Positions 1 through 64,000 of a stretch of DNA of 64,000 bases are shown here, piece after piece. The notes under the pieces are model-generated. The model was not told the origin of the DNA. It did no database searches and was given only the letters and a program-made list of their open reading frames with translations. Origin of the DNA: a virus (taxonomy: Duplodnaviria > Caudoviricetes). The stretch covers positions 5,123-69,122 of IMG/VR virus record IMGVR_UViG_2541047519_000001; one strand, 5' to 3'. Made by a program: the position numbers and the translations under genes. Positions within the stretch are counted from its first letter, which is position 1, and every line of letters begins with the position of its first letter.

Positions 1-1
1 T

Positions 2-592
2 GAATTTAAGATGAACACGCCTTCGCTTTTTACTCAAAAGGGCCAACTATACAAACAGTATCAATTGGCAGACCTGATGATCGAATCCATACAAAATGAT
101 GAACTGTGCATGTTCGTTCTGGCAGGAGAAAAGGAAGTCATCGTTACAGCCGAACTGTTCGGTGTCCCATGGAAAGGCAAGCTAGATGTATATAACCCAG
201 CAGGCGGCCGTTTTGTAGATTTGAAAACAACCCGTTCGTTACGTGACAAGGTATGGGACCCGGAAATAGGATATTGCTCTTTTGTTGAGGCATACGGATA
301 CATCGCTCAGATGGCGCTTTACGCGGAAATTGAAAAACGGATGACCGGGCGCAACGAATGGCTTGAGCCTCTGATAGTGGGAGTGTCTAAAGAAGATCCA
401 CCCGATAAAGCTGTTATCAATATCGACGAGGGCCGAATGGAAGTAGAACTTGAGGATATTGAAAAGCGGATAGAACGCATTCTCCAAGTGAAACACGGAG
501 GGGAAAAGCCAGAGCGGTGTGGGAAATGCAAGTATTGCCGTGTGACAAACCAACTGAACAGCATCATACATTTCTCGGAGTTGATTAGTTGA
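2..592 (+). CDS. PD-(D/E)XK exonuclease-like recombination protein (RecE/DUF3799-like), 5' truncated by window
   Basis: Frame is open from position 2; WKGKLD...FVDLKTT nuclease motif, YGYIAQMALY helix, C-terminal CGKCKYC. Confidence 0.75.
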   Translation, partial: EFKMNTPSLFTQKGQLYKQYQLADLMIESIQNDELCMFVLAGEKEVIVTAELFGVPWKGKLDVYNPAGGRFVDLKTTRSLRDKVWDPEIGYCSFVEAYGYIAQMALYAEIEKRMTGRNEWLEPLIVGVSKEDPPDKAVINIDEGRMEVELEDIEKRIERILQVKHGGEKPERCGKCKYCRVTNQLNSIIHFSELIS

Positions 593-780
593 TGGAGAGG
601 GCAATGATCAAAGTCCCTATCCCTCATTGTTATTTCTGGCTTGTGAAGACTGTCCGACGAGATATGCGAAAAGACTTGTACACCCGATATGTTACTGACT
701 ATCTCAAGAGAAACGAACCGACTTTGAGATTAGTTGAAATAGACTTCAAAGCTTTGACTGCACTGTGTGAAAGGAAGTAG
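589..780 (+). CDS. Phage hypothetical protein
   Basis: 63-aa ORF overlapping the upstream stop, in the phage early operon. Confidence 0.6.
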   Translation: MMERAMIKVPIPHCYFWLVKTVRRDMRKDLYTRYVTDYLKRNEPTLRLVEIDFKALTALCERK

Positions 781-787
781 ATGAGCC

Positions 788-1486
788 ATGAACTATCTTA
801 AAGAAATGAACGGCTTCATGAATTGGCTGGAAACGAATCCGTTATCTGCTACAACTCAAGCATTATGGTTTCATCTTTTGCACATCAACAATAAGGCAGG
901 GTGGCGGGAGTGGTTCACTACTTCCAATACCACTTTGCAAGCAAAGATTGAGATTTCCGAAAACACGTTGATCAAACACAGAAAGATGCTGATTGATCTT
1001 AAAAGAATTGAATACAAGCCGCAGGGAAGGAAGGCCGGGCAATACAGGCTTATCTCATTTGAAAAGCCTGTATCCGAGCAGGAACCGACTGAAAAGCCAG
1101 TTACAGAACCGGCACCAGCACCACAAGAAACGAAGGGGATTGATCCAAAAATGAAAAACGCTTTTGAACTCTTTGAAAATAAAGTCGCCCGCACCATCGG
1201 CCATATGGAAGCGCAGAGAATTGGCTATATGGTGGACGATTATGGCGAAGAGAAGGTCATGGAGGCTATGAAGCTTGCTTTCCGTAATAAAGGGAACACA
1301 GTCGGCTTGGGCTATATTGAAGCGATCCTGTCCAACCCGTTCAGCCAAAAGAGAAAGGAGAAACAGCATGGGGATACACAAAACGCAAAGTACGGACGCA
1401 GCAATGGCGGCAATCCTGAAAGAGCTTCAGGAACGGTCAGCCCGATTTTCGGCGGCCGAGTCGGGCGACTCAGAAAAAAAGGCTGA
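788..1486 (+). CDS. Phage replication initiator, DnaD-domain protein
   Basis: N-terminal wHTH ([17 protein letters not shown]), Pro-rich linker, DnaD-like C domain ([10 protein letters not shown]...YIEAIL); precedes helicase loader. Confidence 0.8.
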
Positions 1487-2198
1487 CTATGACTGCCCTA
1501 CCTGTAAGGATCAATTGGGTTACCTTGAGGACAGGGACGGCTACGAGGTATGGGTCCGGTGTAAATGTGTTGAATGGCGGCGTATCCGAAAATTGATGAA
1601 CTCTAGTGATATAACTGCTGAATTTGAGAAGTTGCAGTTCAAGAATTTCACCAAAGAAGGTAAACCGGATGTGATAGCAGATGCCTATGAATGCGCGGTT
1701 GACTACTACAAGGATTTTGAAAATATACGGGGCGGCCGGAAAAACAGTATGGCTTTGCTCGGGCAGCCGGGATCAGGCAAGACGCATTTACTAACAGCGG
1801 TGGCCAACAAACTCATTAAGTCGAATAACGTGCCGGTTCAATATTTCCCTTACGTCGAAGGATTCAACGATCTGAAAGACGACTTTGACAAGCTGGAAGA
1901 AAAGCTCAAGCGGATGAAGGAAGTCGATGTGCTTTTCATAGACGACCTGTTCAAGCCAGTAGGCGGTAAGCCGCGAGCAACTGAATGGCAATTGGAGCAA
2001 ATGTATTCAGTCATCAATTATCGCTATCTGAATCATAAGCCGATCTTGATATCAAGCGAGTTGGATATTGAGCGAATCGTACAAATAGACGAGGCACTCG
2101 GAACGCGGATTTATGAAATGTGTTCTGACTATATTGTGATTATCGAAGGCGACAAGTTGTTATTAAATCATAGATTGGCAGGGTTGAGAAATGGATGA
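1368..2198 (+). CDS. DnaC/IstB-like AAA+ helicase loader
   Basis: CPTC...CKC zinc motif, Walker A GQPGSGKT, Walker B LFIDD; RBS GAAAGGAG before ATG 1368. Confidence 0.9.
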
Positions 2199-2334
2199 AA
2201 AAACGAACATTAAAGGATCCGAAGGAATGTATATGTTCGGCCCTGCTGAACAAACATGCGGACAAGACCTTACACCGGCTATCCAGGTGCTTGAGGAAAA
2301 AATAAAGCAAATGGAGTTGATGCGCAGTGCTTAA
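2191..2334 (+). CDS. Small phage hypothetical protein ([10 protein letters not shown]...)
   Basis: Read by hand; overlaps dnaC-like stop; below ORF-track cutoff. Confidence 0.45.
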   Translation: MDEKTNIKGSEGMYMFGPAEQTCGQDLTPAIQVLEEKIKQMELMRSA

Positions 2335-2566
2335 ATCGGTGATTCTGCTGCCAGCCATCATACTTACGGCGCCATACAAAGAAAAGCAGATACAGAAATG
2401 GGAAAGAATTGATGGGAGGTAGGGAGAATGCTGCCGAGAATCTTTTGGGGATTCGCGCTGTTGAACTGGAATATCGGTTTTGAAGTCCTTTCAGTTGGTG
2501 GGATGTGGTTTATAAAATGTACATTCCTTCCTCTTACACTACTAATCAGAATAGGGGAGGATTCAC

Positions 2567-3031
2567 ATGCCAGCAAATAAGTACGGCGCAAGAAAAACAT
2601 GGGTTGACGGTATCAAATTCGACAGCAAAGCTGAATCCCAATACTATTTACAGCTTAAATGGCTCAAGCAGGCGAAGCAGATCAAAGACTTTAAGGTTCA
2701 ACCCCGGTTCCTGCTGCAAGAAGCATTTAAAAAGAACGGTAAAACTTTTCGGAAGATTGAATATATTGCAGATTTCGAGGTTCATAACTTGGACGGCAGC
2801 ATTGAGATTATCGACATCAAGGGCGTTGCGACGGAAAGCTTTAAAATCAAGCGCAAGCTGTATGAACGCCGATACGATACACCCCTCAAGGTGCTTGCTC
2901 ATGATGATTTTTTAGGCTTCATCGAGATGGACGAGCTGAAAAAGCTAAAACCCAAAAGAAAGGCGGGGAAATCCACTGTTAAACGTGGTAATCGCGGACG
3001 ATCGGCCGTTGTGGGTGCGGGAAGAAGATAA
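2567..3031 (+). CDS. DUF1064-family phage nuclease-like protein
   Basis: NKYGARKTWVDGIKFDSKAE start and YIADF...IIDIKG motif; RBS GGAGG. Confidence 0.85.
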   Translation: MPANKYGARKTWVDGIKFDSKAESQYYLQLKWLKQAKQIKDFKVQPRFLLQEAFKKNGKTFRKIEYIADFEVHNLDGSIEIIDIKGVATESFKIKRKLYERRYDTPLKVLAHDDFLGFIEMDELKKLKPKRKAGKSTVKRGNRGRSAVVGAGRR

Positions 3032-3150
3032 GCTTATGGCCTGCATGATGCTCTGTTCTGAATACAAACGATGTGCCAGCCGTATTGGAGCTGATTGCAA
3101 GAAACTCGGTGGTTCAGAAATACCAAAAATCAATTCAGGAGGTCGTTACC

Positions 3151-3315
3151 ATGCAAGAAAACATTAATCCTTACAATCCGGGTCCGGTAAAAGAATGGAA
3201 GATGACGCCGGAGGAATTAGCGGCATATGTCGAAAAGCATCCGATCATCTACCGGGAAGATTTAAAGCCGTCGCCAGCTTTCACAATGGAAAAGTGGAAA
3301 AACGAACCCTATTAA
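3151..3315 (+). CDS. Phage hypothetical protein
   Basis: RBS AGGAGG before ATG 3151; EWKMTPEELAAY motif. Confidence 0.6.
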   Translation: MQENINPYNPGPVKEWKMTPEELAAYVEKHPIIYREDLKPSPAFTMEKWKNEPY

Positions 3316-3395
3316 GCACAAAAAAGCACCGAAGCCGTAGCCCCGATGCTCTGATATGAACTGGTACTTCTATCATAGCACAGGGGGCGGCCAGA

Positions 3396-3599
3396 GTGAA
3401 CAAGCCAACAGAAATAAAAAACTATGAAACAACTATTCAGCAGAGCATTGAGCCGGGGAAAGTCCGCATCATCGTTTTAGATGGGACCGATGGAACAGCC
3501 CATTTAATGGACGCCCCGGAACACGGTGAAACAATCATTCAAACAATTAAGGGCGGTCTGTCTCGTTTAGATTATAGGATCGGCCACAAATTCAAATAG
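3396..3599 (+). CDS. XtrA/YqaO-family protein
   Basis: PGKVRIIVLDG...APEHGETIIQT resembles PBSX XtrA / skin YqaO. Confidence 0.7.
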   Translation: MNKPTEIKNYETTIQQSIEPGKVRIIVLDGTDGTAHLMDAPEHGETIIQTIKGGLSRLDYRIGHKFK

Positions 3600-3631
3600 C
3601 AGGGGCTTTCCCCTGCGGGGGAGGAACAAGC

Positions 3632-4078
3632 ATGAATAAATTGGAGGAAGTTAAAAAATTTGATATTACCATCTTCACTAGTTGGTTAAAGAAATACGCC
3701 GAATGCGGGGAAGGGTTAGGAAAAGCTTGGCACTTTCTGATTGAACAAGCTGAACTGGCTGAAAAGCGTCAGGAAATCATTGAGGAATACAAACGCCAGC
3801 AGGATGTAACGGTTCATCAATTCCGGCAGGCTCAGGAAGAGATTCAGCGGCTTAAATGTGAGAATGGCAATTTCAGAAGGTTGCTTGCTACTTTCACAGA
3901 TGAAGAGGATGACCCTTATATGGTATATGACACGCAAAGCGAAGATGTGGAATTCCACGGCACAATGAAAAGCGCGGAAAAAGATTTTGAGTGCGCTATG
4001 GATGGATTAGATAACGGGGAAACAGCTTATATTTTGAAAGTGATAAAAGTGTTTACACCGAAGGGGGAAGCTGAATGA
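3632..4078 (+). CDS. Phage hypothetical coiled-coil protein
   Basis: 148-aa ORF with RBS GGAGG. Confidence 0.6.
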   Translation: MNKLEEVKKFDITIFTSWLKKYAECGEGLGKAWHFLIEQAELAEKRQEIIEEYKRQQDVTVHQFRQAQEEIQRLKCENGNFRRLLATFTDEEDDPYMVYDTQSEDVEFHGTMKSAEKDFECAMDGLDNGETAYILKVIKVFTPKGEAE

Positions 4079-4332
4079 TACCTTTACAAGTTGAGCTTCA
4101 GCGGGCAGTCAAATCCACGAAAGATGAAGCGATGACAGTTGAGCAGGCTGCGGAATATCTAAAAGTACATCCAGATGACATACCGGTGCTCGTAGCAAAG
4201 TCAGACGATCTGAAATTGATCGGCGATGAAACAATCATTGCAAAGCGTGATAAGACAAATGTTTGGCTCCTTGGGGCAATTGCAGTGGTTTTATTCTTTA
4301 CGTTTGCGGTTCTGCCGGGGATAGGGGGATGA
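4075..4332 (+). CDS. Xis-like HTH protein with C-terminal transmembrane helix
   Basis: MTVEQAAEYLKVHP HTH-like segment; hydrophobic tail WLLGAIAVVLFFTFAVLP. Confidence 0.55.
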   Translation: MIPLQVELQRAVKSTKDEAMTVEQAAEYLKVHPDDIPVLVAKSDDLKLIGDETIIAKRDKTNVWLLGAIAVVLFFTFAVLPGIGG

Positions 4333-4449
4333 CAGCGTGATCGAATACAGCTGCCCTGAATGTGGTCACAACGAATTAGATATAAAAATCCGCCCAGATG
4401 CCTGCTGCCCGAAATGCGGCTGCAGCATGGGCGTTGAGGAGGAAATAGC

Positions 4450-5007
4450 GTGAATCTAGAAAAAATGTATGAAATGCAAAAGGCGCTTGATAAACGGATC
4501 ATCAAAGAGAAGGGGCTGGAAGGTCAGGACTTGCTGCCAAACCTCATTCTTGCTTTACAGGTGGAACTGGCCGAGTGTGCGAATGAATGGCGCGGCTTTA
4601 AGCATTGGAGTAATGACCGGGAGCCTAGAATTTGTGTAATAGATAAAAAGGGACAGACAGCAAAAGAATATTATAAAAACCCACTGCTTGAGGAATATGT
4701 GGACTGCCTTCACTTTATCCTGAGCATTGGCAATCGATTGGGAATAAACGATTCAGACACAATATGTGATATTCATTCTGAATATCTGAGGACTATTAAC
4801 GGCTCAAATACGGCAAAACTTTTTTCTTTCCTTTTTTCAATTTCATATTCACTGATACACAGAAATTTAGATAAAGAGACATATATCAATTTATTTACAA
4901 GCTTCTTTACTCTTGGTGAGCAACTTGGCTTCACAGGGGAGCAAGTTGAAGCAGCATACATGGAGAAAAACGCCGTCAATCATCAGCGGCAACAGGAGGG
5001 GTATTGA
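4450..5007 (+). CDS. dut: Dimeric (all-alpha) dUTPase
   Basis: MQKALD, ELAECANEWRGFKHW, LEEYVDCLHFILS, YMEKNAVNHQRQ motifs. Confidence 0.9.
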   Translation: MNLEKMYEMQKALDKRIIKEKGLEGQDLLPNLILALQVELAECANEWRGFKHWSNDREPRICVIDKKGQTAKEYYKNPLLEEYVDCLHFILSIGNRLGINDSDTICDIHSEYLRTINGSNTAKLFSFLFSISYSLIHRNLDKETYINLFTSFFTLGEQLGFTGEQVEAAYMEKNAVNHQRQQEGY

Positions 5008-5387
5008 TGAGCACAGCATACAGAGTTTGGGACGGACAGCAGATGCATTATTGGGATGATGAAGGGATGAGCCTAACCATCAAAAATAACGGCGATTGGA
5101 CTTTGAAACGTTTATACAGAGATGTTTGGGTTCCCGTTGTAGACAGCACGAATAGAAACGCGGCTCTCATGTGGGGAACAGGGTTGAAGGATAAGAACGA
5201 AAAAACGATTTATGACAAGGATTCAATTTTAGATCATGGCACTGATACAAGATCAATTGTTAGGTACGACAATGAACAAGCTGGATTTTATCTCGATTTA
5301 GGAATCGGCGGCGCTTTTATGGTGGGCGATCTTGAAGTTATCGGAGACGCATATCAAAATCCTGAGTTATTGGAGGGGGCGGAGTGA
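5004..5387 (+). CDS. YopX-family protein
   Basis: YRVWD...LMWGTGLKDKNEKTIYDKD...LEVIGDAYQNPELL. Confidence 0.85.
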   Translation: MMSTAYRVWDGQQMHYWDDEGMSLTIKNNGDWTLKRLYRDVWVPVVDSTNRNAALMWGTGLKDKNEKTIYDKDSILDHGTDTRSIVRYDNEQAGFYLDLGIGGAFMVGDLEVIGDAYQNPELLEGAE

Positions 5388-5569
5388 GTAATTTGTCGCA
5401 AGAGCAAATAAACGCAGATTTATTCAACGAAGTCCTGCGGCTGAAAAGGAAATCTAGGGTTGATGACGAAGAAATTCGGCGGCTGAAGGAAGAGAATCGG
5501 GAATTAAGATTGAAAATAGAAGATTGTACTTGTTTCAGATATGTAGAAGATGAGGAGGGCGCGGAGTGA
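5384..5569 (+). CDS. Phage hypothetical protein
   Basis: Coupled ORF (GTGA overlap) with RBS. Confidence 0.55.
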   Translation: MSNLSQEQINADLFNEVLRLKRKSRVDDEEIRRLKEENRELRLKIEDCTCFRYVEDEEGAE

Positions 5570-5790
5570 ACTCTCATGAATTAATAATGAAGCTACGAGA
5601 ACGACACCAAATGGATATTTACTCATCAAACGAACAATGGTGTGTACAACTTTTCGAACTTGATATTTGTCCCAATGACATCGGAATTTCTTGTGAATTT
5701 GAAACAAGTGACGAAAGTTTACACGACGCTCTCACAGAAGCGTTGGAATGGTCTTCTGACAGACAATATAGAAAAGGGGAATGGCAATGA
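5566..5790 (+). CDS. Phage hypothetical protein
   Basis: Coupled ORF (GTGA overlap) with RBS. Confidence 0.55.
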   Translation: MNSHELIMKLRERHQMDIYSSNEQWCVQLFELDICPNDIGISCEFETSDESLHDALTEALEWSSDRQYRKGEWQ

Positions 5791-6221
5791 AAAAGCTATT
5801 TAAATCAATCATTCTATCAGCAGTATTACTTACGGGAGCCGCGGCCGTTGCGCCGTCTGCTTCCGCCGCATGGTCCGGTTGGCAAAATGAATCCGGGTAC
5901 AGCGGCCGGGTGTTTACGGATGCCGCGACATACACGACCGGCGCCTCAACGGTGGACTGGAAAGCCGAGAAAAAAGGATCAAGAACACTTTATTACACGG
6001 CCGGCGTATACAAGAAGCGCAGCGGCGGCGGGCTGACTGATACGAATTTAGTACAGCGGGGCAGCTTCAAAACGGCAACGCCTCTGAAATCATTCAACGT
6101 GAAAACGATCCGGAATAAGACCGGGAAAGGAACCTATGTCATCCAGCTTGACTGCTATTCTGATTCCGGCAAGCGGAACTATATCGGAACATTTGAATCA
6201 GCAAAATTTTACGTGAAGTAA
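5787..6221 (+). CDS. Secreted hypothetical protein
   Basis: Sec signal peptide MKKLFKSIILSAVLLTGAAAVAPSASA with AxA cleavage site. Confidence 0.7.
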   Translation: MKKLFKSIILSAVLLTGAAAVAPSASAAWSGWQNESGYSGRVFTDAATYTTGASTVDWKAEKKGSRTLYYTAGVYKKRSGGGLTDTNLVQRGSFKTATPLKSFNVKTIRNKTGKGTYVIQLDCYSDSGKRNYIGTFESAKFYVK

Positions 6222-6254
6222 TCAAAAATCAATATGTCCAAGACGGAGAGCCTG

Positions 6255-6309
6255 CGGACACTGATCAATGTACAGAGAAAATCTGTGCTTTGGTTGGTGT
6301 CCGTTTTTT
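6255..6309 (+). terminator. Long bulged hairpin with T-tract (terminator or attenuator)
   Basis: 6255-6267 pairs with 6291-6303, inner stem 6270-6276 with 6282-6288, followed by T6. Confidence 0.65.
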
Positions 6310-6327
6310 GTTATCAGGAGGGATGAC

Positions 6328-6456
6328 ATGAAGAAGGAAAAGAAAAAGCCCAATAAAAACGCGCAGGAGCAATCTGAACGCTTTTGGCGGCAAATGATGG
6401 GCACTGACAGGCAAACGCTGAAACGGGGCAAGGGCGGCGCATATAAACGCAAATAA
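6328..6456 (+). CDS. Small basic phage protein
   Basis: RBS AGGAGG; [10 protein letters not shown]...FWRQMMG...KGGAYKRK. Confidence 0.6.
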
Positions 6457-6470
6457 AGGGAGGAATTATT

Positions 6471-6935
6471 ATGACAGATCAAATGATAGCTTGGCAGGTT
6501 GAAGAATGGATTAGAGATTATGATTTTATGTTGCGGGAGATTAAGAGATTGAACCGTATTCTCAATAAAGTGGACTTTGCAGGCGGCCAGAAGATGACAG
6601 CAACTTACGGAGATGAAGCTGCTATGCCTAAAGGATCAGGTGGAACCAGTCAGGCAGAATTGCGCCAGATGGACCGTAGAGAAAAGCGGCTCCACAAATA
6701 CGAATCAATTGTTCATTATCTGGACAATGCTATGGAGAATTTGGAGGAAGAAAAGCACCGGATCGTTTATGACTGCATGATGGAAGGTATGAGCTATACA
6801 GCTATTGCAAACCATCTTGATTGCTCTCGGGATACTGTCAGAAAGATCAAGACGTCAATAATCGTCAACATCGTCAATAAAGTCAAAGAAGTCAACTTTC
6901 TGCAATATTTGAACTCGTTTAAATCGGCGGTGTAA
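6471..6935 (+). CDS. Late transcription activator (ArpU/RinA/sigma-70 region 4-like)
   Basis: C-terminal [25 protein letters not shown]; located just before the packaging module. Confidence 0.75.
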
Positions 6936-7105
6936 AATGGAAGGCAGGACGGGGAGGAAAAATATTCCGCGTCACCACAACATAAAATATAGTGATCCAA
7001 GAGCTCTATGCCCTTATTGGGTGTAGGGCTTTCGTTCGACAAATTTTGCATATAGTTCCTTTGTCACACTCCTTAACCGATAATAAGGTGGGGGAGGTGA
7101 ATAAT

Positions 7106-7369
7106 TTGGAAAATTTAATTCAATCTGTTGATTGGAAGTATATTGATCAACATTCGAATGCTATTTTTTTGATTGAAGAAAACGGCTGTATTGAAATTAC
7201 GGAAGAATTTAAGAAAGAAGAAATGCTATTAACAAACAGTTTCGTTAGATACAACGTGAACCAATACAATAGTTTCGGTTCTGTAAGTTATTATAAGATC
7301 GTTGAAAAAGTGTTGTCACCAAAAGAAAATTTGCTTATTTTTGCAGAAAGAACCTCAAGGCAATTATAA
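7106..7369 (+). CDS. AT-rich hypothetical moron protein
   Basis: RBS GGAGGTG before TTG 7106; own terminator. Confidence 0.55.
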   Translation: MENLIQSVDWKYIDQHSNAIFLIEENGCIEITEEFKKEEMLLTNSFVRYNVNQYNSFGSVSYYKIVEKVLSPKENLLIFAERTSRQL

Positions 7370-7377
7370 AATCTCAG

Positions 7378-7402
7378 AAAGCATCCTTCGGGGTGCTTTT
7401 TT
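7378..7402 (+). terminator. Intrinsic terminator
   Basis: AAAGCATCC-TTCG-GGGTGCTTT plus T-run. Confidence 0.85.
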
Positions 7403-7412
7403 ATGTTCTCTG

Positions 7413-7480
7413 TAAACTGTTTCCGGTAAGTCTCAGGATAGACAATCGGCGGTTAACGACCTGAGTGCGGTAGCAGTTTA
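7413..7480 (+). ncRNA. Candidate structured RNA or leader element
   Basis: Nested stems 7413-7425/7468-7480 and 7432-7437/7460-7465 in non-coding DNA, no T-tract. Confidence 0.35.
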
Positions 7481-7507
7481 GAAAGAATATGGAGGAGGAC
7501 GAAGCAA

Positions 7508-7696
7508 ATGAAAGTATTGGTTATTAAAACGGATGTACCTCTCGATAGAGAAGCAAAAGAAAAAATGCGTGAAGAAGTTAAGAGGGGTATTGAAACAGGA
7601 GTTGTGGTTCTTGATCCAGGTATGGACCTGACACTGGTTGAAGTTGATGAACTCCAAGATGTTAATGAATACGCATTTAAAAGGATAGAGGGATGA
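7508..7696 (+). CDS. Phage hypothetical protein
   Basis: RBS GGAGG; 62 aa. Confidence 0.6.
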   Translation: MKVLVIKTDVPLDREAKEKMREEVKRGIETGVVVLDPGMDLTLVEVDELQDVNEYAFKRIEG

Positions 7697-7699
7697 AGC

Positions 7700-8014
7700 A
7701 TGAAACCTTTTAGCAAATGCGAACAATGTGGCGAAGAACATCACATCGTGTTACTTGAGCACAAAAAAGAAAATAGTGTCGTGGTTGGATTCATTCAATG
7801 CCCATCATGCCAGCATAAAACGGTTTGCTCTGTGACAACGCCTCTTATTAGATCGCTTCAAAAGAGGATAAGAACAATAAGAAACCAATATGGAAAAGCA
7901 AAAAGACTAAAAAAAGCAGAGCGTCTGTTTGCTGAATATGAAAAGGTGAACGCTCAAATAAAGATACTCATGCAGCCGATGGTTGATCAAGAGAATAATA
8001 TAATAAATCAGTAA
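7700..8014 (+). CDS. Zinc-ribbon hypothetical protein
   Basis: CEQC...CPSC then basic coiled coil. Confidence 0.6.
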   Translation: MKPFSKCEQCGEEHHIVLLEHKKENSVVVGFIQCPSCQHKTVCSVTTPLIRSLQKRIRTIRNQYGKAKRLKKAERLFAEYEKVNAQIKILMQPMVDQENNIINQ

Positions 8015-8062
8015 CGTCTTTCTGTTCGTCGGGAAGGCGTTTTACTTTTAAAGGAGGTCACT

Positions 8063-8431
8063 ATGCTACTTGGTGAGGAATTACGCTTAATAACTTATAA
8101 CACTGCCATAAAGCATAATATAACCACCTCAATGGTACATCAGGGTTTGTACCAATTGCGTGTCTCGGGGTGCCCATGGCAGGATGCTGATATTGTAGAG
8201 GCCTTGGGGGACCTTGGTGACTATGGTCTGCATAACCTATTAGCAGTTGAACGTATTGCACGTATAAGTGAAATGCATCCATACAGCAGAGTTAAAGGAT
8301 TACTACATCACTCTTATCAGAGTTTAGGGATTAAGGAGAGAGATGAGAAAGGAGAGTTTATAGCACCAAAGTTGTTATGGAAAGAGAACTTTTTCAGTAG
8401 GGATGAGCGAGGTGAAGGGAATGCCCCTTAA
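8063..8431 (+). CDS. Hypothetical protein
   Basis: RBS AAGGAGG; 122 aa. Confidence 0.55.
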   Translation: MLLGEELRLITYNTAIKHNITTSMVHQGLYQLRVSGCPWQDADIVEALGDLGDYGLHNLLAVERIARISEMHPYSRVKGLLHHSYQSLGIKERDEKGEFIAPKLLWKENFFSRDERGEGNAP

Positions 8432-8789
8432 GCCCATGAGAATATGCGCCGCCCCTGGGTGCCCCAGCCTCACCCGTAGTCGGTACTGCGACGCACACAA
8501 GACACAGCAACAAGAAGAAACAAAACATTACAACAAACATTCAAGAAACAAAACAATAACAAGTTTTTATAAATCAAGAGATTGGAAACGAACAAGACAA
8601 CTTGCTTTGATACGAGACAATTATCTTTGTCAGCATTGTTTGAAAGAGCATTGCTTCACTCCGGCTGACATGGTGCATCATATTGTGGAAGTAAAGGACG
8701 ACTGGTCGAAAAGATTGGACTTAGACAACCTTGTAAGCTTGTGTAACGCCTGTCACAACAAGGTTCATGGCGGCGGTAAGGGCAAGTAG
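8421..8789 (+). CDS. HNH endonuclease, terminase-associated (HK97 gp74-like)
   Basis: CQHC...VHHIVEVK...NLVSLCNACHNKVH; immediately upstream of small terminase. Confidence 0.9.
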   Translation: MPLKPMRICAAPGCPSLTRSRYCDAHKTQQQEETKHYNKHSRNKTITSFYKSRDWKRTRQLALIRDNYLCQHCLKEHCFTPADMVHHIVEVKDDWSKRLDLDNLVSLCNACHNKVHGGGKGK

Positions 8790-8885
8790 ACCCTCCCCCT
8801 ATCCAAATCTCCGGAAAGGAAACGTTTGGAGAACGGAGCCCCCTCTTCTGTAAACAAACACCGCTTTTCAAAGTTCCGGAAAAAC
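8790..8885. other. Candidate cos packaging region
   Basis: Intergenic position between HNH and small terminase; C-rich CCCTCCCCC and CGGAGCCCCC blocks, two TCCGGA palindromes. Confidence 0.35.
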
Positions 8886-9004
8886 AAAATACCCTCCCGG
8901 CAAATTCACCGAGAGGGCTTGGTACGACTGGTTTTGTGGTTGATTTCATCGTATCACGGTTTAAGAAAAAAACAAGCAAAAAATGATAGAAATGAGGTGA
9001 GAAC

Positions 9005-9520
9005 ATGCCGAGAGCTGCAAAATCCGCGACGCTTCAATTAATACAAGGCAATCCGAATAAAAAGAATACGGAAGAGCTGGCCGCCCGCGCTGAATACGAA
9101 AAAAAGATGAAAATGAGGTCCGAGAATATTAAAGCGCCGACCTGGTTAGATAAAGAGGGAAAGAAAGAGTTTAAAAGAGTTTCTGCTTTATTATCTGAGG
9201 TGGAGATCATTACGGAAGCAGACATCAGCATGTTGGCCGCCTATTGCAATGCCTATTCTCAGTATATTGCCATATCCAAAGTGATTGAGAAAGACGGAAT
9301 CATGATCCATACGGAAGGACAGGATGAAGACGGCCAGCCAGTAAAATTAGTTGGTGAAGAACATCCTCTGTTAAAGCGGCAAAAGAATTTCTACGATCAA
9401 ATGAAATCAGCTGCAAACGACTTCGGCCTTACACCGTCTGCCCGGGCAAAACTCGCCATCACCCGCACACAGGAAGAACGGGAGAAAACAGCTGCAGAAA
9501 AGGAGTTTAAAAACGTATGA
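9005..9520 (+). CDS. Terminase small subunit, P27 family
   Basis: QGNPNKK, APTWLD, LAAYCNAYS, HPLL, FGLTPSARAKL. Confidence 0.92.
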   Translation: MPRAAKSATLQLIQGNPNKKNTEELAARAEYEKKMKMRSENIKAPTWLDKEGKKEFKRVSALLSEVEIITEADISMLAAYCNAYSQYIAISKVIEKDGIMIHTEGQDEDGQPVKLVGEEHPLLKRQKNFYDQMKSAANDFGLTPSARAKLAITRTQEEREKTAAEKEFKNV

Positions 9521-11226
9521 AGACAATCAAACAGTTTCTCATTGATTACTCGCGCGATGTGATATCGGGTGAGATTGTGGCGTGTGAAAAACACATTTGG
9601 GCCTGCGAGCGTTTTTTAAATGATGTGAGTCGGGAAGGCACAAGGGAGTTTCCTTATGTGTTTGATGATGAAAAAGCCCGCCGGTTCCTTTACTGGATGA
9701 CACAATTCAAACATACGAAAGGGCCGTTGCAAGGAGAAAATATTGTGCCGGAACCGATTCAGATTTTCATTTTTGGAAATGTGTACGGCTGGGTGCATAA
9801 GGATACCGGCTATCGCAGATTTAAAAAGGTCTATTGGCAGGTCGGCCGTAAAAACACCAAAACGCAGAGTTTGGCTTGTGTCGGTTCTTATGAGGCAATG
9901 GCAAACGATGAATACATGTCTGAGGTATATATCGGGGCTACTAAAACCGAGCAGGCAAAGATTTGCTGGAATGAGATTAAGGCACAGATTATGCAAAGTG
10001 ATCTTTTGAATAAGCCAGAAAAGAAATACAGGATTGCATACGGCAAAATTGAGCATCCCAAAACGCAATCTAAAATAGAGGCGCTTTCCAAAGATGCAGG
10101 CAAGACTGGTGACGGATTTAACCCTCAGTGTGGAATTATTGATGAATATCATGCACATAAAACATCTGAAATTTATGACGTTCTTGCTTCAGGTATGGCT
10201 GCCCGCGCGCAACCTTTAATGATGATAATCACGACTGCAGGCTTTGAATTAAATAATCCCGCCTATCGTGTGGAATATGATTACGTGTCCCGCATTCTGG
10301 ACCCGAATAAAGTGGAAAAGAATGAACAATATTTTGTGATGATCAATGAATTGGACAAAGGCGATGACATCAAGGATGAACGGAATTGGGTCAAAGCGAA
10401 CCCCATCGTAGCGGCTAATGAGCATGGCTTGAATTATTTGCGCGGAGAGTTGGAAGTCGCGTTGGCCGTTCCGGAAAAAATGAGAAACTTCATGACAAAA
10501 AACATGAATATTTGGGTTAATATGCGGGAGAACGGCTATATGGATATGCAGGCATGGACGGACTGTGGGTCCGATAAATTTCCGGATCTGAAAAACCGAG
10601 AGTGCTATGTCGGCATTGACTTATCAAAAACGATTGACTTAACGGCAGCATCTTTTATCTTTCCGTTAGATGACGGCAGTTTCGCTGTAGAGAGTCACGG
10701 CTTTATGCCGGAAGATACGTTCCATGAACGAATGAAGACTGATAACGTCCCATATGACTTGTGGAAGGAAAGGAAATGGTTAACGACTACAGATGGCGCC
10801 GTTGTTGATTATGACTATATCAGGGCCTACATCAAGAAAATGGAGAAAGAAAACGGCTGGCGGATCAAGGAAATAGGTTATGACCCATATAACGCCACAC
10901 AGTTTGCTCAGCAGATGGAGGCAGACGGTTACGTGATGGTTGAGATAAGGCAGGGCGTAGCGACGTTATCTGAGCCAACAAAGGATTTTAGAGCCAAAGT
11001 CAAATCGAAAAAAATCATTCATCCGAAAAATGACCTACTGACCTGGGCGATGGGTAATGCAGTGACAAAAGTAGACGCCCAGGAGAATATCATGCTGAAC
11101 AAATCAAAATCAACGCAGCGGATTGATCCTGCGGCAGCACTCATCAATGCGCACGTACGTGCTTCTCAAATCAATAACGCGGTCGATTTGAACACTTATA
11201 TCCAGTCAGCTTCATTCTCTTTCTAA
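9517..11226 (+). CDS. Terminase large subunit
   Basis: Walker A VGRKNTKT, Walker B IIDEYH, ITTAG, nuclease GIDLS...D and RIDPAAA. Confidence 0.95.
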   Translation: MKTIKQFLIDYSRDVISGEIVACEKHIWACERFLNDVSREGTREFPYVFDDEKARRFLYWMTQFKHTKGPLQGENIVPEPIQIFIFGNVYGWVHKDTGYRRFKKVYWQVGRKNTKTQSLACVGSYEAMANDEYMSEVYIGATKTEQAKICWNEIKAQIMQSDLLNKPEKKYRIAYGKIEHPKTQSKIEALSKDAGKTGDGFNPQCGIIDEYHAHKTSEIYDVLASGMAARAQPLMMIITTAGFELNNPAYRVEYDYVSRILDPNKVEKNEQYFVMINELDKGDDIKDERNWVKANPIVAANEHGLNYLRGELEVALAVPEKMRNFMTKNMNIWVNMRENGYMDMQAWTDCGSDKFPDLKNRECYVGIDLSKTIDLTAASFIFPLDDGSFAVESHGFMPEDTFHERMKTDNVPYDLWKERKWLTTTDGAVVDYDYIRAYIKKMEKENGWRIKEIGYDPYNATQFAQQMEADGYVMVEIRQGVATLSEPTKDFRAKVKSKKIIHPKNDLLTWAMGNAVTKVDAQENIMLNKSKSTQRIDPAAALINAHVRASQINNAVDLNTYIQSASFSF

Positions 11227-11238
11227 GGAGGTATAAGA

Positions 11239-11409
11239 GTGAAGAAAATACTGACGATCATTATGCTCTTTATGAACGATTTTCTTTTTATTGTCGGAGC
11301 TGCTTTCATTCTAGCGACCGCATACCGTTTACACACAAACATCGGTCTGATTCTGACGGGTGTCTTTTTTATGTTTTATGCGATGCTATTAAGCAAGAAA
11401 AGGAGGTAA
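11239..11409 (+). CDS. Small membrane protein upstream of portal
   Basis: RBS AAGGAGG, GTG start, two hydrophobic helices; read by hand. Confidence 0.65.
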   Translation: MKKILTIIMLFMNDFLFIVGAAFILATAYRLHTNIGLILTGVFFMFYAMLLSKKRR

Positions 11410-11413
11410 TTAA

Positions 11414-12694
11414 TTGTTTTTAGAAGGGCTGTTCTCAAAAAGATCAAATGATTCAGAGCCTTGGAATCTTGCGAATCCTCCTGATTGGATCATTGATATG
11501 TTCGGTGGTTCAAAGACAGCCAGCGGCGAGCGTGTAAGTGAATCAACAGCTCTGGTCCATCCCGATGTTTTTTCTTGCGTGAATGTATTATCAGATGATA
11601 TCGCCAAACTTTCAATGCATACCTTTAAAAAAGAAAATGGAAATATCGTAAGCAGCATGCATCATCCTATTGCTCCTTTACTTTATCTCAAACCGAATCA
11701 ATACATGACGGCTTTCACTTGGAAAAAACTTATGATGACCCATGCTTGTACGTGGGGCAATGGATATTCCTATTTGAAACCCGATCGAAATGGTTTTATC
11801 ACTGATCTTCTACCGTTAAATCCTGCAAACACGTGTCCTTATGTGGACCCGAATACAGGCATCTTATGGTATGAAACCGTCATTGATTCAAAAAGAGTGG
11901 AACTATACGCGGATGAGGTCTTACATTTCAAGGGGTTGACAGAAGACGGTATAAACGGAAAAAGTCCCATTGGTGTCATACGCGAACAGATCGGGGCTCA
12001 GTCTGCTGCCACAAAATTTAACGCGAAATTATATAAGAATGATGCGACACCCAGGGGGATTTTAAAGGTTCCTACTCTTTTAGAAGAAGGCGCCAAGGAC
12101 CGAGCCAGGAGAGAATGGGACAGGGTGAACGCAGGAAAAAATATTGCGATCATTGATGCCGGGCTTGACTATCAATCAATATCAATGCCTTTACAAGAAG
12201 CGCAATTTGTAGAGTCTATGAAATTTAATAAGGCGCAAATCGCATCCATTTTTAAAGTTCCATTGCATAAAATCAATGAGTTGGACAGGGCGACCTTCAG
12301 CAATATAGAACACCAATCCATTGAATATGTGAAAAATACGCTTCAGCCGTGGTTGGTATCCTTTGAGCAAGAAATTATTACAAAGTTGTTTACCGATGAT
12401 GAAATCAAACAAGGTTACTATGTAAAATTCAATGTGAATAGTGAATTGCGCGGCGATGCCAAATCAAGAGCAGAATACTACGAAATTATGGAACGTATCA
12501 GCGGGCTAAATATTAATGAAATCCGTGCTTTGGAAGAGAGAAACGCTATTGAAAATGGAGACCGCCACCTTGTTTCACTCAATTACACGTTCCTTGATAC
12601 ACTTGAACAATATCAAATGAATAAGACGAGATCAGCTAAAGGAGGTGAGGACATACATGAGCAAGGAAGTTCGCCACCTGACAACGAAAATTGA
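11414..12694 (+). CDS. Portal protein, HK97 family
   Basis: VFSCVNVLSDDIA, EVLHFK, GKSPI, IASIFKVP, FSNIEHQ motifs. Confidence 0.95.
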   Translation: MFLEGLFSKRSNDSEPWNLANPPDWIIDMFGGSKTASGERVSESTALVHPDVFSCVNVLSDDIAKLSMHTFKKENGNIVSSMHHPIAPLLYLKPNQYMTAFTWKKLMMTHACTWGNGYSYLKPDRNGFITDLLPLNPANTCPYVDPNTGILWYETVIDSKRVELYADEVLHFKGLTEDGINGKSPIGVIREQIGAQSAATKFNAKLYKNDATPRGILKVPTLLEEGAKDRARREWDRVNAGKNIAIIDAGLDYQSISMPLQEAQFVESMKFNKAQIASIFKVPLHKINELDRATFSNIEHQSIEYVKNTLQPWLVSFEQEIITKLFTDDEIKQGYYVKFNVNSELRGDAKSRAEYYEIMERISGLNINEIRALEERNAIENGDRHLVSLNYTFLDTLEQYQMNKTRSAKGGEDIHEQGSSPPDNEN

Positions 12695-13283
12695 GTTGCG
12701 TTCTGCTGGTGAAGGTGAAGAAAAAAGGGACTTTATTGAGGGCTACGCCCTAAAATTTGAAAAATGGTCCGAGCGTTTAGGTGGATGGTTTAAAGAAATC
12801 ATCAGTCGGGATGCATTAGCTTCTGCAGATCTTTCAAACGTAGTGGCGCTTTTTAACCATCGCCAGGATTACCCGTTAGCGAGAAATACCGTTTCTGGTG
12901 ATGCTGGGAGGCTTGAACTGGAGACAGATGCTATCGGTCTTAAATTCCGTTTTACCCCCACAGATACGACGTACGCTAAGGATTTAATGGAGAATATCAG
13001 AAGCGGAGTCATCAATCAGTGTTCCTTCGCATTTTCTTTGAATTATGGCAAGGACGAGCCTGATGAATGGCGCCATAATGATGAAGAAGACATTTATGAA
13101 CGCCGCATTAATAACATTGAACGCATTTTTGATATTTCACTTGTCACAACTCCCGCCTATAACGACACGGAGGCTGTGATCGGTGAACGTAGCTTAGAAA
13201 AAGTCGAGCAGATCAAAGAAATGCGCGCTGCGCCAGTTGAAAAGTTAAAAATGGAGTTAGAACTCTTAGACCTGACGTTGTAG
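12657..13283 (+). CDS. Prohead protease, HK97 family
   Basis: IEGYALKF, ALFNH, CSFAF, DISLVTTPAY; RBS AAGGAGG. Confidence 0.92.
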   Translation: MSKEVRHLTTKIELRSAGEGEEKRDFIEGYALKFEKWSERLGGWFKEIISRDALASADLSNVVALFNHRQDYPLARNTVSGDAGRLELETDAIGLKFRFTPTDTTYAKDLMENIRSGVINQCSFAFSLNYGKDEPDEWRHNDEEDIYERRINNIERIFDISLVTTPAYNDTEAVIGERSLEKVEQIKEMRAAPVEKLKMELELLDLTL

Positions 13284-13321
13284 GTCTATTTTTTATGCCC
13301 AAATACAAGGAGGAAGTATAA

Positions 13322-14623
13322 ATGCCAGTAGCAATGACAAAAAAAGAACGTGAATTAAGACAGAAATTCACGCAGAAAAAACAAGAGGCAACCAATCTTT
13401 TAGAAGAGGGAAAATCTGAAGAAGCCCGCAGCATGCTTGACGAAGCAAAGGAAATGCATAAACAAATTGAAATGATGGCAGAGGGGCGCAGCCTGGAAGT
13501 GCCGTCGCTAGGTGAGGAACGAAACTTTGTTCCAGAACTCGATCGTAAGCCTGACGAAAAACCGGAGGAGCGCGATATTTTAACAGCAACCAAAGAATAC
13601 CGAGAAGCTTGGTTCAAAGTATTGACCGGTCGCAGCCACGATCTTGGTGAAGAAGAAAGAAGCATGATGCAGCGTGTCCTAAAAGAAAATCGCTCTTTGT
13701 CTGCTGGAAGTGATAAAGACGGCGGATATACTGTGCCGGATGATATTTCAAAAGAGATATTGAAATCCATCCAGGAGTTAAACTCTGTGCGCAACCTGGT
13801 TCGTGTTGTACCAAAAACTGCTCCATCAGGGAGTTATCCAGTCCGAAAAGGTGCAGCAGGAAAACTCTATAATACGGCCGAGAAAGAACAAATCAAAGAA
13901 CTAAAAAACATGGAATTTGACCAAATCTGGTACAACGTTAAAAAGTTTGCTGGATTTATGCCAATTTCAAGTGAGCTTTTAAACGATTCATTTATCAATT
14001 TTGTAAGAGAAATCGTGGACTGGCTTTCTGAGTCTGCGGTTGTCACAGAAAATGAAGAAGTCTTTTATGGAAAAGGCGGGGAGACAAATGTCGAAGGCAT
14101 CATTACCAGTGAAAAATACAAAACTCTTAAAGCGCCTTCCTTAATCACTATTAAATTTCTGCGTAAGGTTAAAAACCAAATTAAACGTGGATATCGTAAA
14201 AATGCAAAGTGGGTTATGAATACTGAAGCTTTTGAAACCTTGGCTAATATTGAAGATAAAAACGGTCGGGGCATTTTAGCAGAAGACCCAAGAAATGAGG
14301 ACAACTTCTTACTGTTTGGCCGCCCTGTTGAAATCTATGACGAGGTTCTTACAGATGATAAAACACAGAAAACACACATTCTTTTTGGTGATTTCAAACG
14401 CGGCTATTTCATGTTTGATCGTCAAAAATTCGAAATCAAATCAACTGACGTGGGTGGAGACGCTTTCCTTACTGATCAAACATACTTCCGAGGTATTGAG
14501 CGTTTCGACGGTAAAGTCGTAGATCGGGAAGCAGCCGTCATTGTAACTGATCTTGTTGTTGGCGAAGATGCTCAAGTAGAAACACCGACAGATGATGGAA
14601 AAGCAGTAGACGCAGGAAAATAA
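13322..14623 (+). CDS. Major capsid protein, HK97 fold
   Basis: N-terminal delta coiled coil, DGGYTVP, LLFGRPV, FGDFKRGY, RFDGKV. Confidence 0.95.
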   Translation: MPVAMTKKERELRQKFTQKKQEATNLLEEGKSEEARSMLDEAKEMHKQIEMMAEGRSLEVPSLGEERNFVPELDRKPDEKPEERDILTATKEYREAWFKVLTGRSHDLGEEERSMMQRVLKENRSLSAGSDKDGGYTVPDDISKEILKSIQELNSVRNLVRVVPKTAPSGSYPVRKGAAGKLYNTAEKEQIKELKNMEFDQIWYNVKKFAGFMPISSELLNDSFINFVREIVDWLSESAVVTENEEVFYGKGGETNVEGIITSEKYKTLKAPSLITIKFLRKVKNQIKRGYRKNAKWVMNTEAFETLANIEDKNGRGILAEDPRNEDNFLLFGRPVEIYDEVLTDDKTQKTHILFGDFKRGYFMFDRQKFEIKSTDVGGDAFLTDQTYFRGIERFDGKVVDREAAVIVTDLVVGEDAQVETPTDDGKAVDAGK

Positions 14624-14650
14624 AAATCAAAATGAGAGGATTGATTTGAA

Positions 14651-15034
14651 ATGGCAAACGATTTTTTGAATAAGAGCAATGGTGTATATACTTCAGCAGA
14701 GGAAGGCGCAGACGGCAAGCCCGTCACTCCTGTTTACTTAAAGGGTAACAGTAAAGACAATCCTATATTCATTCAAGGCATGCAGGGACCGAAAGGGGAT
14801 CAAGGCCCCCAAGGAGAAAAAGGCGCTAAAGGTGAAACTGGTCCGAAAGGGGACAAAGGGGATGCTGCAGTCATTGAAGCTGCCTCTATTAAAAATGAAC
14901 ATTTGGACGATGGATCAGTAAACTCTAGAACTATTGGTAAAGGCAGCGTCAAATGGGACAACATTAATTCTGAAGTGCAGAAAATGATTACAGACTTACA
15001 GGAACAAGTACAAGCCTTACAAAAAACTGAATAA
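14651..15034 (+). CDS. Collagen-like head fibre or decoration protein
   Basis: Gly-X-Y run QGMQGPKGDQGPQGEKGAKGETGPKGDKGD. Confidence 0.75.
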   Translation: MANDFLNKSNGVYTSAEEGADGKPVTPVYLKGNSKDNPIFIQGMQGPKGDQGPQGEKGAKGETGPKGDKGDAAVIEAASIKNEHLDDGSVNSRTIGKGSVKWDNINSEVQKMITDLQEQVQALQKTE

Positions 15035-15054
15035 TGAAAGACAGGTGACGTCAG

Positions 15055-15357
15055 ATGACAGAAGCCGAGAAAATTGAATTAAAGAAAGCGAAAAAATTCC
15101 TCCGGGTTGATGGTGACTTGGAGGATGATTTGATTCTAGACTTTATCGCAGCGGCAAAAGAACATATTACATCTGCCACCGGCCTTACATTTCCGAATAA
15201 CTCAGCACGGGCAGCTTTGTGTGTAAAAGCTTTTGTGACGCATTGGTATGAAAACCGGGAGATTGCCGGCACGACATCCAATTTGGACGGCGTGCTGACT
15301 ATGATGATCAATCAGTTGAAATATACGGTCCCCGAGGTGAAGCCTAATGCTGAATGA
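15055..15357 (+). CDS. Head-tail connector (gp6-like)
   Basis: AKKFLRVD...DDLILDFIAAA...VTHWYENRE. Confidence 0.9.
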   Translation: MTEAEKIELKKAKKFLRVDGDLEDDLILDFIAAAKEHITSATGLTFPNNSARAALCVKAFVTHWYENREIAGTTSNLDGVLTMMINQLKYTVPEVKPNAE

Positions 15358-15661
15358 TATGCGTTACAGGATTCAGTTTCAGAAAAAGAAGCAGACCGGT
15401 CGCCTACCTGTGGATGGAAAGGACAGCTGGGAAACAGTCATTGAATGTTGGGCCAAAGCAGAAGGTTTAAAAGGCCGCGAGTATTATGCAGCGGCAGCCA
15501 TTCAAAAGGAAAAGACTATTAAATTCACTATCCGCCACCGAGAAGACATTAATGAACATATGCGGATCGTATTTGAAAATAATGTTTACGAAATAGAGTC
15601 CATCTTGCCGAATTACTCACGTCGGCATTTTTTGATGGTGAAAGCAAATGTGGTGAGCTGA
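15347..15661 (+). CDS. Head closure protein (SPP1 gp16-like)
   Basis: MRYRIQFQ...CWAK...FTIRHREDI...YEIESI. Confidence 0.88.
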   Translation: MLNDMRYRIQFQKKKQTGRLPVDGKDSWETVIECWAKAEGLKGREYYAAAAIQKEKTIKFTIRHREDINEHMRIVFENNVYEIESILPNYSRRHFLMVKANVVS

Positions 15662-16059
15662 TGAATTTTGAAATTGAATTGCAAGGCTTTAAGGAGCTTG
15701 AAGCAACATTTGCTGACTTGGCCCGCAAGGATGAAAAAATCCATAAAGCAGCTGTCAAAGCTGGAGGCGCTGTTTTGGCTGCGGAAATTAATGAAGAGGC
15801 ACCACGTTCTGACCTTGGCGGCAGTCATCCACACATTGAGGAGGATATCATTGTCGGCAATCGGATAAAACGAGATGAAGATGGGGAAATATATGCGGTT
15901 GTTGGTCCAACGAAAGAAACAAAATTCCGTGTTCACTTGCCGGAGTTTGGAACCATTCATCAGCCAGCGAATCCCTTTATTCAACGAAGTATGATGAAGG
16001 CTAATGACAAGATACTTGAAGCCATGAGAAAGGCCATAAAGGCGGGATACAAGCTGTGA
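15661..16059 (+). CDS. HK97 gp10-family tail component
   Basis: EFGTIHQPANPFI motif and position. Confidence 0.88.
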   Translation: MNFEIELQGFKELEATFADLARKDEKIHKAAVKAGGAVLAAEINEEAPRSDLGGSHPHIEEDIIVGNRIKRDEDGEIYAVVGPTKETKFRVHLPEFGTIHQPANPFIQRSMMKANDKILEAMRKAIKAGYKL

Positions 16060-16439
16060 ACCTTATTGAACGATCAGAACAATTAAAAGACAAAGTATTC
16101 AAAGCGCTGGAGACGAACCCGGCGCTTTTATTATTGGCTGAAGCCACAAATATTTACGAATCAGCGGTACCAGAAGGAGTACAAAGCAGCCCGCCTTATA
16201 TTGTGGTTCAGGAATTGGACTACAGACCAACAAGATGGGCAGATGGGAAGCAGATACAAGATAGCGCCGTTTATCAGATTGACGTGTACCACAATGATTC
16301 ATGTGATCCTATTTTGGTGCCTATTGTGGACGTAATGGAAAGTTTGGACTTTCAGACAGGGTTCCCTATTAATGAATTTTTACAAAAAGAACGTCTTATA
16401 CGAAAAGGCTATCGGTTCGAGGCGAACATTTTACTATAA
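16056..16439 (+). CDS. Tail completion/terminator protein (DUF3168-like)
   Basis: PPYIVV...YQIDVY; position before major tail protein. Confidence 0.8.
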   Translation: MNLIERSEQLKDKVFKALETNPALLLLAEATNIYESAVPEGVQSSPPYIVVQELDYRPTRWADGKQIQDSAVYQIDVYHNDSCDPILVPIVDVMESLDFQTGFPINEFLQKERLIRKGYRFEANILL

Positions 16440-16453
16440 TTGGAGGTTTTAAG

Positions 16454-17065
16454 ATGCCTGAATACAGTTCGGTTACAGGTTTGAAGAATGTGAAATTTGC
16501 TCCTTTAAAAAAGGTTGGTAAATATTTTGTCACTACAGAAATTCTTGACTATGAATTTGCAATCAATATGAAAGTTGATACAGAAACATCCACAGAAAAA
16601 CAATATGCAGATGACAAACTTGTCGATCTTGCAGTCTCGACCGGTTCAACTAAATTAGATATTGAAATGCGAGACTTGCCAATGGAAATTCTCTCTAAAC
16701 TACTTGGGATTGAACAAGATGAAAACGGATTGTACTTGTTTAAGAAAAATATCATTCCCCCATGGGTTGCTATGACGTTCCAAGGGCCTAAAGCAAACGG
16801 CAAGTCTCGTCATGTTGGCTTAGTAAAAGGGCGATTCTCTTTGCCTGGTGATGAATGGAAAACGAAACAAGATAAAACGGATTTCCAAACGATCAAACTT
16901 TCAGCAGAATTTGTAGATAGAGAGCAGGACGATGTGTTTAAAATCGTTGCAGACGAAGATGGAGAAGAGTTTAGTCTGGATCATTTTTATAAGGCCGTTT
17001 TTGGCGAGTCCTATAAAAATGAATCAGGGACAGAAGAAAATGCAAGTGCTGATCTAGGAAAATAA
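16454..17065 (+). CDS. Major tail protein (phi13-like)
   Basis: GLKNVKFA, YADDKL, PPWVAMTF, KGRF motifs. Confidence 0.9.
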   Translation: MPEYSSVTGLKNVKFAPLKKVGKYFVTTEILDYEFAINMKVDTETSTEKQYADDKLVDLAVSTGSTKLDIEMRDLPMEILSKLLGIEQDENGLYLFKKNIIPPWVAMTFQGPKANGKSRHVGLVKGRFSLPGDEWKTKQDKTDFQTIKLSAEFVDREQDDVFKIVADEDGEEFSLDHFYKAVFGESYKNESGTEENASADLGK

Positions 17066-17134
17066 GAAAGAGGGAAGCTGAAAAGCTTCTCTTTGTTCAT
17101 ACAAAATCTATTTAACTCAAAGGGAGGAGTCATC

Positions 17135-17512
17135 ATGGCTCAAAAACATATTTCTATAAAACTCTGGTTTGAAGAAGGAGAAAAGTTCAAAACATTCATT
17201 GCTCCGCGGACAAATACAAAAACGCTTATTGAGGCGTTGAGGCTAAATGCTGAAGCTGAAAAAACGGCAGAGGATCTTGAAAAGAGTATCAAAACATTAG
17301 AGAAACAAATCCAGTTTATCGTGAAAATTTTCCGTGATCAGTTCACTTATGACGAATTCACCGATGGGCTGCAATCATTTGAAGTCACAAAAGAAGTCAG
17401 TCGCATTCTCTCAGAGGTGGCCGGATATAAAGAAATTGAGGAAGCGGATCAAGATTTTTTGCCGGAACAGACGGAGAAGAGTACACATACGAAAGAGGCA
17501 TCCAGCAAATAA
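17135..17512 (+). CDS. Tail assembly chaperone gpG
   Basis: RBS GGGAGG; between major tail and tape measure genes; slippery T TTT TTG at 17455-17461. Confidence 0.85.
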   Translation: MAQKHISIKLWFEEGEKFKTFIAPRTNTKTLIEALRLNAEAEKTAEDLEKSIKTLEKQIQFIVKIFRDQFTYDEFTDGLQSFEVTKEVSRILSEVAGYKEIEEADQDFLPEQTEKSTHTKEASSK

Positions 17513-17652
17513 ACGATATATATGCCACTCTGCTAAAAGAAGGCTGGAAAATGACAGAAATAGATGAAATGGACATCTATCATTACTTAGAAATTCTTGC
17601 CGAAGCGAACAAACCGAAAATTAAGACGGTAACAATTGATCAAATCTTTTAG
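17458..17652 (+). CDS. gpT extension of gpGT via -1 frameshift
   Basis: -1 frame is open from the slippery site: FAGTDGEEY...LLKEGWKMTEIDEMDIYHYLE...DQIF*. Confidence 0.8.
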   Translation, partial: FAGTDGEEYTYERGIQQINDIYATLLKEGWKMTEIDEMDIYHYLEILAEANKPKIKTVTIDQIF

Positions 17653-17711
17653 GCAGGCTGCAACCTGTCTTTTTTTGTTGAGTTTATGCCAGGGAAGCGG
17701 GGTGGTTACAT

Positions 17712-20700
17712 ATGGCGCAACCAATAGGAAATATGGTCGTCAAGGTTGGTATTGATGATACGGGATTTAATCGCGGAGTAGAAGGTCTGAAGCGTCAGAT
17801 GCGCTTGGCGAATTCAGAAATGAAGGCGGCCGGCAGTATTTATAAGAATACAGGTCAACAGTCAAAGCTTTTACAGTCTCAAATGGAAGGCTTAAACAAC
17901 AAGTATCAGATCCAAGGAAGATTAGTCCAAGAACATCGAAAACGTTATGAAGAATTGGCACGCGAAAAAGGAAAAGATAGTCGGGAAACACAGATTCAAG
18001 CCCGGCGGTTAAATGATTCCATTGCTGTTCACCAGAATTTAGGGAAAGAGTTGCAGCAAGTCACAAAAGAATTTGAAAACACTTCAGACAGCGGCAAACG
18101 TGCAGCCGGTGTCTTTTCTGTGTTTAAGAAAGATTCACAGGGCGTTTCGGAAGAATTGAATGCCGTTTATACCTCTGCAACGACTGCTGGAAAGGCATTG
18201 ACTGCGCTTGGAGCTGCGGGTGTAATAGGCATCGGGGCAAGCGTAAAAGTTGCGGCCGATTTCGAAAAAGCCATGAGCCGTGTGGGAGCATTGGCGAATT
18301 CAACAAATGATCAAATGGTTGAATTGACTGATACGGCTCGCCATTTGGGAGCGACAACACAGTTTACAGATGGACAAGTGGCTGAGGGTATGCAGTATTT
18401 GGCGATGGCCGGATACAAAACAAATCAAATTATTGGGGCAATGCCTGGTTTACTTGCGACAGCTGCAGCTGGGCAAACGGATCTTGGTGTCACGGCCGAT
18501 ATCGTATCTGATATTTTAACGGAGTTTCATATAAAAGCTGAAGATACGAACCGTGTTGCAGATGTTATGACCTATACGTTTACCAATTCAAACGCAACTC
18601 TCCAAGAGATAGGGCAAACAATGAAATACGCGGCACCAGCAGCAAAAACAGCCGGTGTCAGTATGGAAGAGTTGGCGGCGGCAACCGGCATCATGGCTAA
18701 CAGTGGTATTAAGGCTGATATGGCTGGAACGGCACTCAGATCGACGTTAACTCGATTGGCAGCACCACCAAAACCAGCGGCGTCAGCTATTGAAGAATTA
18801 GGGCTGAAAGTGACAGACTCAACCGGAAAAATGCGTCCGTTAGCTGACATCATGGGGCAGATCACCGAAAAAACGAAAAATTACACTGAAACAGAAAAAA
18901 TCCGGATTGCTAAACAACTTGCCGGACAGCATGCTCTTTCTGGCTTTATCACCTTAATGCATGCCGGAAAAGATAAGCTTCAAGACTTTACAAAGGAATT
19001 AGAGAACAGCGGAGGAACAGCCGAAAAAATTGCTGACAAGCAAATGGACAACTTGGCTGGATCAATGGAGTATCTCAAATCTGCGGTGAACAACGCTGTG
19101 ATCACCTTGGGGAATCAGTTTATTCCTGTGATTCGTGCCACAACTGACGGCTTAACAAAAATCGTTACATGGTTTGATGCATTGCCTTCTTCTGTCGCGA
19201 GCACGATAGCAATTACTGGCGCAGCAGTGACAGTGTTTTCACTTTTGGGCGGTGCGTTCTTACTAACATTAGGTGCGCTCCCAAAGATAGCTGCAGGTTG
19301 GAATATGCTCCGAACAGCCGGGTCTTATTTGACCGGTAATATAAACCGGGCATCCACAAGCCTTGGTGTTTATTCAGCTGAAGCAATAGCAGCGGGCACA
19401 GCCTCACGAACAGCGGCGGTAGGGATGAATACAACGTCAACCGCCGCAGCTGTAGCATCCACAAGAATGGACCGGTTCCACCAAACTACTGCCGTGGCAA
19501 CCACTAGAACCGGGAGACTGGAACAGTCCACAAGCCGAAGCACGAGGGCTATGCGTGGGCTGGGGGGAGCTTCACGAACAGCCGGCCTGGGGTTAAGTCT
19601 ATTTGGCGGCCCTGTTGGGATGATTGCAGGCCTGATCCTTTCTTTTGCTCCCGAATTGTTAAAGTTCAGCGCCGGAATAATCAAAACTGGATTAAGCGCC
19701 GTAAAAGGGGCTGGCGGATTTATGCAGCTTGCCAAAAGCGGTTTCGGTTTGTTTAACATCCTCAAAAAAGGCGCGGGGGTTGTTGGCCTTTTACGCAGCG
19801 GGCTGAGCTTGCTAGGCGGTCCTGTGGGAATTGCGATTACAGGCGTTACGCTTCTTGCTGAAGCAGGCTTCAAGTATTACGACAATTTAAAAAAGAGAGT
19901 GTTGCCGGCAACCATTGATTTTGGTGATAAGGTATCCGAATCAACATCAAAAGCCGTTAACGCTTATGAAGACCTGAACACAAAAGTTGGGGCGCAATTG
20001 AATTACTACTATTTGACGAACAAAAAAATCACGAAAAAAATAGCTGAGAACATGTCCAGCCAGTATGAAAAAATGGGCAAAACCTTGCAGGATGGTTATC
20101 AAAAAAGTACCGACAAATCTTTAAAAGTGCTGAGTGATTTTTATGCTTCAAATAAAGATATGTCAGAAGAAGAGAAAACAGCAACTCTTAAAAATATTAA
20201 GGACAGCAATGCTAAAAAGCATAAGGAGATATCCGGGTACACCAAGCGTATTAAGAAAATATGGGAGAATGCGGCCAAAGAACACCGGGATATCACGGAA
20301 GGCGAACGGAAAGAGATTGAAGAGATTACCAGAAAGATGAATAAAAATGTCGAAACAGCTCTTTCCAAAAGCAAAGAAGAACAAACCATCATCGCTGGTA
20401 AATTAAAAGACAATAAGACTGAGCTTTCCGCAAAAGAGGCAGCTGCCACGGTCAAAAACAGCAAAAACGCAAAAGATAAGGTTGTCAAAAACGCAGAAAA
20501 ACAATATAAAGATGTCGTCAAAAATGCTGATCTTGAGTTTTACGTCAAAAAATCTATCACCAAAAAGCAGCATGATGATACTGTTAGCTCTGCGGAGAGC
20601 CAGAAAGATCAGGTTGTCAAGGAGGCTGAAAAAACTCATAAAGGTGTGGTGAGTGAAGCGAAGCTGCAGGCTGCTGGCCATGTTAAAGAAGTTGATTGGG

Positions 20701-22199
20701 AAACAGGTGAAGTCCTTGGGAAATGGGATACCTTTGTCGTTGATCTGGCAGGAGTTGTTAATAAAATTACTGGCGGGATTAACACCGTTCTTAAATTCAT
20801 GCACGTGTCAACGATTCCGGAATGGAAACCTAAAGGCTACAATGGTAATTCTGAGATGCAGGTGGCGCCTGGTCTTGCTTATGCAAAAGGAACAGACTTT
20901 CACCCTGGCGGTAAAGCGTTAGTTGGTGAAGAAGGCTGGGAATACGCTCATACGCCAGGAATCGGAACGTACGTTGTCGGAATGGGCGGTCCGCAAATAT
21001 GGGACTTACCACGCGGCACATCCGTTCTTCCACATGCTCAGTCAATAGATTTAGCATCAGGGGGGCTTCCGGGGTATGCCGGAGGAGTCGGCAATTTCTT
21101 TAAGAATGCAATCGACGGATCTAAAAAGCTGGTCAAAGGGGCCATGTCTGCCGGAAAAGGCGTTGTGAGTAAAACAAAGGACGTCGCATCGGGTGTAATG
21201 GAAATGATCATGAAGGGTCCGGAAAAGATGATTAAGAGCCTGTTCAGCGGTTTGCTTCCGTATAAATCCGGAAAAGGCATTGACTCATTAGGAACCGGAA
21301 TTCTTCAAACTTTAAAGGATGGAGCCGGCCAGTTCTTAAAAGGGATTCTCCCGAGTGCAGGGACTTTTTCGGCATCAGCTTATAAAGGGGCGACGGGATC
21401 TGCGGAAGTTCAAAAATGGGTTGCTGAAGCTGTTGGTATTGCAGGCGTTCCATTTTCATGGGTTCCCGGATTGATCACCATTGCTATGAAGGAATCAGGT
21501 GGCAACCCAAACGCCATTAACCTGACAGACTCTAATGCAAAAGCCGGTCATCCTTCACAGGGACTCATGCAGACCATCCCGAGCACATTTTCGGCGCATG
21601 CTTTTCCAGGTCACAATAATATGTTGAATCCTGTGGACAGTGTGTTGGCAGCCATTAATTATATTAAAGGGCGATACGGAGACATTGCCAATCACCCTGG
21701 CTTGAAATCTATGGCGCGCGGCGGCCCGTATGTTGGTTATGCAAAAGGGGGAACGTCACCAGGGCGCGGCGGTTCTAAATGGGCGATCTTAAATGAACGC
21801 GGATATGATGAAACAACAATCACGCAAGATCCGTCTTACCGGGAACGTAACATTGGATTGTGGGCGCGTGTCGGCCGTGAACTTGGCGTCCTTCCATCCA
21901 TGCAAGAGGGGATGATTTCAAAGGCTCTTGTTCTTCTTCAAAAGGCATCGGCGGCTAAGACGGAAACTGTATCACGAGGAAACGTTAGTGTCGATATGAG
22001 CCGAGTGGTTGAGAATCAAGAACGGCAAATCAGCATGATGGGCCAGCAAATTGATGCCCTACAGCAAAACCTTCAGCTGTTACAGCAACTTGTCCTGAAA
22101 GATAACAGCACCTATATAGACGGGACGAAAGTGGATCAATCAAGCGCGGACCGGTATAACAGAAAACGATACAGAAATGGGGGTAAGCCTGCATGGTAA
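17712..22199 (+). CDS. Tape measure protein with C-terminal lytic transglycosylase
   Basis: TP901-type core (FEKAMSRV...), SLT motifs KESGGNP and GLMQTIPSTF. Confidence 0.95.
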   Translation: MAQPIGNMVVKVGIDDTGFNRGVEGLKRQMRLANSEMKAAGSIYKNTGQQSKLLQSQMEGLNNKYQIQGRLVQEHRKRYEELAREKGKDSRETQIQARRLNDSIAVHQNLGKELQQVTKEFENTSDSGKRAAGVFSVFKKDSQGVSEELNAVYTSATTAGKALTALGAAGVIGIGASVKVAADFEKAMSRVGALANSTNDQMVELTDTARHLGATTQFTDGQVAEGMQYLAMAGYKTNQIIGAMPGLLATAAAGQTDLGVTADIVSDILTEFHIKAEDTNRVADVMTYTFTNSNATLQEIGQTMKYAAPAAKTAGVSMEELAAATGIMANSGIKADMAGTALRSTLTRLAAPPKPAASAIEELGLKVTDSTGKMRPLADIMGQITEKTKNYTETEKIRIAKQLAGQHALSGFITLMHAGKDKLQDFTKELENSGGTAEKIADKQMDNLAGSMEYLKSAVNNAVITLGNQFIPVIRATTDGLTKIVTWFDALPSSVASTIAITGAAVTVFSLLGGAFLLTLGALPKIAAGWNMLRTAGSYLTGNINRASTSLGVYSAEAIAAGTASRTAAVGMNTTSTAAAVASTRMDRFHQTTAVATTRTGRLEQSTSRSTRAMRGLGGASRTAGLGLSLFGGPVGMIAGLILSFAPELLKFSAGIIKTGLSAVKGAGGFMQLAKSGFGLFNILKKGAGVVGLLRSGLSLLGGPVGIAITGVTLLAEAGFKYYDNLKKRVLPATIDFGDKVSESTSKAVNAYEDLNTKVGAQLNYYYLTNKKITKKIAENMSSQYEKMGKTLQDGYQKSTDKSLKVLSDFYASNKDMSEEEKTATLKNIKDSNAKKHKEISGYTKRIKKIWENAAKEHRDITEGERKEIEEITRKMNKNVETALSKSKEEQTIIAGKLKDNKTELSAKEAAATVKNSKNAKDKVVKNAEKQYKDVVKNADLEFYVKKSITKKQHDDTVSSAESQKDQVVKEAEKTHKGVVSEAKLQAAGHVKEVDWETGEVLGKWDTFVVDLAGVVNKITGGINTVLKFMHVSTIPEWKPKGYNGNSEMQVAPGLAYAKGTDFHPGGKALVGEEGWEYAHTPGIGTYVVGMGGPQIWDLPRGTSVLPHAQSIDLASGGLPGYAGGVGNFFKNAIDGSKKLVKGAMSAGKGVVSKTKDVASGVMEMIMKGPEKMIKSLFSGLLPYKSGKGIDSLGTGILQTLKDGAGQFLKGILPSAGTFSASAYKGATGSAEVQKWVAEAVGIAGVPFSWVPGLITIAMKESGGNPNAINLTDSNAKAGHPSQGLMQTIPSTFSAHAFPGHNNMLNPVDSVLAAINYIKGRYGDIANHPGLKSMARGGPYVGYAKGGTSPGRGGSKWAILNERGYDETTITQDPSYRERNIGLWARVGRELGVLPSMQEGMISKALVLLQKASAAKTETVSRGNVSVDMSRVVENQERQISMMGQQIDALQQNLQLLQQLVLKDNSTYIDGTKVDQSSADRYNRKRYRNGGKPAW

Positions 22200-23032
22200 A
22201 ACTGTTTATAGATTTCAATAATGGACTAGGGGAGCAAAGCCTTGACAGCTTACTCCCTCAATTTGAAGTATTAAGCTTTTTGCCGGAAGCTCCAATTATT
22301 AATCGGGTAACAACCACGATCTCTCGGCGGCACGGTCTGATTTTGCCGCAGCATCCACGCGATGTGACTTACGCGGAAAGAAAAATAGATGTTGAGATTT
22401 ATTTGAATGCACTCACGCATGAGAACTTTTATATGTATCGGCATCAGCTATATGCCCTATTGGTTAAGCCGTTTCCTTATTACATTTCTTCTGATCTTTG
22501 GCCAAATCGCCGTTTTCTTGTTACTTGTGACGGGAATTTCAGCATTCCTAAAGAGAAGGAAAAAACCTACAATAATTTTTCTGTAGAGTTTACCAATATC
22601 ACTGGGATGGGGGAATCAAAACATTCTTCTAAAACGGCCCAAAATCTACACGGAGAGAACTGGAGCCACGGAATGAACTTGCAGTCTACTGATGAGGCGG
22701 AATATTATTTTAAGAATCGTAAGCGATTTTCCGTTTTTAACAGCGGGGATGTGCAGATCAATCCCCTCGATCATGATTACAATGTTTTGCTGAATGCGAC
22801 AGGTAAAAATGTAACATTAATCAACCATACAAATGGCGAGAAATTAACCATTGAGAAGGAAATAAAAAAATCACAGCAAGTGTCTTTTCTCAAGCAATAC
22901 ACGATCATCAACAATACACCAATTAAAACGTCTGGCCGGCTGCCGAGTCTTGAAATCGGATGGAACGAGTTTGAGATACAAAATTCAAACGACTTTATCA
23001 TCCAATTTGATACTCGGTTTTATTATTTGTAA
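22193..23032 (+). CDS. Distal tail protein (Dit)
   Basis: Follows tape measure; NSGDVQINP and LEIGWNEFEI siphophage Dit motifs. Confidence 0.85.
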   Translation: MVKLFIDFNNGLGEQSLDSLLPQFEVLSFLPEAPIINRVTTTISRRHGLILPQHPRDVTYAERKIDVEIYLNALTHENFYMYRHQLYALLVKPFPYYISSDLWPNRRFLVTCDGNFSIPKEKEKTYNNFSVEFTNITGMGESKHSSKTAQNLHGENWSHGMNLQSTDEAEYYFKNRKRFSVFNSGDVQINPLDHDYNVLLNATGKNVTLINHTNGEKLTIEKEIKKSQQVSFLKQYTIINNTPIKTSGRLPSLEIGWNEFEIQNSNDFIIQFDTRFYYL

Positions 23033-23044
23033 GAGGGTGGTTGT

Positions 23045-24745
23045 ATGAGCAATCAAAACTTTATCAAACAAATCGCGCCGGCTGCCCAATCTGTATACCG
23101 TAAACATCGTATTCTAGCGAGTTTAATTATTGCCCAAGGCTGTTTAGAAAGTGCTTATGGAACTAGCGGTCTTGCTACTAAAGGTAAAAACCTTTTTGGT
23201 ATGAAAGGTGAATACAACGGTCAATATGTCATCATGAAGACATGGGAAGTTATAAACGGTGAAAATAAACAAGTTGATGCCAAATTTAGAAAGTATCCAT
23301 CCTGGAGTGAATCTATTCAGGATCTTGCTAATTTATATCTGAATGGTGTCAGCTGGGACAAGGATCATTATAAGGCTGTCGTCGGGGAAACAGATTATAA
23401 AAAGGCTACTGCAACGCTAGTTAAAGTTGGCTACGCCACGGACCCGTCATATGCAACAAAATTGAACAGCCTCATCGAAACCTATAGTCTTACAACATAC
23501 GATACGTCAGATGGCGGGGATGTTGATCCGAGTATTCCAGATCCAGATCCAGTGCCCGATATTCCAAGTAAAGAATATGACGGCAAAGATATCACGTTAA
23601 ATCAAAATCTGCCGAAAGATGTTTACTTTCCTCAGCTGCACGTCTCAACTCAAGATGACAGTCAGGTTGTGGAAGTTATCGGGGCTGATCCGGACTTGTT
23701 GGATGACACCACAGGGAAAAAGGATATTGAGTTTACAATCACCCGGACTAAGGATAATGGAATTGAATATGATCTGCTTGTAAATGACAATATTCTTTAT
23801 CTGGATGAAAGAAAATTTAATCATCAAAAATATTTCATTACAGATACAGAGATCAACCAGGAAAAAACACTCTCTAAAAAGATAACTGCAAGCCATGTTT
23901 TTGTGGCTGTATTGAACAATCATTATATAGAAGATACCATCAGCGGCACACTGTCCGTCAGAAAGATGCTTGATTTTGCACTAAAAGGAACAAAACTCAC
24001 CTATATTTTTAAGGATAAAGAAAGTGAGTTTCCAAGCGTTGAGCAGGAGAATTTTGGCGACAAATTCGGTAATGAACTGATGAATGAGATTGTGGAAGAC
24101 TATGGCTTGGAGTTGGATGTCGATAATTACAAAATCTATGTTTATAAGAAAATGGGTAAGCGGGTGAACCATACGCTTGATACTCGTTACAATATGCCTG
24201 GCATTACAATCAAAACCTCCACACAGGGATGTTCAACAAGGGCCCGTGGTTTTGGGGCGATTAAAGAAAACAGCAGCACTGACAGCAAAAAAACGGAGTA
24301 TGTCTTTGAACCCATTTTATATAAGCATCCTGACGAGGATAAATTCTTATTGGATGGTATGCCGCGGTGGGCTGAACCATTACGCGATGAACGATATAAA
24401 AAAGAGTCTAGTATGTTGGCAGCACTGAAAAAATACGTGAATCCTTATCCAAAGATGGAAATTGAAGTGGATTATGAAAACATCTATGAACCGAAGCTTT
24501 TGAATATACAAGAGGATTTTTGGAAGGGTGATACGCTTCATGTGTTGGCCGATACATCATATGGGGTCACCTATGAAGATGATGTGAGGGTTCTGTCTAT
24601 CCAATACAAGCCTCTAAATCCTTACGCTAAACCGACTTTAACGTTGGCTAATTTCAGAAAGGATATTCAAGATATTCGGATGGAACAAGATAAGAGATTG
24701 AAAGATCAAAAGCGATACATGCAAAAGCTCAGAATGATGATTTAA
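23045..24745 (+). CDS. Tail-associated lysin: GH73 glucosaminidase fused to tail endopeptidase/hub domain
   Basis: IIAQGCLES, NLFGMKG, GYATDPSY, Pro-Asp linker, then Tal hub domain. Confidence 0.88.
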   Translation: MSNQNFIKQIAPAAQSVYRKHRILASLIIAQGCLESAYGTSGLATKGKNLFGMKGEYNGQYVIMKTWEVINGENKQVDAKFRKYPSWSESIQDLANLYLNGVSWDKDHYKAVVGETDYKKATATLVKVGYATDPSYATKLNSLIETYSLTTYDTSDGGDVDPSIPDPDPVPDIPSKEYDGKDITLNQNLPKDVYFPQLHVSTQDDSQVVEVIGADPDLLDDTTGKKDIEFTITRTKDNGIEYDLLVNDNILYLDERKFNHQKYFITDTEINQEKTLSKKITASHVFVAVLNNHYIEDTISGTLSVRKMLDFALKGTKLTYIFKDKESEFPSVEQENFGDKFGNELMNEIVEDYGLELDVDNYKIYVYKKMGKRVNHTLDTRYNMPGITIKTSTQGCSTRARGFGAIKENSSTDSKKTEYVFEPILYKHPDEDKFLLDGMPRWAEPLRDERYKKESSMLAALKKYVNPYPKMEIEVDYENIYEPKLLNIQEDFWKGDTLHVLADTSYGVTYEDDVRVLSIQYKPLNPYAKPTLTLANFRKDIQDIRMEQDKRLKDQKRYMQKLRMMI

Positions 24746-24795
24746 GGCGCTCTTTTCGAGAGTGCTTTTTATTTTGCTGTGAAAGGAGTGACATC

Positions 24796-27372
24796 ATGGT
24801 ACAGCTTATAAAAGACTATGATACAACGCGCAATGCGAGATATGTTTCCCAATTAAGAGACGACATTCAGAACATCGAAAATGTCTTGAATCAAATTGAT
24901 TACGACATGAAAAAACACTATACTGGCGCCTCTGTTCATGATGCTTCACAAATCAATTATCAGGGTTTTACCGTGGAGAACAGGCTGAAAAATCTATTTT
25001 CTCGTTTCACTAACCTTGTGACTAATCATGATGGAACAGATGTAAAAGAGGTTGCGGACGCACGCGTTACAACTGACGGCGAGATTGCAGCCACGCTTAA
25101 GGATCGGCTTGATTTAGAGTTTAACAAGATGGAAAGAAGATTTAAACGGGTTGTTAATGTAGACGACTATGGAGCCGATCCAACAGGAAAAACCGATAGC
25201 ACCGAGGCTTTCAAGAAAGCATTTGGAAACGGTAAGGTTATGGTTGTTATGTCAGCTGGTATGTATGTAGTTAAAGGCTTGAAAATCCCTTCATGGGTTC
25301 GTCTGGTCGGCCAAGGTATCGGCGTCACATTTTTAGTTTTGAATGATGAGACACCGGCCTCGGAATGGGTAATCACAAATTCGGATTACGAAAAGGGAAA
25401 CAGAAACATCCATATAGAAGGTTTTTCAGCCAATTGGAATCCTGAGAGACAGGGCGGCGTCAGGGCAGCCGGCGGGCAACACTCCAGCTGCGTGGCGTTT
25501 GCTAAAACACAGTTCATATGGATAAAAAATATTGAATGCATTAACCCCGGTCTTCATGGAATTGATATTTCAGCACCAACCTATGACCACCTCCCAGATA
25601 CAGATTACACGAAAGACGGGTGCAAATATGTCTGGATTGATGGATGTGTTACATCAGGATATGGAGACGATGGGATCACTACTCATTACAGTGAGTATGT
25701 TTTTATATCAAACTGCCATTGTACAAATCCCCGTGGAACAGCACATGCTGCTGGACAGGCCAATTCAAATGGAATTGAAATTGATGACGGCTCGAAGCGT
25801 GTATGGCTAATTAACAATTACACAGAGGGGAATATACGCGGCGTTGAAGTTAAAGCTCATGCAGAATGGCCAGCATCTCAAAACGTTCATATACTTGGCC
25901 ACGTTTCTTACCACGATGTACGATCTTATGACTTGCGACATATCGGACACCATAGGGCTGGTGATCCTCAAAGCACCACGGCTTATGATGTAACGCTGAC
26001 GGATTGCACAGCGATAGAACCGATATTTAATGAGTTGTATGAGGGAGTTACACCGCGTGTGTTAGCGGTATCTGCTTATAAAAATGTTCAGATCGTTAAT
26101 TTTACTGGGATAGGAAACCCGTCATATGACTACAAAGGAAACCCAATGGCTGTTTTCCAGTTCCGCAGCAGAAATATCACTGTGAACGGAATCAAAATGC
26201 GAGGATTTAAAAAAGCTTCACATGATATTCGAGTGTTTGGGGGATCTCAAAAATCTGACTATGTGAAAATCTCTAACTTTGACATTTTAGATTCTGCCCC
26301 GGTAGGCATCGGCTTAGGTGGCGGTGTGTATCATGTCAATTTGATCAATGGGACATTAATCGGTAAAAACGGATCTGTCGGTATCGAATCACCTAACAAC
26401 CAGACCACCATTGCAGGTGTGGAGGCGGCCGGCTATTCGGTAGCTGCGAGATTAAGAAAAAGAGATTATGGTATGGTCCCAACAAAAGTAAAAGGTGGAT
26501 TCATTGGCGGAAGCACCTCCGGTTCGGCTCTTCATGAAGCGAGTGGAATATTCGGATCGACTGGGGATAGTGTGACAAAGGGACCGGCCAACGTTATCCT
26601 TGGCGGACGTGGCGGATCAACCACGGAAGGCTCCCGACAAGCACTCATCGCCGTTAATAACTCACATACAAAAGGAGAAGGGAATTCCCGTGTCGGTTTG
26701 GCATCGCATAACATCACACTGAAGAAAAGCTATACGGTAGCCGGTGGATTCGACGTTATTAGGTGGCAGCTTGAATCTATTTCCGGGGATGGTAAGTTCG
26801 CAGGTACCGTTACAGGTGGGTCCACATTCGCCGATTATGGCGAATATTTCGAGTCTGAAAACGGGCAGGCCATTCCGACTGGCACGCTTGTTACCTTACG
26901 TGGCGATAAAATTGCAGCAGCGCAAGAAGGGGACAGTATCATAGGAGCCATTTCAGAGACGGCCGCGGTGTTGCTCGGGGAATCAACTTTTCACTGGCAG
27001 GGTCGTTATCTGCGTAATGAGTTTGGTGGCTTGATTTATGAGGAAGTCAATAAGCCTTACACGGATGAAAATGGGAAAAAACGAATTGAGGTTCGTAAGC
27101 ACCCGAAAGAAAACCCTCATTATGATCCGCAGCTTGAAGAAGAGTATTTGTCCAGAGCGGATCGTCCTGAATGGAACATAGTTGGCTTGGTCGGCCAGGT
27201 CCACGTAAGGGTAGACACTACCGTTAGTCCTGGATGCAGACTTAAAGCAGTTAATGGTATCGGAACCAAAGCAGACAGTGACGGCTATGGCACTGTGATG
27301 AGCATTACAAAGGTGTACACCAAAGAAGAGGGGTACGGGGTAGCAAAGGTCCTAGTATTTCCACAGAATTAA
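24796..27372 (+). CDS. Tail spike: pectate-lyase-like beta-helix with peptidase G2 chaperone domain (phi29 gp12-like)
   Basis: VNVDDYGADPTGKTDSTEAF start, beta-helix repeats, C-terminal ADYGEYFES...VGLVGQVHVR. Confidence 0.85.
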   Translation: MVQLIKDYDTTRNARYVSQLRDDIQNIENVLNQIDYDMKKHYTGASVHDASQINYQGFTVENRLKNLFSRFTNLVTNHDGTDVKEVADARVTTDGEIAATLKDRLDLEFNKMERRFKRVVNVDDYGADPTGKTDSTEAFKKAFGNGKVMVVMSAGMYVVKGLKIPSWVRLVGQGIGVTFLVLNDETPASEWVITNSDYEKGNRNIHIEGFSANWNPERQGGVRAAGGQHSSCVAFAKTQFIWIKNIECINPGLHGIDISAPTYDHLPDTDYTKDGCKYVWIDGCVTSGYGDDGITTHYSEYVFISNCHCTNPRGTAHAAGQANSNGIEIDDGSKRVWLINNYTEGNIRGVEVKAHAEWPASQNVHILGHVSYHDVRSYDLRHIGHHRAGDPQSTTAYDVTLTDCTAIEPIFNELYEGVTPRVLAVSAYKNVQIVNFTGIGNPSYDYKGNPMAVFQFRSRNITVNGIKMRGFKKASHDIRVFGGSQKSDYVKISNFDILDSAPVGIGLGGGVYHVNLINGTLIGKNGSVGIESPNNQTTIAGVEAAGYSVAARLRKRDYGMVPTKVKGGFIGGSTSGSALHEASGIFGSTGDSVTKGPANVILGGRGGSTTEGSRQALIAVNNSHTKGEGNSRVGLASHNITLKKSYTVAGGFDVIRWQLESISGDGKFAGTVTGGSTFADYGEYFESENGQAIPTGTLVTLRGDKIAAAQEGDSIIGAISETAAVLLGESTFHWQGRYLRNEFGGLIYEEVNKPYTDENGKKRIEVRKHPKENPHYDPQLEEEYLSRADRPEWNIVGLVGQVHVRVDTTVSPGCRLKAVNGIGTKADSDGYGTVMSITKVYTKEEGYGVAKVLVFPQN

Positions 27373-27384
27373 GGAGGGTAATAA

Positions 27385-28914
27385 ATGGTCTATAAAAATG
27401 GCGGTGTATCATTTGATATAAACGCCCAAAGGGCCGCAGGCAGATCTACAAACATTCAATTTATGACGCAAGACACGGGCAGTGCGAAGCTGTCCTTCTC
27501 TTTCACAAAAGACGGTACGCCTTTGCCCTTATCTGCAGTAGATGCAAAGATCGTTTTACTGTATGCGGACGGCTCCTTTTATAAAAAGAGTCTCACGCTG
27601 ACGGATAAAGTCAACGGCACGGCCGAGTATGTTCTATCTGATGAAGAACTGAAGCATTACGGGCAGGTAAAAGCCGAACTCAAGTTGTATTACACGAACG
27701 GACAGGCGCTTGCTACAACATTTTTCAACTTTGCAATTGCAAAAACGTTGGAAGATCAAAACATTGTTCCCGTCGCAGATTATTACATTGATGATTTTGA
27801 AACCTTACGTGCCGGTGTCAATGCCACGGTCGTAGAAATCAGTCAAACGATCGAAGAACTGCGGGCAAAGTTTGCCGATCTCGAAGCTATTGAGACGAAA
27901 GAGGGGGCGCAGGAGAAGGCGGATGTAGCAGAGGCAAATGCTAGGAACCATACTGACGCCCATACGACCGATAAGAATAACCCACACGGCGTAACAAAGG
28001 TACAAGTCGGTCTTAGTAATGTGGATAATGTGAAACAAGCCTCAAAAAAGGAGTTTGAGTCCCATAACTCTAATCATGATATTCACATAACAACTGAAGA
28101 AAGAGCTGCTTGGAATGCAAAAGAAACACCAGAAGGATCACAAGAGAAAGTTGACGCCCATGCTACAAAAGCAGACATTCATGTCACTCAATCTAATAAA
28201 GATAAATGGAATGCTGGACAGTTAACAAAATTGACTACTGATTCAGGATATACAATAAATGTTAATGCTCCCAACAGGATAAGTTTAAGTGGTTTTTATG
28301 GTGTGGCTAACTCATCAGATATGCCAGACACAAAATATTATAAGCTGATTCACCTTTCGTCATCTGAGGGTACAGCTACTCAGATAGCCATTGCAAATGG
28401 AGACGGAACGATTTATTCAAGAGTGAAAGTATCTGACGTTTGGACTTCTTGGCAGCCTTATGAAACAACTACAGGAGTCCAAGGCAAAGTAGGCAAGACT
28501 CTGAATGATGCAAAAAGTTATACTAATAATCTCGAAAAAAGGCTAACTGATTTAACTTGGTTTTCCCCAATATTGCAAAACAGCTGGGTGAATTATACAG
28601 ATGTTAACGCAAGTGACCAAACGAAATTTAAAGTCCGTTATGCCAAGGATGTAACAGGGACAGTTTTTGTTGAGGGTGCGATTGCTAAAGGGACTATCGG
28701 CTTTGGAATACCAGCATTTGTGTTGCCAGTAGGCTATAGACCATCTCGGGCATTTCAGTGGGTTGGTGTTGCATCTCAAGCGGGTATGTCCGGTGTTCCG
28801 CAGTACCACAGATTAATTGTTGAGATAGATGGCAAAGTAATAATTGAAAACTGTTCAAATACGATTAATCCGAATAATTATATTAGTTTGGGATTTAACT
28901 TTAAAGCTGTTTAG
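27385..28914 (+). CDS. BppU/DUF2479 upper baseplate tail-fibre (receptor-binding) protein
   Basis: N-terminal QFMTQDTGSAKLSF, NPHGVTKVQVGLSNVDN repeats, C-terminal LPVGYRP tip domain. Confidence 0.82.
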   Translation: MVYKNGGVSFDINAQRAAGRSTNIQFMTQDTGSAKLSFSFTKDGTPLPLSAVDAKIVLLYADGSFYKKSLTLTDKVNGTAEYVLSDEELKHYGQVKAELKLYYTNGQALATTFFNFAIAKTLEDQNIVPVADYYIDDFETLRAGVNATVVEISQTIEELRAKFADLEAIETKEGAQEKADVAEANARNHTDAHTTDKNNPHGVTKVQVGLSNVDNVKQASKKEFESHNSNHDIHITTEERAAWNAKETPEGSQEKVDAHATKADIHVTQSNKDKWNAGQLTKLTTDSGYTINVNAPNRISLSGFYGVANSSDMPDTKYYKLIHLSSSEGTATQIAIANGDGTIYSRVKVSDVWTSWQPYETTTGVQGKVGKTLNDAKSYTNNLEKRLTDLTWFSPILQNSWVNYTDVNASDQTKFKVRYAKDVTGTVFVEGAIAKGTIGFGIPAFVLPVGYRPSRAFQWVGVASQAGMSGVPQYHRLIVEIDGKVIIENCSNTINPNNYISLGFNFKAV

Positions 28915-28923
28915 GGGGCCTCA

Positions 28924-29280
28924 TTGGTGATACAAGTATACAAGTTTAACGATGATTTTATTTTTGAAACTCCGATAATAGTTAACTATGTAGAAGAAAA
29001 TGGAGAGTTCATTCTCCCAAATAACTGCACTAAAATTGCTCCTTCTGATGGTCTCTACAAACCTAAATTCTCACCAGAGCAAGAAGAATGGTTTGAGTCT
29101 GCAACAAAAGAATATATTGAAGATTTGCGGCAGGAGAAAGAACCGTCTGATTTAGAATTGTTGAAAGAACAAAATGCTCTTTTAATTTCACAGTTAGCAC
29201 AGACACAAGCGATGGCAAAAGATCAGGCACAAATGTATGCTGATTTGCTTTTTTCACTCACACAAAAGGGGGTTATTTAA
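28924..29280 (+). CDS. XkdW/YomQ-like tail fibre chaperone
   Basis: DLELLKEQNA coiled coil, after fibre gene and before XkdX. Confidence 0.65.
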   Translation: MVIQVYKFNDDFIFETPIIVNYVEENGEFILPNNCTKIAPSDGLYKPKFSPEQEEWFESATKEYIEDLRQEKEPSDLELLKEQNALLISQLAQTQAMAKDQAQMYADLLFSLTQKGVI

Positions 29281-29436
29281 TTGGAGTGGTTTAAAAGCAT
29301 TCGAACCTGTTACAAGTGGGGCTGTTATACAAAGGAAGATGTACATGCTTTTGTTGAATACAACAAAATTACAGAGGATCAATACCAAGAAATTGTTAAA
29401 GAAGAAAAAACTGTTGTTGTAAGTAATAAAGTATGA
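29281..29436 (+). CDS. XkdX-family protein
   Basis: Read by hand: MEWFKSIRTCYKWGCYTKEDVHAFVEYNKITEDQYQEIV. Confidence 0.8.
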   Translation: MEWFKSIRTCYKWGCYTKEDVHAFVEYNKITEDQYQEIVKEEKTVVVSNKV

Positions 29437-29448
29437 TAGTTTAATTTT

Positions 29449-30297
29449 ATGAAAAATGCTATCTATTTACTTTTAATCTGTCTAATATTTGTTATGAGTG
29501 GGTGTTCAGTATCTGAGACCTCTGCTGTCAAAGGTTCAGGAAAGTCTGCACCCAAAGCTAGTAACTATCACCCGTTAATGATTGCACACAGGGGAGCTTC
29601 AGAATTAGAGCCAGAGCATACGTTATTATCCTATAAACGAGCAATTAATGATAAAGCGGATTTTATTGAAATTGATTTGAGACAAACTAAAGACGGCGAA
29701 TTAGTCGCAATACATGATAAGGATGTTGAAAGAACAACAAACGGAAAAGGAAAAGTGCAGGAACTGACTTTGTCTCAGTTGAAAAAATTCAATGTTGGTA
29801 AAGATCAAAAAATAATGACAATCGAAGAGATTATAAAAGAATTTGGCCTCTGGACCAATTATTACATTGAAACCAGAGAAGATAATAACGGCAATTTAGT
29901 AATGGAACAGAAACTTATTGATATACTGAATAAATACAATCTAATTGCCGAACACAAAGTAGTGTTACAATCATTCAGTGAAAAGAGTTTAAAGAAGATA
30001 CATTCTATTAATAAAGAGATACCACTGGTACGTTTACTTGGTGATGAAGAAGTGAAGGATTTAAATAGTGATAAGCTAAAGCAGATAAAAAGTTATGCTT
30101 ATGCAGTAGGCCCCAATGCCAAATTAGTTGATAAATCCACTGTTGAAAAAGTTCATGCTGCCAATTTAAAGATTCATGTATTTTTTGATGCGGAGAATGA
30201 GAAAAAACTAACAATGAAAATGATTAATTTAAGGGTAGATGGATTTTTTTCCAATAATCCTGCTTATACTGAGAAACTAATAAACTCGTCAAATTGA
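29449..30297 (+). CDS. Glycerophosphodiester phosphodiesterase (GlpQ-like) lipoprotein
   Basis: Lipobox MSG-C19; catalytic IAHRG, EID, HD motifs. Confidence 0.9.
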   Translation: MKNAIYLLLICLIFVMSGCSVSETSAVKGSGKSAPKASNYHPLMIAHRGASELEPEHTLLSYKRAINDKADFIEIDLRQTKDGELVAIHDKDVERTTNGKGKVQELTLSQLKKFNVGKDQKIMTIEEIIKEFGLWTNYYIETREDNNGNLVMEQKLIDILNKYNLIAEHKVVLQSFSEKSLKKIHSINKEIPLVRLLGDEEVKDLNSDKLKQIKSYAYAVGPNAKLVDKSTVEKVHAANLKIHVFFDAENEKKLTMKMINLRVDGFFSNNPAYTEKLINSSN

Positions 30298-30308
30298 CGG
30301 GTTTTTTA
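30283..30308 (+). terminator. Intrinsic terminator after GDPD
   Basis: AACTCGTC-AAATT-GACGGGTT plus T-run. Confidence 0.7.
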
Positions 30309-30352
30309 TTTTGCCTCTAAGGAAGTGTTCAAAAGAAATGGAGGAAACGACT

Positions 30353-30760
30353 GTGTTTATTAATTTTGAAACATTAGATTTAGCGAGGACTTATCTGTTT
30401 GGAGGTGTGAAATACCTAGATTTATTACTGCTCCTCAGCATTATCGACGTTATAACAGGTGTAATCAAGGCATGGAAATTCAAAAAACTACGAAGCCGGA
30501 GCGCTTGGTTTGGGTACGTGCGGAAAATGCTCAGTTTTCTAGTGGTCATTGTGGCAAATATAGTCGATACAATTCTCAATTTGAACGGTGTTCTCACATT
30601 CGGAACCGTTCTTTTTTATATTGCAAATGAAGGGCTTTCTATTACGGAGAACCTGGCACAGATCGGCGTTAAGGTTCCGGCTGCCATTACAGACCGACTT
30701 CATGTTATTGAAGATGATAACGAGAAAACAACCAAAAAAAATGAACAAGCTGCTGAATAA
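30353..30760 (+). CDS. Holin (toxin secretion/phage lysis family)
   Basis: IDVITGVIKAW, LRSRSAWFG, NEGLSITENLAQIGVKVP; RBS GGAGG before GTG 30353. Confidence 0.92.
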   Translation: MFINFETLDLARTYLFGGVKYLDLLLLLSIIDVITGVIKAWKFKKLRSRSAWFGYVRKMLSFLVVIVANIVDTILNLNGVLTFGTVLFYIANEGLSITENLAQIGVKVPAAITDRLHVIEDDNEKTTKKNEQAAE

Positions 30761-30807
30761 TCAAGCGGCTCTTTTTTAATTCAAAAACAGAATAGGAGCG
30801 ATTTTTT

Positions 30808-31782
30808 ATGACAATTGCAGTGAAAAAGAACCTTGTATCAGAATCAAAATACGCTTTGAAATGCCCTAATCACATGAACGCTGAATACATTACCATCCAC
30901 AACACGTACAATGATGCATGTGCTGCTAACGAGGTTAGCTACATGATCGGAAACACCAGTTCAACTAGTTTTCATTTTGCCGTTGATGACAAAGAGGTAA
31001 GGCAGGGTATCCCTACAAATCGTAACGCATGGCACACAGGAGACGGCACAAACGGCCCTGGTAACCGTAAGTCTATTGGCGTTGAAATCTGCTATAGCAA
31101 GTCAGGAGGCGCACAATACAAGGCGGCAGAGGAAAGAGCCATCAAGTTTGTGGCGCAGTTACTAAAAGAACGAGGCTGGGGCATTGATCGTGTTCGGAAG
31201 CATCAGGACTGGAACGGGAAATATTGTCCGCACCGTATCCTGTCAGAAGGTAGATGGGATGAGGTAAAAGCGGCTATTGCCAATGAATTAAGCAAAATCG
31301 GCGGTAAGAGCTCAAGTTCTTCAGGAGCTTCATCAGAACCCGGATCAACTTACACAGTCAAAAAAGGAGATACTCTTTCCGGAATTGCAAAGGCTCAAGG
31401 GGTAAGCATGGCAAACCTGCAGAGTTGGAACGGCATAAAGGACCCGAATAAGATCAAAGTTGGTCAGAAATTAAAACTAAAAAGCAACGGCGGATCTTCG
31501 GGTTCATCAACGAGCAGTAAAAAGTCATCATATACGCTGCCCTCAGGTATCTATAAAGTGAAAAGTCCATTGATGAAAGGAGCGGCTGTCAAACAGATTC
31601 AGAAAGCGTTGGCGGCTCTTTATTTCTATCCGGACAAAGGGGCGAAGAATAACGGCATTGACGGTGTGTATGGTCCGAAAACAGCAAACGCAGTAAAACG
31701 GTTCCAGATGATGCATGGGCTTTCTGCAGACGGTATTTACGGACCTAAAACCAAAGCGAAAATTGAAAGGCTATTGAAGTAA
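30808..31782 (+). CDS. Endolysin: N-acetylmuramoyl-L-alanine amidase with LysM and PG-binding domains (XlyA/XlyB-like)
   Basis: [29 protein letters not shown]; [13 protein letters not shown]; DGIYGPKT. Confidence 0.95.
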
Positions 31783-31790
31783 ATAAATAA

Positions 31791-31816
31791 TCCCCTTGAG
31801 TAATCTCAAGGGGATA
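31791..31816. terminator. Hairpin between convergent lysin and lipoprotein genes
   Basis: ATCCCCTTGAG-TAAT-CTCAAGGGGAT. Confidence 0.8.
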
Positions 31817-31850
31817 CTTGTGTTTATTTCAGAAAAAGAGAAGGGGTATT

Positions 31851-32540
31851 TTAGAGGTCAATTTTTATTTCTTTTCCGTAAACAATAGCGTCGTCTTTGT
31901 TGTTGTCACTTTTCAAAACATTTTCACCCTTTAATCTAATGCTCTTTTCACTTTTATCAACAGGAACCCAAACCATATTATAGTCCATCTTTGACTTTGC
32001 CATCATTTTGATTGAAGATGGGTTAGGAATCCCCATATTTAAATTAAAATCTAAATCTACTTGCTGACCATCACTAATTACAGCTGTTCGAAAGCCTCTC
32101 CAAGATATTTCATCCTTCCCAGTGTTTTCAGTTTTATAAAAAATTTGAGCATATGTAAATCCTTTTGGATCACCGCCAAAATTATCTTTTAACTTTGCTT
32201 TAAAAGCATCAGAAAAATTTGTGATAGTAATCACCTTTGAATTAAGAAAATCTAACTTTAGATCGCCGATGATTAGTTTTTTATTACTAATATCTTTCAT
32301 TGCATTTAATGTGACTGTCCCGGTATCAGGGTCATATAAGCTATCACCAACATTATCTAATGTTTTTTTGCTGCTCTCTACTTGATTGCTGTTGTTGGGA
32401 TTATTGCTATTATTTTTACTCTCTGCGACGGTTGTATCTTTTTCTTGCTCTTTAGAATTTGCATTTGTCGAATTACTTCCACATGCTGAAAGAGCAAAGC
32501 ATAAAAGAAGAATAAATATTAAAAATCCAAGCTTTTTCAT
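31851..32540 (-). CDS. Hypothetical lipoprotein moron
   Basis: Lipobox LSA-C20, Asn/Ser-rich tether, AT-rich, antisense to phage genes. Confidence 0.8.
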   Translation of the reverse strand: MKKLGFLIFILLLCFALSACGSNSTNANSKEQEKDTTVAESKNNSNNPNNSNQVESSKKTLDNVGDSLYDPDTGTVTLNAMKDISNKKLIIGDLKLDFLNSKVITITNFSDAFKAKLKDNFGGDPKGFTYAQIFYKTENTGKDEISWRGFRTAVISDGQQVDLDFNLNMGIPNPSSIKMMAKSKMDYNMVWVPVDKSEKSIRLKGENVLKSDNNKDDAIVYGKEIKIDL

Positions 32541-32686
32541 ATAAGAAAGTCCCCTCTTTATTTTATAATGAACCATTTACATTTTAAAACAAATGAGTAT
32601 AATTTTCTATCTATCGTGGCATAGGCGGGACAACAACATTGAAGGACCGAAAACAAAAGCGACCTTGAAGCATTATTGAAGTGACA

Positions 32687-32722
32687 AAAAGACCCTTCCC
32701 AGCAAAGAGAAGGGTCTTTTTC
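32687..32722. terminator. Bidirectional intrinsic terminator
   Basis: AAAAAGACCCTTC...GAAGGGTCTTTTT. Confidence 0.75.
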
Positions 32723-32821
32723 TTACATTTCTTCTTTTTCTTTGGCGCATTTCTCGCAAAAACCATTTGTCTATAGTTCTGCTGGTTCTCCGCAGTTGCC
32801 GCATTTTGTTTGTACAGTCAC
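32723..32821 (-). pseudogene. Micro zinc-finger ORF (CGNC...CEKC) with internal TAG
   Basis: RBS AAAGGGG, GTG start, MTVQTKCGNCGEPAEL*TNGFCEKCAKEKEEM. Confidence 0.45.
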
Positions 32822-32897
32822 AACAATTCCCCCTTTCATTCCATTGAGAAAATTATAGCAATATGGTGAAAAAATACTAGTTTTTTCGTAATATCTA

Positions 32898-32926
32898 TTG
32901 ACTGTTGTAAATAGATATTATATAAT
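32898..32926 (+). promoter_or_regulatory. SigA promoter
   Basis: TTGACT-17 bp-TATAAT. Confidence 0.8.
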
Positions 32927-32951
32927 TAAAGTATAGAAAGGAGGTGCTAAA

Positions 32952-33095
32952 GTGGACGACGTAAGAAACATAGTTCTTATCATCGCGGCAGTCGTGACCA
33001 TTGTCAAAAATATCTACGATATATGGCAAAAGGAAAGCGAAAAGCGAGAGAAGAACAAAAAAAAGCGCTCCCGCCGGGTAAGCAAGAAGCGCTGA
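32952..33095 (+). CDS. Candidate type I toxin peptide (YonT-like), 47 aa
   Basis: RBS AAAGGAGG; hydrophobic IVLIIAAVVTIV and basic tail KNKKKRSRRVSKKR. Confidence 0.65.
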   Translation: MDDVRNIVLIIAAVVTIVKNIYDIWQKESEKREKNKKKRSRRVSKKR

Positions 33096-33134
33096 GACAT
33101 AGTGAGAGACAAGGGGATTGCTCCCCTTGCTCTT
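33057..33134 (-). ncRNA. Candidate cis-antisense antitoxin RNA (SR6-like)
   Basis: Minus-strand TG-n-TATAAT at 33140-33148 and TTTTCA at 33163-33168; 5' hairpin; terminator AGCGCT...AGCGCT plus T8. Confidence 0.6.
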
Positions 33135-33161
33135 ACCACATTATATCACGTCCACGAGCAT

Positions 33162-33371
33162 ATGAAAAAATATTTTAAGCAGTACAGTACATTAGATATG
33201 ACCACTTTGTTAATCATAATAGCGGGAATTGTTGCTATTGATTTCGAAAACGCCGGGACTCTCGGTAAGATCACAGGCATCATTTTATACCTGGCTGTGA
33301 TCTTCACGTTATTAAAAGGATTCATTATGATATGGAGAGAGAAAAGCCATGAAAGAAAGCGAAAAAATTAA
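33162..33371 (+). CDS. Small two-TM membrane protein (YoyJ-like position)
   Basis: Two hydrophobic segments; follows the toxin-like peptide. Confidence 0.6.
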   Translation: MKKYFKQYSTLDMTTLLIIIAGIVAIDFENAGTLGKITGIILYLAVIFTLLKGFIMIWREKSHERKRKN

Positions 33372-33579
33372 GTTTATCCAGGAAGAAGTTTTGACGGCAG
33401 CAGAAGCGGGTGAGCTGCTTGGAATCACCCGGCAGCGTTTAAGCACTCTGGTGACCTCCGGAAAGCTCAAGCCAGTTAAAAAGGTTGGGACAGTTGCATT
33501 GTTTTTGCTTGGACATGTACAAACCCTGAAAAAAGAATTGGAAGCCGGCCGGAAGAAGTACCGGCCGTATGATGAATGA
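33349..33579 (+). CDS. Xis/MerR-like HTH DNA-binding protein
   Basis: VLTAAEAGELLGITRQRLSTLV. Confidence 0.8.
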   Translation: MKESEKIKFIQEEVLTAAEAGELLGITRQRLSTLVTSGKLKPVKKVGTVALFLLGHVQTLKKELEAGRKKYRPYDE

Positions 33580-33852
33580 AGCCCTTCTCGAGATGAGGAG
33601 GGTTTTTATTTGTCCTACGTTTCCCACTTAACTAAAAAAACTTTGCTCCAATAAGGGAACTGAGATATATTTGTGGAATAATTTAAGAAAATTCCGACTA
33701 AAATGGTATTAAACAATTTAAAAAAATTTCGTGTGCTCAATGCATGATTTATAAGGTTTCCGTAAGGGTATGTACAAAATAGAACAAACTTTTCTCTTGT
33801 AAACTGAGAGTTGCTGTAGTATATTAAGGCAAGATAAACAAAATTTTTCCAC

Positions 33853-33881
33853 TTGTTTTCTTATGCAATATTCGATATAAT
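33853..33881 (+). promoter_or_regulatory. SigA-like promoter of the SecB triad
   Basis: TTGTTT-17 bp-TATAAT, 30 nt before ATG 33911. Confidence 0.65.
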
Positions 33882-33910
33882 ATATGGTTATTTGTCTGGA
33901 GGTGCTTATT

Positions 33911-34492
33911 ATGAATATAAGAGAATGGTTCGAATTGGAGCCAATGTACGCAGAAACCAAAGTTAATGAATCTGTTGACAGAATGTTAATTTTGTGCCGT
34001 GATGCTCTAAGCGAATATTTTTCTATTAGCGATTCTAAAGATATCAATGAACTTATTCAAAAAGCATATGAAAGTAGGGATAAGTCCTTGGATGAACCAT
34101 TTTTAGAATGGTTATTAGAAAAAGGTCTGCCTCGACTTCATAATATTGACTTCAGCAATTTACCTGATAATGAAAAATTAATTGCGATGATTGAAATTGA
34201 TGAGTTTGTATTAGAAAACGAGATGGATTTTTCAGATCCAGAAGAAGTTAGAGCGTGTATTATTTCGTTCGTGAACAGTTTGCCGGAATATATATCTTCT
34301 TGTAGTGAGATTGCAGCTTCTATAGAAGATGATATAGAAACTACACATTCAATTGAGATTGCAATTGAAGAAAATGCTTACGAAATAATTGATGATTATA
34401 TAATTGGCGAACTTGTATCAGGAACGTTAGACTGGGGATCTGCTGAGCAGGTCCCTTTTTATATGGAGGAATTTACATATGGAAACTTTTGA
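33911..34492 (+). CDS. Acidic hypothetical protein, first gene of SecB triad (antitoxin or sensor candidate)
   Basis: RBS GGAGGTG; Asp/Glu-rich tail ending FYMEEFTYGNF; 14-nt overlap with next gene. Confidence 0.75.
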   Translation: MNIREWFELEPMYAETKVNESVDRMLILCRDALSEYFSISDSKDINELIQKAYESRDKSLDEPFLEWLLEKGLPRLHNIDFSNLPDNEKLIAMIEIDEFVLENEMDFSDPEEVRACIISFVNSLPEYISSCSEIAASIEDDIETTHSIEIAIEENAYEIIDDYIIGELVSGTLDWGSAEQVPFYMEEFTYGNF

Positions 34493-34910
34493 ATACTACA
34501 AGTTAATAAAAACAGCGGTTCAATTAAGAGAAGTGAAATTACATTCAATAAATTGTTCGCTTTTGGATGCTAGTTCAAAAAATAGAAATCTCTCTCTTGA
34601 ACTGAACAGGCACGTTGAAGTCATATCAGATAGAGAAGCGCATATAAAATTACATGCGAAAGTACATTTTAAAGAAGATGGTCCTTTTTTAATCGATATA
34701 GTCTATTTAGGAAAAACTGAATTGTTAGACGAAAATATAGATAAACAGGATTTTGAAGAATATAATTTGCACTCTGTTGTCCCTTTATTACTTCCGTATG
34801 CCAGAGAATGTGTATCAAGCCTATTATCAAGAATGGGTTTCCCCGTTTACACAATTCCAACAATGGACATACTTGAATCGTTAAACGAAAACATGGAAAA
34901 GTCGGAGTAA
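34479..34910 (+). CDS. SecB-like chaperone
   Basis: VQLREVKL start; C-terminal LLPYARECVSSLLSRMGFPVYTIPTMD matches the SecB signature PYxRxxIS...GFPxxxLP. Confidence 0.82.
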   Translation: METFEYYKLIKTAVQLREVKLHSINCSLLDASSKNRNLSLELNRHVEVISDREAHIKLHAKVHFKEDGPFLIDIVYLGKTELLDENIDKQDFEEYNLHSVVPLLLPYARECVSSLLSRMGFPVYTIPTMDILESLNENMEKSE

Positions 34911-34912
34911 CT

Positions 34913-35608
34913 ATGAGTATTACCTTTGTTAGAAAAGATAAAATTGATAGTTTTGTGCCAACCGCCATACAAATTGCAAATCATTTTTCTGTAAAAAGAG
35001 AATCATGTTTATCTTTAATCAAAGTTATTCGAACTAAATGGAGTATAGATAACATCCCAAAACTATTAATGCTGTTTAAAAAAAAATTTTCTGTGTTTGA
35101 TGATGGACAAACACTTATTGAAATATTAGAAAAGGCGGTTTCAAAGTGTAACGACAACTACGATTTAAATAAACTTAGAGGCACATTAACAGAAGGATTA
35201 TTGCTAGGGAGATACAGCCAATCAATAATGAATGCCGAAACTTTTGGTTGGGGGGCACAAGTCATTATTATGGATAAGGATGGATATCCTAATGAATTAA
35301 AATATCATTGTCCTCTTCATAATGATGAAAATAATCCTGAGTGTTTTAGTAGAACAACGGTAGATCTTGGTTTTTGGAATGGGGAACATGGGGAATTTTT
35401 TGAGTGTAAAGTAAGACCAGATAATATTAAATGTCCAGAAATGAGTTTTATGAAATATTTAAATGGAGAGTTGACACAAAGTAATATAAAACATAATTTG
35501 TATTTCGTCACTACTGATACTTTAGATAGCATGAGAATGAAAGTGAAAAAAGATCACCCTAACGAAAAATTTTTTAAAATTATTAGTTTACAAGAAACAA
35601 GTGCGTAG
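34913..35608 (+). CDS. PD-(D/E)XK restriction-like nuclease
   Basis: RGTLTEG helix, TVDL strand, FFECK motif. Confidence 0.65.
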   Translation: MSITFVRKDKIDSFVPTAIQIANHFSVKRESCLSLIKVIRTKWSIDNIPKLLMLFKKKFSVFDDGQTLIEILEKAVSKCNDNYDLNKLRGTLTEGLLLGRYSQSIMNAETFGWGAQVIIMDKDGYPNELKYHCPLHNDENNPECFSRTTVDLGFWNGEHGEFFECKVRPDNIKCPEMSFMKYLNGELTQSNIKHNLYFVTTDTLDSMRMKVKKDHPNEKFFKIISLQETSA

Positions 35609-35641
35609 AGCCCACCAACTGGTGAGCTTTTTTTAATTATC

Positions 35642-35833
35642 TTAATTTATTATCCATTTTTTCTGTTGCTTATCCCATTTCAATTCACCTTTCATCAAAA
35701 GGCTTTTCACAGCTGCACGAATATCTGTTTCGCTCTTTCCTGTTTTTCTTTTCAAATCGTTCAAAGTTGAATTCTTCCCATACAGACGCATGTTCACTAT
35801 GATCTGATATACTTTCCGTTCAAAATCAGTCAT
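35642..35833 (-). CDS. Small winged-HTH protein at prophage right end
   Basis: MTDFERKVYQII...TLNDLKRKTGKS...GELKW; RBS GGGAG. Confidence 0.7.
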   Translation of the reverse strand: MTDFERKVYQIIVNMRLYGKNSTLNDLKRKTGKSETDIRAAVKSLLMKGELKWDKQQKKWIIN

Positions 35834-35850
35834 TTGATCATCTCCCAAAA

Positions 35851-35871
35851 TTGATGCCGTTTTTGATGCCG
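35851..35871 (+). repeat. Tandem 9-mer TTGATGCCG, likely integrase arm-type sites of the prophage
   Basis: Copies at 35851-35859 and 35863-35871, about 115 bp inside the att core. Confidence 0.55.
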
Positions 35872-35896
35872 AAACCCATATAAAATGATACAACAC

Positions 35897-35910
35897 AGTA
35901 CATATGTTCG
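35897..35910 (-). promoter_or_regulatory. LexA (Cheo) box-like site
   Basis: CGAACATATGTACT versus consensus CGAACRNRYGTTCG, upstream of 35833. Confidence 0.55.
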
Positions 35911-35985
35911 TAAATCAATCTTGGTGAAATGAAACCCAAAAAGATGGTATATCAGGTGGAAAAACGGCATAAATAGGGGCAATGC

Positions 35986-36003
35986 ATGGGCGGCATGATG
36001 TAA
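35986..36003 (+). repeat. att core (prophage attR / island attL), copy of the groEL 3' end
   Basis: ATGGGCGGCATGATGTAA, identical to 61753-61770; encodes MGGMM*. Confidence 0.88.
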
Positions 36004-36056
36004 TAAGGGTTTTAAAACCTTGTTATATCAACGTCTAAAATGATAATATGCTTTTC

Positions 36057-36077
36057 TTGTCCTCGGATTTGTCCTCG
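36057..36077 (+). repeat. Tandem TTGTCCTCG, island arm-type sites (left)
   Basis: Copies at 36057-36065 and 36069-36077; same pair at 61629-61649. Confidence 0.7.
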
Positions 36078-36116
36078 TTTTCTAAAAAACAAGGCAAACC
36101 ATGCAAGAATAGCTAA

Positions 36117-37281
36117 CTATAGGAGAAGGTCTTTCATCAGTTTGCTAAACTGTTGGGAGGCCTTTTCTTCCATATTGGAGGTCATATGGGCGTATATGTT
36201 CATTGTGGTATTGATATCCGTATGACCTAACCGCTGCTGGATTTCTTTAAGTCCCACCCCAGCTTCAATTAATAAAGAAGTGTGAGTATGTCTGAAGGAA
36301 TGGGGGGTGATATTTTTTTCTATCCCTGATTTATTCAGCAACCGTTTAAGCCTAGTTTCAATTACTTTTCTTAATTGCGGATGTCCATCATCCCGGGCGA
36401 ATATAAACCCATTATCTTTATAAATGAGCCTGTTTTTGAATTTAATCTCATTTTGCTTTACGATGCTTTTTTAATAAATTAACCAGGTGTTCATCAATCT
36501 TAATTGTTCGGACGGATCCCTTTGTTTTTGGAGTAAGTAGCTGGTAGCCCTCAAAGTTGTTATTTGGATTATATAAGGTTTTGGTAACCCTTAATGTTCC
36601 CTTTTTATGGTTAAAGTCAGTCCATTTTAAGGCTAGTAATTCTCCTATTCTTAGCCCCGAATATGAAAGGGTAGTAAAGACTTCTACATCCATTTCTAGC
36701 CCTTCAGATTGAGTTGTTTTCAGGAAGTGCGCAAGCTCTTCTTTCTCTAGGTATTTAATTTTTTCTTCTGCGCTTTCCAAATCCTCCACTTTAGTCTGCT
36801 GTTTTGGCAGTTTGAAATTTTCTGTAGGATTAATTTTCATTATCCCTAGCTCAACTGCTTGCCGGAATATCATGCGTCCGGTTGCCGCAATTCCATCCAT
36901 ATAATTTTTACTGTACTTTTCTGATAGATCCAGCATGCGGTCTTGATACATCTTTTTTGTAATTTGGCTGATTTTGAATGGTCCCCATACAGAAATAAAA
37001 TGTTTCACTTCCTTTTCTCTCGCCCGAACACTGCTTATTTTTACTCCGCTCCTACTGTACGTCTTTAACCAATCCTCTGCAAACTGCTCAAATGATAGTT
37101 TCGAGTCTTTAGCAAGAGTACCATTTTCTTTATCTAGTTCAATAATACGTGCTGCTGCTTGGGCTTCTTTCTTTGTTTTAAATCCACCTTTTGAAATTTC
37201 AAGTCGTTTTTTTGTTAGAGGATCTATCCCCAAGTAAACATGATAGCTCCATGTTTTTCCTCGTTGCTTGAATTTTGCCAT
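36117..37281 (-). pseudogene. Tyrosine integrase with a single-base frameshift near 36457
   Basis: Arm-binding N-term, RIGELLAL, HSFRH, LGH, catalytic Y; frame breaks at CGT AAA G CAA AAT GAG. Confidence 0.88.
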
Positions 37282-37346
37282 ATATATACCTCCGTCGATT
37301 TCTTTTACGATTGATAAAAAAATGTTGTTTATAAATTAAGTAAATC

Positions 37347-37709
37347 TTAAGAATCATTTTTTTTCCTTTCTCTATAAGCTTCTTGTTTGCACGCATCAGA
37401 GCAATATTGTTGCCTTTTAATTTTCATAAAAGGGAGCTGGCATTTGGGATTTTGGCAAATATCGACTACCATATTGGCGTTTATTAATTGCCATAGATCG
37501 TAATAAATAGCGGTGATTAAGTATTCAGTAGTCTTTTTTTCCAAAACATAAAACCCCAAAGCGTTTTTCTCAGTTTCAATTATTTCGCTTGCCTTGATTA
37601 CAATACCATTTGAAGCGTATCGTTCTATCGACTTACGTAGAACCAAGCGGCCAATCTTTAAAAAATCGGATGCTTCTTCTTCCTTAACATTAACCAGTGT
37701 AGGTAGCAA
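37347..37709 (-). CDS. CGNR-type zinc-finger protein
   Basis: C-terminal CQNPKC...QYCSDACKQEAYRERK. Confidence 0.65.
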   Translation of the reverse strand: MLPTLVNVKEEEASDFLKIGRLVLRKSIERYASNGIVIKASEIIETEKNALGFYVLEKKTTEYLITAIYYDLWQLINANMVVDICQNPKCQLPFMKIKRQQYCSDACKQEAYRERKKNDS

Positions 37710-37736
37710 TAGGTTTTATAGAAGGGGGGTAGCCTT

Positions 37737-37910
37737 ATGAATCAGAACGAGGACTTGAAAAGGGCTAGAGGTAATATTCCATATTCAGCTATAGCTTCAA
37801 AACTTCGTGTAAGTGAAAGTACCCTTTATAGATGGTTTAGAAGTAAGCTCTCTATTGAAAGAAAAAAAGAAATTTTAAATGCCATCAAGGAAATTATGGA
37901 GGTGGAATAG
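37737..37910 (+). CDS. Cro-like HTH protein
   Basis: Read by hand: IPYSAIASKLRVSESTLYRW; RBS GAAGGGGGG. Confidence 0.7.
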   Translation: MNQNEDLKRARGNIPYSAIASKLRVSESTLYRWFRSKLSIERKKEILNAIKEIMEVE

Positions 37911-37911
37911 T

Positions 37912-38184
37912 TTGTTTGAAATAAAAATGGACTATGACGAGCTCAAAAAACTTTATTTAGATGAAGTGCAAAAGCGTTTAGACAAAATCGAGTTCCATGC
38001 ATTACTTTTGGATTCAAAACAACTTTGCAAAATGCTTTCCCTCTCATGGCCAACAGTGGAAAAAACCTTTTTAATTGATCCGAATTTTCCTAGAATGAGA
38101 ATCGGCACAAAGTGGGTTTTTAACAGAAAAGAGGTACAGGAATACATTGACCGATGGTCCCTGGAAAACAGGAAAAAGGCTTGA
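37912..38184 (+). CDS. AlpA/excisionase-like HTH protein
   Basis: LLDSKQLCKMLSLSWPTV...FPRMRIGTKWVFNRKEV. Confidence 0.75.
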   Translation: MFEIKMDYDELKKLYLDEVQKRLDKIEFHALLLDSKQLCKMLSLSWPTVEKTFLIDPNFPRMRIGTKWVFNRKEVQEYIDRWSLENRKKA

Positions 38185-38216
38185 TGTTTAAACAGCTTGG
38201 ATAGAAACGAGGTGAA

Positions 38217-40634
38217 ATGATGTCAGGCACTATATCGGTAAATTCTAATGTAAAAGAAACAATTCAAAGCCTTTTACCTGGATCTAAAGTGATTAAATTG
38301 CGAGGGTACAGCGGAGGAAATGAAAATTACAGGATTGCAAAGCAGCCGGTAGGAAAGTGGAAGGATGGAGCCGGGCTAACCAGTGCAGAAATTGAGAAGG
38401 TACTAAGCCGCCAACACTGGATAGGTGCAACCATTCCAGCTGGAAGAATTGTAATTGATGTGGACGACGCCGAGGAAGGTTTATTGCTTAAGGATTTACT
38501 TGAAGCAGAGAGTGTGGCACATCACACAATAAAAACCCCTAATGGATTTCAATTCATCTTTTCTAAAAGAGATGAAGCTAAAATCAGCCAAGTGGCAAAG
38601 TTCTACAGTGCAGTCGGGATTCGCATTGATACTAAACCGCCTTTATCCGGCTATATTGTATGGCCCACAAAGAACACTGAAGGTCGGTACATCATTAGTC
38701 AGTCTTTTGAGGAATTAGATGAGTTGCCCGAGTATTTAAAGCCAGTATGGAATAGCAGTAACACAAGGGATTATGTTTTTCCTATACCATTGAAAACTCG
38801 GGGAAGCCGAAATAATACCCTATATGATTTTGGAAGGCGGCTGCGGGTTTGCGGGGTACCTGATGAAATCCTAAGCCAGGCATTGGGGCTTATCTATACT
38901 CATTTTGTTTACGATAAGACCGACTTTCCGCAAAGTCAATTAAATACTTTAGTGAAATCATTACTTAAGCTGGCAGTCAGTAAATCAATAAGGGTTAAAG
39001 AGTATTCTAAAACTGAAAGCGGCACAGTTGCTACCATCCCATATCCTTTTAACGTGGTAGGGAAAGCCTTATACATGTTTCAAAAAAAGGTAAAGCGAAA
39101 TGGAGATATTGAAGAAAAAAACATTATGGTTGCCCGTCATGTACCTTACATCAAAAGAGAGTTGCATAATATGGAGCAGTCACAGGTCTTTTATGAAATA
39201 AAATGGGAGGATAAGGGTAGGACGGTAACGGAATTAGTTCCTGCAGGGGCACTGGCTACCAAAAAAGAAATGATGCCGTTAGCAGATAAGGGCTTCCCTT
39301 GTAACGACATCAACGCGAGGTTGCTTATTCAATATTTTGATACTGTTCTGGCTTTCAGTGAAATCTCTAGAGGGAAGATGGTGGAACGCTTAGGGCATGT
39401 AAAAGATTACTTTGCCCACCCGCTGTTAGTAAAAGATTTTGAAATCCTTCCGAGCGATCAGGGAGAGAAACAATTACTCGAAGGGTTCCAGGTCTCGGGC
39501 ACAATTGAGGGATGGAGAGACACGGTTTTCAACAAAGTAAAAGATTATCCTAGAGTATTGTTTCTCGTCCTTTCCTCTTTCGCCAGTGTCCTGTTACATG
39601 ACTTGAAAGTGGACCCCTTCATTGTGGATATAGCCAGTAGTACGTCCCAGGGGAAAACTACGGCCTTAAGGGTTGCTGCAAGTGTGTGGGGCACTCAGCA
39701 ACTTATAAATGAATTTAATGCCACTAAGGTAAGTATAGAAAGAAAAGCAGCATTTTTAAACAGTTTTCCCTTATTATTGGACGATTCCAGAAAAGCCGAT
39801 GAAAGGCTACTGCAATCCTTTGTTTATACCTTCAGTGGTGGGAGGTCTAAGGGTCGGGGTTCACTGAGCGGGTCGCAAAGGGAGTTTACTTGGAAGAACA
39901 TTATGATAACCACCGGGGAAGTATCATTGACTGATTATGCAGCTAAGGCTGGAGGGGTTGCAGCCCGTATTGTAAGCCTCACGAACAGTCCATTTGATGG
40001 AGTGGAACATTCATTCTTTACCGAGTTATACCGAGCCTTAGAAACAAATTATGGGTGTGTGGGTTTAGATTTTTTAAGAAAGTACCAGGAACGTAAAAGC
40101 GAACTACTCCTTAGTTTTCATAAGGCCAGAGAGCATTATATGAAGAAAGCTCAAGGCAATGAAGTGCTTACAAGGCTGTCCCTTTATTATGCAACTGTCC
40201 ACTTCACAGGGCGACTCCTAAAGGTTTTGATGAACTTTGATATAGACTTAACTCTTTTGGATAAATTGTTTGATGAAATCGCCCGGGAAAATAAAGAGAT
40301 TGATAAGCCAAAGCAGTTACTTGAAGAATTACTGCAGGATTTAGATGCGGATCGTGAAGCGATTTATTACGAGTACCGTCCGAAACATCAAGTAAAAGCC
40401 ATCTACAGAGCGGGAGTGCTGTATTTAACGCCTGCATACCTAAGAGCTTTTTTGGGACCGGAATTGAAAATAACTCGCTCTGAATGGAGAAAAAGAGGCT
40501 TTACATTTAGTTTTGATGCTAAGGGCAAGACGGTTGATTATCAGCAAATTAAACACGCGGGTAAAAACTTTCAGGTGATTCCTCTAAATCAGGAAATTGT
40601 CAAGGATTTGGGGTTCAATTTCGATGTGAAATGA
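38217..40634 (+). CDS. Primase-polymerase / PriCT / DUF927 (Cch-like) helicase replication protein
   Basis: IDVD and TPNGFQF prim-pol motifs, GSRNNTLY PriCT, Walker A STSQGKTT, LLLDD, GRSKGRG. Confidence 0.88.
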   Translation: MMSGTISVNSNVKETIQSLLPGSKVIKLRGYSGGNENYRIAKQPVGKWKDGAGLTSAEIEKVLSRQHWIGATIPAGRIVIDVDDAEEGLLLKDLLEAESVAHHTIKTPNGFQFIFSKRDEAKISQVAKFYSAVGIRIDTKPPLSGYIVWPTKNTEGRYIISQSFEELDELPEYLKPVWNSSNTRDYVFPIPLKTRGSRNNTLYDFGRRLRVCGVPDEILSQALGLIYTHFVYDKTDFPQSQLNTLVKSLLKLAVSKSIRVKEYSKTESGTVATIPYPFNVVGKALYMFQKKVKRNGDIEEKNIMVARHVPYIKRELHNMEQSQVFYEIKWEDKGRTVTELVPAGALATKKEMMPLADKGFPCNDINARLLIQYFDTVLAFSEISRGKMVERLGHVKDYFAHPLLVKDFEILPSDQGEKQLLEGFQVSGTIEGWRDTVFNKVKDYPRVLFLVLSSFASVLLHDLKVDPFIVDIASSTSQGKTTALRVAASVWGTQQLINEFNATKVSIERKAAFLNSFPLLLDDSRKADERLLQSFVYTFSGGRSKGRGSLSGSQREFTWKNIMITTGEVSLTDYAAKAGGVAARIVSLTNSPFDGVEHSFFTELYRALETNYGCVGLDFLRKYQERKSELLLSFHKAREHYMKKAQGNEVLTRLSLYYATVHFTGRLLKVLMNFDIDLTLLDKLFDEIARENKEIDKPKQLLEELLQDLDADREAIYYEYRPKHQVKAIYRAGVLYLTPAYLRAFLGPELKITRSEWRKRGFTFSFDAKGKTVDYQQIKHAGKNFQVIPLNQEIVKDLGFNFDVK

Positions 40635-40639
40635 TGCTG

Positions 40640-40910
40640 AGTAGGAAAGGTAGGAAAAATGGATTTTCTGTATATTTTATTTTCCTACCTTTAAAACTTT
40701 TGTCATCAATGGGTTATATACATTTGTAGGATAGGTAGGCAAGGTAGGGCAACAAAATAAATATCACTGAATACAAAATTACTCCCACCACAGCCAGATT
40801 GATTGTAGAGATAACTTTTTTATCTTCCTACTATTCTACATTTCCTACCTAGTGCCTCACCACCTTGTGTTTCTTAGGATGATCTGGTAGGAAAAGCGGT
40901 AGAGGTAAAA
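40640..40910. repeat. GTAGG/CCTAC iteron cluster, putative origin
   Basis: Direct and inverted GTAGG clusters at about 40641-40657, 40683-40690, 40726-40749, 40827-40851 and 40887-40903, with AT-rich spacers, right after the primase. Confidence 0.7.
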
Positions 40911-41103
40911 ATAAAAGGAAAAAACAATTCTAAAAGAGTAGTTAGCAGATTGTTCCATGCCTAGCGGTAACATTTTGCTTTTCGAAAAGGTTGCGAAATT
41001 TAGCTTGTTTCGGAACTCTCCGTTTTTACGATAATACTAAATTTTACAGAGGTTATCGAAAAGTCTTCGAATAAATCAATCATGTTTGGAGGGGCGATTC
41101 TAT

Positions 41104-41514
41104 ATGAAGGACAATGAAACAAAGCAAAAATTTATTGAATTACGGGCTAAAGGAGTAAGTTTTCGCAAAATTGCGGAAGAACTAAATATTGCAAAAACAA
41201 CGATAATGGCATGGTCAAAAGTACACCTTACAGAAATAGAAAACTTGAAGGCAATCGAAATGGAATCACTACAGGAGCAATTCTATATGACGAAAAAGGC
41301 ACGAATCGAGTTATTAGGTAGAAAGGTTGAGCGGATGAAAAAGGAGCTTGAAAACAGGGACTTCTCAGATGTTCCATCGGATAAACTCTTAGATGCTTTA
41401 AGCAAAACGTTAAACCAGTTAAAGAAAGATGAGATCGAAACCACTTTCAAAGGTGAAGGAGATACATTTGAGGATTTATTGGTAACAATGAATACAGTTA
41501 CATGGAAACCATAA
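41104..41514 (+). CDS. HTH protein (small-terminase-like N-terminus possible)
   Basis: FIELRAKGVSFRKIAEELNIAKTTIMAW followed by coiled coil. Confidence 0.7.
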   Translation: MKDNETKQKFIELRAKGVSFRKIAEELNIAKTTIMAWSKVHLTEIENLKAIEMESLQEQFYMTKKARIELLGRKVERMKKELENRDFSDVPSDKLLDALSKTLNQLKKDEIETTFKGEGDTFEDLLVTMNTVTWKP

Positions 41515-41971
41515 CAAGTCCAAAACAAGACCAAAACTACTGGAACGATTCAGGAATAAAGGTACCTGTCTTTTGCTAGGTGCCTTTCTCCATTTTATAT
41601 GTACTTACAACAATAATCCTTTACTGCTTTGCTTAACTACAGCATAATTACATTGCTTTCTTCTTCTTTCACTTTTTTGAATTCTACTCCGTATCAGTTG
41701 AAATCCGTCTTATATGGTCTAATCCTGGCTTATGTATAAGGAGATAAAACCTACCAGGAAATGGTGCTAGAAAAAGGATTGGCCGCAACCGTTTATTTAT
41801 ACAATTATTAACCATGCTGGACGAGTTCCATGCAGCTCAAAATAAAGCAAGAAGCAATTTGATCATGGGAGAGTGTCTAAAAGTTATATAGGATTGGGAT
41901 CTCATAAAAAATAGGTTTTTCAAGTCATGCCGTTTTATGTTGTATAATCTTTAAAAAAAGGAGAAGAACCA

Positions 41972-43891
41972 ATGCCCAAACGAAAAACACACGACCAATT
42001 TCTCCTGGAAATGAAAGATGCCTATGGAGATGAATACATGGTTCTAGGAACCTATAAAAATAACAGCACAAAAGTGCTGTGTCGTCATAACGATTGTGGA
42101 TATGAATGGGAAGTGAACCCGAATAACGTCTTAAGAAAAAAGAGTCGTTGCCCGCGATGCTCGAATGAAGAACAAGGAAAAAAGAAGAGAAAATCGCATG
42201 AAGCATTTCTTTTTGAAGTGAAAGAACAGGTACAAGATGAATATACCGTTCTAGGTCAATACTCAACGAACAAAACCCCCATAAAGATGAAGCATAACCT
42301 TTGCGGTCACGAGTATCTAGTTCATCCATCGAGTTTTATTTCGGGAACAAGATGCCCCAGCTGTTTTAGAACAGCGAAGAAAACGACAGAGCAGTTCATT
42401 CAAGAAGTATTTGACTTGGTGGGAGATGATTTTACGGTTTTAGGCGAGTATGTGGATAATCATACCCATCTCCTCTTGAGACACAATACATGTGGGTTTG
42501 AATGGGACATTACACCGAATGGTTTTCTCAGAAATCAGGGTTGTTTGCGATGTTCGGGAAGGATGAAAAAAACGACGAAACAATTCAAAACAGAAATGTT
42601 TGAGAAAGTAGGAAATGAATACAGCATCTTGGGAGAATACATTCATGCCAATGAAAATATTAAAATTAAACATCATACATGCGGAACAGAATGGGATGTC
42701 CGTCCATCCAACTTTTTAAATAAGGGCTCTAGATGTCCTGCCTGTTTCGGGACCACCATCAAAGATGATGATAATAATCGGATAAGCAAAAGAACGCATG
42801 ACATGTTCCTGCAAGAGGTTAATAATTTGGTCCAAGATGAGTATCTCGTTTTGGGTGAATACGTAGACCTCAGAACCAAAATTAGCATGAAGCATCAAGT
42901 TTGCGGTCACACCTGGGATGCGAATCCCGGTGATTTTCTTCATCAGCAGACGCGCTGTCCTGAATGTTTCGGAAGCAAAAAGAGAACGACGGAAGAATTC
43001 AAAGAGGAAGTCTTCCTGTTAGTTGGAGATGAATACAGCGTTTTGGATGAATATACAAGCACTGACACCAAACTTAAAATGAAACATGTTTCTTGTAGAA
43101 GAGAATACGAAGTGACTCCATATCATTTTCTTAGTGGTAAACGTTGTGTGAAATGCAGGGGGTTGATGAAAAAATCTACCAAGGAATTTAAAGAAGAGGT
43201 GTTCCGCCGATTTGGCCACGAATTTACCGTCATGGGCGAATATGTAAACAGTGGCACGCCTATCCCCATCAAACATGAAGTCTGCGGATATGAATGGGGG
43301 ACCTATTATCGCCATTTTCTCAAAAGTGGGAAATGCCCCAAATGCGTGGGGAAAGTCCGATTGCAACAAGAAGAGTTTGTCTCCATTGTAGAAGGTTTGA
43401 CAGGAGATGAATACACGGTGATGGGTGAATATAAAAATTCCAACACTAAAATTGAAATGAGGCATAATAAATGCGGTCATGTTTGGAAAGTATCACCCCC
43501 TAACTTTACTCACGGCAACAGTCGTTGTCCTAAATGTAATGAGTCAAAAGGAGAAAAGGTGATTTGGTCTTACTTAGTATCACTTGTTGTTAATTTTGAA
43601 CAGCAACATTGGTTTTCAGATTGTCGGGATAAAAACCCCTTGCCATTTGATTTCGCTGTCTTTAACGAAGAAAATGAGCTAATGGGGCTAATTGAATACG
43701 ATGGTCAGCAACACTTTGAGCCTATTAAGAATTGGGGCGGGGAACTTCGATTTAAAGAAGTGCAGCGTAGAGACGGAATCAAAAATGACTATTGCCAAAA
43801 AAATCACATTCCGCTTCTTCGTATCCCTTATTATGAGTTCAAAAACATTCCAACACTTTTAGATGAGTGGTTATCCCAAATTGGAAAGTAA
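41972..43891 (+). CDS. Eight tandem zinc-module repeats plus C-terminal Vsr/DUF559-like nuclease
   Basis: 8 repeats of about 65 aa: K.T...F..E....GDEY.VLGEY......HxxCG..W...P..FL....CxxC; C-term PFDFAV...LIEYDGQQH...LLRIPY. Confidence 0.85.
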   Translation: MPKRKTHDQFLLEMKDAYGDEYMVLGTYKNNSTKVLCRHNDCGYEWEVNPNNVLRKKSRCPRCSNEEQGKKKRKSHEAFLFEVKEQVQDEYTVLGQYSTNKTPIKMKHNLCGHEYLVHPSSFISGTRCPSCFRTAKKTTEQFIQEVFDLVGDDFTVLGEYVDNHTHLLLRHNTCGFEWDITPNGFLRNQGCLRCSGRMKKTTKQFKTEMFEKVGNEYSILGEYIHANENIKIKHHTCGTEWDVRPSNFLNKGSRCPACFGTTIKDDDNNRISKRTHDMFLQEVNNLVQDEYLVLGEYVDLRTKISMKHQVCGHTWDANPGDFLHQQTRCPECFGSKKRTTEEFKEEVFLLVGDEYSVLDEYTSTDTKLKMKHVSCRREYEVTPYHFLSGKRCVKCRGLMKKSTKEFKEEVFRRFGHEFTVMGEYVNSGTPIPIKHEVCGYEWGTYYRHFLKSGKCPKCVGKVRLQQEEFVSIVEGLTGDEYTVMGEYKNSNTKIEMRHNKCGHVWKVSPPNFTHGNSRCPKCNESKGEKVIWSYLVSLVVNFEQQHWFSDCRDKNPLPFDFAVFNEENELMGLIEYDGQQHFEPIKNWGGELRFKEVQRRDGIKNDYCQKNHIPLLRIPYYEFKNIPTLLDEWLSQIGK

Positions 43892-43936
43892 ATTATATTT
43901 ATGTTAGACATAAAAAAAAGAAATGGGGAAGGTTTT

Positions 43937-44812
43937 ATGAGTAAATGTGCATTATGTGGTGAAGAAAGGGAGTTAGAAAAAAGCCATATCATCCCTAAAT
44001 TTGTTTTTAGGTCGATGAAGAAGAATTCACCGACAGGGAATATGCGTATGGCATCGCAGCCAAACAGAGTAATTCAGGACGGAGACAAACAGGCAATGCT
44101 GTGTGGCGTTTGTGAAGATAGATTCAGCCAAAATGAAACGATTTTTGCTAATAAAGTCTATCATCCTTATCATTCGGACAATCTCCAAGTGGTAGAATAT
44201 GGTCTATGGCTCAATTACTTCATCACATCCGTCAGTTGGCGAAGCCTGTATCTCGATATCATAGGATTTGTGAGTGAACAAAATATTGATATTAAAGAGT
44301 TAGATACGTTAATTGAAGCAGAACAAATCATGCGGGAATTTCTGCTTGGAAAACGTATTGACCTTGGTCATATTGAAAATCATATATTCTTTTTTGGTCC
44401 AATTAAGGAAGTGGCTGGGGATACCAGTGAATTTGAACTGCATACTGCCATAGGGGGAAGTGTTGTAGGCTACACCTATATCAGCCATGACTTCGACTCA
44501 TCCTATGTATTTTTAAATCTCCAAGGGATACTGATTGTAACCATCTTGAAAAAGGCTGTTGAAGAGGTCTGGAAAAATACCTTAGTCGGGGAAAACGGAA
44601 CCTTCAACATGGAAAAGCCAAATCATTCTGTATCATCTCCAGTTTTTAATGAGCTTTTCGCTTTGGCTAATGACCTTAAAGAATCGAGACAGAAAATTTC
44701 AGAAAGCCAAAAAGAAAAAATCGTGGAAGGTATAAAGAAAAACCCTGAAAGATTTTTAAAGAGTAAAGCATACCAGCGACTGAAAGACGATGAACGGATA
44801 AGAAAAAATTAA
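43937..44812 (+). CDS. Hypothetical protein with N-terminal HNH-like zinc motif
   Basis: CALC...SHIIPK...LCGVCE. Confidence 0.65.
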   Translation: MSKCALCGEERELEKSHIIPKFVFRSMKKNSPTGNMRMASQPNRVIQDGDKQAMLCGVCEDRFSQNETIFANKVYHPYHSDNLQVVEYGLWLNYFITSVSWRSLYLDIIGFVSEQNIDIKELDTLIEAEQIMREFLLGKRIDLGHIENHIFFFGPIKEVAGDTSEFELHTAIGGSVVGYTYISHDFDSSYVFLNLQGILIVTILKKAVEEVWKNTLVGENGTFNMEKPNHSVSSPVFNELFALANDLKESRQKISESQKEKIVEGIKKNPERFLKSKAYQRLKDDERIRKN

Positions 44813-44879
44813 ATAAATATGTTCTCTATTGGACTAGCGAAACCATTTTTGAAGTATTGTCGTTTCTAAAAGGGAACGA

Positions 44880-45060
44880 CTTTTATTATCATTAAATAAA
44901 CAATATACGATGTTGGTTTGTAAAAGTATACCATTATAAACACTATTACACTATTTAATTTATTAATGATATATTAGTTTTAAAAGGTCTGAAAAATATT
45001 TATAAACGTTTGTAAAGTAGTGTATATATTTATAAACTACTTTGTTATGATTTAAGTATC
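44880..45060. other. AT-rich putative res site
   Basis: Inverted AAAGTAG/CTACTTT and repeated TTTATAAAC upstream of resolvase. Confidence 0.35.
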
Positions 45061-45092
45061 ATACAGGAAAGCATCAAGGAGATACTTAAATC

Positions 45093-45722
45093 ATGAAAAA
45101 TAAAATATTCAGTTATATTCGAGTAAGCAGCAAAGACCAAAACATTGATCGTCAACTTAACGAAATGCTTGAACTAGGTATACATGAAAGGGATATATTT
45201 ATAGATAAGGAAAGCGGGAAGAATTTTAATCACCCTCAATACAAAGCACTAAAACAGTGCTTACGTGAAGGTGACTTACTTTATATAAAGTCGATTGACC
45301 GTTTTGGCCGAAGTTCTAAAGAGATTAAAAAAGAATGGGAAATCATTACTTCCGAAATAAAAGCTGAAATTAGGGTAATTGATATGCCATTGCTGGATAC
45401 AACACAACACAAGGATACTTTGGGGACATTTGTTTCTGATTTAGTATTGCAGGTTCTTTCGTTCGTTGCTGAAAAAGAAAGAGAGGATATTAATAGGAGG
45501 CAACGAGAAGGAATTGAATCGGCCAAAGCAAAAGGCAAACATCTAGGCAGACCGAAAATAAGCCTAGAATCATTAAATGAGAAACAGAAAGCAATTTTAA
45601 AAACTAAATATGAATCATGGAAAAAGAACGAAATAACGGCAGTTGAATTTATGAATAAAATTGATTTAAAGAAAAATACATTTTATAAAATCATGAAGGA
45701 ATATGAAGCGAATAGGCACTAG
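45093..45722 (+). CDS. Serine recombinase (resolvase/invertase)
   Basis: YIRVSS catalytic Ser, QNIDRQ, IDRFGRS, GRPK, C-terminal HTH. Confidence 0.93.
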   Translation: MKNKIFSYIRVSSKDQNIDRQLNEMLELGIHERDIFIDKESGKNFNHPQYKALKQCLREGDLLYIKSIDRFGRSSKEIKKEWEIITSEIKAEIRVIDMPLLDTTQHKDTLGTFVSDLVLQVLSFVAEKEREDINRRQREGIESAKAKGKHLGRPKISLESLNEKQKAILKTKYESWKKNEITAVEFMNKIDLKKNTFYKIMKEYEANRH

Positions 45723-45775
45723 CAATAGTGCCTTTTTAAATTTAAATCAAGAATAAGTTTGTGAAAAAATGTACT

Positions 45776-46622
45776 GTGCGAAACGTTTCCTTATAAGTGC
45801 TTAAACACGAAATAGGAGGATTGCTGAAAAGCAATTACAACTTATTAACCGAAACTCGGAATGAAAACCGTCATGTTGAGTTGAAACGAGTTATCTGATA
45901 CTCCTACATGCAAAGAACGGTAGTAGCCTGAATTTGTATGAAGCTAGGTAAAGTCGGCTAAAATGAACCTAAGTTCTACATAGAATATGGTCCACGATAG
46001 GTCGGGATGCTAGAAAATATCTAAAGTGAGAATGTCCAGTAGTAGGACTGACGAACTGACGAACTCACGAATGTACGGGTCTAGATTTTTGATACGCTCG
46101 AAAGACGTATACTGTAAACGCAGGGTCAAACACCGAAAAGTACGATTAGTACATAGGAACCTCGGCATATCCAACAAATGAGGATATAGGATTGACAGGC
46201 TCAAAGTAAGCACCTACGGATATATGTAAAGCTAGGTTAATCGGAACGTTGTAAGTAAGAAACATCCATTAATAAATAACTACTATTAGGATGGTGTCTA
46301 TAAGATGAGTAAACATCGAAGTGACTTTATTCTTGCGAAAGTAGGGGTATAGTACCAATGAAACGTGTAACGAGTGTGGAGGGATGGTCCCGAGTCTTAT
46401 TCTTTGAAGACGAATCAATTCAATAAAACTCACAGGGTCGAGTAAGATGATGGGACTTTTAGTGAATAAAAGGAGAAACAATCCATCGGTGAGTACAGCC
46501 TTACGACATGCAGAATATTATGGTATGCAAGACATATTTGAATGGAAAGAAAAGACCATTAGGAATTCCAACTATGAGAGATAGATTAATACAACAGATG
46601 TTCAAACAAGTATTAGAGCCAG
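45776..46622 (+). pseudogene. Group II intron 5' remnant with internally deleted RT fragment
   Basis: GTGCG 5' end; GTATAGTACCAATGAAACG...GGAGGGA domain; ORF from 46489 jumps from MSTALRHAEYYGMQDIF to GKKRPLGIPTMRDRLIQQMFKQVLEP; no domain V/VI seen. Confidence 0.8.
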
Positions 46623-46750
46623 GGACAGCGCGTTAAAGGTCTTCAAATAATTTCACTGACCACCTCTAAATATGTCAAAGTTGAAATATTGAGAATGGGC
46701 GAGAAAACAGGAGGAAATTAATATAAATCTAAACGCAAAAGGAGTTTAAA

Positions 46751-47362
46751 ATGAGTATTAGACATGTTTCGAATGCTGATAATGAGGGATGGTTACTTGT
46801 CAAGTTTTCAGGAAACAGTAACCCGGAAGCTCTACCTCAATACTTAAGAGTAGAATACATAAAGACTGAGGGGGGGCGTGATTATTTTAAGGTTATTGAA
46901 GGTGTACATGCAGGCAAAGAAGGAAGTGTAAAGCAAAAAGAAGGCGGTGGATCATATTTAATTGAGGGGGATCCAAAGCAGCCTGCAGCTAAGGTACACT
47001 TTGTCATAGGAAGTAAAAAATTATGGTATCAAAACGACGGGAGGTGGATTGGTCCTATAGATACTATGACCGATCCTGAAAATAAAGTTCCTGTCGGTAC
47101 GTACGATATTGAAATCCCAGATGCACCTCATAAGGTCCCAGATGAATATAAAGACAAATCGAGATTTGCAGGTACATGGTTTCGGATTGGTCATATAGGG
47201 GATCGCTACCTTCACCCAGGATCAGTATCAGCTGGTTGCGCTACAGTGACTGATATTCCCATATGGACAGATTTATATAATTACCTAATAAATCGTAGGA
47301 AAGATGATAAAAGTGTAGGCGAGATTTATGTTTTTGCAACGGATTCTGACCGCCCTCAATAG
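46751..47362 (+). CDS. Tlde1/DUF2778-like L,D-transpeptidase-fold protein
   Basis: YLHPGSVSAGCATV His/Cys motif; VPVGTYDI upstream; RBS AAGGAG; no signal peptide. Confidence 0.6.
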   Translation: MSIRHVSNADNEGWLLVKFSGNSNPEALPQYLRVEYIKTEGGRDYFKVIEGVHAGKEGSVKQKEGGGSYLIEGDPKQPAAKVHFVIGSKKLWYQNDGRWIGPIDTMTDPENKVPVGTYDIEIPDAPHKVPDEYKDKSRFAGTWFRIGHIGDRYLHPGSVSAGCATVTDIPIWTDLYNYLINRRKDDKSVGEIYVFATDSDRPQ

Positions 47363-47857
47363 ACAAGCATTACGTTTCGGGTTAGATAGCCAATTTACTT
47401 CGTAAGGTGCTTATATGTGTATCAGCAGGCTCGTAAATGCGGGCCTGCTTTTATTTGGAAATGTATCAACTTGCACTTTATGAAATAAGGAAATACTTTA
47501 TTTTCGTTAAACATGGTGAATTAACCTCCACAAGAGCGAGGAGAAGCGGAAACCCTCGGCAAAAGGAATCAGTTTCGAGAATCCTAATGAATACGGTAGT
47601 TTTCTTGGAGTTATATTTATTGCTCTTCTGTCAAGAAATACCGCCACAGCGTACATGTAGTCCATGTCAGCAATTGGCGGTGCCTTGTATTCGAGGGTGC
47701 TGCCTGCCTCTACTATTCTACATCGATTACGCTTAGCGTGTTTGCCTTGCTTATATAGGATAAAAAAGCCCGCTACAGAGTGAACTCCCAAACACCGGAA
47801 GAATAATTTATATAATTTTACAGTGTTTGGCAAAGATAGGAGTGTAATGTCAAAAAT

Positions 47858-50800
47858 ATGAACACGGACTTTGAGGTGAAAATGATGTCGGTTATCTTCG
47901 AATTATGCGCATTCGATGCCAAGGGGCGTCTTTATATTAGCAAGCCTGACGCGCCTGACCAAGGGTACATTGCTTATGTGCTTCCGAGGAAAATCCAGTC
48001 GCCTTTGATCGGTCTTGAGCAGGCGTTGCATCAATATAAAGGTACTTTTGTCTTCTCATTGACACCGCTTCCCGTCGCAACGGAATGGGATACGGTGAAA
48101 TTCATGAAGCTTTTACAAGCCGTCCTGCCCGTTCCACCGGCAAGAGGGTTCATGTGGCTCCACGATCCACTGGCAGTTACGGCCACTACCATATCCCGTA
48201 TGGAAATAAACGCATCCGGCAGACGGATCGCTTCATCATGCAGCATTCCCATCAACGGCAGACGCTGGCGTTTCATTCTACCTGAGGGGTTAGGGCTTGC
48301 ACTCACAGACGATCACTCGATCGATATGAGCGCGGGCAGGGAAACGCCAATCCATTTCGCCGGCCGTCAGGCGCCTGCGGTGAAGGGCATACGTAAAGTA
48401 ACGATTCCTTTTACAGGTCCGTACCGGGGTTGTATGCAGATCAATGCCTTGTATATCAAAGCCAGTTCCTTGGCAGGGAGACATAAGCTTCGAACCGGTT
48501 TTCAATTTTGCCACCCTGACGTGGCGGAGAAGGGGGTGGTTAGTTCCGGCTGGTATCCGCTACTCGAACAAAATGGAAGCGAATATATCGGTTTTGTGGC
48601 GAGTTTCGATCCGTGTGCAATGGCACGCGCAGCGCGATCAATTGGAGAACCGGGCAATATTAGAACACATCTGCGTTTTACGGGACATAATTGTGATGGG
48701 AGACGTACGCTTTTGAATACCGCATACATAACAAAGCTGGGCTATCCGGTCCAAATGACGCCAATCGTTGGAAGCGGAGACGACGCCATGCTTGTATTTC
48801 ACGAAAATCCGGGAGATAGAGGGCGCTCAACCGGTCTCATGCTCTCACCGGTAGGGAAGTTTGCACTGTCGGTTCAGGACGGCATCGGGGGATACGGGCA
48901 TGATTTGCTGTGCGGGTTATCGGGTACCGAATCTCTTTCCTTTCAGTCGGGCGATTTTATTCATTATTCGCCTTTCAATTCGGCTTATGCCCGCAGCTAT
49001 CCGTTTCAACAAACGACAACAAGGAACTATCCTGCGGAGGAGATTGAGCAACTGCTTGGGAACGACTATCTGACCTCGTATGCCGTCCTGAAGCCGATGA
49101 TTCCGAGTCCCGCTCCTAATACAGTCCGTTACTGTTCGCAGTCGGAGGGAGCGGTTCTATATGGCAGCGGAAGGGTCACCGAGGAATTTAACAAGATGTT
49201 CCTCGATTACGAGCAAACATGCGTTGCAGTGCGGGAAAACAGTCCGCCGTTCCCACTTGTTCCGTACGGGGGCGTTCAAGAGGAAGCCGGACAACATCAT
49301 TTTACAGAAATTGACTATATGGATTTCGAACAGAAGGTGATAACCCTTCTCCGGCGACATCTGTTGGAAGTGGAACATGAAGAGGCCTTCAAGTTAAATG
49401 GCGTCGATTTTGCCGATATGGAATATCAGGCGACAACGTCGGCAGGCCAGTTGGTCGCCCTGAACGGCAGCCGTTATCTCAAGGTTCTACTTGGACAGTC
49501 CGCAAAACCCGATACGCCGGACTTGAGCTTTGTCCGTCTGGATGAGGAGTTGCAGAAGGTGTTGCAGACGAATCAATTGTTTCTGGTCGCTTCCTCTAAG
49601 CGGCATCTTGGTGCTTCTCCGGCGGAAGGGGACGGACCGGGCTTTAACAACCTCTTGGATATTGAAAATTGGATGTTTAGCATCGAGACGGGAACGCGCA
49701 ATCAATACATGGATTATCGGGATATTATTCTGATTAAAGGGCGTAAAGATACGGAGATGTGTATCCGAGACCTTGTCGCAAAGCCCGAAATGTGGACGCA
49801 GACGAACGATTTCTCCGTATCGGCGCTGGACTGGCCGAACGGGCAAAGCCTGGATGCATCTGTGGAGCTAGCTGGATTATCCGCATGGCTCGTGAATTAT
49901 ATCGAGGATGCATGTAACCAGCCCGATCCGGCATTCGAGAACTTCAGGTCGATCGTCAACAGCAAGAACTGGAACGGCATGCTTATTCTGAAAGCGACAC
50001 TGGCCAACATTCCGGAGGAGATTGGGATGCTTGCCGCCGGGATGGACCCGCAATACATGTTTGCCCATCACCTGGGGGCAGGTTCAACCCCGGTCAAAAG
50101 GGAATTGAACGCGGAGGAAAATAAAGCAAGCGCTGTTTTCGGGCTCATTCACTATGTTCATCCTCACTATACCCCGCCTGAAAATGATCCGTACTATACC
50201 ATCGACCCGGATCCAGGCGACTTTGATTTCAAAGTACTGTATATGAAGGTCAGTCTGTTCCAAGGCACCGTAGCCGACTTTTATTGCTTGTCGCAATTGA
50301 CGGTCAACAAAATGTTCGACCAGCCCGTCGCCGGGATCAAAGGGATGCCGAAAGGAACGCACACGATTCTAATTGAAGGCAACGAGGAGCGGCAAAATGG
50401 CCTGTTATCCTACCGGTTTCAATTGAAGCATGACTATGTGTATCATTTTTCCAGCAGTTTACTGGATCGGGTGGAGTTGATCGGGATTAGTCTGAGCAAT
50501 GGACAAAGCAGCCTAAACCTTGACCAAAAAGCCGCCACATCGTATCAGTTTAACCTGTCGGGTTACATGGCCTTTCATGTGTGTAGGCAAAAGTCGGGAA
50601 CAGAACGCTTTTTCGATGTGATGTCTTTCGGAGCGGAACCGCCGGCGAACTCGGGGAGGGGAATTCGCCTTCCCGAGCCCGAAGCGGCAAGGCGTATCGG
50701 GCTCAGTTTCTCCGCACTATCGATTACGATGAAGGTGCCTGATGTGACGCAAGCGGAAAACTCGTTCGAAGCGGGTCCGACGCGTGTGTTCGAAGTGGAT

Positions 50801-51352
50801 CCGACGCGCATGGTGTTCGACCCAACCGTCAGCACTATCCGCCAAAACAGCCTTTTCCGCTCATTTCCGCTTGAACTGCAGGGCTTAATTGTCGGCGAAG
50901 GGGATATCGGGAGCCTCGGTTATTTACCGGTCGGCGTTGTCCCGCAATTGACGGGAGTAGGCAAACGGCGCTGGCACGGGTTACGGATGCGTCTAAATCT
51001 TGGCGGACTCGGCGCTTTGGCCGGCAATGCGGGAATCGATGCGGAAATGCTGCTAGCATGGAGCCCGGATGATGGGAACGACATGCAATCGTACAACGTA
51101 TCGGTAGGGCTTAAACTTCCTTCCGTTCTCAAGCGGTTTGAACTGCAGGGTGTGATGGAACTGAAGTTCGAACATCTGTTTCTGCGATTTGACGAGAAGC
51201 AGGGATTCTCGTTGGAGATGAATCCGGTTGCGCTCCGGCTTCTTGGTCTCAAGCAGTTACCTACAAGCGGCGCGATATCCATGAAGCTGTTCGGGAAGGA
51301 TGGCGAGAAGAAGGTAGGCTGGTATGGCCTATATCATACAGAAGGGAGCTAG
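47858..51352 (+). CDS. Giant hypothetical protein A (about 1160 aa)
   Basis: Long open ORF; better RBS GAGGTG before ATG 47882; no motif recognised. Confidence 0.85.
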   Translation: MNTDFEVKMMSVIFELCAFDAKGRLYISKPDAPDQGYIAYVLPRKIQSPLIGLEQALHQYKGTFVFSLTPLPVATEWDTVKFMKLLQAVLPVPPARGFMWLHDPLAVTATTISRMEINASGRRIASSCSIPINGRRWRFILPEGLGLALTDDHSIDMSAGRETPIHFAGRQAPAVKGIRKVTIPFTGPYRGCMQINALYIKASSLAGRHKLRTGFQFCHPDVAEKGVVSSGWYPLLEQNGSEYIGFVASFDPCAMARAARSIGEPGNIRTHLRFTGHNCDGRRTLLNTAYITKLGYPVQMTPIVGSGDDAMLVFHENPGDRGRSTGLMLSPVGKFALSVQDGIGGYGHDLLCGLSGTESLSFQSGDFIHYSPFNSAYARSYPFQQTTTRNYPAEEIEQLLGNDYLTSYAVLKPMIPSPAPNTVRYCSQSEGAVLYGSGRVTEEFNKMFLDYEQTCVAVRENSPPFPLVPYGGVQEEAGQHHFTEIDYMDFEQKVITLLRRHLLEVEHEEAFKLNGVDFADMEYQATTSAGQLVALNGSRYLKVLLGQSAKPDTPDLSFVRLDEELQKVLQTNQLFLVASSKRHLGASPAEGDGPGFNNLLDIENWMFSIETGTRNQYMDYRDIILIKGRKDTEMCIRDLVAKPEMWTQTNDFSVSALDWPNGQSLDASVELAGLSAWLVNYIEDACNQPDPAFENFRSIVNSKNWNGMLILKATLANIPEEIGMLAAGMDPQYMFAHHLGAGSTPVKRELNAEENKASAVFGLIHYVHPHYTPPENDPYYTIDPDPGDFDFKVLYMKVSLFQGTVADFYCLSQLTVNKMFDQPVAGIKGMPKGTHTILIEGNEERQNGLLSYRFQLKHDYVYHFSSSLLDRVELIGISLSNGQSSLNLDQKAATSYQFNLSGYMAFHVCRQKSGTERFFDVMSFGAEPPANSGRGIRLPEPEAARRIGLSFSALSITMKVPDVTQAENSFEAGPTRVFEVDPTRMVFDPTVSTIRQNSLFRSFPLELQGLIVGEGDIGSLGYLPVGVVPQLTGVGKRRWHGLRMRLNLGGLGALAGNAGIDAEMLLAWSPDDGNDMQSYNVSVGLKLPSVLKRFELQGVMELKFEHLFLRFDEKQGFSLEMNPVALRLLGLKQLPTSGAISMKLFGKDGEKKVGWYGLYHTEGS

Positions 51353-51357
51353 GCGAA

Positions 51358-54300
51358 GTGAGCGATTTAAGACAATTATACATGGATCTTGACCGAGCAC
51401 TTCTGCCGGGGGGCAGGATGGAGCTTCTTTCGGCACTCGGGGGGACGGGAATTATTGTGGACACCCTGACCAGGTGCGTCGGCGACAACGAACTTCAGTT
51501 GCAGAACGCTACGGTCGTCTTCAATTCGTCTCAGACGCAGATTGTCGTCGAGGGGATCGAGAGAGATTTTGGATTCGGACAAACCACGGCGAATTTGGTC
51601 TTCACTGTTTCTTCAGAAGACCGTTATCATTTGGCATTGACGCTTAAGCCCGTTCAACAGGACGAAATATGGCGGTGGAGAGGATTGCCCTGGATCGCCT
51701 TTCGTCTGGTTGCACTGGAGCTCGCTGTTCAGGACCGGGACGAGCAGGCCGTATCTGGTAAACTTACTGTCTCAGCCAAAGTTGGTACTCAGTGGGTTAC
51801 CTTTTCAGCAAATTATCCATTTAAGGACCTTAATTCCTTCAATACGGAAGGCGTTATTCCCAATCTGGGAATGTCCGATTTATCTCCGTTCGCCGGTAGC
51901 GCCAATTTGCTGCAGCTGTTGCCCAATATGCTTAGAACGTTCGTTTTCACAACGGAGAATATTCGCTTCAATGTGGAGGGTAACGCTGAGAAACTAAAAT
52001 CGGTCCATGCTAGATTGCGCTTGAATGAACAATGGACTTTGTTTCCTGAAGTCGATGTGAAATCTTTATTGATTGACATCGAGGTAAACGAACGATCGTC
52101 AATTACCGATCCCGAAGTGAAGATTTCGTTTGAGGGTGATGTCGTACACAAAGATAAAGTCATCTTAAAGCTGAGCGGAACGCATGATCAGCTCAAGCTC
52201 AAGCATGCAGGCAAGTTGCCCCTCTCTGAATTTCTGGAACTGTTTGTTCCTGTTACGATGCCGGATATCGGTCTGGGTGATGTACAGGCGTTGGATGCAG
52301 TAATCTGCTTTAAGCCGGATTTCGTATATTCGCTGGAAGCCAAGATCGGCAAGAACGAGCCTCCACCGCTGCTGGCCGTGACAGGCATTCAGCTTGAAGA
52401 TATTACGATATGTGTGAATGGCGATTCGGGCAAACAGTTAGTTGTGCTGAAAGCCAAAGCGGACTTTTACGGGTGTGAACTTAAACTTGAAGCGAACTAT
52501 TCAGGTTGGAAAAATCAAGTGGCATTCAGCGATGGCCAGTGGATATTTACCGGAACGTTAACGGATCCGGAGGAAATACTGACGAAAATCGTCACGCAGC
52601 TTGATCTGCCAATCAAACTCCCAGACTTGAACGGAATCCATGAGCTCAAGGTTGTTTATAAGCCGAAAGCAACCACGGGCTTCGATGAATGGTGCATAAT
52701 CGGATATACCGAAGAATGGAAAAGTCCGATCGATGATAGCACCCGCGTTCATGCCGAGCTAAAGCTAGAGCAGAAGGTTGTCGGTAATCCGCCTTCCGAG
52801 CCTCAAGTTTCATTCAGCATGTGCGCTGTCATGAATCTCGGGAGCGACGATCTGCGAATATGCTACGATGGGATAGGCTACACCTTATACTGGAACGATT
52901 TCGAAGGTAGGTATTTACCGGAAGAGGGAAAAGCGGAAATGAAGCTTGGCAATCAGTGGACCATCGGCAACATTGTGGAGAGCGCTGTTTCCTGGGTAAC
53001 GGGCATCCGTTTCGGCCTAACACCGCCGTGGAATGTTCTGAATGACATAGAATTGGGCGAAGGATCGAATTTGATTTTTTATTTTGAGAACAACGAAAAA
53101 TTAAACCGTATTGAATTTTCTAAAGACCTGAACTACGATTTTGGTTTTGGCAATATTGAAAAGTTGACATTGACGTATATTTGGGAAGATAGCCGCGTCA
53201 TGATTAAGCTTGTCGGCGAAATCACAGACTGGTTTGATGAGCCTTTAGAGTGGGATGTAGCGGACCCGTCCAAGACGCCCGCGCTGCCCGGAATGGGCAA
53301 TCAATTGTTTAACTTGAAGTTGCTTGCGCTCGGTCAGCATATCGGGATAAAGGATACCGTCAAGAACGTTAAGGATGCGATTGATAAAATACATGGCTTT
53401 CCTGATTCCCCGCCGCTTAACGACAATTCTTCTGGAACGGCTGTCTTCGATCCGAATGCAGGCTGGCTCATTGCCGCGGATTTCGACGTTCTGAAGACAG
53501 GTAGTGATTATCTGTTTTCGCTCGGCCTCATCTTTAACGATCCCAATCTGTACGGGCTGCATCTGTCCATGGGCGATCAGACCGGGGGACTATTCAGCGG
53601 ACTCGAATTCGAAATTCTGTATCAAAAGATCAACGACTCGATAGGCGTCTATCAGGCGGAAATCCAGTTGCCGGACAGCCTGCGCTATCTCGAATTCGGC
53701 GCTTATTCCATCACGCTCCCGAATTTCTCGGTCGCCATTTATACGAACGGCGATTTCAAACTGGACATCGGGTTCCCATGGGATTTGGATTTCTCGCGTT
53801 CATTCACGATCCAGACAATCGTTCCGCCGGGGATTCCGGCAATCGGTTCTGCAGGATTCTACATCAATAAGCTGTCCGGCGAAACTTCAGATCGCGTACC
53901 TGTCTGTGACAACGGGCGTTTCGGAGAGGTGCTGGAGTTCGGTTTCGGCATGAGGCTTGGCATCGGCAAAGAGATCGTGAAAGGTCCGCTGAAAGCAGGA
54001 TTCAGCGTGACGATCATCGGCATTTTGGAAGGCGTGCTGGCCAAGTGGATTCCTTGGGATAAGGAAGTTCATCACACTGCGCTCGCAGAATCGTCCGGCT
54101 TCAATCTCCAGGGAGAATATTTTTTCCAATTAATCGGAACCGTCGGCATTCAAGGGAAATTGTTCGGCTCTGTCGATCTGTCGCTTATCAAAGCGGACGT
54201 CGATATAACCGTAACCGTGGCGACACAGCTTACATATGAATCCTACCGGGACATCGAGTTCGCGATTATTGCGGATGTCCGCGTGTCCGTCAAAGTCAAG

Positions 54301-56202
54301 TTTGGTTCTGGCCGGTTCGCAGTAAAAATCAAAATCCATTATGAAGAAAGCGTTAAAGAAAAGTTCGTCGTGGAGGCTTCCGGTAAGGCGCCTTGGTGTT
54401 CTGACCCGCCTGACTCGCGCTTGATGCCAGAACATCGTTTAGCCCCGGAGCGGGGTGACGTCCCGTGTAGGCTGAATGATGTTGTAGATGTCTCTTGTTC
54501 GGATGATACTGACGATAAACGCTCTCCGATAAAGATGAACTGGCGTAACTTACTTAAGAGCGAGCATCCTGTAAAGGCTCGGTTGACGCCGGTGCTTACG
54601 GTCAACACCGAACAGTTTGCAAATGGAGACTACGCGGCCCATCCCGCCTATGTGCTGCTGCTTGCGATGGACACAATGGGCGAGATGGATGGAACGGGAG
54701 AAGAACGTTCGGAGCTAAGCGACTTCGAAATTATTTGCAGACAGCTGTTCCGCTGGTTAATCGCAGCCGCCGGGAAAGGGAGTTGTCGTGAGGACGAACT
54801 CGATACAACGACCGTAACCCGTACGCAGTTGTGTAGGATCAAGCACTATTTAACGGGCGCACAGTCGGAAAGCCGAGACGGCCAAGACGTTGTTGAAAAG
54901 GATTGGACGCCGATCCCGGTTGCGGAGATAGAGCGTTTTATGGAGCAACATTGCAACCTGACGATTTATATGCCCCCGGTGAGAGAAGATCCGCAGGAGG
55001 GAGAAGAACCGGAACTGCCTATAACAACCTTCTTCCCGATGGTGCCATATCTGCGACTGACTGTACCAGACCCGCTCGATCCGGAAAGTATCTATATTCG
55101 GCACCGTTTTCATGATGTCGCCTGTGTAGACAACGTCTATTTGTCCGATCTTCAGCGAAGATTCATGCAGATGGCTGTTCAAGTCGGACAGGAGGAAGCA
55201 GCGGAAGATGAACACCTCGGACGATCATCCGGCCGCGCCTGCAAGCACTCCATAGCGGAGTTTGTCTTTGCCGACTATTTCCTGCTACTTTGCCGTCAGA
55301 TGACTGAGACTGCCCTACATGCACTCGACAATACGAAACATCTGCTAATAGAAAAACAATCGATCCATAATATCGTCTGTATGTATGCGAAGCATAAACC
55401 AGAAAATTTTACCGTGACTGACCTGCTCCATGCGAACCGGGATGTTCCGTTAAATTTAGAGCTTACGGCCTTTACAGGTCTAAAACATAAGGTACGGGCT
55501 GAGGACACCTTGAACGCCATATTTAAGCAGTATGTATATGTGAAGGATTGGTTCAACACATCACTCCCGGGGCAGACCGATCTTCTTCAAATACGTGCAA
55601 ACATAACGTGCGAACTGCCAAACGGCGATCGGGTATCGTACGATATTCGGAGCGGCGATACCTTGCTTACCTTGATGACACAATTCGGCTATACCGAATG
55701 GGAACTGTTTAAATCGAAGTGCAGCCTTTTCGACATGACGGCACTCCGTCCTGATGCCCAAATCTCGCTGCCTGACTTTTCATATCAACCACAGAGCGGT
55801 TACACTCTTCAAATGATTAGCGGTCAATCAGGGCTGAGCTTCATACAGCTTGCAGATAGCACAGCAAACCTAGACAGCAAGGCGTTGTTCGCGGCGGAAG
55901 AGAAAAGTCTATTAATCGGGAAGTTGATTTCGCTTGAAACTGGAAGCTTGTTCGAACAAATGCGCAATGCCCGTGCTTTACGCAATCTATCGGGCATGGT
56001 TTCGCGTTTCTTCCTGCACGGACTGCGTCTCCCGCTGAAAAGAATTAGGATGCAGGAGCAGTTGCTGGACGAAGAAGGATACCACGGCTTGTACCAATTA
56101 ACCGGACAGCAGTTTGACGTGCCGGCTTTTAAGGATGAGTTATCGTTTACTATCGACAATCCGGGCGAACTATCTTGGGTCACACTTATGAAGGAGGAAT
56201 AA
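51358..56202 (+). CDS. Giant hypothetical protein B (1614 aa), beta-rich with C-terminal LysM-like repeats
   Basis: RBS GAAGGGAG; KHKVRAEDTLNAI, SYDIRSGDTLLTL and YQPQSGYTLQMI segments. Confidence 0.85.
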   Translation: MSDLRQLYMDLDRALLPGGRMELLSALGGTGIIVDTLTRCVGDNELQLQNATVVFNSSQTQIVVEGIERDFGFGQTTANLVFTVSSEDRYHLALTLKPVQQDEIWRWRGLPWIAFRLVALELAVQDRDEQAVSGKLTVSAKVGTQWVTFSANYPFKDLNSFNTEGVIPNLGMSDLSPFAGSANLLQLLPNMLRTFVFTTENIRFNVEGNAEKLKSVHARLRLNEQWTLFPEVDVKSLLIDIEVNERSSITDPEVKISFEGDVVHKDKVILKLSGTHDQLKLKHAGKLPLSEFLELFVPVTMPDIGLGDVQALDAVICFKPDFVYSLEAKIGKNEPPPLLAVTGIQLEDITICVNGDSGKQLVVLKAKADFYGCELKLEANYSGWKNQVAFSDGQWIFTGTLTDPEEILTKIVTQLDLPIKLPDLNGIHELKVVYKPKATTGFDEWCIIGYTEEWKSPIDDSTRVHAELKLEQKVVGNPPSEPQVSFSMCAVMNLGSDDLRICYDGIGYTLYWNDFEGRYLPEEGKAEMKLGNQWTIGNIVESAVSWVTGIRFGLTPPWNVLNDIELGEGSNLIFYFENNEKLNRIEFSKDLNYDFGFGNIEKLTLTYIWEDSRVMIKLVGEITDWFDEPLEWDVADPSKTPALPGMGNQLFNLKLLALGQHIGIKDTVKNVKDAIDKIHGFPDSPPLNDNSSGTAVFDPNAGWLIAADFDVLKTGSDYLFSLGLIFNDPNLYGLHLSMGDQTGGLFSGLEFEILYQKINDSIGVYQAEIQLPDSLRYLEFGAYSITLPNFSVAIYTNGDFKLDIGFPWDLDFSRSFTIQTIVPPGIPAIGSAGFYINKLSGETSDRVPVCDNGRFGEVLEFGFGMRLGIGKEIVKGPLKAGFSVTIIGILEGVLAKWIPWDKEVHHTALAESSGFNLQGEYFFQLIGTVGIQGKLFGSVDLSLIKADVDITVTVATQLTYESYRDIEFAIIADVRVSVKVKFGSGRFAVKIKIHYEESVKEKFVVEASGKAPWCSDPPDSRLMPEHRLAPERGDVPCRLNDVVDVSCSDDTDDKRSPIKMNWRNLLKSEHPVKARLTPVLTVNTEQFANGDYAAHPAYVLLLAMDTMGEMDGTGEERSELSDFEIICRQLFRWLIAAAGKGSCREDELDTTTVTRTQLCRIKHYLTGAQSESRDGQDVVEKDWTPIPVAEIERFMEQHCNLTIYMPPVREDPQEGEEPELPITTFFPMVPYLRLTVPDPLDPESIYIRHRFHDVACVDNVYLSDLQRRFMQMAVQVGQEEAAEDEHLGRSSGRACKHSIAEFVFADYFLLLCRQMTETALHALDNTKHLLIEKQSIHNIVCMYAKHKPENFTVTDLLHANRDVPLNLELTAFTGLKHKVRAEDTLNAIFKQYVYVKDWFNTSLPGQTDLLQIRANITCELPNGDRVSYDIRSGDTLLTLMTQFGYTEWELFKSKCSLFDMTALRPDAQISLPDFSYQPQSGYTLQMISGQSGLSFIQLADSTANLDSKALFAAEEKSLLIGKLISLETGSLFEQMRNARALRNLSGMVSRFFLHGLRLPLKRIRMQEQLLDEEGYHGLYQLTGQQFDVPAFKDELSFTIDNPGELSWVTLMKEE

Positions 56203-56207
56203 AAGTA

Positions 56208-59200
56208 ATGGGTTCGTTGAATGTTCAGCTTAATGCGAAGGAAATCATCAAAATCAAGAAAGTCGCCGAGTATATCGGACAAGGAACATTCAGCCCGCCT
56301 GCAAACGTTACGGTCGGAGAAATGGTACAAGAACTGCCGATGAAGTATACGGCAGTGCAGGGCACCGCTTGGCAGGGGGCACAGAAAGATACAAATGAGA
56401 TGTTGACGCCTTTGCAAATTTGGGATATGCCGGCCGATTTTTCGAATTTGACGGCTAAAGCGGTCTTGACCGATCCTTCTGAGTCTGAAGAAACAGTCTA
56501 TTACCCTAAAGCTTTCCCAATGCGAATGTTGAAAAAAAGTGATACAGATCAGTATGAGGAAAAGCAGATTTTCGATTTTGCATGGGCAACCAAGCTGAAT
56601 GTCACCATCAGACGGATTGACGACGGCGACAACAGCGTCTTTAACAAATATACGTACGAGCTCGTCGGAGTTCGGGAATCGGATATGATTTTGCTGGAAC
56701 GGCTGATGCGGCATGTAAAGATGAATCCGTCGGATCTTCCTGTAAAAGTGAAGTTGTTATATAAAGACGAAGCGAACCGTAATGAACTGACCTGCTCGGA
56801 AAACCAGTTGTTGTTCATCCAGAAAGCGAACTGCAGCATCGAGACGAACCCGTCGGATTTGGGCTTGTCAAGGACGGAGGAAACGCTTGATGAAAGGCCT
56901 GACATGGATCTGTTCATTCGCCGTCTATGGGAAGGGAGCGTAACCCGTTCGGGCGGGTTCTTCCTGTTTCACTACGATATCGACAACAAATCCGGTATTC
57001 CCGAGCGGCTGTTCGAAGTTCGGGACGAGGCCCAGGTCAGGCTGCTGTTTCTCTGGCCTGATTACGAGGAGGCAAAGGAGGAATTGCCGGAATTGCGCCC
57101 GTATATCAATACGGTTGTAACCGACAGAATCCCAGAGGATGAAGAACACGCCTCCATTTATGTTAAATTGCTCACCTATACCATTGATCGGCCAAGCGAC
57201 GGGCATCCTGCACTTGAGACGCTGGCGAGCATTTACTTCACCGATGCATCCGTCATTGCAGTAACGAACCGTCTACTGCAACTGACTCCAGGCGTGCCAT
57301 TGCAAATAAGGAACGGTACATACATGGTAAGAGAAAGCCAGCCGGACAATTCTTCCACCATAGCGGAGCATTTCAAAATCAAGGAAGAAGACCTGTTGAC
57401 CACTAACCCTGGCTTGCGACAAGGGGAGAAGCTTCATGTATCCATGGCTGTTCGGTTGCCCGAGCTTGTGGTCGTGACGACCCCGGAGCAGAATATGGAG
57501 CAGATTTCGAAACAGTTTGGTATACCCGTGGCCGCGCTCGGCGCTGATAACCGTCATATTTCGGGCTTGTTCGCGCCTGGCGGCACCATACGACTTGTGA
57601 CGGGAAACCGAAACCGGATCGGCGTTACGCCTCCCGGAGCGGTGGAGGTCAGAGCCGTACGACCGGCTCCTGTTGAATGGTCCGACGGGGATGCGTTTAT
57701 GGCCGAACACTATCTGGCGAGCATGTTTCAAATGCTACAGCCGCGGCTCTGCCGCAATTTCGATTTTCGAGCGAGTAATCCCGGTTTACCGGCTGGACCG
57801 AAGGTGAGCGAAACGGAAGGCTTCGTCGATTTTCATACTGCCGATCCGTCTGCTGAGTGGTGGTATAGCCGTTCCATTCCGTATTCCATGCATGCGGCGG
57901 CAACTAACTACAACGCGCCTTCTTCTCCAGTATCGAATCCGTACGAAGGAGCAGGAAAGATGCTCCAGCTTGATTTGCAGTGGTTGGATTTGTTCGGCAA
58001 TCGCATCCAATCTAACCTTGACGATTACTCCGCAAACAGCGGAACCGCAAATCGGATGCCCACGATTGTCGGCTACTCTGATACGCTGCTCGGCCTTTCG
58101 AGGTGGCCTTTCGTTTCGGTTGATTATGTCTTAGAGCCAGATGCAGGAAATCGTTCTCAAGTTCTGCTGTGCATACTTCTTAAATTTGATGCATCCTCCC
58201 TCCGAATTAATAAGGGAACCCACGAAAAAACGGTTCGAAAGAGAGCGTTGGAAGCGCTGGCGACTTACCGCTCCATCTTGAATCAGATGATGCCGCTTGC
58301 TAGCGGAGGTGAGCTTGGCTTCCAATGGCGTACAAGTCTTCTTCCGGCTGGACCGAGATATCTATCCGAACCGAATAAACGGTTAATGCTGAAGATGCTA
58401 AGACGCATATGGGAGTGGTTATCGAACCTTGCCTGCCATCCAGATAAATTCAATGATCCTGATATTGCCTATACTTTGAATGAACCGATCGTTCGAAGGG
58501 AGATCAACAAATCGAATTTGTTCGAGCTTACCGTGGATGTGCTACTGACAAGACCGCTTGATGCCGTTAGCCCGTTATTCCGCTCGTCGAGACATGTCTT
58601 TGAATCTTCCACGCGCATTCTTCCCCGCAGAATCGCTGAACCCCGAGATAAAGGGAAGCCGTCCCTGCGTCAGTTTGCGATTATGGCGGAGCGGGCTCTA
58701 TGTCAGGAGAACCGGTATTTCTTTAAGCTGGCCGTCGGCTCCGACCGGAACCGGGTCGTGCATGCCCGCACCGAGCAGCCGGTATGGCTCGTCCGATTCG
58801 CATCGAAGGGTAGTAACGAAGGGCTGCATTACGACATACCCAAACTGGATAAATCCAAGCTGGCTATCTATGCCCCGAAGCCGATGATCAACCGCTCGGA
58901 ACCGTTCGAGTATAGGCAGACGTGGTGCTACAGGTACAGATCCGACGGATCCGACGAGTCCGGTTTCTACGAAAATCCAGAAGCGGGCATGGTGCAGAAA
59001 AACCGCGAGAGCATGGAAAAGTGGGCGCAGAACTACCTCGCTTCGGTTGACCGAATGCTGTCCCCTCGAAATTGCTCAGCAATGGGTGTGATCCGTAAGC
59101 TTACACAACAAGATCATACTATAGCTTTGCAAGAGCTCAAGAAGAAGCTGGCGAAGGTTGTCTCAGGTTTGCTAGACTATGTTTACCGAGACACCCCTCC

Positions 59201-64000: not shown

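Follow-up and report, generated by a model that had tools for sequence, protein, structure and literature searches.

LysM proteins such as LytE, Ecp6 and YaaH carry tandem modules of about 45 residues in strand-helix-helix-strand order (PF01476), and LysM modules in general bind polymers of GlcNAc, peptidoglycan and chitin among them. A barrel and LysM are joined in one chain in intimin and invasin, the type Ve inverse autotransporters. The Tc (ABC) toxins of Photorhabdus, Yersinia and Serratia are encoded together as several giant, signal-less, beta-rich proteins and are horizontally mobile; Tc complexes leave cells by lysis-type routes, and chitin-directed parts occur in some of them. Phage tails, tailocins and eCIS are large signal-less assemblies as well, include LysM parts and are often linked to prophages. 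The operon described here lies in a 64,000-nucleotide stretch of viral DNA (the window) and recalls all of these in part. Its LysM modules, however, are degenerate, make up less than 8% of 4,400 residues and belong to proteins that lack an export signal, and they follow the barrel instead of preceding it as in intimin and invasin. The predicted barrel itself resembles those of porins, Omp85/TpsB proteins and ushers (Z 8.6–13.6), but it has no Sec signal and no sequence similarity to them, its close relatives are monoderm, and its strands have about double the length that a bilayer requires. In contrast to Tc toxins the operon has no RHS/YD repeats, TcA/TcB/TcC domains or hypervariable toxin end, and unlike phage tails, tailocins and eCIS it has no sheath, tube, baseplate or ATPase genes and no PHROG match.

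The operon consists of three intact open reading frames, here called A, B and C (coordinates from the list of open reading frames):

47858–51352, forward strand: gene A, 1164 aa, ATG start; a beta-rich partner protein without a family name.
51358–56202, forward strand: gene B, 1614 aa, GTG start, 5 nt past the stop of A.
56208–61094, forward strand: gene C, 1628 aa, ATG start, 5 nt past the stop of B.

Both spacers measure 5 nt, and the ribosome binding sites (GGGAG and AAGGAGG) are good ones, as an earlier note on this DNA had read them. A TTG codon 33 nt upstream of the ATG is an alternative start for C and would give 1639 aa; orthologues of A are annotated 6–18 residues shorter (1158 and 1146 aa). 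The same note had judged the genes by eye to be GC-richer than their flanks, and counting bore this out: GC was 0.49–0.52 in A, B and C vs 0.31–0.42 in neighbouring genes, and GC3 0.55–0.57 vs 0.23–0.41. Its reading that the proteins lack signal peptides, transmembrane helices, Walker motifs and RHS/YD repeats also stood. The highest 19-residue Kyte-Doolittle mean in A, B and C was 1.55, so that no stretch of transmembrane grade was present, a motif search found no Walker A, YD..GR or HExxH motif in the three proteins, and no signal-like or hydrophobic N-terminus was seen when their translations were read by eye.

Database searches gave the proteins no name. Against Pfam-A (hmmscan, E ≤ 1) no named family was found for A, B or C except a sub-threshold LysM in C; NCBIfam, PADLOC and PHROGs yielded no significant match for any of them, and in PADLOC-DB 2.0 no model reached E ≤ 1. 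A phmmer search of PDB sequences returned nothing for the three proteins, nor did the profile of A; ESM Atlas gave nothing for B and C, and a tblastn search with A against 50,697 phage records was empty. The candidate families put forward earlier found no Pfam match: DUF6603 (PF20248) was absent from the Pfam-A matches of A, B and C at E ≤ 1, and the AsmA, TamB/DUF490 and chorein models matched none of them. No description of the family was found in the literature, and the giant LysM proteins discussed in the lipocone paper (PMC12419801) are different ones. The view that the operon matches no characterised system was upheld by Pfam, NCBIfam, PADLOC, PHROGs and PDB sequences alike.

The surroundings of the operon are defined by two repeats and two hairpins:

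35981–36003, no strand: left copy of a 23-nt direct repeat and candidate att site; 22 of 23 bases equal the right copy, with unrelated flanks.
61748–61770, no strand: right copy of the 23-nt direct repeat; 22 of 23 bases equal the left copy.
47424–47449, forward strand: terminator-like hairpin of 11 pairs followed by a T-run, between a 203-aa gene and A.
61139–61166, forward strand: 12-bp hairpin (GTTTGTGTCGTG / CACGACACAAAC), 45 nt past the stop of C and without a clear T-run; read from the sequence.

The repeats enclose a 25.8-kb island beside a prophage, and the operon takes up 51% of it, in line with the earlier description of half a satellite-like island. The cargo context is PICI-like (integrase, Prim-Pol/DUF927, HTH), and the operon is flanked by conflict-type genes, namely that of a CapR/DUF4379 zinc-finger protein with DUF2726 and an ABC-3C CTD7-like gene. 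The upstream hairpin marks the upstream edge of the transcription unit. The 203-aa "Tlde1-like" gene before it was rejected as a member of the operon: it is a separate transcription unit because the terminator lies between it and A, other Firmicutes loci do not have it, with the only exception of a near-identical Priestia island, and it has no Pfam or PDB match. Downstream, a consensus scan called no terminator at 61139–61166; contigs from the RNA libraries of three runs end at 61311–61371, i.e., 220–280 nt beyond C. One RNA run (X1), even in depth throughout, could reflect DNA carry-over. Transcription of A, B and C is probable. In runs X2, X4 and X6 the region 61.4–62.8 kb had little cover, which is a weak hint only. 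As estimated from dN/dS values of 0.18–0.26 the three genes are under purifying selection, not the relaxed selection that the earlier note had named as part of a refuting outcome.

The horizontal acquisition proposed earlier is supported by the foreign composition, by the repeat-bounded island and by the patchy distribution, as a homologue of A was present in only 2 of 91 species genomes of a Bacillus family. Homologues are plasmid-borne in Mycetohabitans, Burkholderia, Paenibacillus, Azospirillum and Nostoc; a megablast search against plasmids was without a match. By name, the closest relatives belong to Bacillus cereus, Priestia and Paenibacillus, and the host of the window appears to be a monoderm. 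Bacillus, Priestia and Paenibacillus are monoderms without an outer membrane or BAM.

This setting could fit abortive infection or another form of anti-phage defence, in which a cytoplasmic complex would sense infection or wall damage and the barrel would perforate the cell's own membrane, killing it before phage release. The operon is the cargo of a PICI-like island by a prophage and lies between conflict-type genes; its Firmicutes orthologues stand beside DndB/DpdB (locus L013), HNH and MazE (L004) or an HD protein (L006), the cassette is self-contained, patchy and horizontally moving, and A, B and C have no export signals. Farther afield the neighbourhoods speak differently: at 57 loci outside the clade about 5 of the 114 nearest upstream neighbours strongly matched defence models, while the rest were housekeeping or regulatory genes. 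Defence is also opposed by the lack of a PADLOC match, by the signal peptides of partners in other phyla and by the Firmicutes form having no NTPase, no nuclease and none of the usual sensor or effector domains. LysM ligands are not known to occur in the cytoplasm, where such a sensor would act. On balance we consider defence unlikely.

The proteins also occur outside the island. A belongs to a cross-phylum family of great size, in which about 1,921 representatives of clusters (50% identity) from at least ten phyla match its profile at E ≤ 1e-3, with near-constant lengths of about 1100–1260 aa. For B 45 homologues were found, and C has nine Firmicutes homologues of similar length. In other phyla B and C form a single giant of 2,600–4,100 aa (at least 30 giants are fused), whose front corresponds to B from about residue 500 onward and whose rear corresponds to C. 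One protein of 3422 aa (P0260) even combines A, the core of B and C. Because such fusions occur in other bacteria, A, B and C can be regarded as one unit; judged by sequence, they are the Firmicutes split form of one cross-phylum machine of about 4,400 residues. The single complex of that size in the earlier note agrees with this, B and C being fused in most phyla.

The order A-(enzyme)-giant is kept at 80 loci in many phyla. The slot between A and the giant holds interchangeable genes, EEP-like at 28 of 41 and of the MBL fold at 10 of 41; the EEP enzymes retain their catalytic residues including the C-terminal SDH, and the solved relatives nearest to the slot enzyme include sphingomyelinase C of Bacillus cereus (E 0.003). 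The small upstream proteins elsewhere and the MBL-fold slot enzymes of Bacteroidota have signal-peptide or lipoprotein-like N-termini, which we count in favour of an outward-facing system in those phyla. The operon in the window differs from this arrangement: the giant is split in two, the slot phosphodiesterase usual elsewhere is missing from the Firmicutes form, and the small upstream proteins are absent. The N-terminus of B was considered as the missing enzyme and rejected, as none of A, B, C and seven Firmicutes homologues of B matched the EEP or MBL profiles. A conserved accessory protein of about 790 aa upstream was likewise rejected as a coincidence of size across unrelated genes (histidine kinase, molybdo-oxidoreductase, catalase-peroxidase, patatin, STAND NTPase and collagen-repeat protein).

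An interchangeable enzyme slot with EEP catalytic residues kept, together with sizes and a multi-component layout that recall TcA/TcB/TcC, could point to delivery in the manner of Tc toxins, the giants being a shell that carries a separate EEP or MBL phosphodiesterase into target cells. Foldseek indeed gave rows to TcdB2-TccC3, but these were weak: for the models of A and of B 480–1614 the TM values to Tc cocoons (6sup, 4o9x, 4igl) were 0.04–0.06. The slot enzyme is missing from the Firmicutes form, the window included, and A, B and C themselves gave no match to the enzyme profiles; RHS/YD repeats and Tc Pfam domains are missing, and 19 giants likewise had no Pfam hit to such domains. We regard Tc-like delivery as most improbable.

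The most conserved part of the operon lies in the middle of B:

53290–54384, forward strand: predicted wide antiparallel beta-barrel, B residues 645–1009 (AlphaFold, VIA-align); the family's most conserved block.

The first 1000 or so residues of B had been described as long runs of alternating amphipathic strands. Enrichment of this pattern held, as 5.2% of 11-residue windows passed vs 1.3% in shuffles (z = 6.9), but the windows fall in two zones (about 100–500 and 700–1000) and are not continuous; the same test found no such pattern in A and C. In the AlphaFold model of B 480–1614 (pTM 0.50 for the whole piece) strands are 17–23 residues long, and pLDDT is mostly 83–95 in the barrel blocks, with two loop blocks in the 50s. 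Residues 645–1009 are predicted in this model to close into an antiparallel barrel with at least 12 strands. VIA-align in its wide setting found 69 chains at Z ≥ 8 for the barrel; the best 50 of these 69, reaching down to Z 8.6, were all outer-membrane barrels, led by OccAB1 (Z 13.6, rmsd 5.3, 243 residues aligned), CymA (13.2) and maltoporin (12.9). The "tube" suggested earlier has thus gained a predicted counterpart, a porin-like barrel. Most invariant columns of alignment A3 lie within B 645–1009. One face of the barrel strands is hydrophobic and the opposite face charged or Gly-rich; in the long strands the hydrophobic face counts about nine alternate residues, which exceeds the height of a bilayer core. 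Instead of contacting a membrane, this face may border a lumen or rest against other domains.

Strands that are hydrophobic along their full length on one face, beyond the need of a bilayer, and the second amphipathic zone at B 100–500 would also suit a conduit, i.e., a tube with a hydrophobic lumen that moves lipid or a hydrophobic polymer at the producer's own wall and is anchored there by LysM. Many homologous loci are chromosomal and lie amid housekeeping genes, small partners elsewhere are lipoprotein-like, and the nearness of the slot enzyme to sphingomyelinase C would fit as well. However, no signal peptide or membrane anchor would place such a complex in the envelope, no AsmA-, TamB- or chorein-type Pfam match exists, and the fold matches of the B 480–1614 model are closed barrels and not open grooves. 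The operon is moreover an accessory set, found in 2 of 91 related species and therefore not a core envelope function, and is carried here on a mobile island. A role in envelope building is in our view quite improbable.

Two clusters of LysM modules follow the barrel:

55333–55920, forward strand: three, perhaps four, degenerate LysM modules at about B 1326–1521 (A3 profile, model, orthologues).
57192–57617, forward strand: two LysM modules at about C 329–470 (A4 profile, hhalign, orthologues).

The LysM-like repeats noticed earlier, in the last part of B and the first third of C, were supported by family profiles, while the window's own sequences stayed below threshold: for PF01476, C 440–463 reached 13.6 bits vs a cut-off of 20.9, and B gave nothing. 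Positions 868–1017 of the A3 profile matched the solved LysM proteins LytE (6.9e-10), Ecp6 (4.1e-9) and YaaH (7.9e-6), the B orthologues P0009 and P0010 pass Pfam LysM at equivalent positions, and the model predicts repeated strand-helix-helix-strand units in this region of B. The A4 profile matched LysM structures at E 0.0025, C 329–470 aligned with B 1329–1525 at 97% probability in hhalign, and the C orthologues P0123 and P0125 pass Pfam LysM at equivalent positions. B and C together therefore appear, at the level of family profiles, to hold five LysM modules; their ligands would be GlcNAc polymers, for instance the peptidoglycan or chitin that had been proposed.

Similarity between B and C was confined to the LysM region (hhalign), and internal paralogy of A with B or C was rejected at a probability of 0.1% each. 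Beyond the modules, the C-terminus of C is conserved to its end in 12 homologues, whose invariant columns continue as far as residue 1600, and no small gene follows C here or in the inspected Firmicutes loci. A polymorphic toxin system (Zhang et al., 2012) was rejected on these grounds, the C-terminus being conserved and an adjacent immunity gene absent. For A, AlphaFold predicted a confident fold (pLDDT 83.7, pTM 0.72) that has no convincing match among known folds: Foldseek against PDB gave only triple-propeller proteins at TM of about 0.06, the best hits of the wide VIA-align search (Z 5.2) were small barrels over residues 787–990, a second VIA search against PDB stayed below Z 5 throughout, and BFVD had no row at E ≤ 0.001. 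These searches barely probed A 1–700, and no new fold is claimed for that part.

As a tentative reading, which we prefer to the others but hold to be doubtful, the operon would encode a pore former that is built in the cytoplasm, released by lysis and docked on a cell wall, an accessory and horizontally moving weapon of conflict. A, B and C would assemble into one machine of about 4,400 residues, centred on the predicted single-chain porin-like beta-barrel with the five putative LysM modules after it. Because no piece has a signal peptide or membrane helix, assembly would take place in the cytoplasm, like that of a phage tail or tailocin, and the complex would reach its site of action only on lysis of the producer. 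Such release is plausible here because the operon is on a satellite-like island adjoining a prophage; no lysis, secretion or immunity gene was linked to it in the window or in the inspected loci. Signal-less LysM proteins are known from particles that are assembled in the cytoplasm and freed by lysis, e.g., protein X of the phage P2 tail. Once released, the complex would dock on a cell wall through LysM, and the barrel would then form a channel across the membrane beneath it. We infer the lysis-dependent release, the docking, the pore formation and the target. A bolder reading, unlikely as we see it, is that of a new class of machine in monoderms and diderms, whose single-chain porin-like barrel would do without signal peptide, Sec and BAM and insert itself into a membrane once LysM has docked on peptidoglycan or chitin. 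If true, pore formation or translocation would here follow a principle that is new and unlike that of oligomeric beta-pore toxins or Tc toxins.

The family brought to light here spans about 1,900 clusters and at least ten phyla and devotes 10–13 kb per copy to a system without a name, a Pfam model or a solved relative. The barrel predicted at its core is of a kind believed to depend on an outer membrane and on BAM, and yet it is encoded without a signal peptide and in Bacillus-type monoderms. Either the barrel architecture modelled by AlphaFold is put to a soluble use, or the barrel inserts itself, and both would be new. With three genes and neither an accessory enzyme nor small partners, the Firmicutes form is the minimal version; being minimal and occurring in a genetically tractable group, it may be the best entry point to the function of the family.

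The operon consists of three intact giant open reading frames, as the earlier note had proposed, with spacers of exactly 5 nt between A and B and between B and C, and ribosome-binding sites GGGAG for B and AAGGAGG for C. Its genes and immediate signals are:

46751-47362, plus strand, 203-aa gene with the motif HPGSVSAGC
47424-47449, plus strand, terminator-like hairpin at the end of the 203-aa gene
47858-51352, plus strand, A, ORF of 1164 aa
51358-56202, plus strand, B, ORF of 1614 aa with GTG start
56208-61094, plus strand, C, ORF of 1628 aa counted from ATG
61139-61166, plus strand, 12-bp hairpin downstream of C, without clear T-run

Since its own terminator closes the 203-aa gene, the A-B-C trio forms a separate unit. 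The 203-aa gene was retained upstream of A only in the near-identical Priestia island; its HPGSVSAGC motif had formerly been called 'Tlde1-like', and it has no Pfam or PDB sequence match. A 99-aa ORF at 47437-47736, overlapping the terminator, looks spurious. Downstream of C, no terminator was called by a scan at the 61139-61166 hairpin. Four RNA-seq runs, all from one study, contained the operon, and no base differences were listed for it. In three of these runs the B-C contigs ended at 61311-61371, and the next contigs started at 62823-62969 at the ABC-3C gene, which fits a transcript stopping after C, as judged from the contigs of a single study whose data may include DNA carry-over. In run X4 the contig of the ABC-3C gene had a depth of 79, far above the operon contigs. 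Compared with Priestia orthologues (87-90% identical), the dN/dS values were 0.18 (A), 0.21 (B) and 0.26 (C); the genes are under purifying selection.

The window is a portion of an IMG/VR provirus record, and the higher GC content of the operon, previously judged by eye, was confirmed by counting (GC 0.49-0.52 and GC3 0.55-0.57, versus GC3 0.23-0.41 in surrounding genes). The surroundings contain:

35981-36003 and 61748-61770, 23-nt direct repeat, 22/23 identical, flanks unrelated
36448-37281, minus strand, truncated tyrosine integrase right of the left repeat, 277-aa ORF with the start of the catalytic domain only
41972-43891, plus strand, CapR/DUF4379 + DUF2726 protein of 639 aa with treble-clef zinc-finger repeats and a nuclease-like DUF2726 end
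61843-62088, minus strand, second integrase remnant just right of the right repeat, 81 aa, C-terminal
62831-64000, plus strand, ABC-3C-like gene right of the second repeat, running off the window end

The operon makes up 51% of the 25.8 kb between the repeats, the half of an island estimated before. With a minus-strand integrase piece to the right of each repeat copy, the region looks like two tandem islands sharing one attachment site, both integrases having decayed. Left of the operon, besides the integrase, lie an HTH_17 gene, a Prim-Pol/DUF927 primase, an HTH gene, a serine recombinase and the CapR/DUF4379 gene, which carries six 63-nt DNA repeats at 42233-43465. The match of the ABC-3C-like gene to the ABC-3C CTD7 domain was weak, with an E value of 3.8e-5 and a score under the gathering score.

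On sequence comparison A, B and C are not orphans. A word-indexed search returned 72 homologues of A, and an exhaustive profile search 1,921 representatives of 50%-identity clusters (1,373 at E<=1e-30), almost constant in length (~1100-1260 aa). Scanning one genome per species with a single pattern confirmed 240 A loci, the best 80 of which were kept, in organisms including Bacteroidota, Alpha-, Beta- and Gammaproteobacteria, Acidobacteriota, Chloroflexota, Actinomycetota, Cyanobacteria, Planctomycetota and Firmicutes. The operon is a mobile accessory element: A homologues occur on nine plasmids (e.g. pBRH02 of Mycetohabitans rhizoxinica), in every case with the annotation 'hypothetical' or 'LysM domain-containing', and in only 2/91 species genomes of one Bacillus family. 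One complete A-enzyme-giant operon (L017, JAXGJB010000001.1) was located on a contig of 160 kb assigned to an archaeal Methanothrix MAG; either the contig is mis-binned or the operon has been transferred to an archaeon.

Loci outside Firmicutes usually begin with one or two small beta-rich proteins, followed in order by A, an enzyme of ~450-490 aa and a giant of 2,600-4,100 aa. By BLAST, these giants correspond to B (from ~residue 500) and C as a single chain, and the natural fusion P0260 (3422 aa) unites A, the B core and C; together they are strong evidence that the window's three products act as one physical unit. The small proteins (110-180 aa), encoded immediately before A at many loci (e.g. 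L001 9116-9998, L003 9094-9973, L023 8675-9407, L038 8508-9915), belong to several unrelated families, are often paralogous pairs, and some carry a lipobox or signal peptide. The Firmicutes form lacks these small proteins and retains A-B-C alone, in unrelated genomic contexts. In Bacillus mexicanus (L013), a DndB/DpdB-family (DGQHR) gene at 8596-9597 directly precedes A-B-C (Pfam DndB, 2e-24).

Outside Firmicutes, two unrelated phosphodiesterase folds occupy the position separating A from the giant (e.g. L020, L029, L045, L052; L016, L028, L090). The enzyme was EEP-like in 28/41, with the motif M[AT]RILYWNI...PDIFVVVE...SDH, catalytic residues kept and no signal peptide, and MBL-fold in 10/41, most with a signal peptide. 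Among solved structures, sphingomyelinase C and DNase I came closest to the EEP group, both weakly. Neither enzyme profile matched inside A, B or C, and Tc-like delivery of an enzyme, weakened by the window's enzyme-free form, appears very improbable.

No family was found for A, B or C in Pfam, NCBIfam, PADLOC or PHROG, and no hit among PDB sequences; LysM was the only domain in 19 giants from other phyla. Family profiles recovered the LysM repeats suspected at the end of B and in the first third of C: the B core profile matched LytE (6.9e-10), Ecp6 and YaaH over three tandem modules (B ~1326-1521), the C profile showed two (C ~329-470), and both regions aligned mutually at 97% probability. 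Abortive-infection defence, ranked second and rather doubtful, agrees with the island here and with the gene neighbourhoods of several Firmicutes loci; it is at odds with these LysM modules and the missing PADLOC matches, and neighbours elsewhere are mostly housekeeping genes (~5/114 strong matches to defence models).

The model of A was confident (pLDDT 83.7, pTM 0.72) and beta-rich, and fold searches with it gave no convincing match. In the model of B 480-1614 (pLDDT 77), strands of 17-23 residues make up the block that the family conserves most, B 645-1009, which is predicted to be a porin-like barrel. Among 48,161 chains compared, 69 matched it at Z>=8, and the best 50 of these were all outer-membrane barrels, among them OccAB1 (Z 13.6), CymA (13.2), maltoporin (12.9), BcsC, AlgE, BamA, FhaC, TamA and FimD. 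A hydrophobic face alternates with a charged or glycine-rich face in its strands, and the amphipathic beta pattern noted earlier reached 4x the windows of shuffles across whole B (z = 6.9). The hydrophobic face is unusually tall, as a conduit with a hydrophobic lumen would have it, a reading we consider unlikely.

The LysM modules, with the signal peptides that small partners and MBL enzymes bear in other phyla, suggest that the system acts at the wall or outside it. A, B and C lack TM-grade hydrophobic stretches, Walker A, YD and HExxH motifs, and no signal-like N-terminus was seen in their translations, much as first read; giants without export signals share this pattern with cytoplasm-built, lysis-freed particles. 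A substantial minority of the probability falls to something else. On the wall-pointing observations and the missing export signals, a lysis-released, wall-docking pore former is tentatively ranked first: the complex would be assembled in the cytoplasm, leave the cell on lysis, and may then dock on the wall and form a pore.
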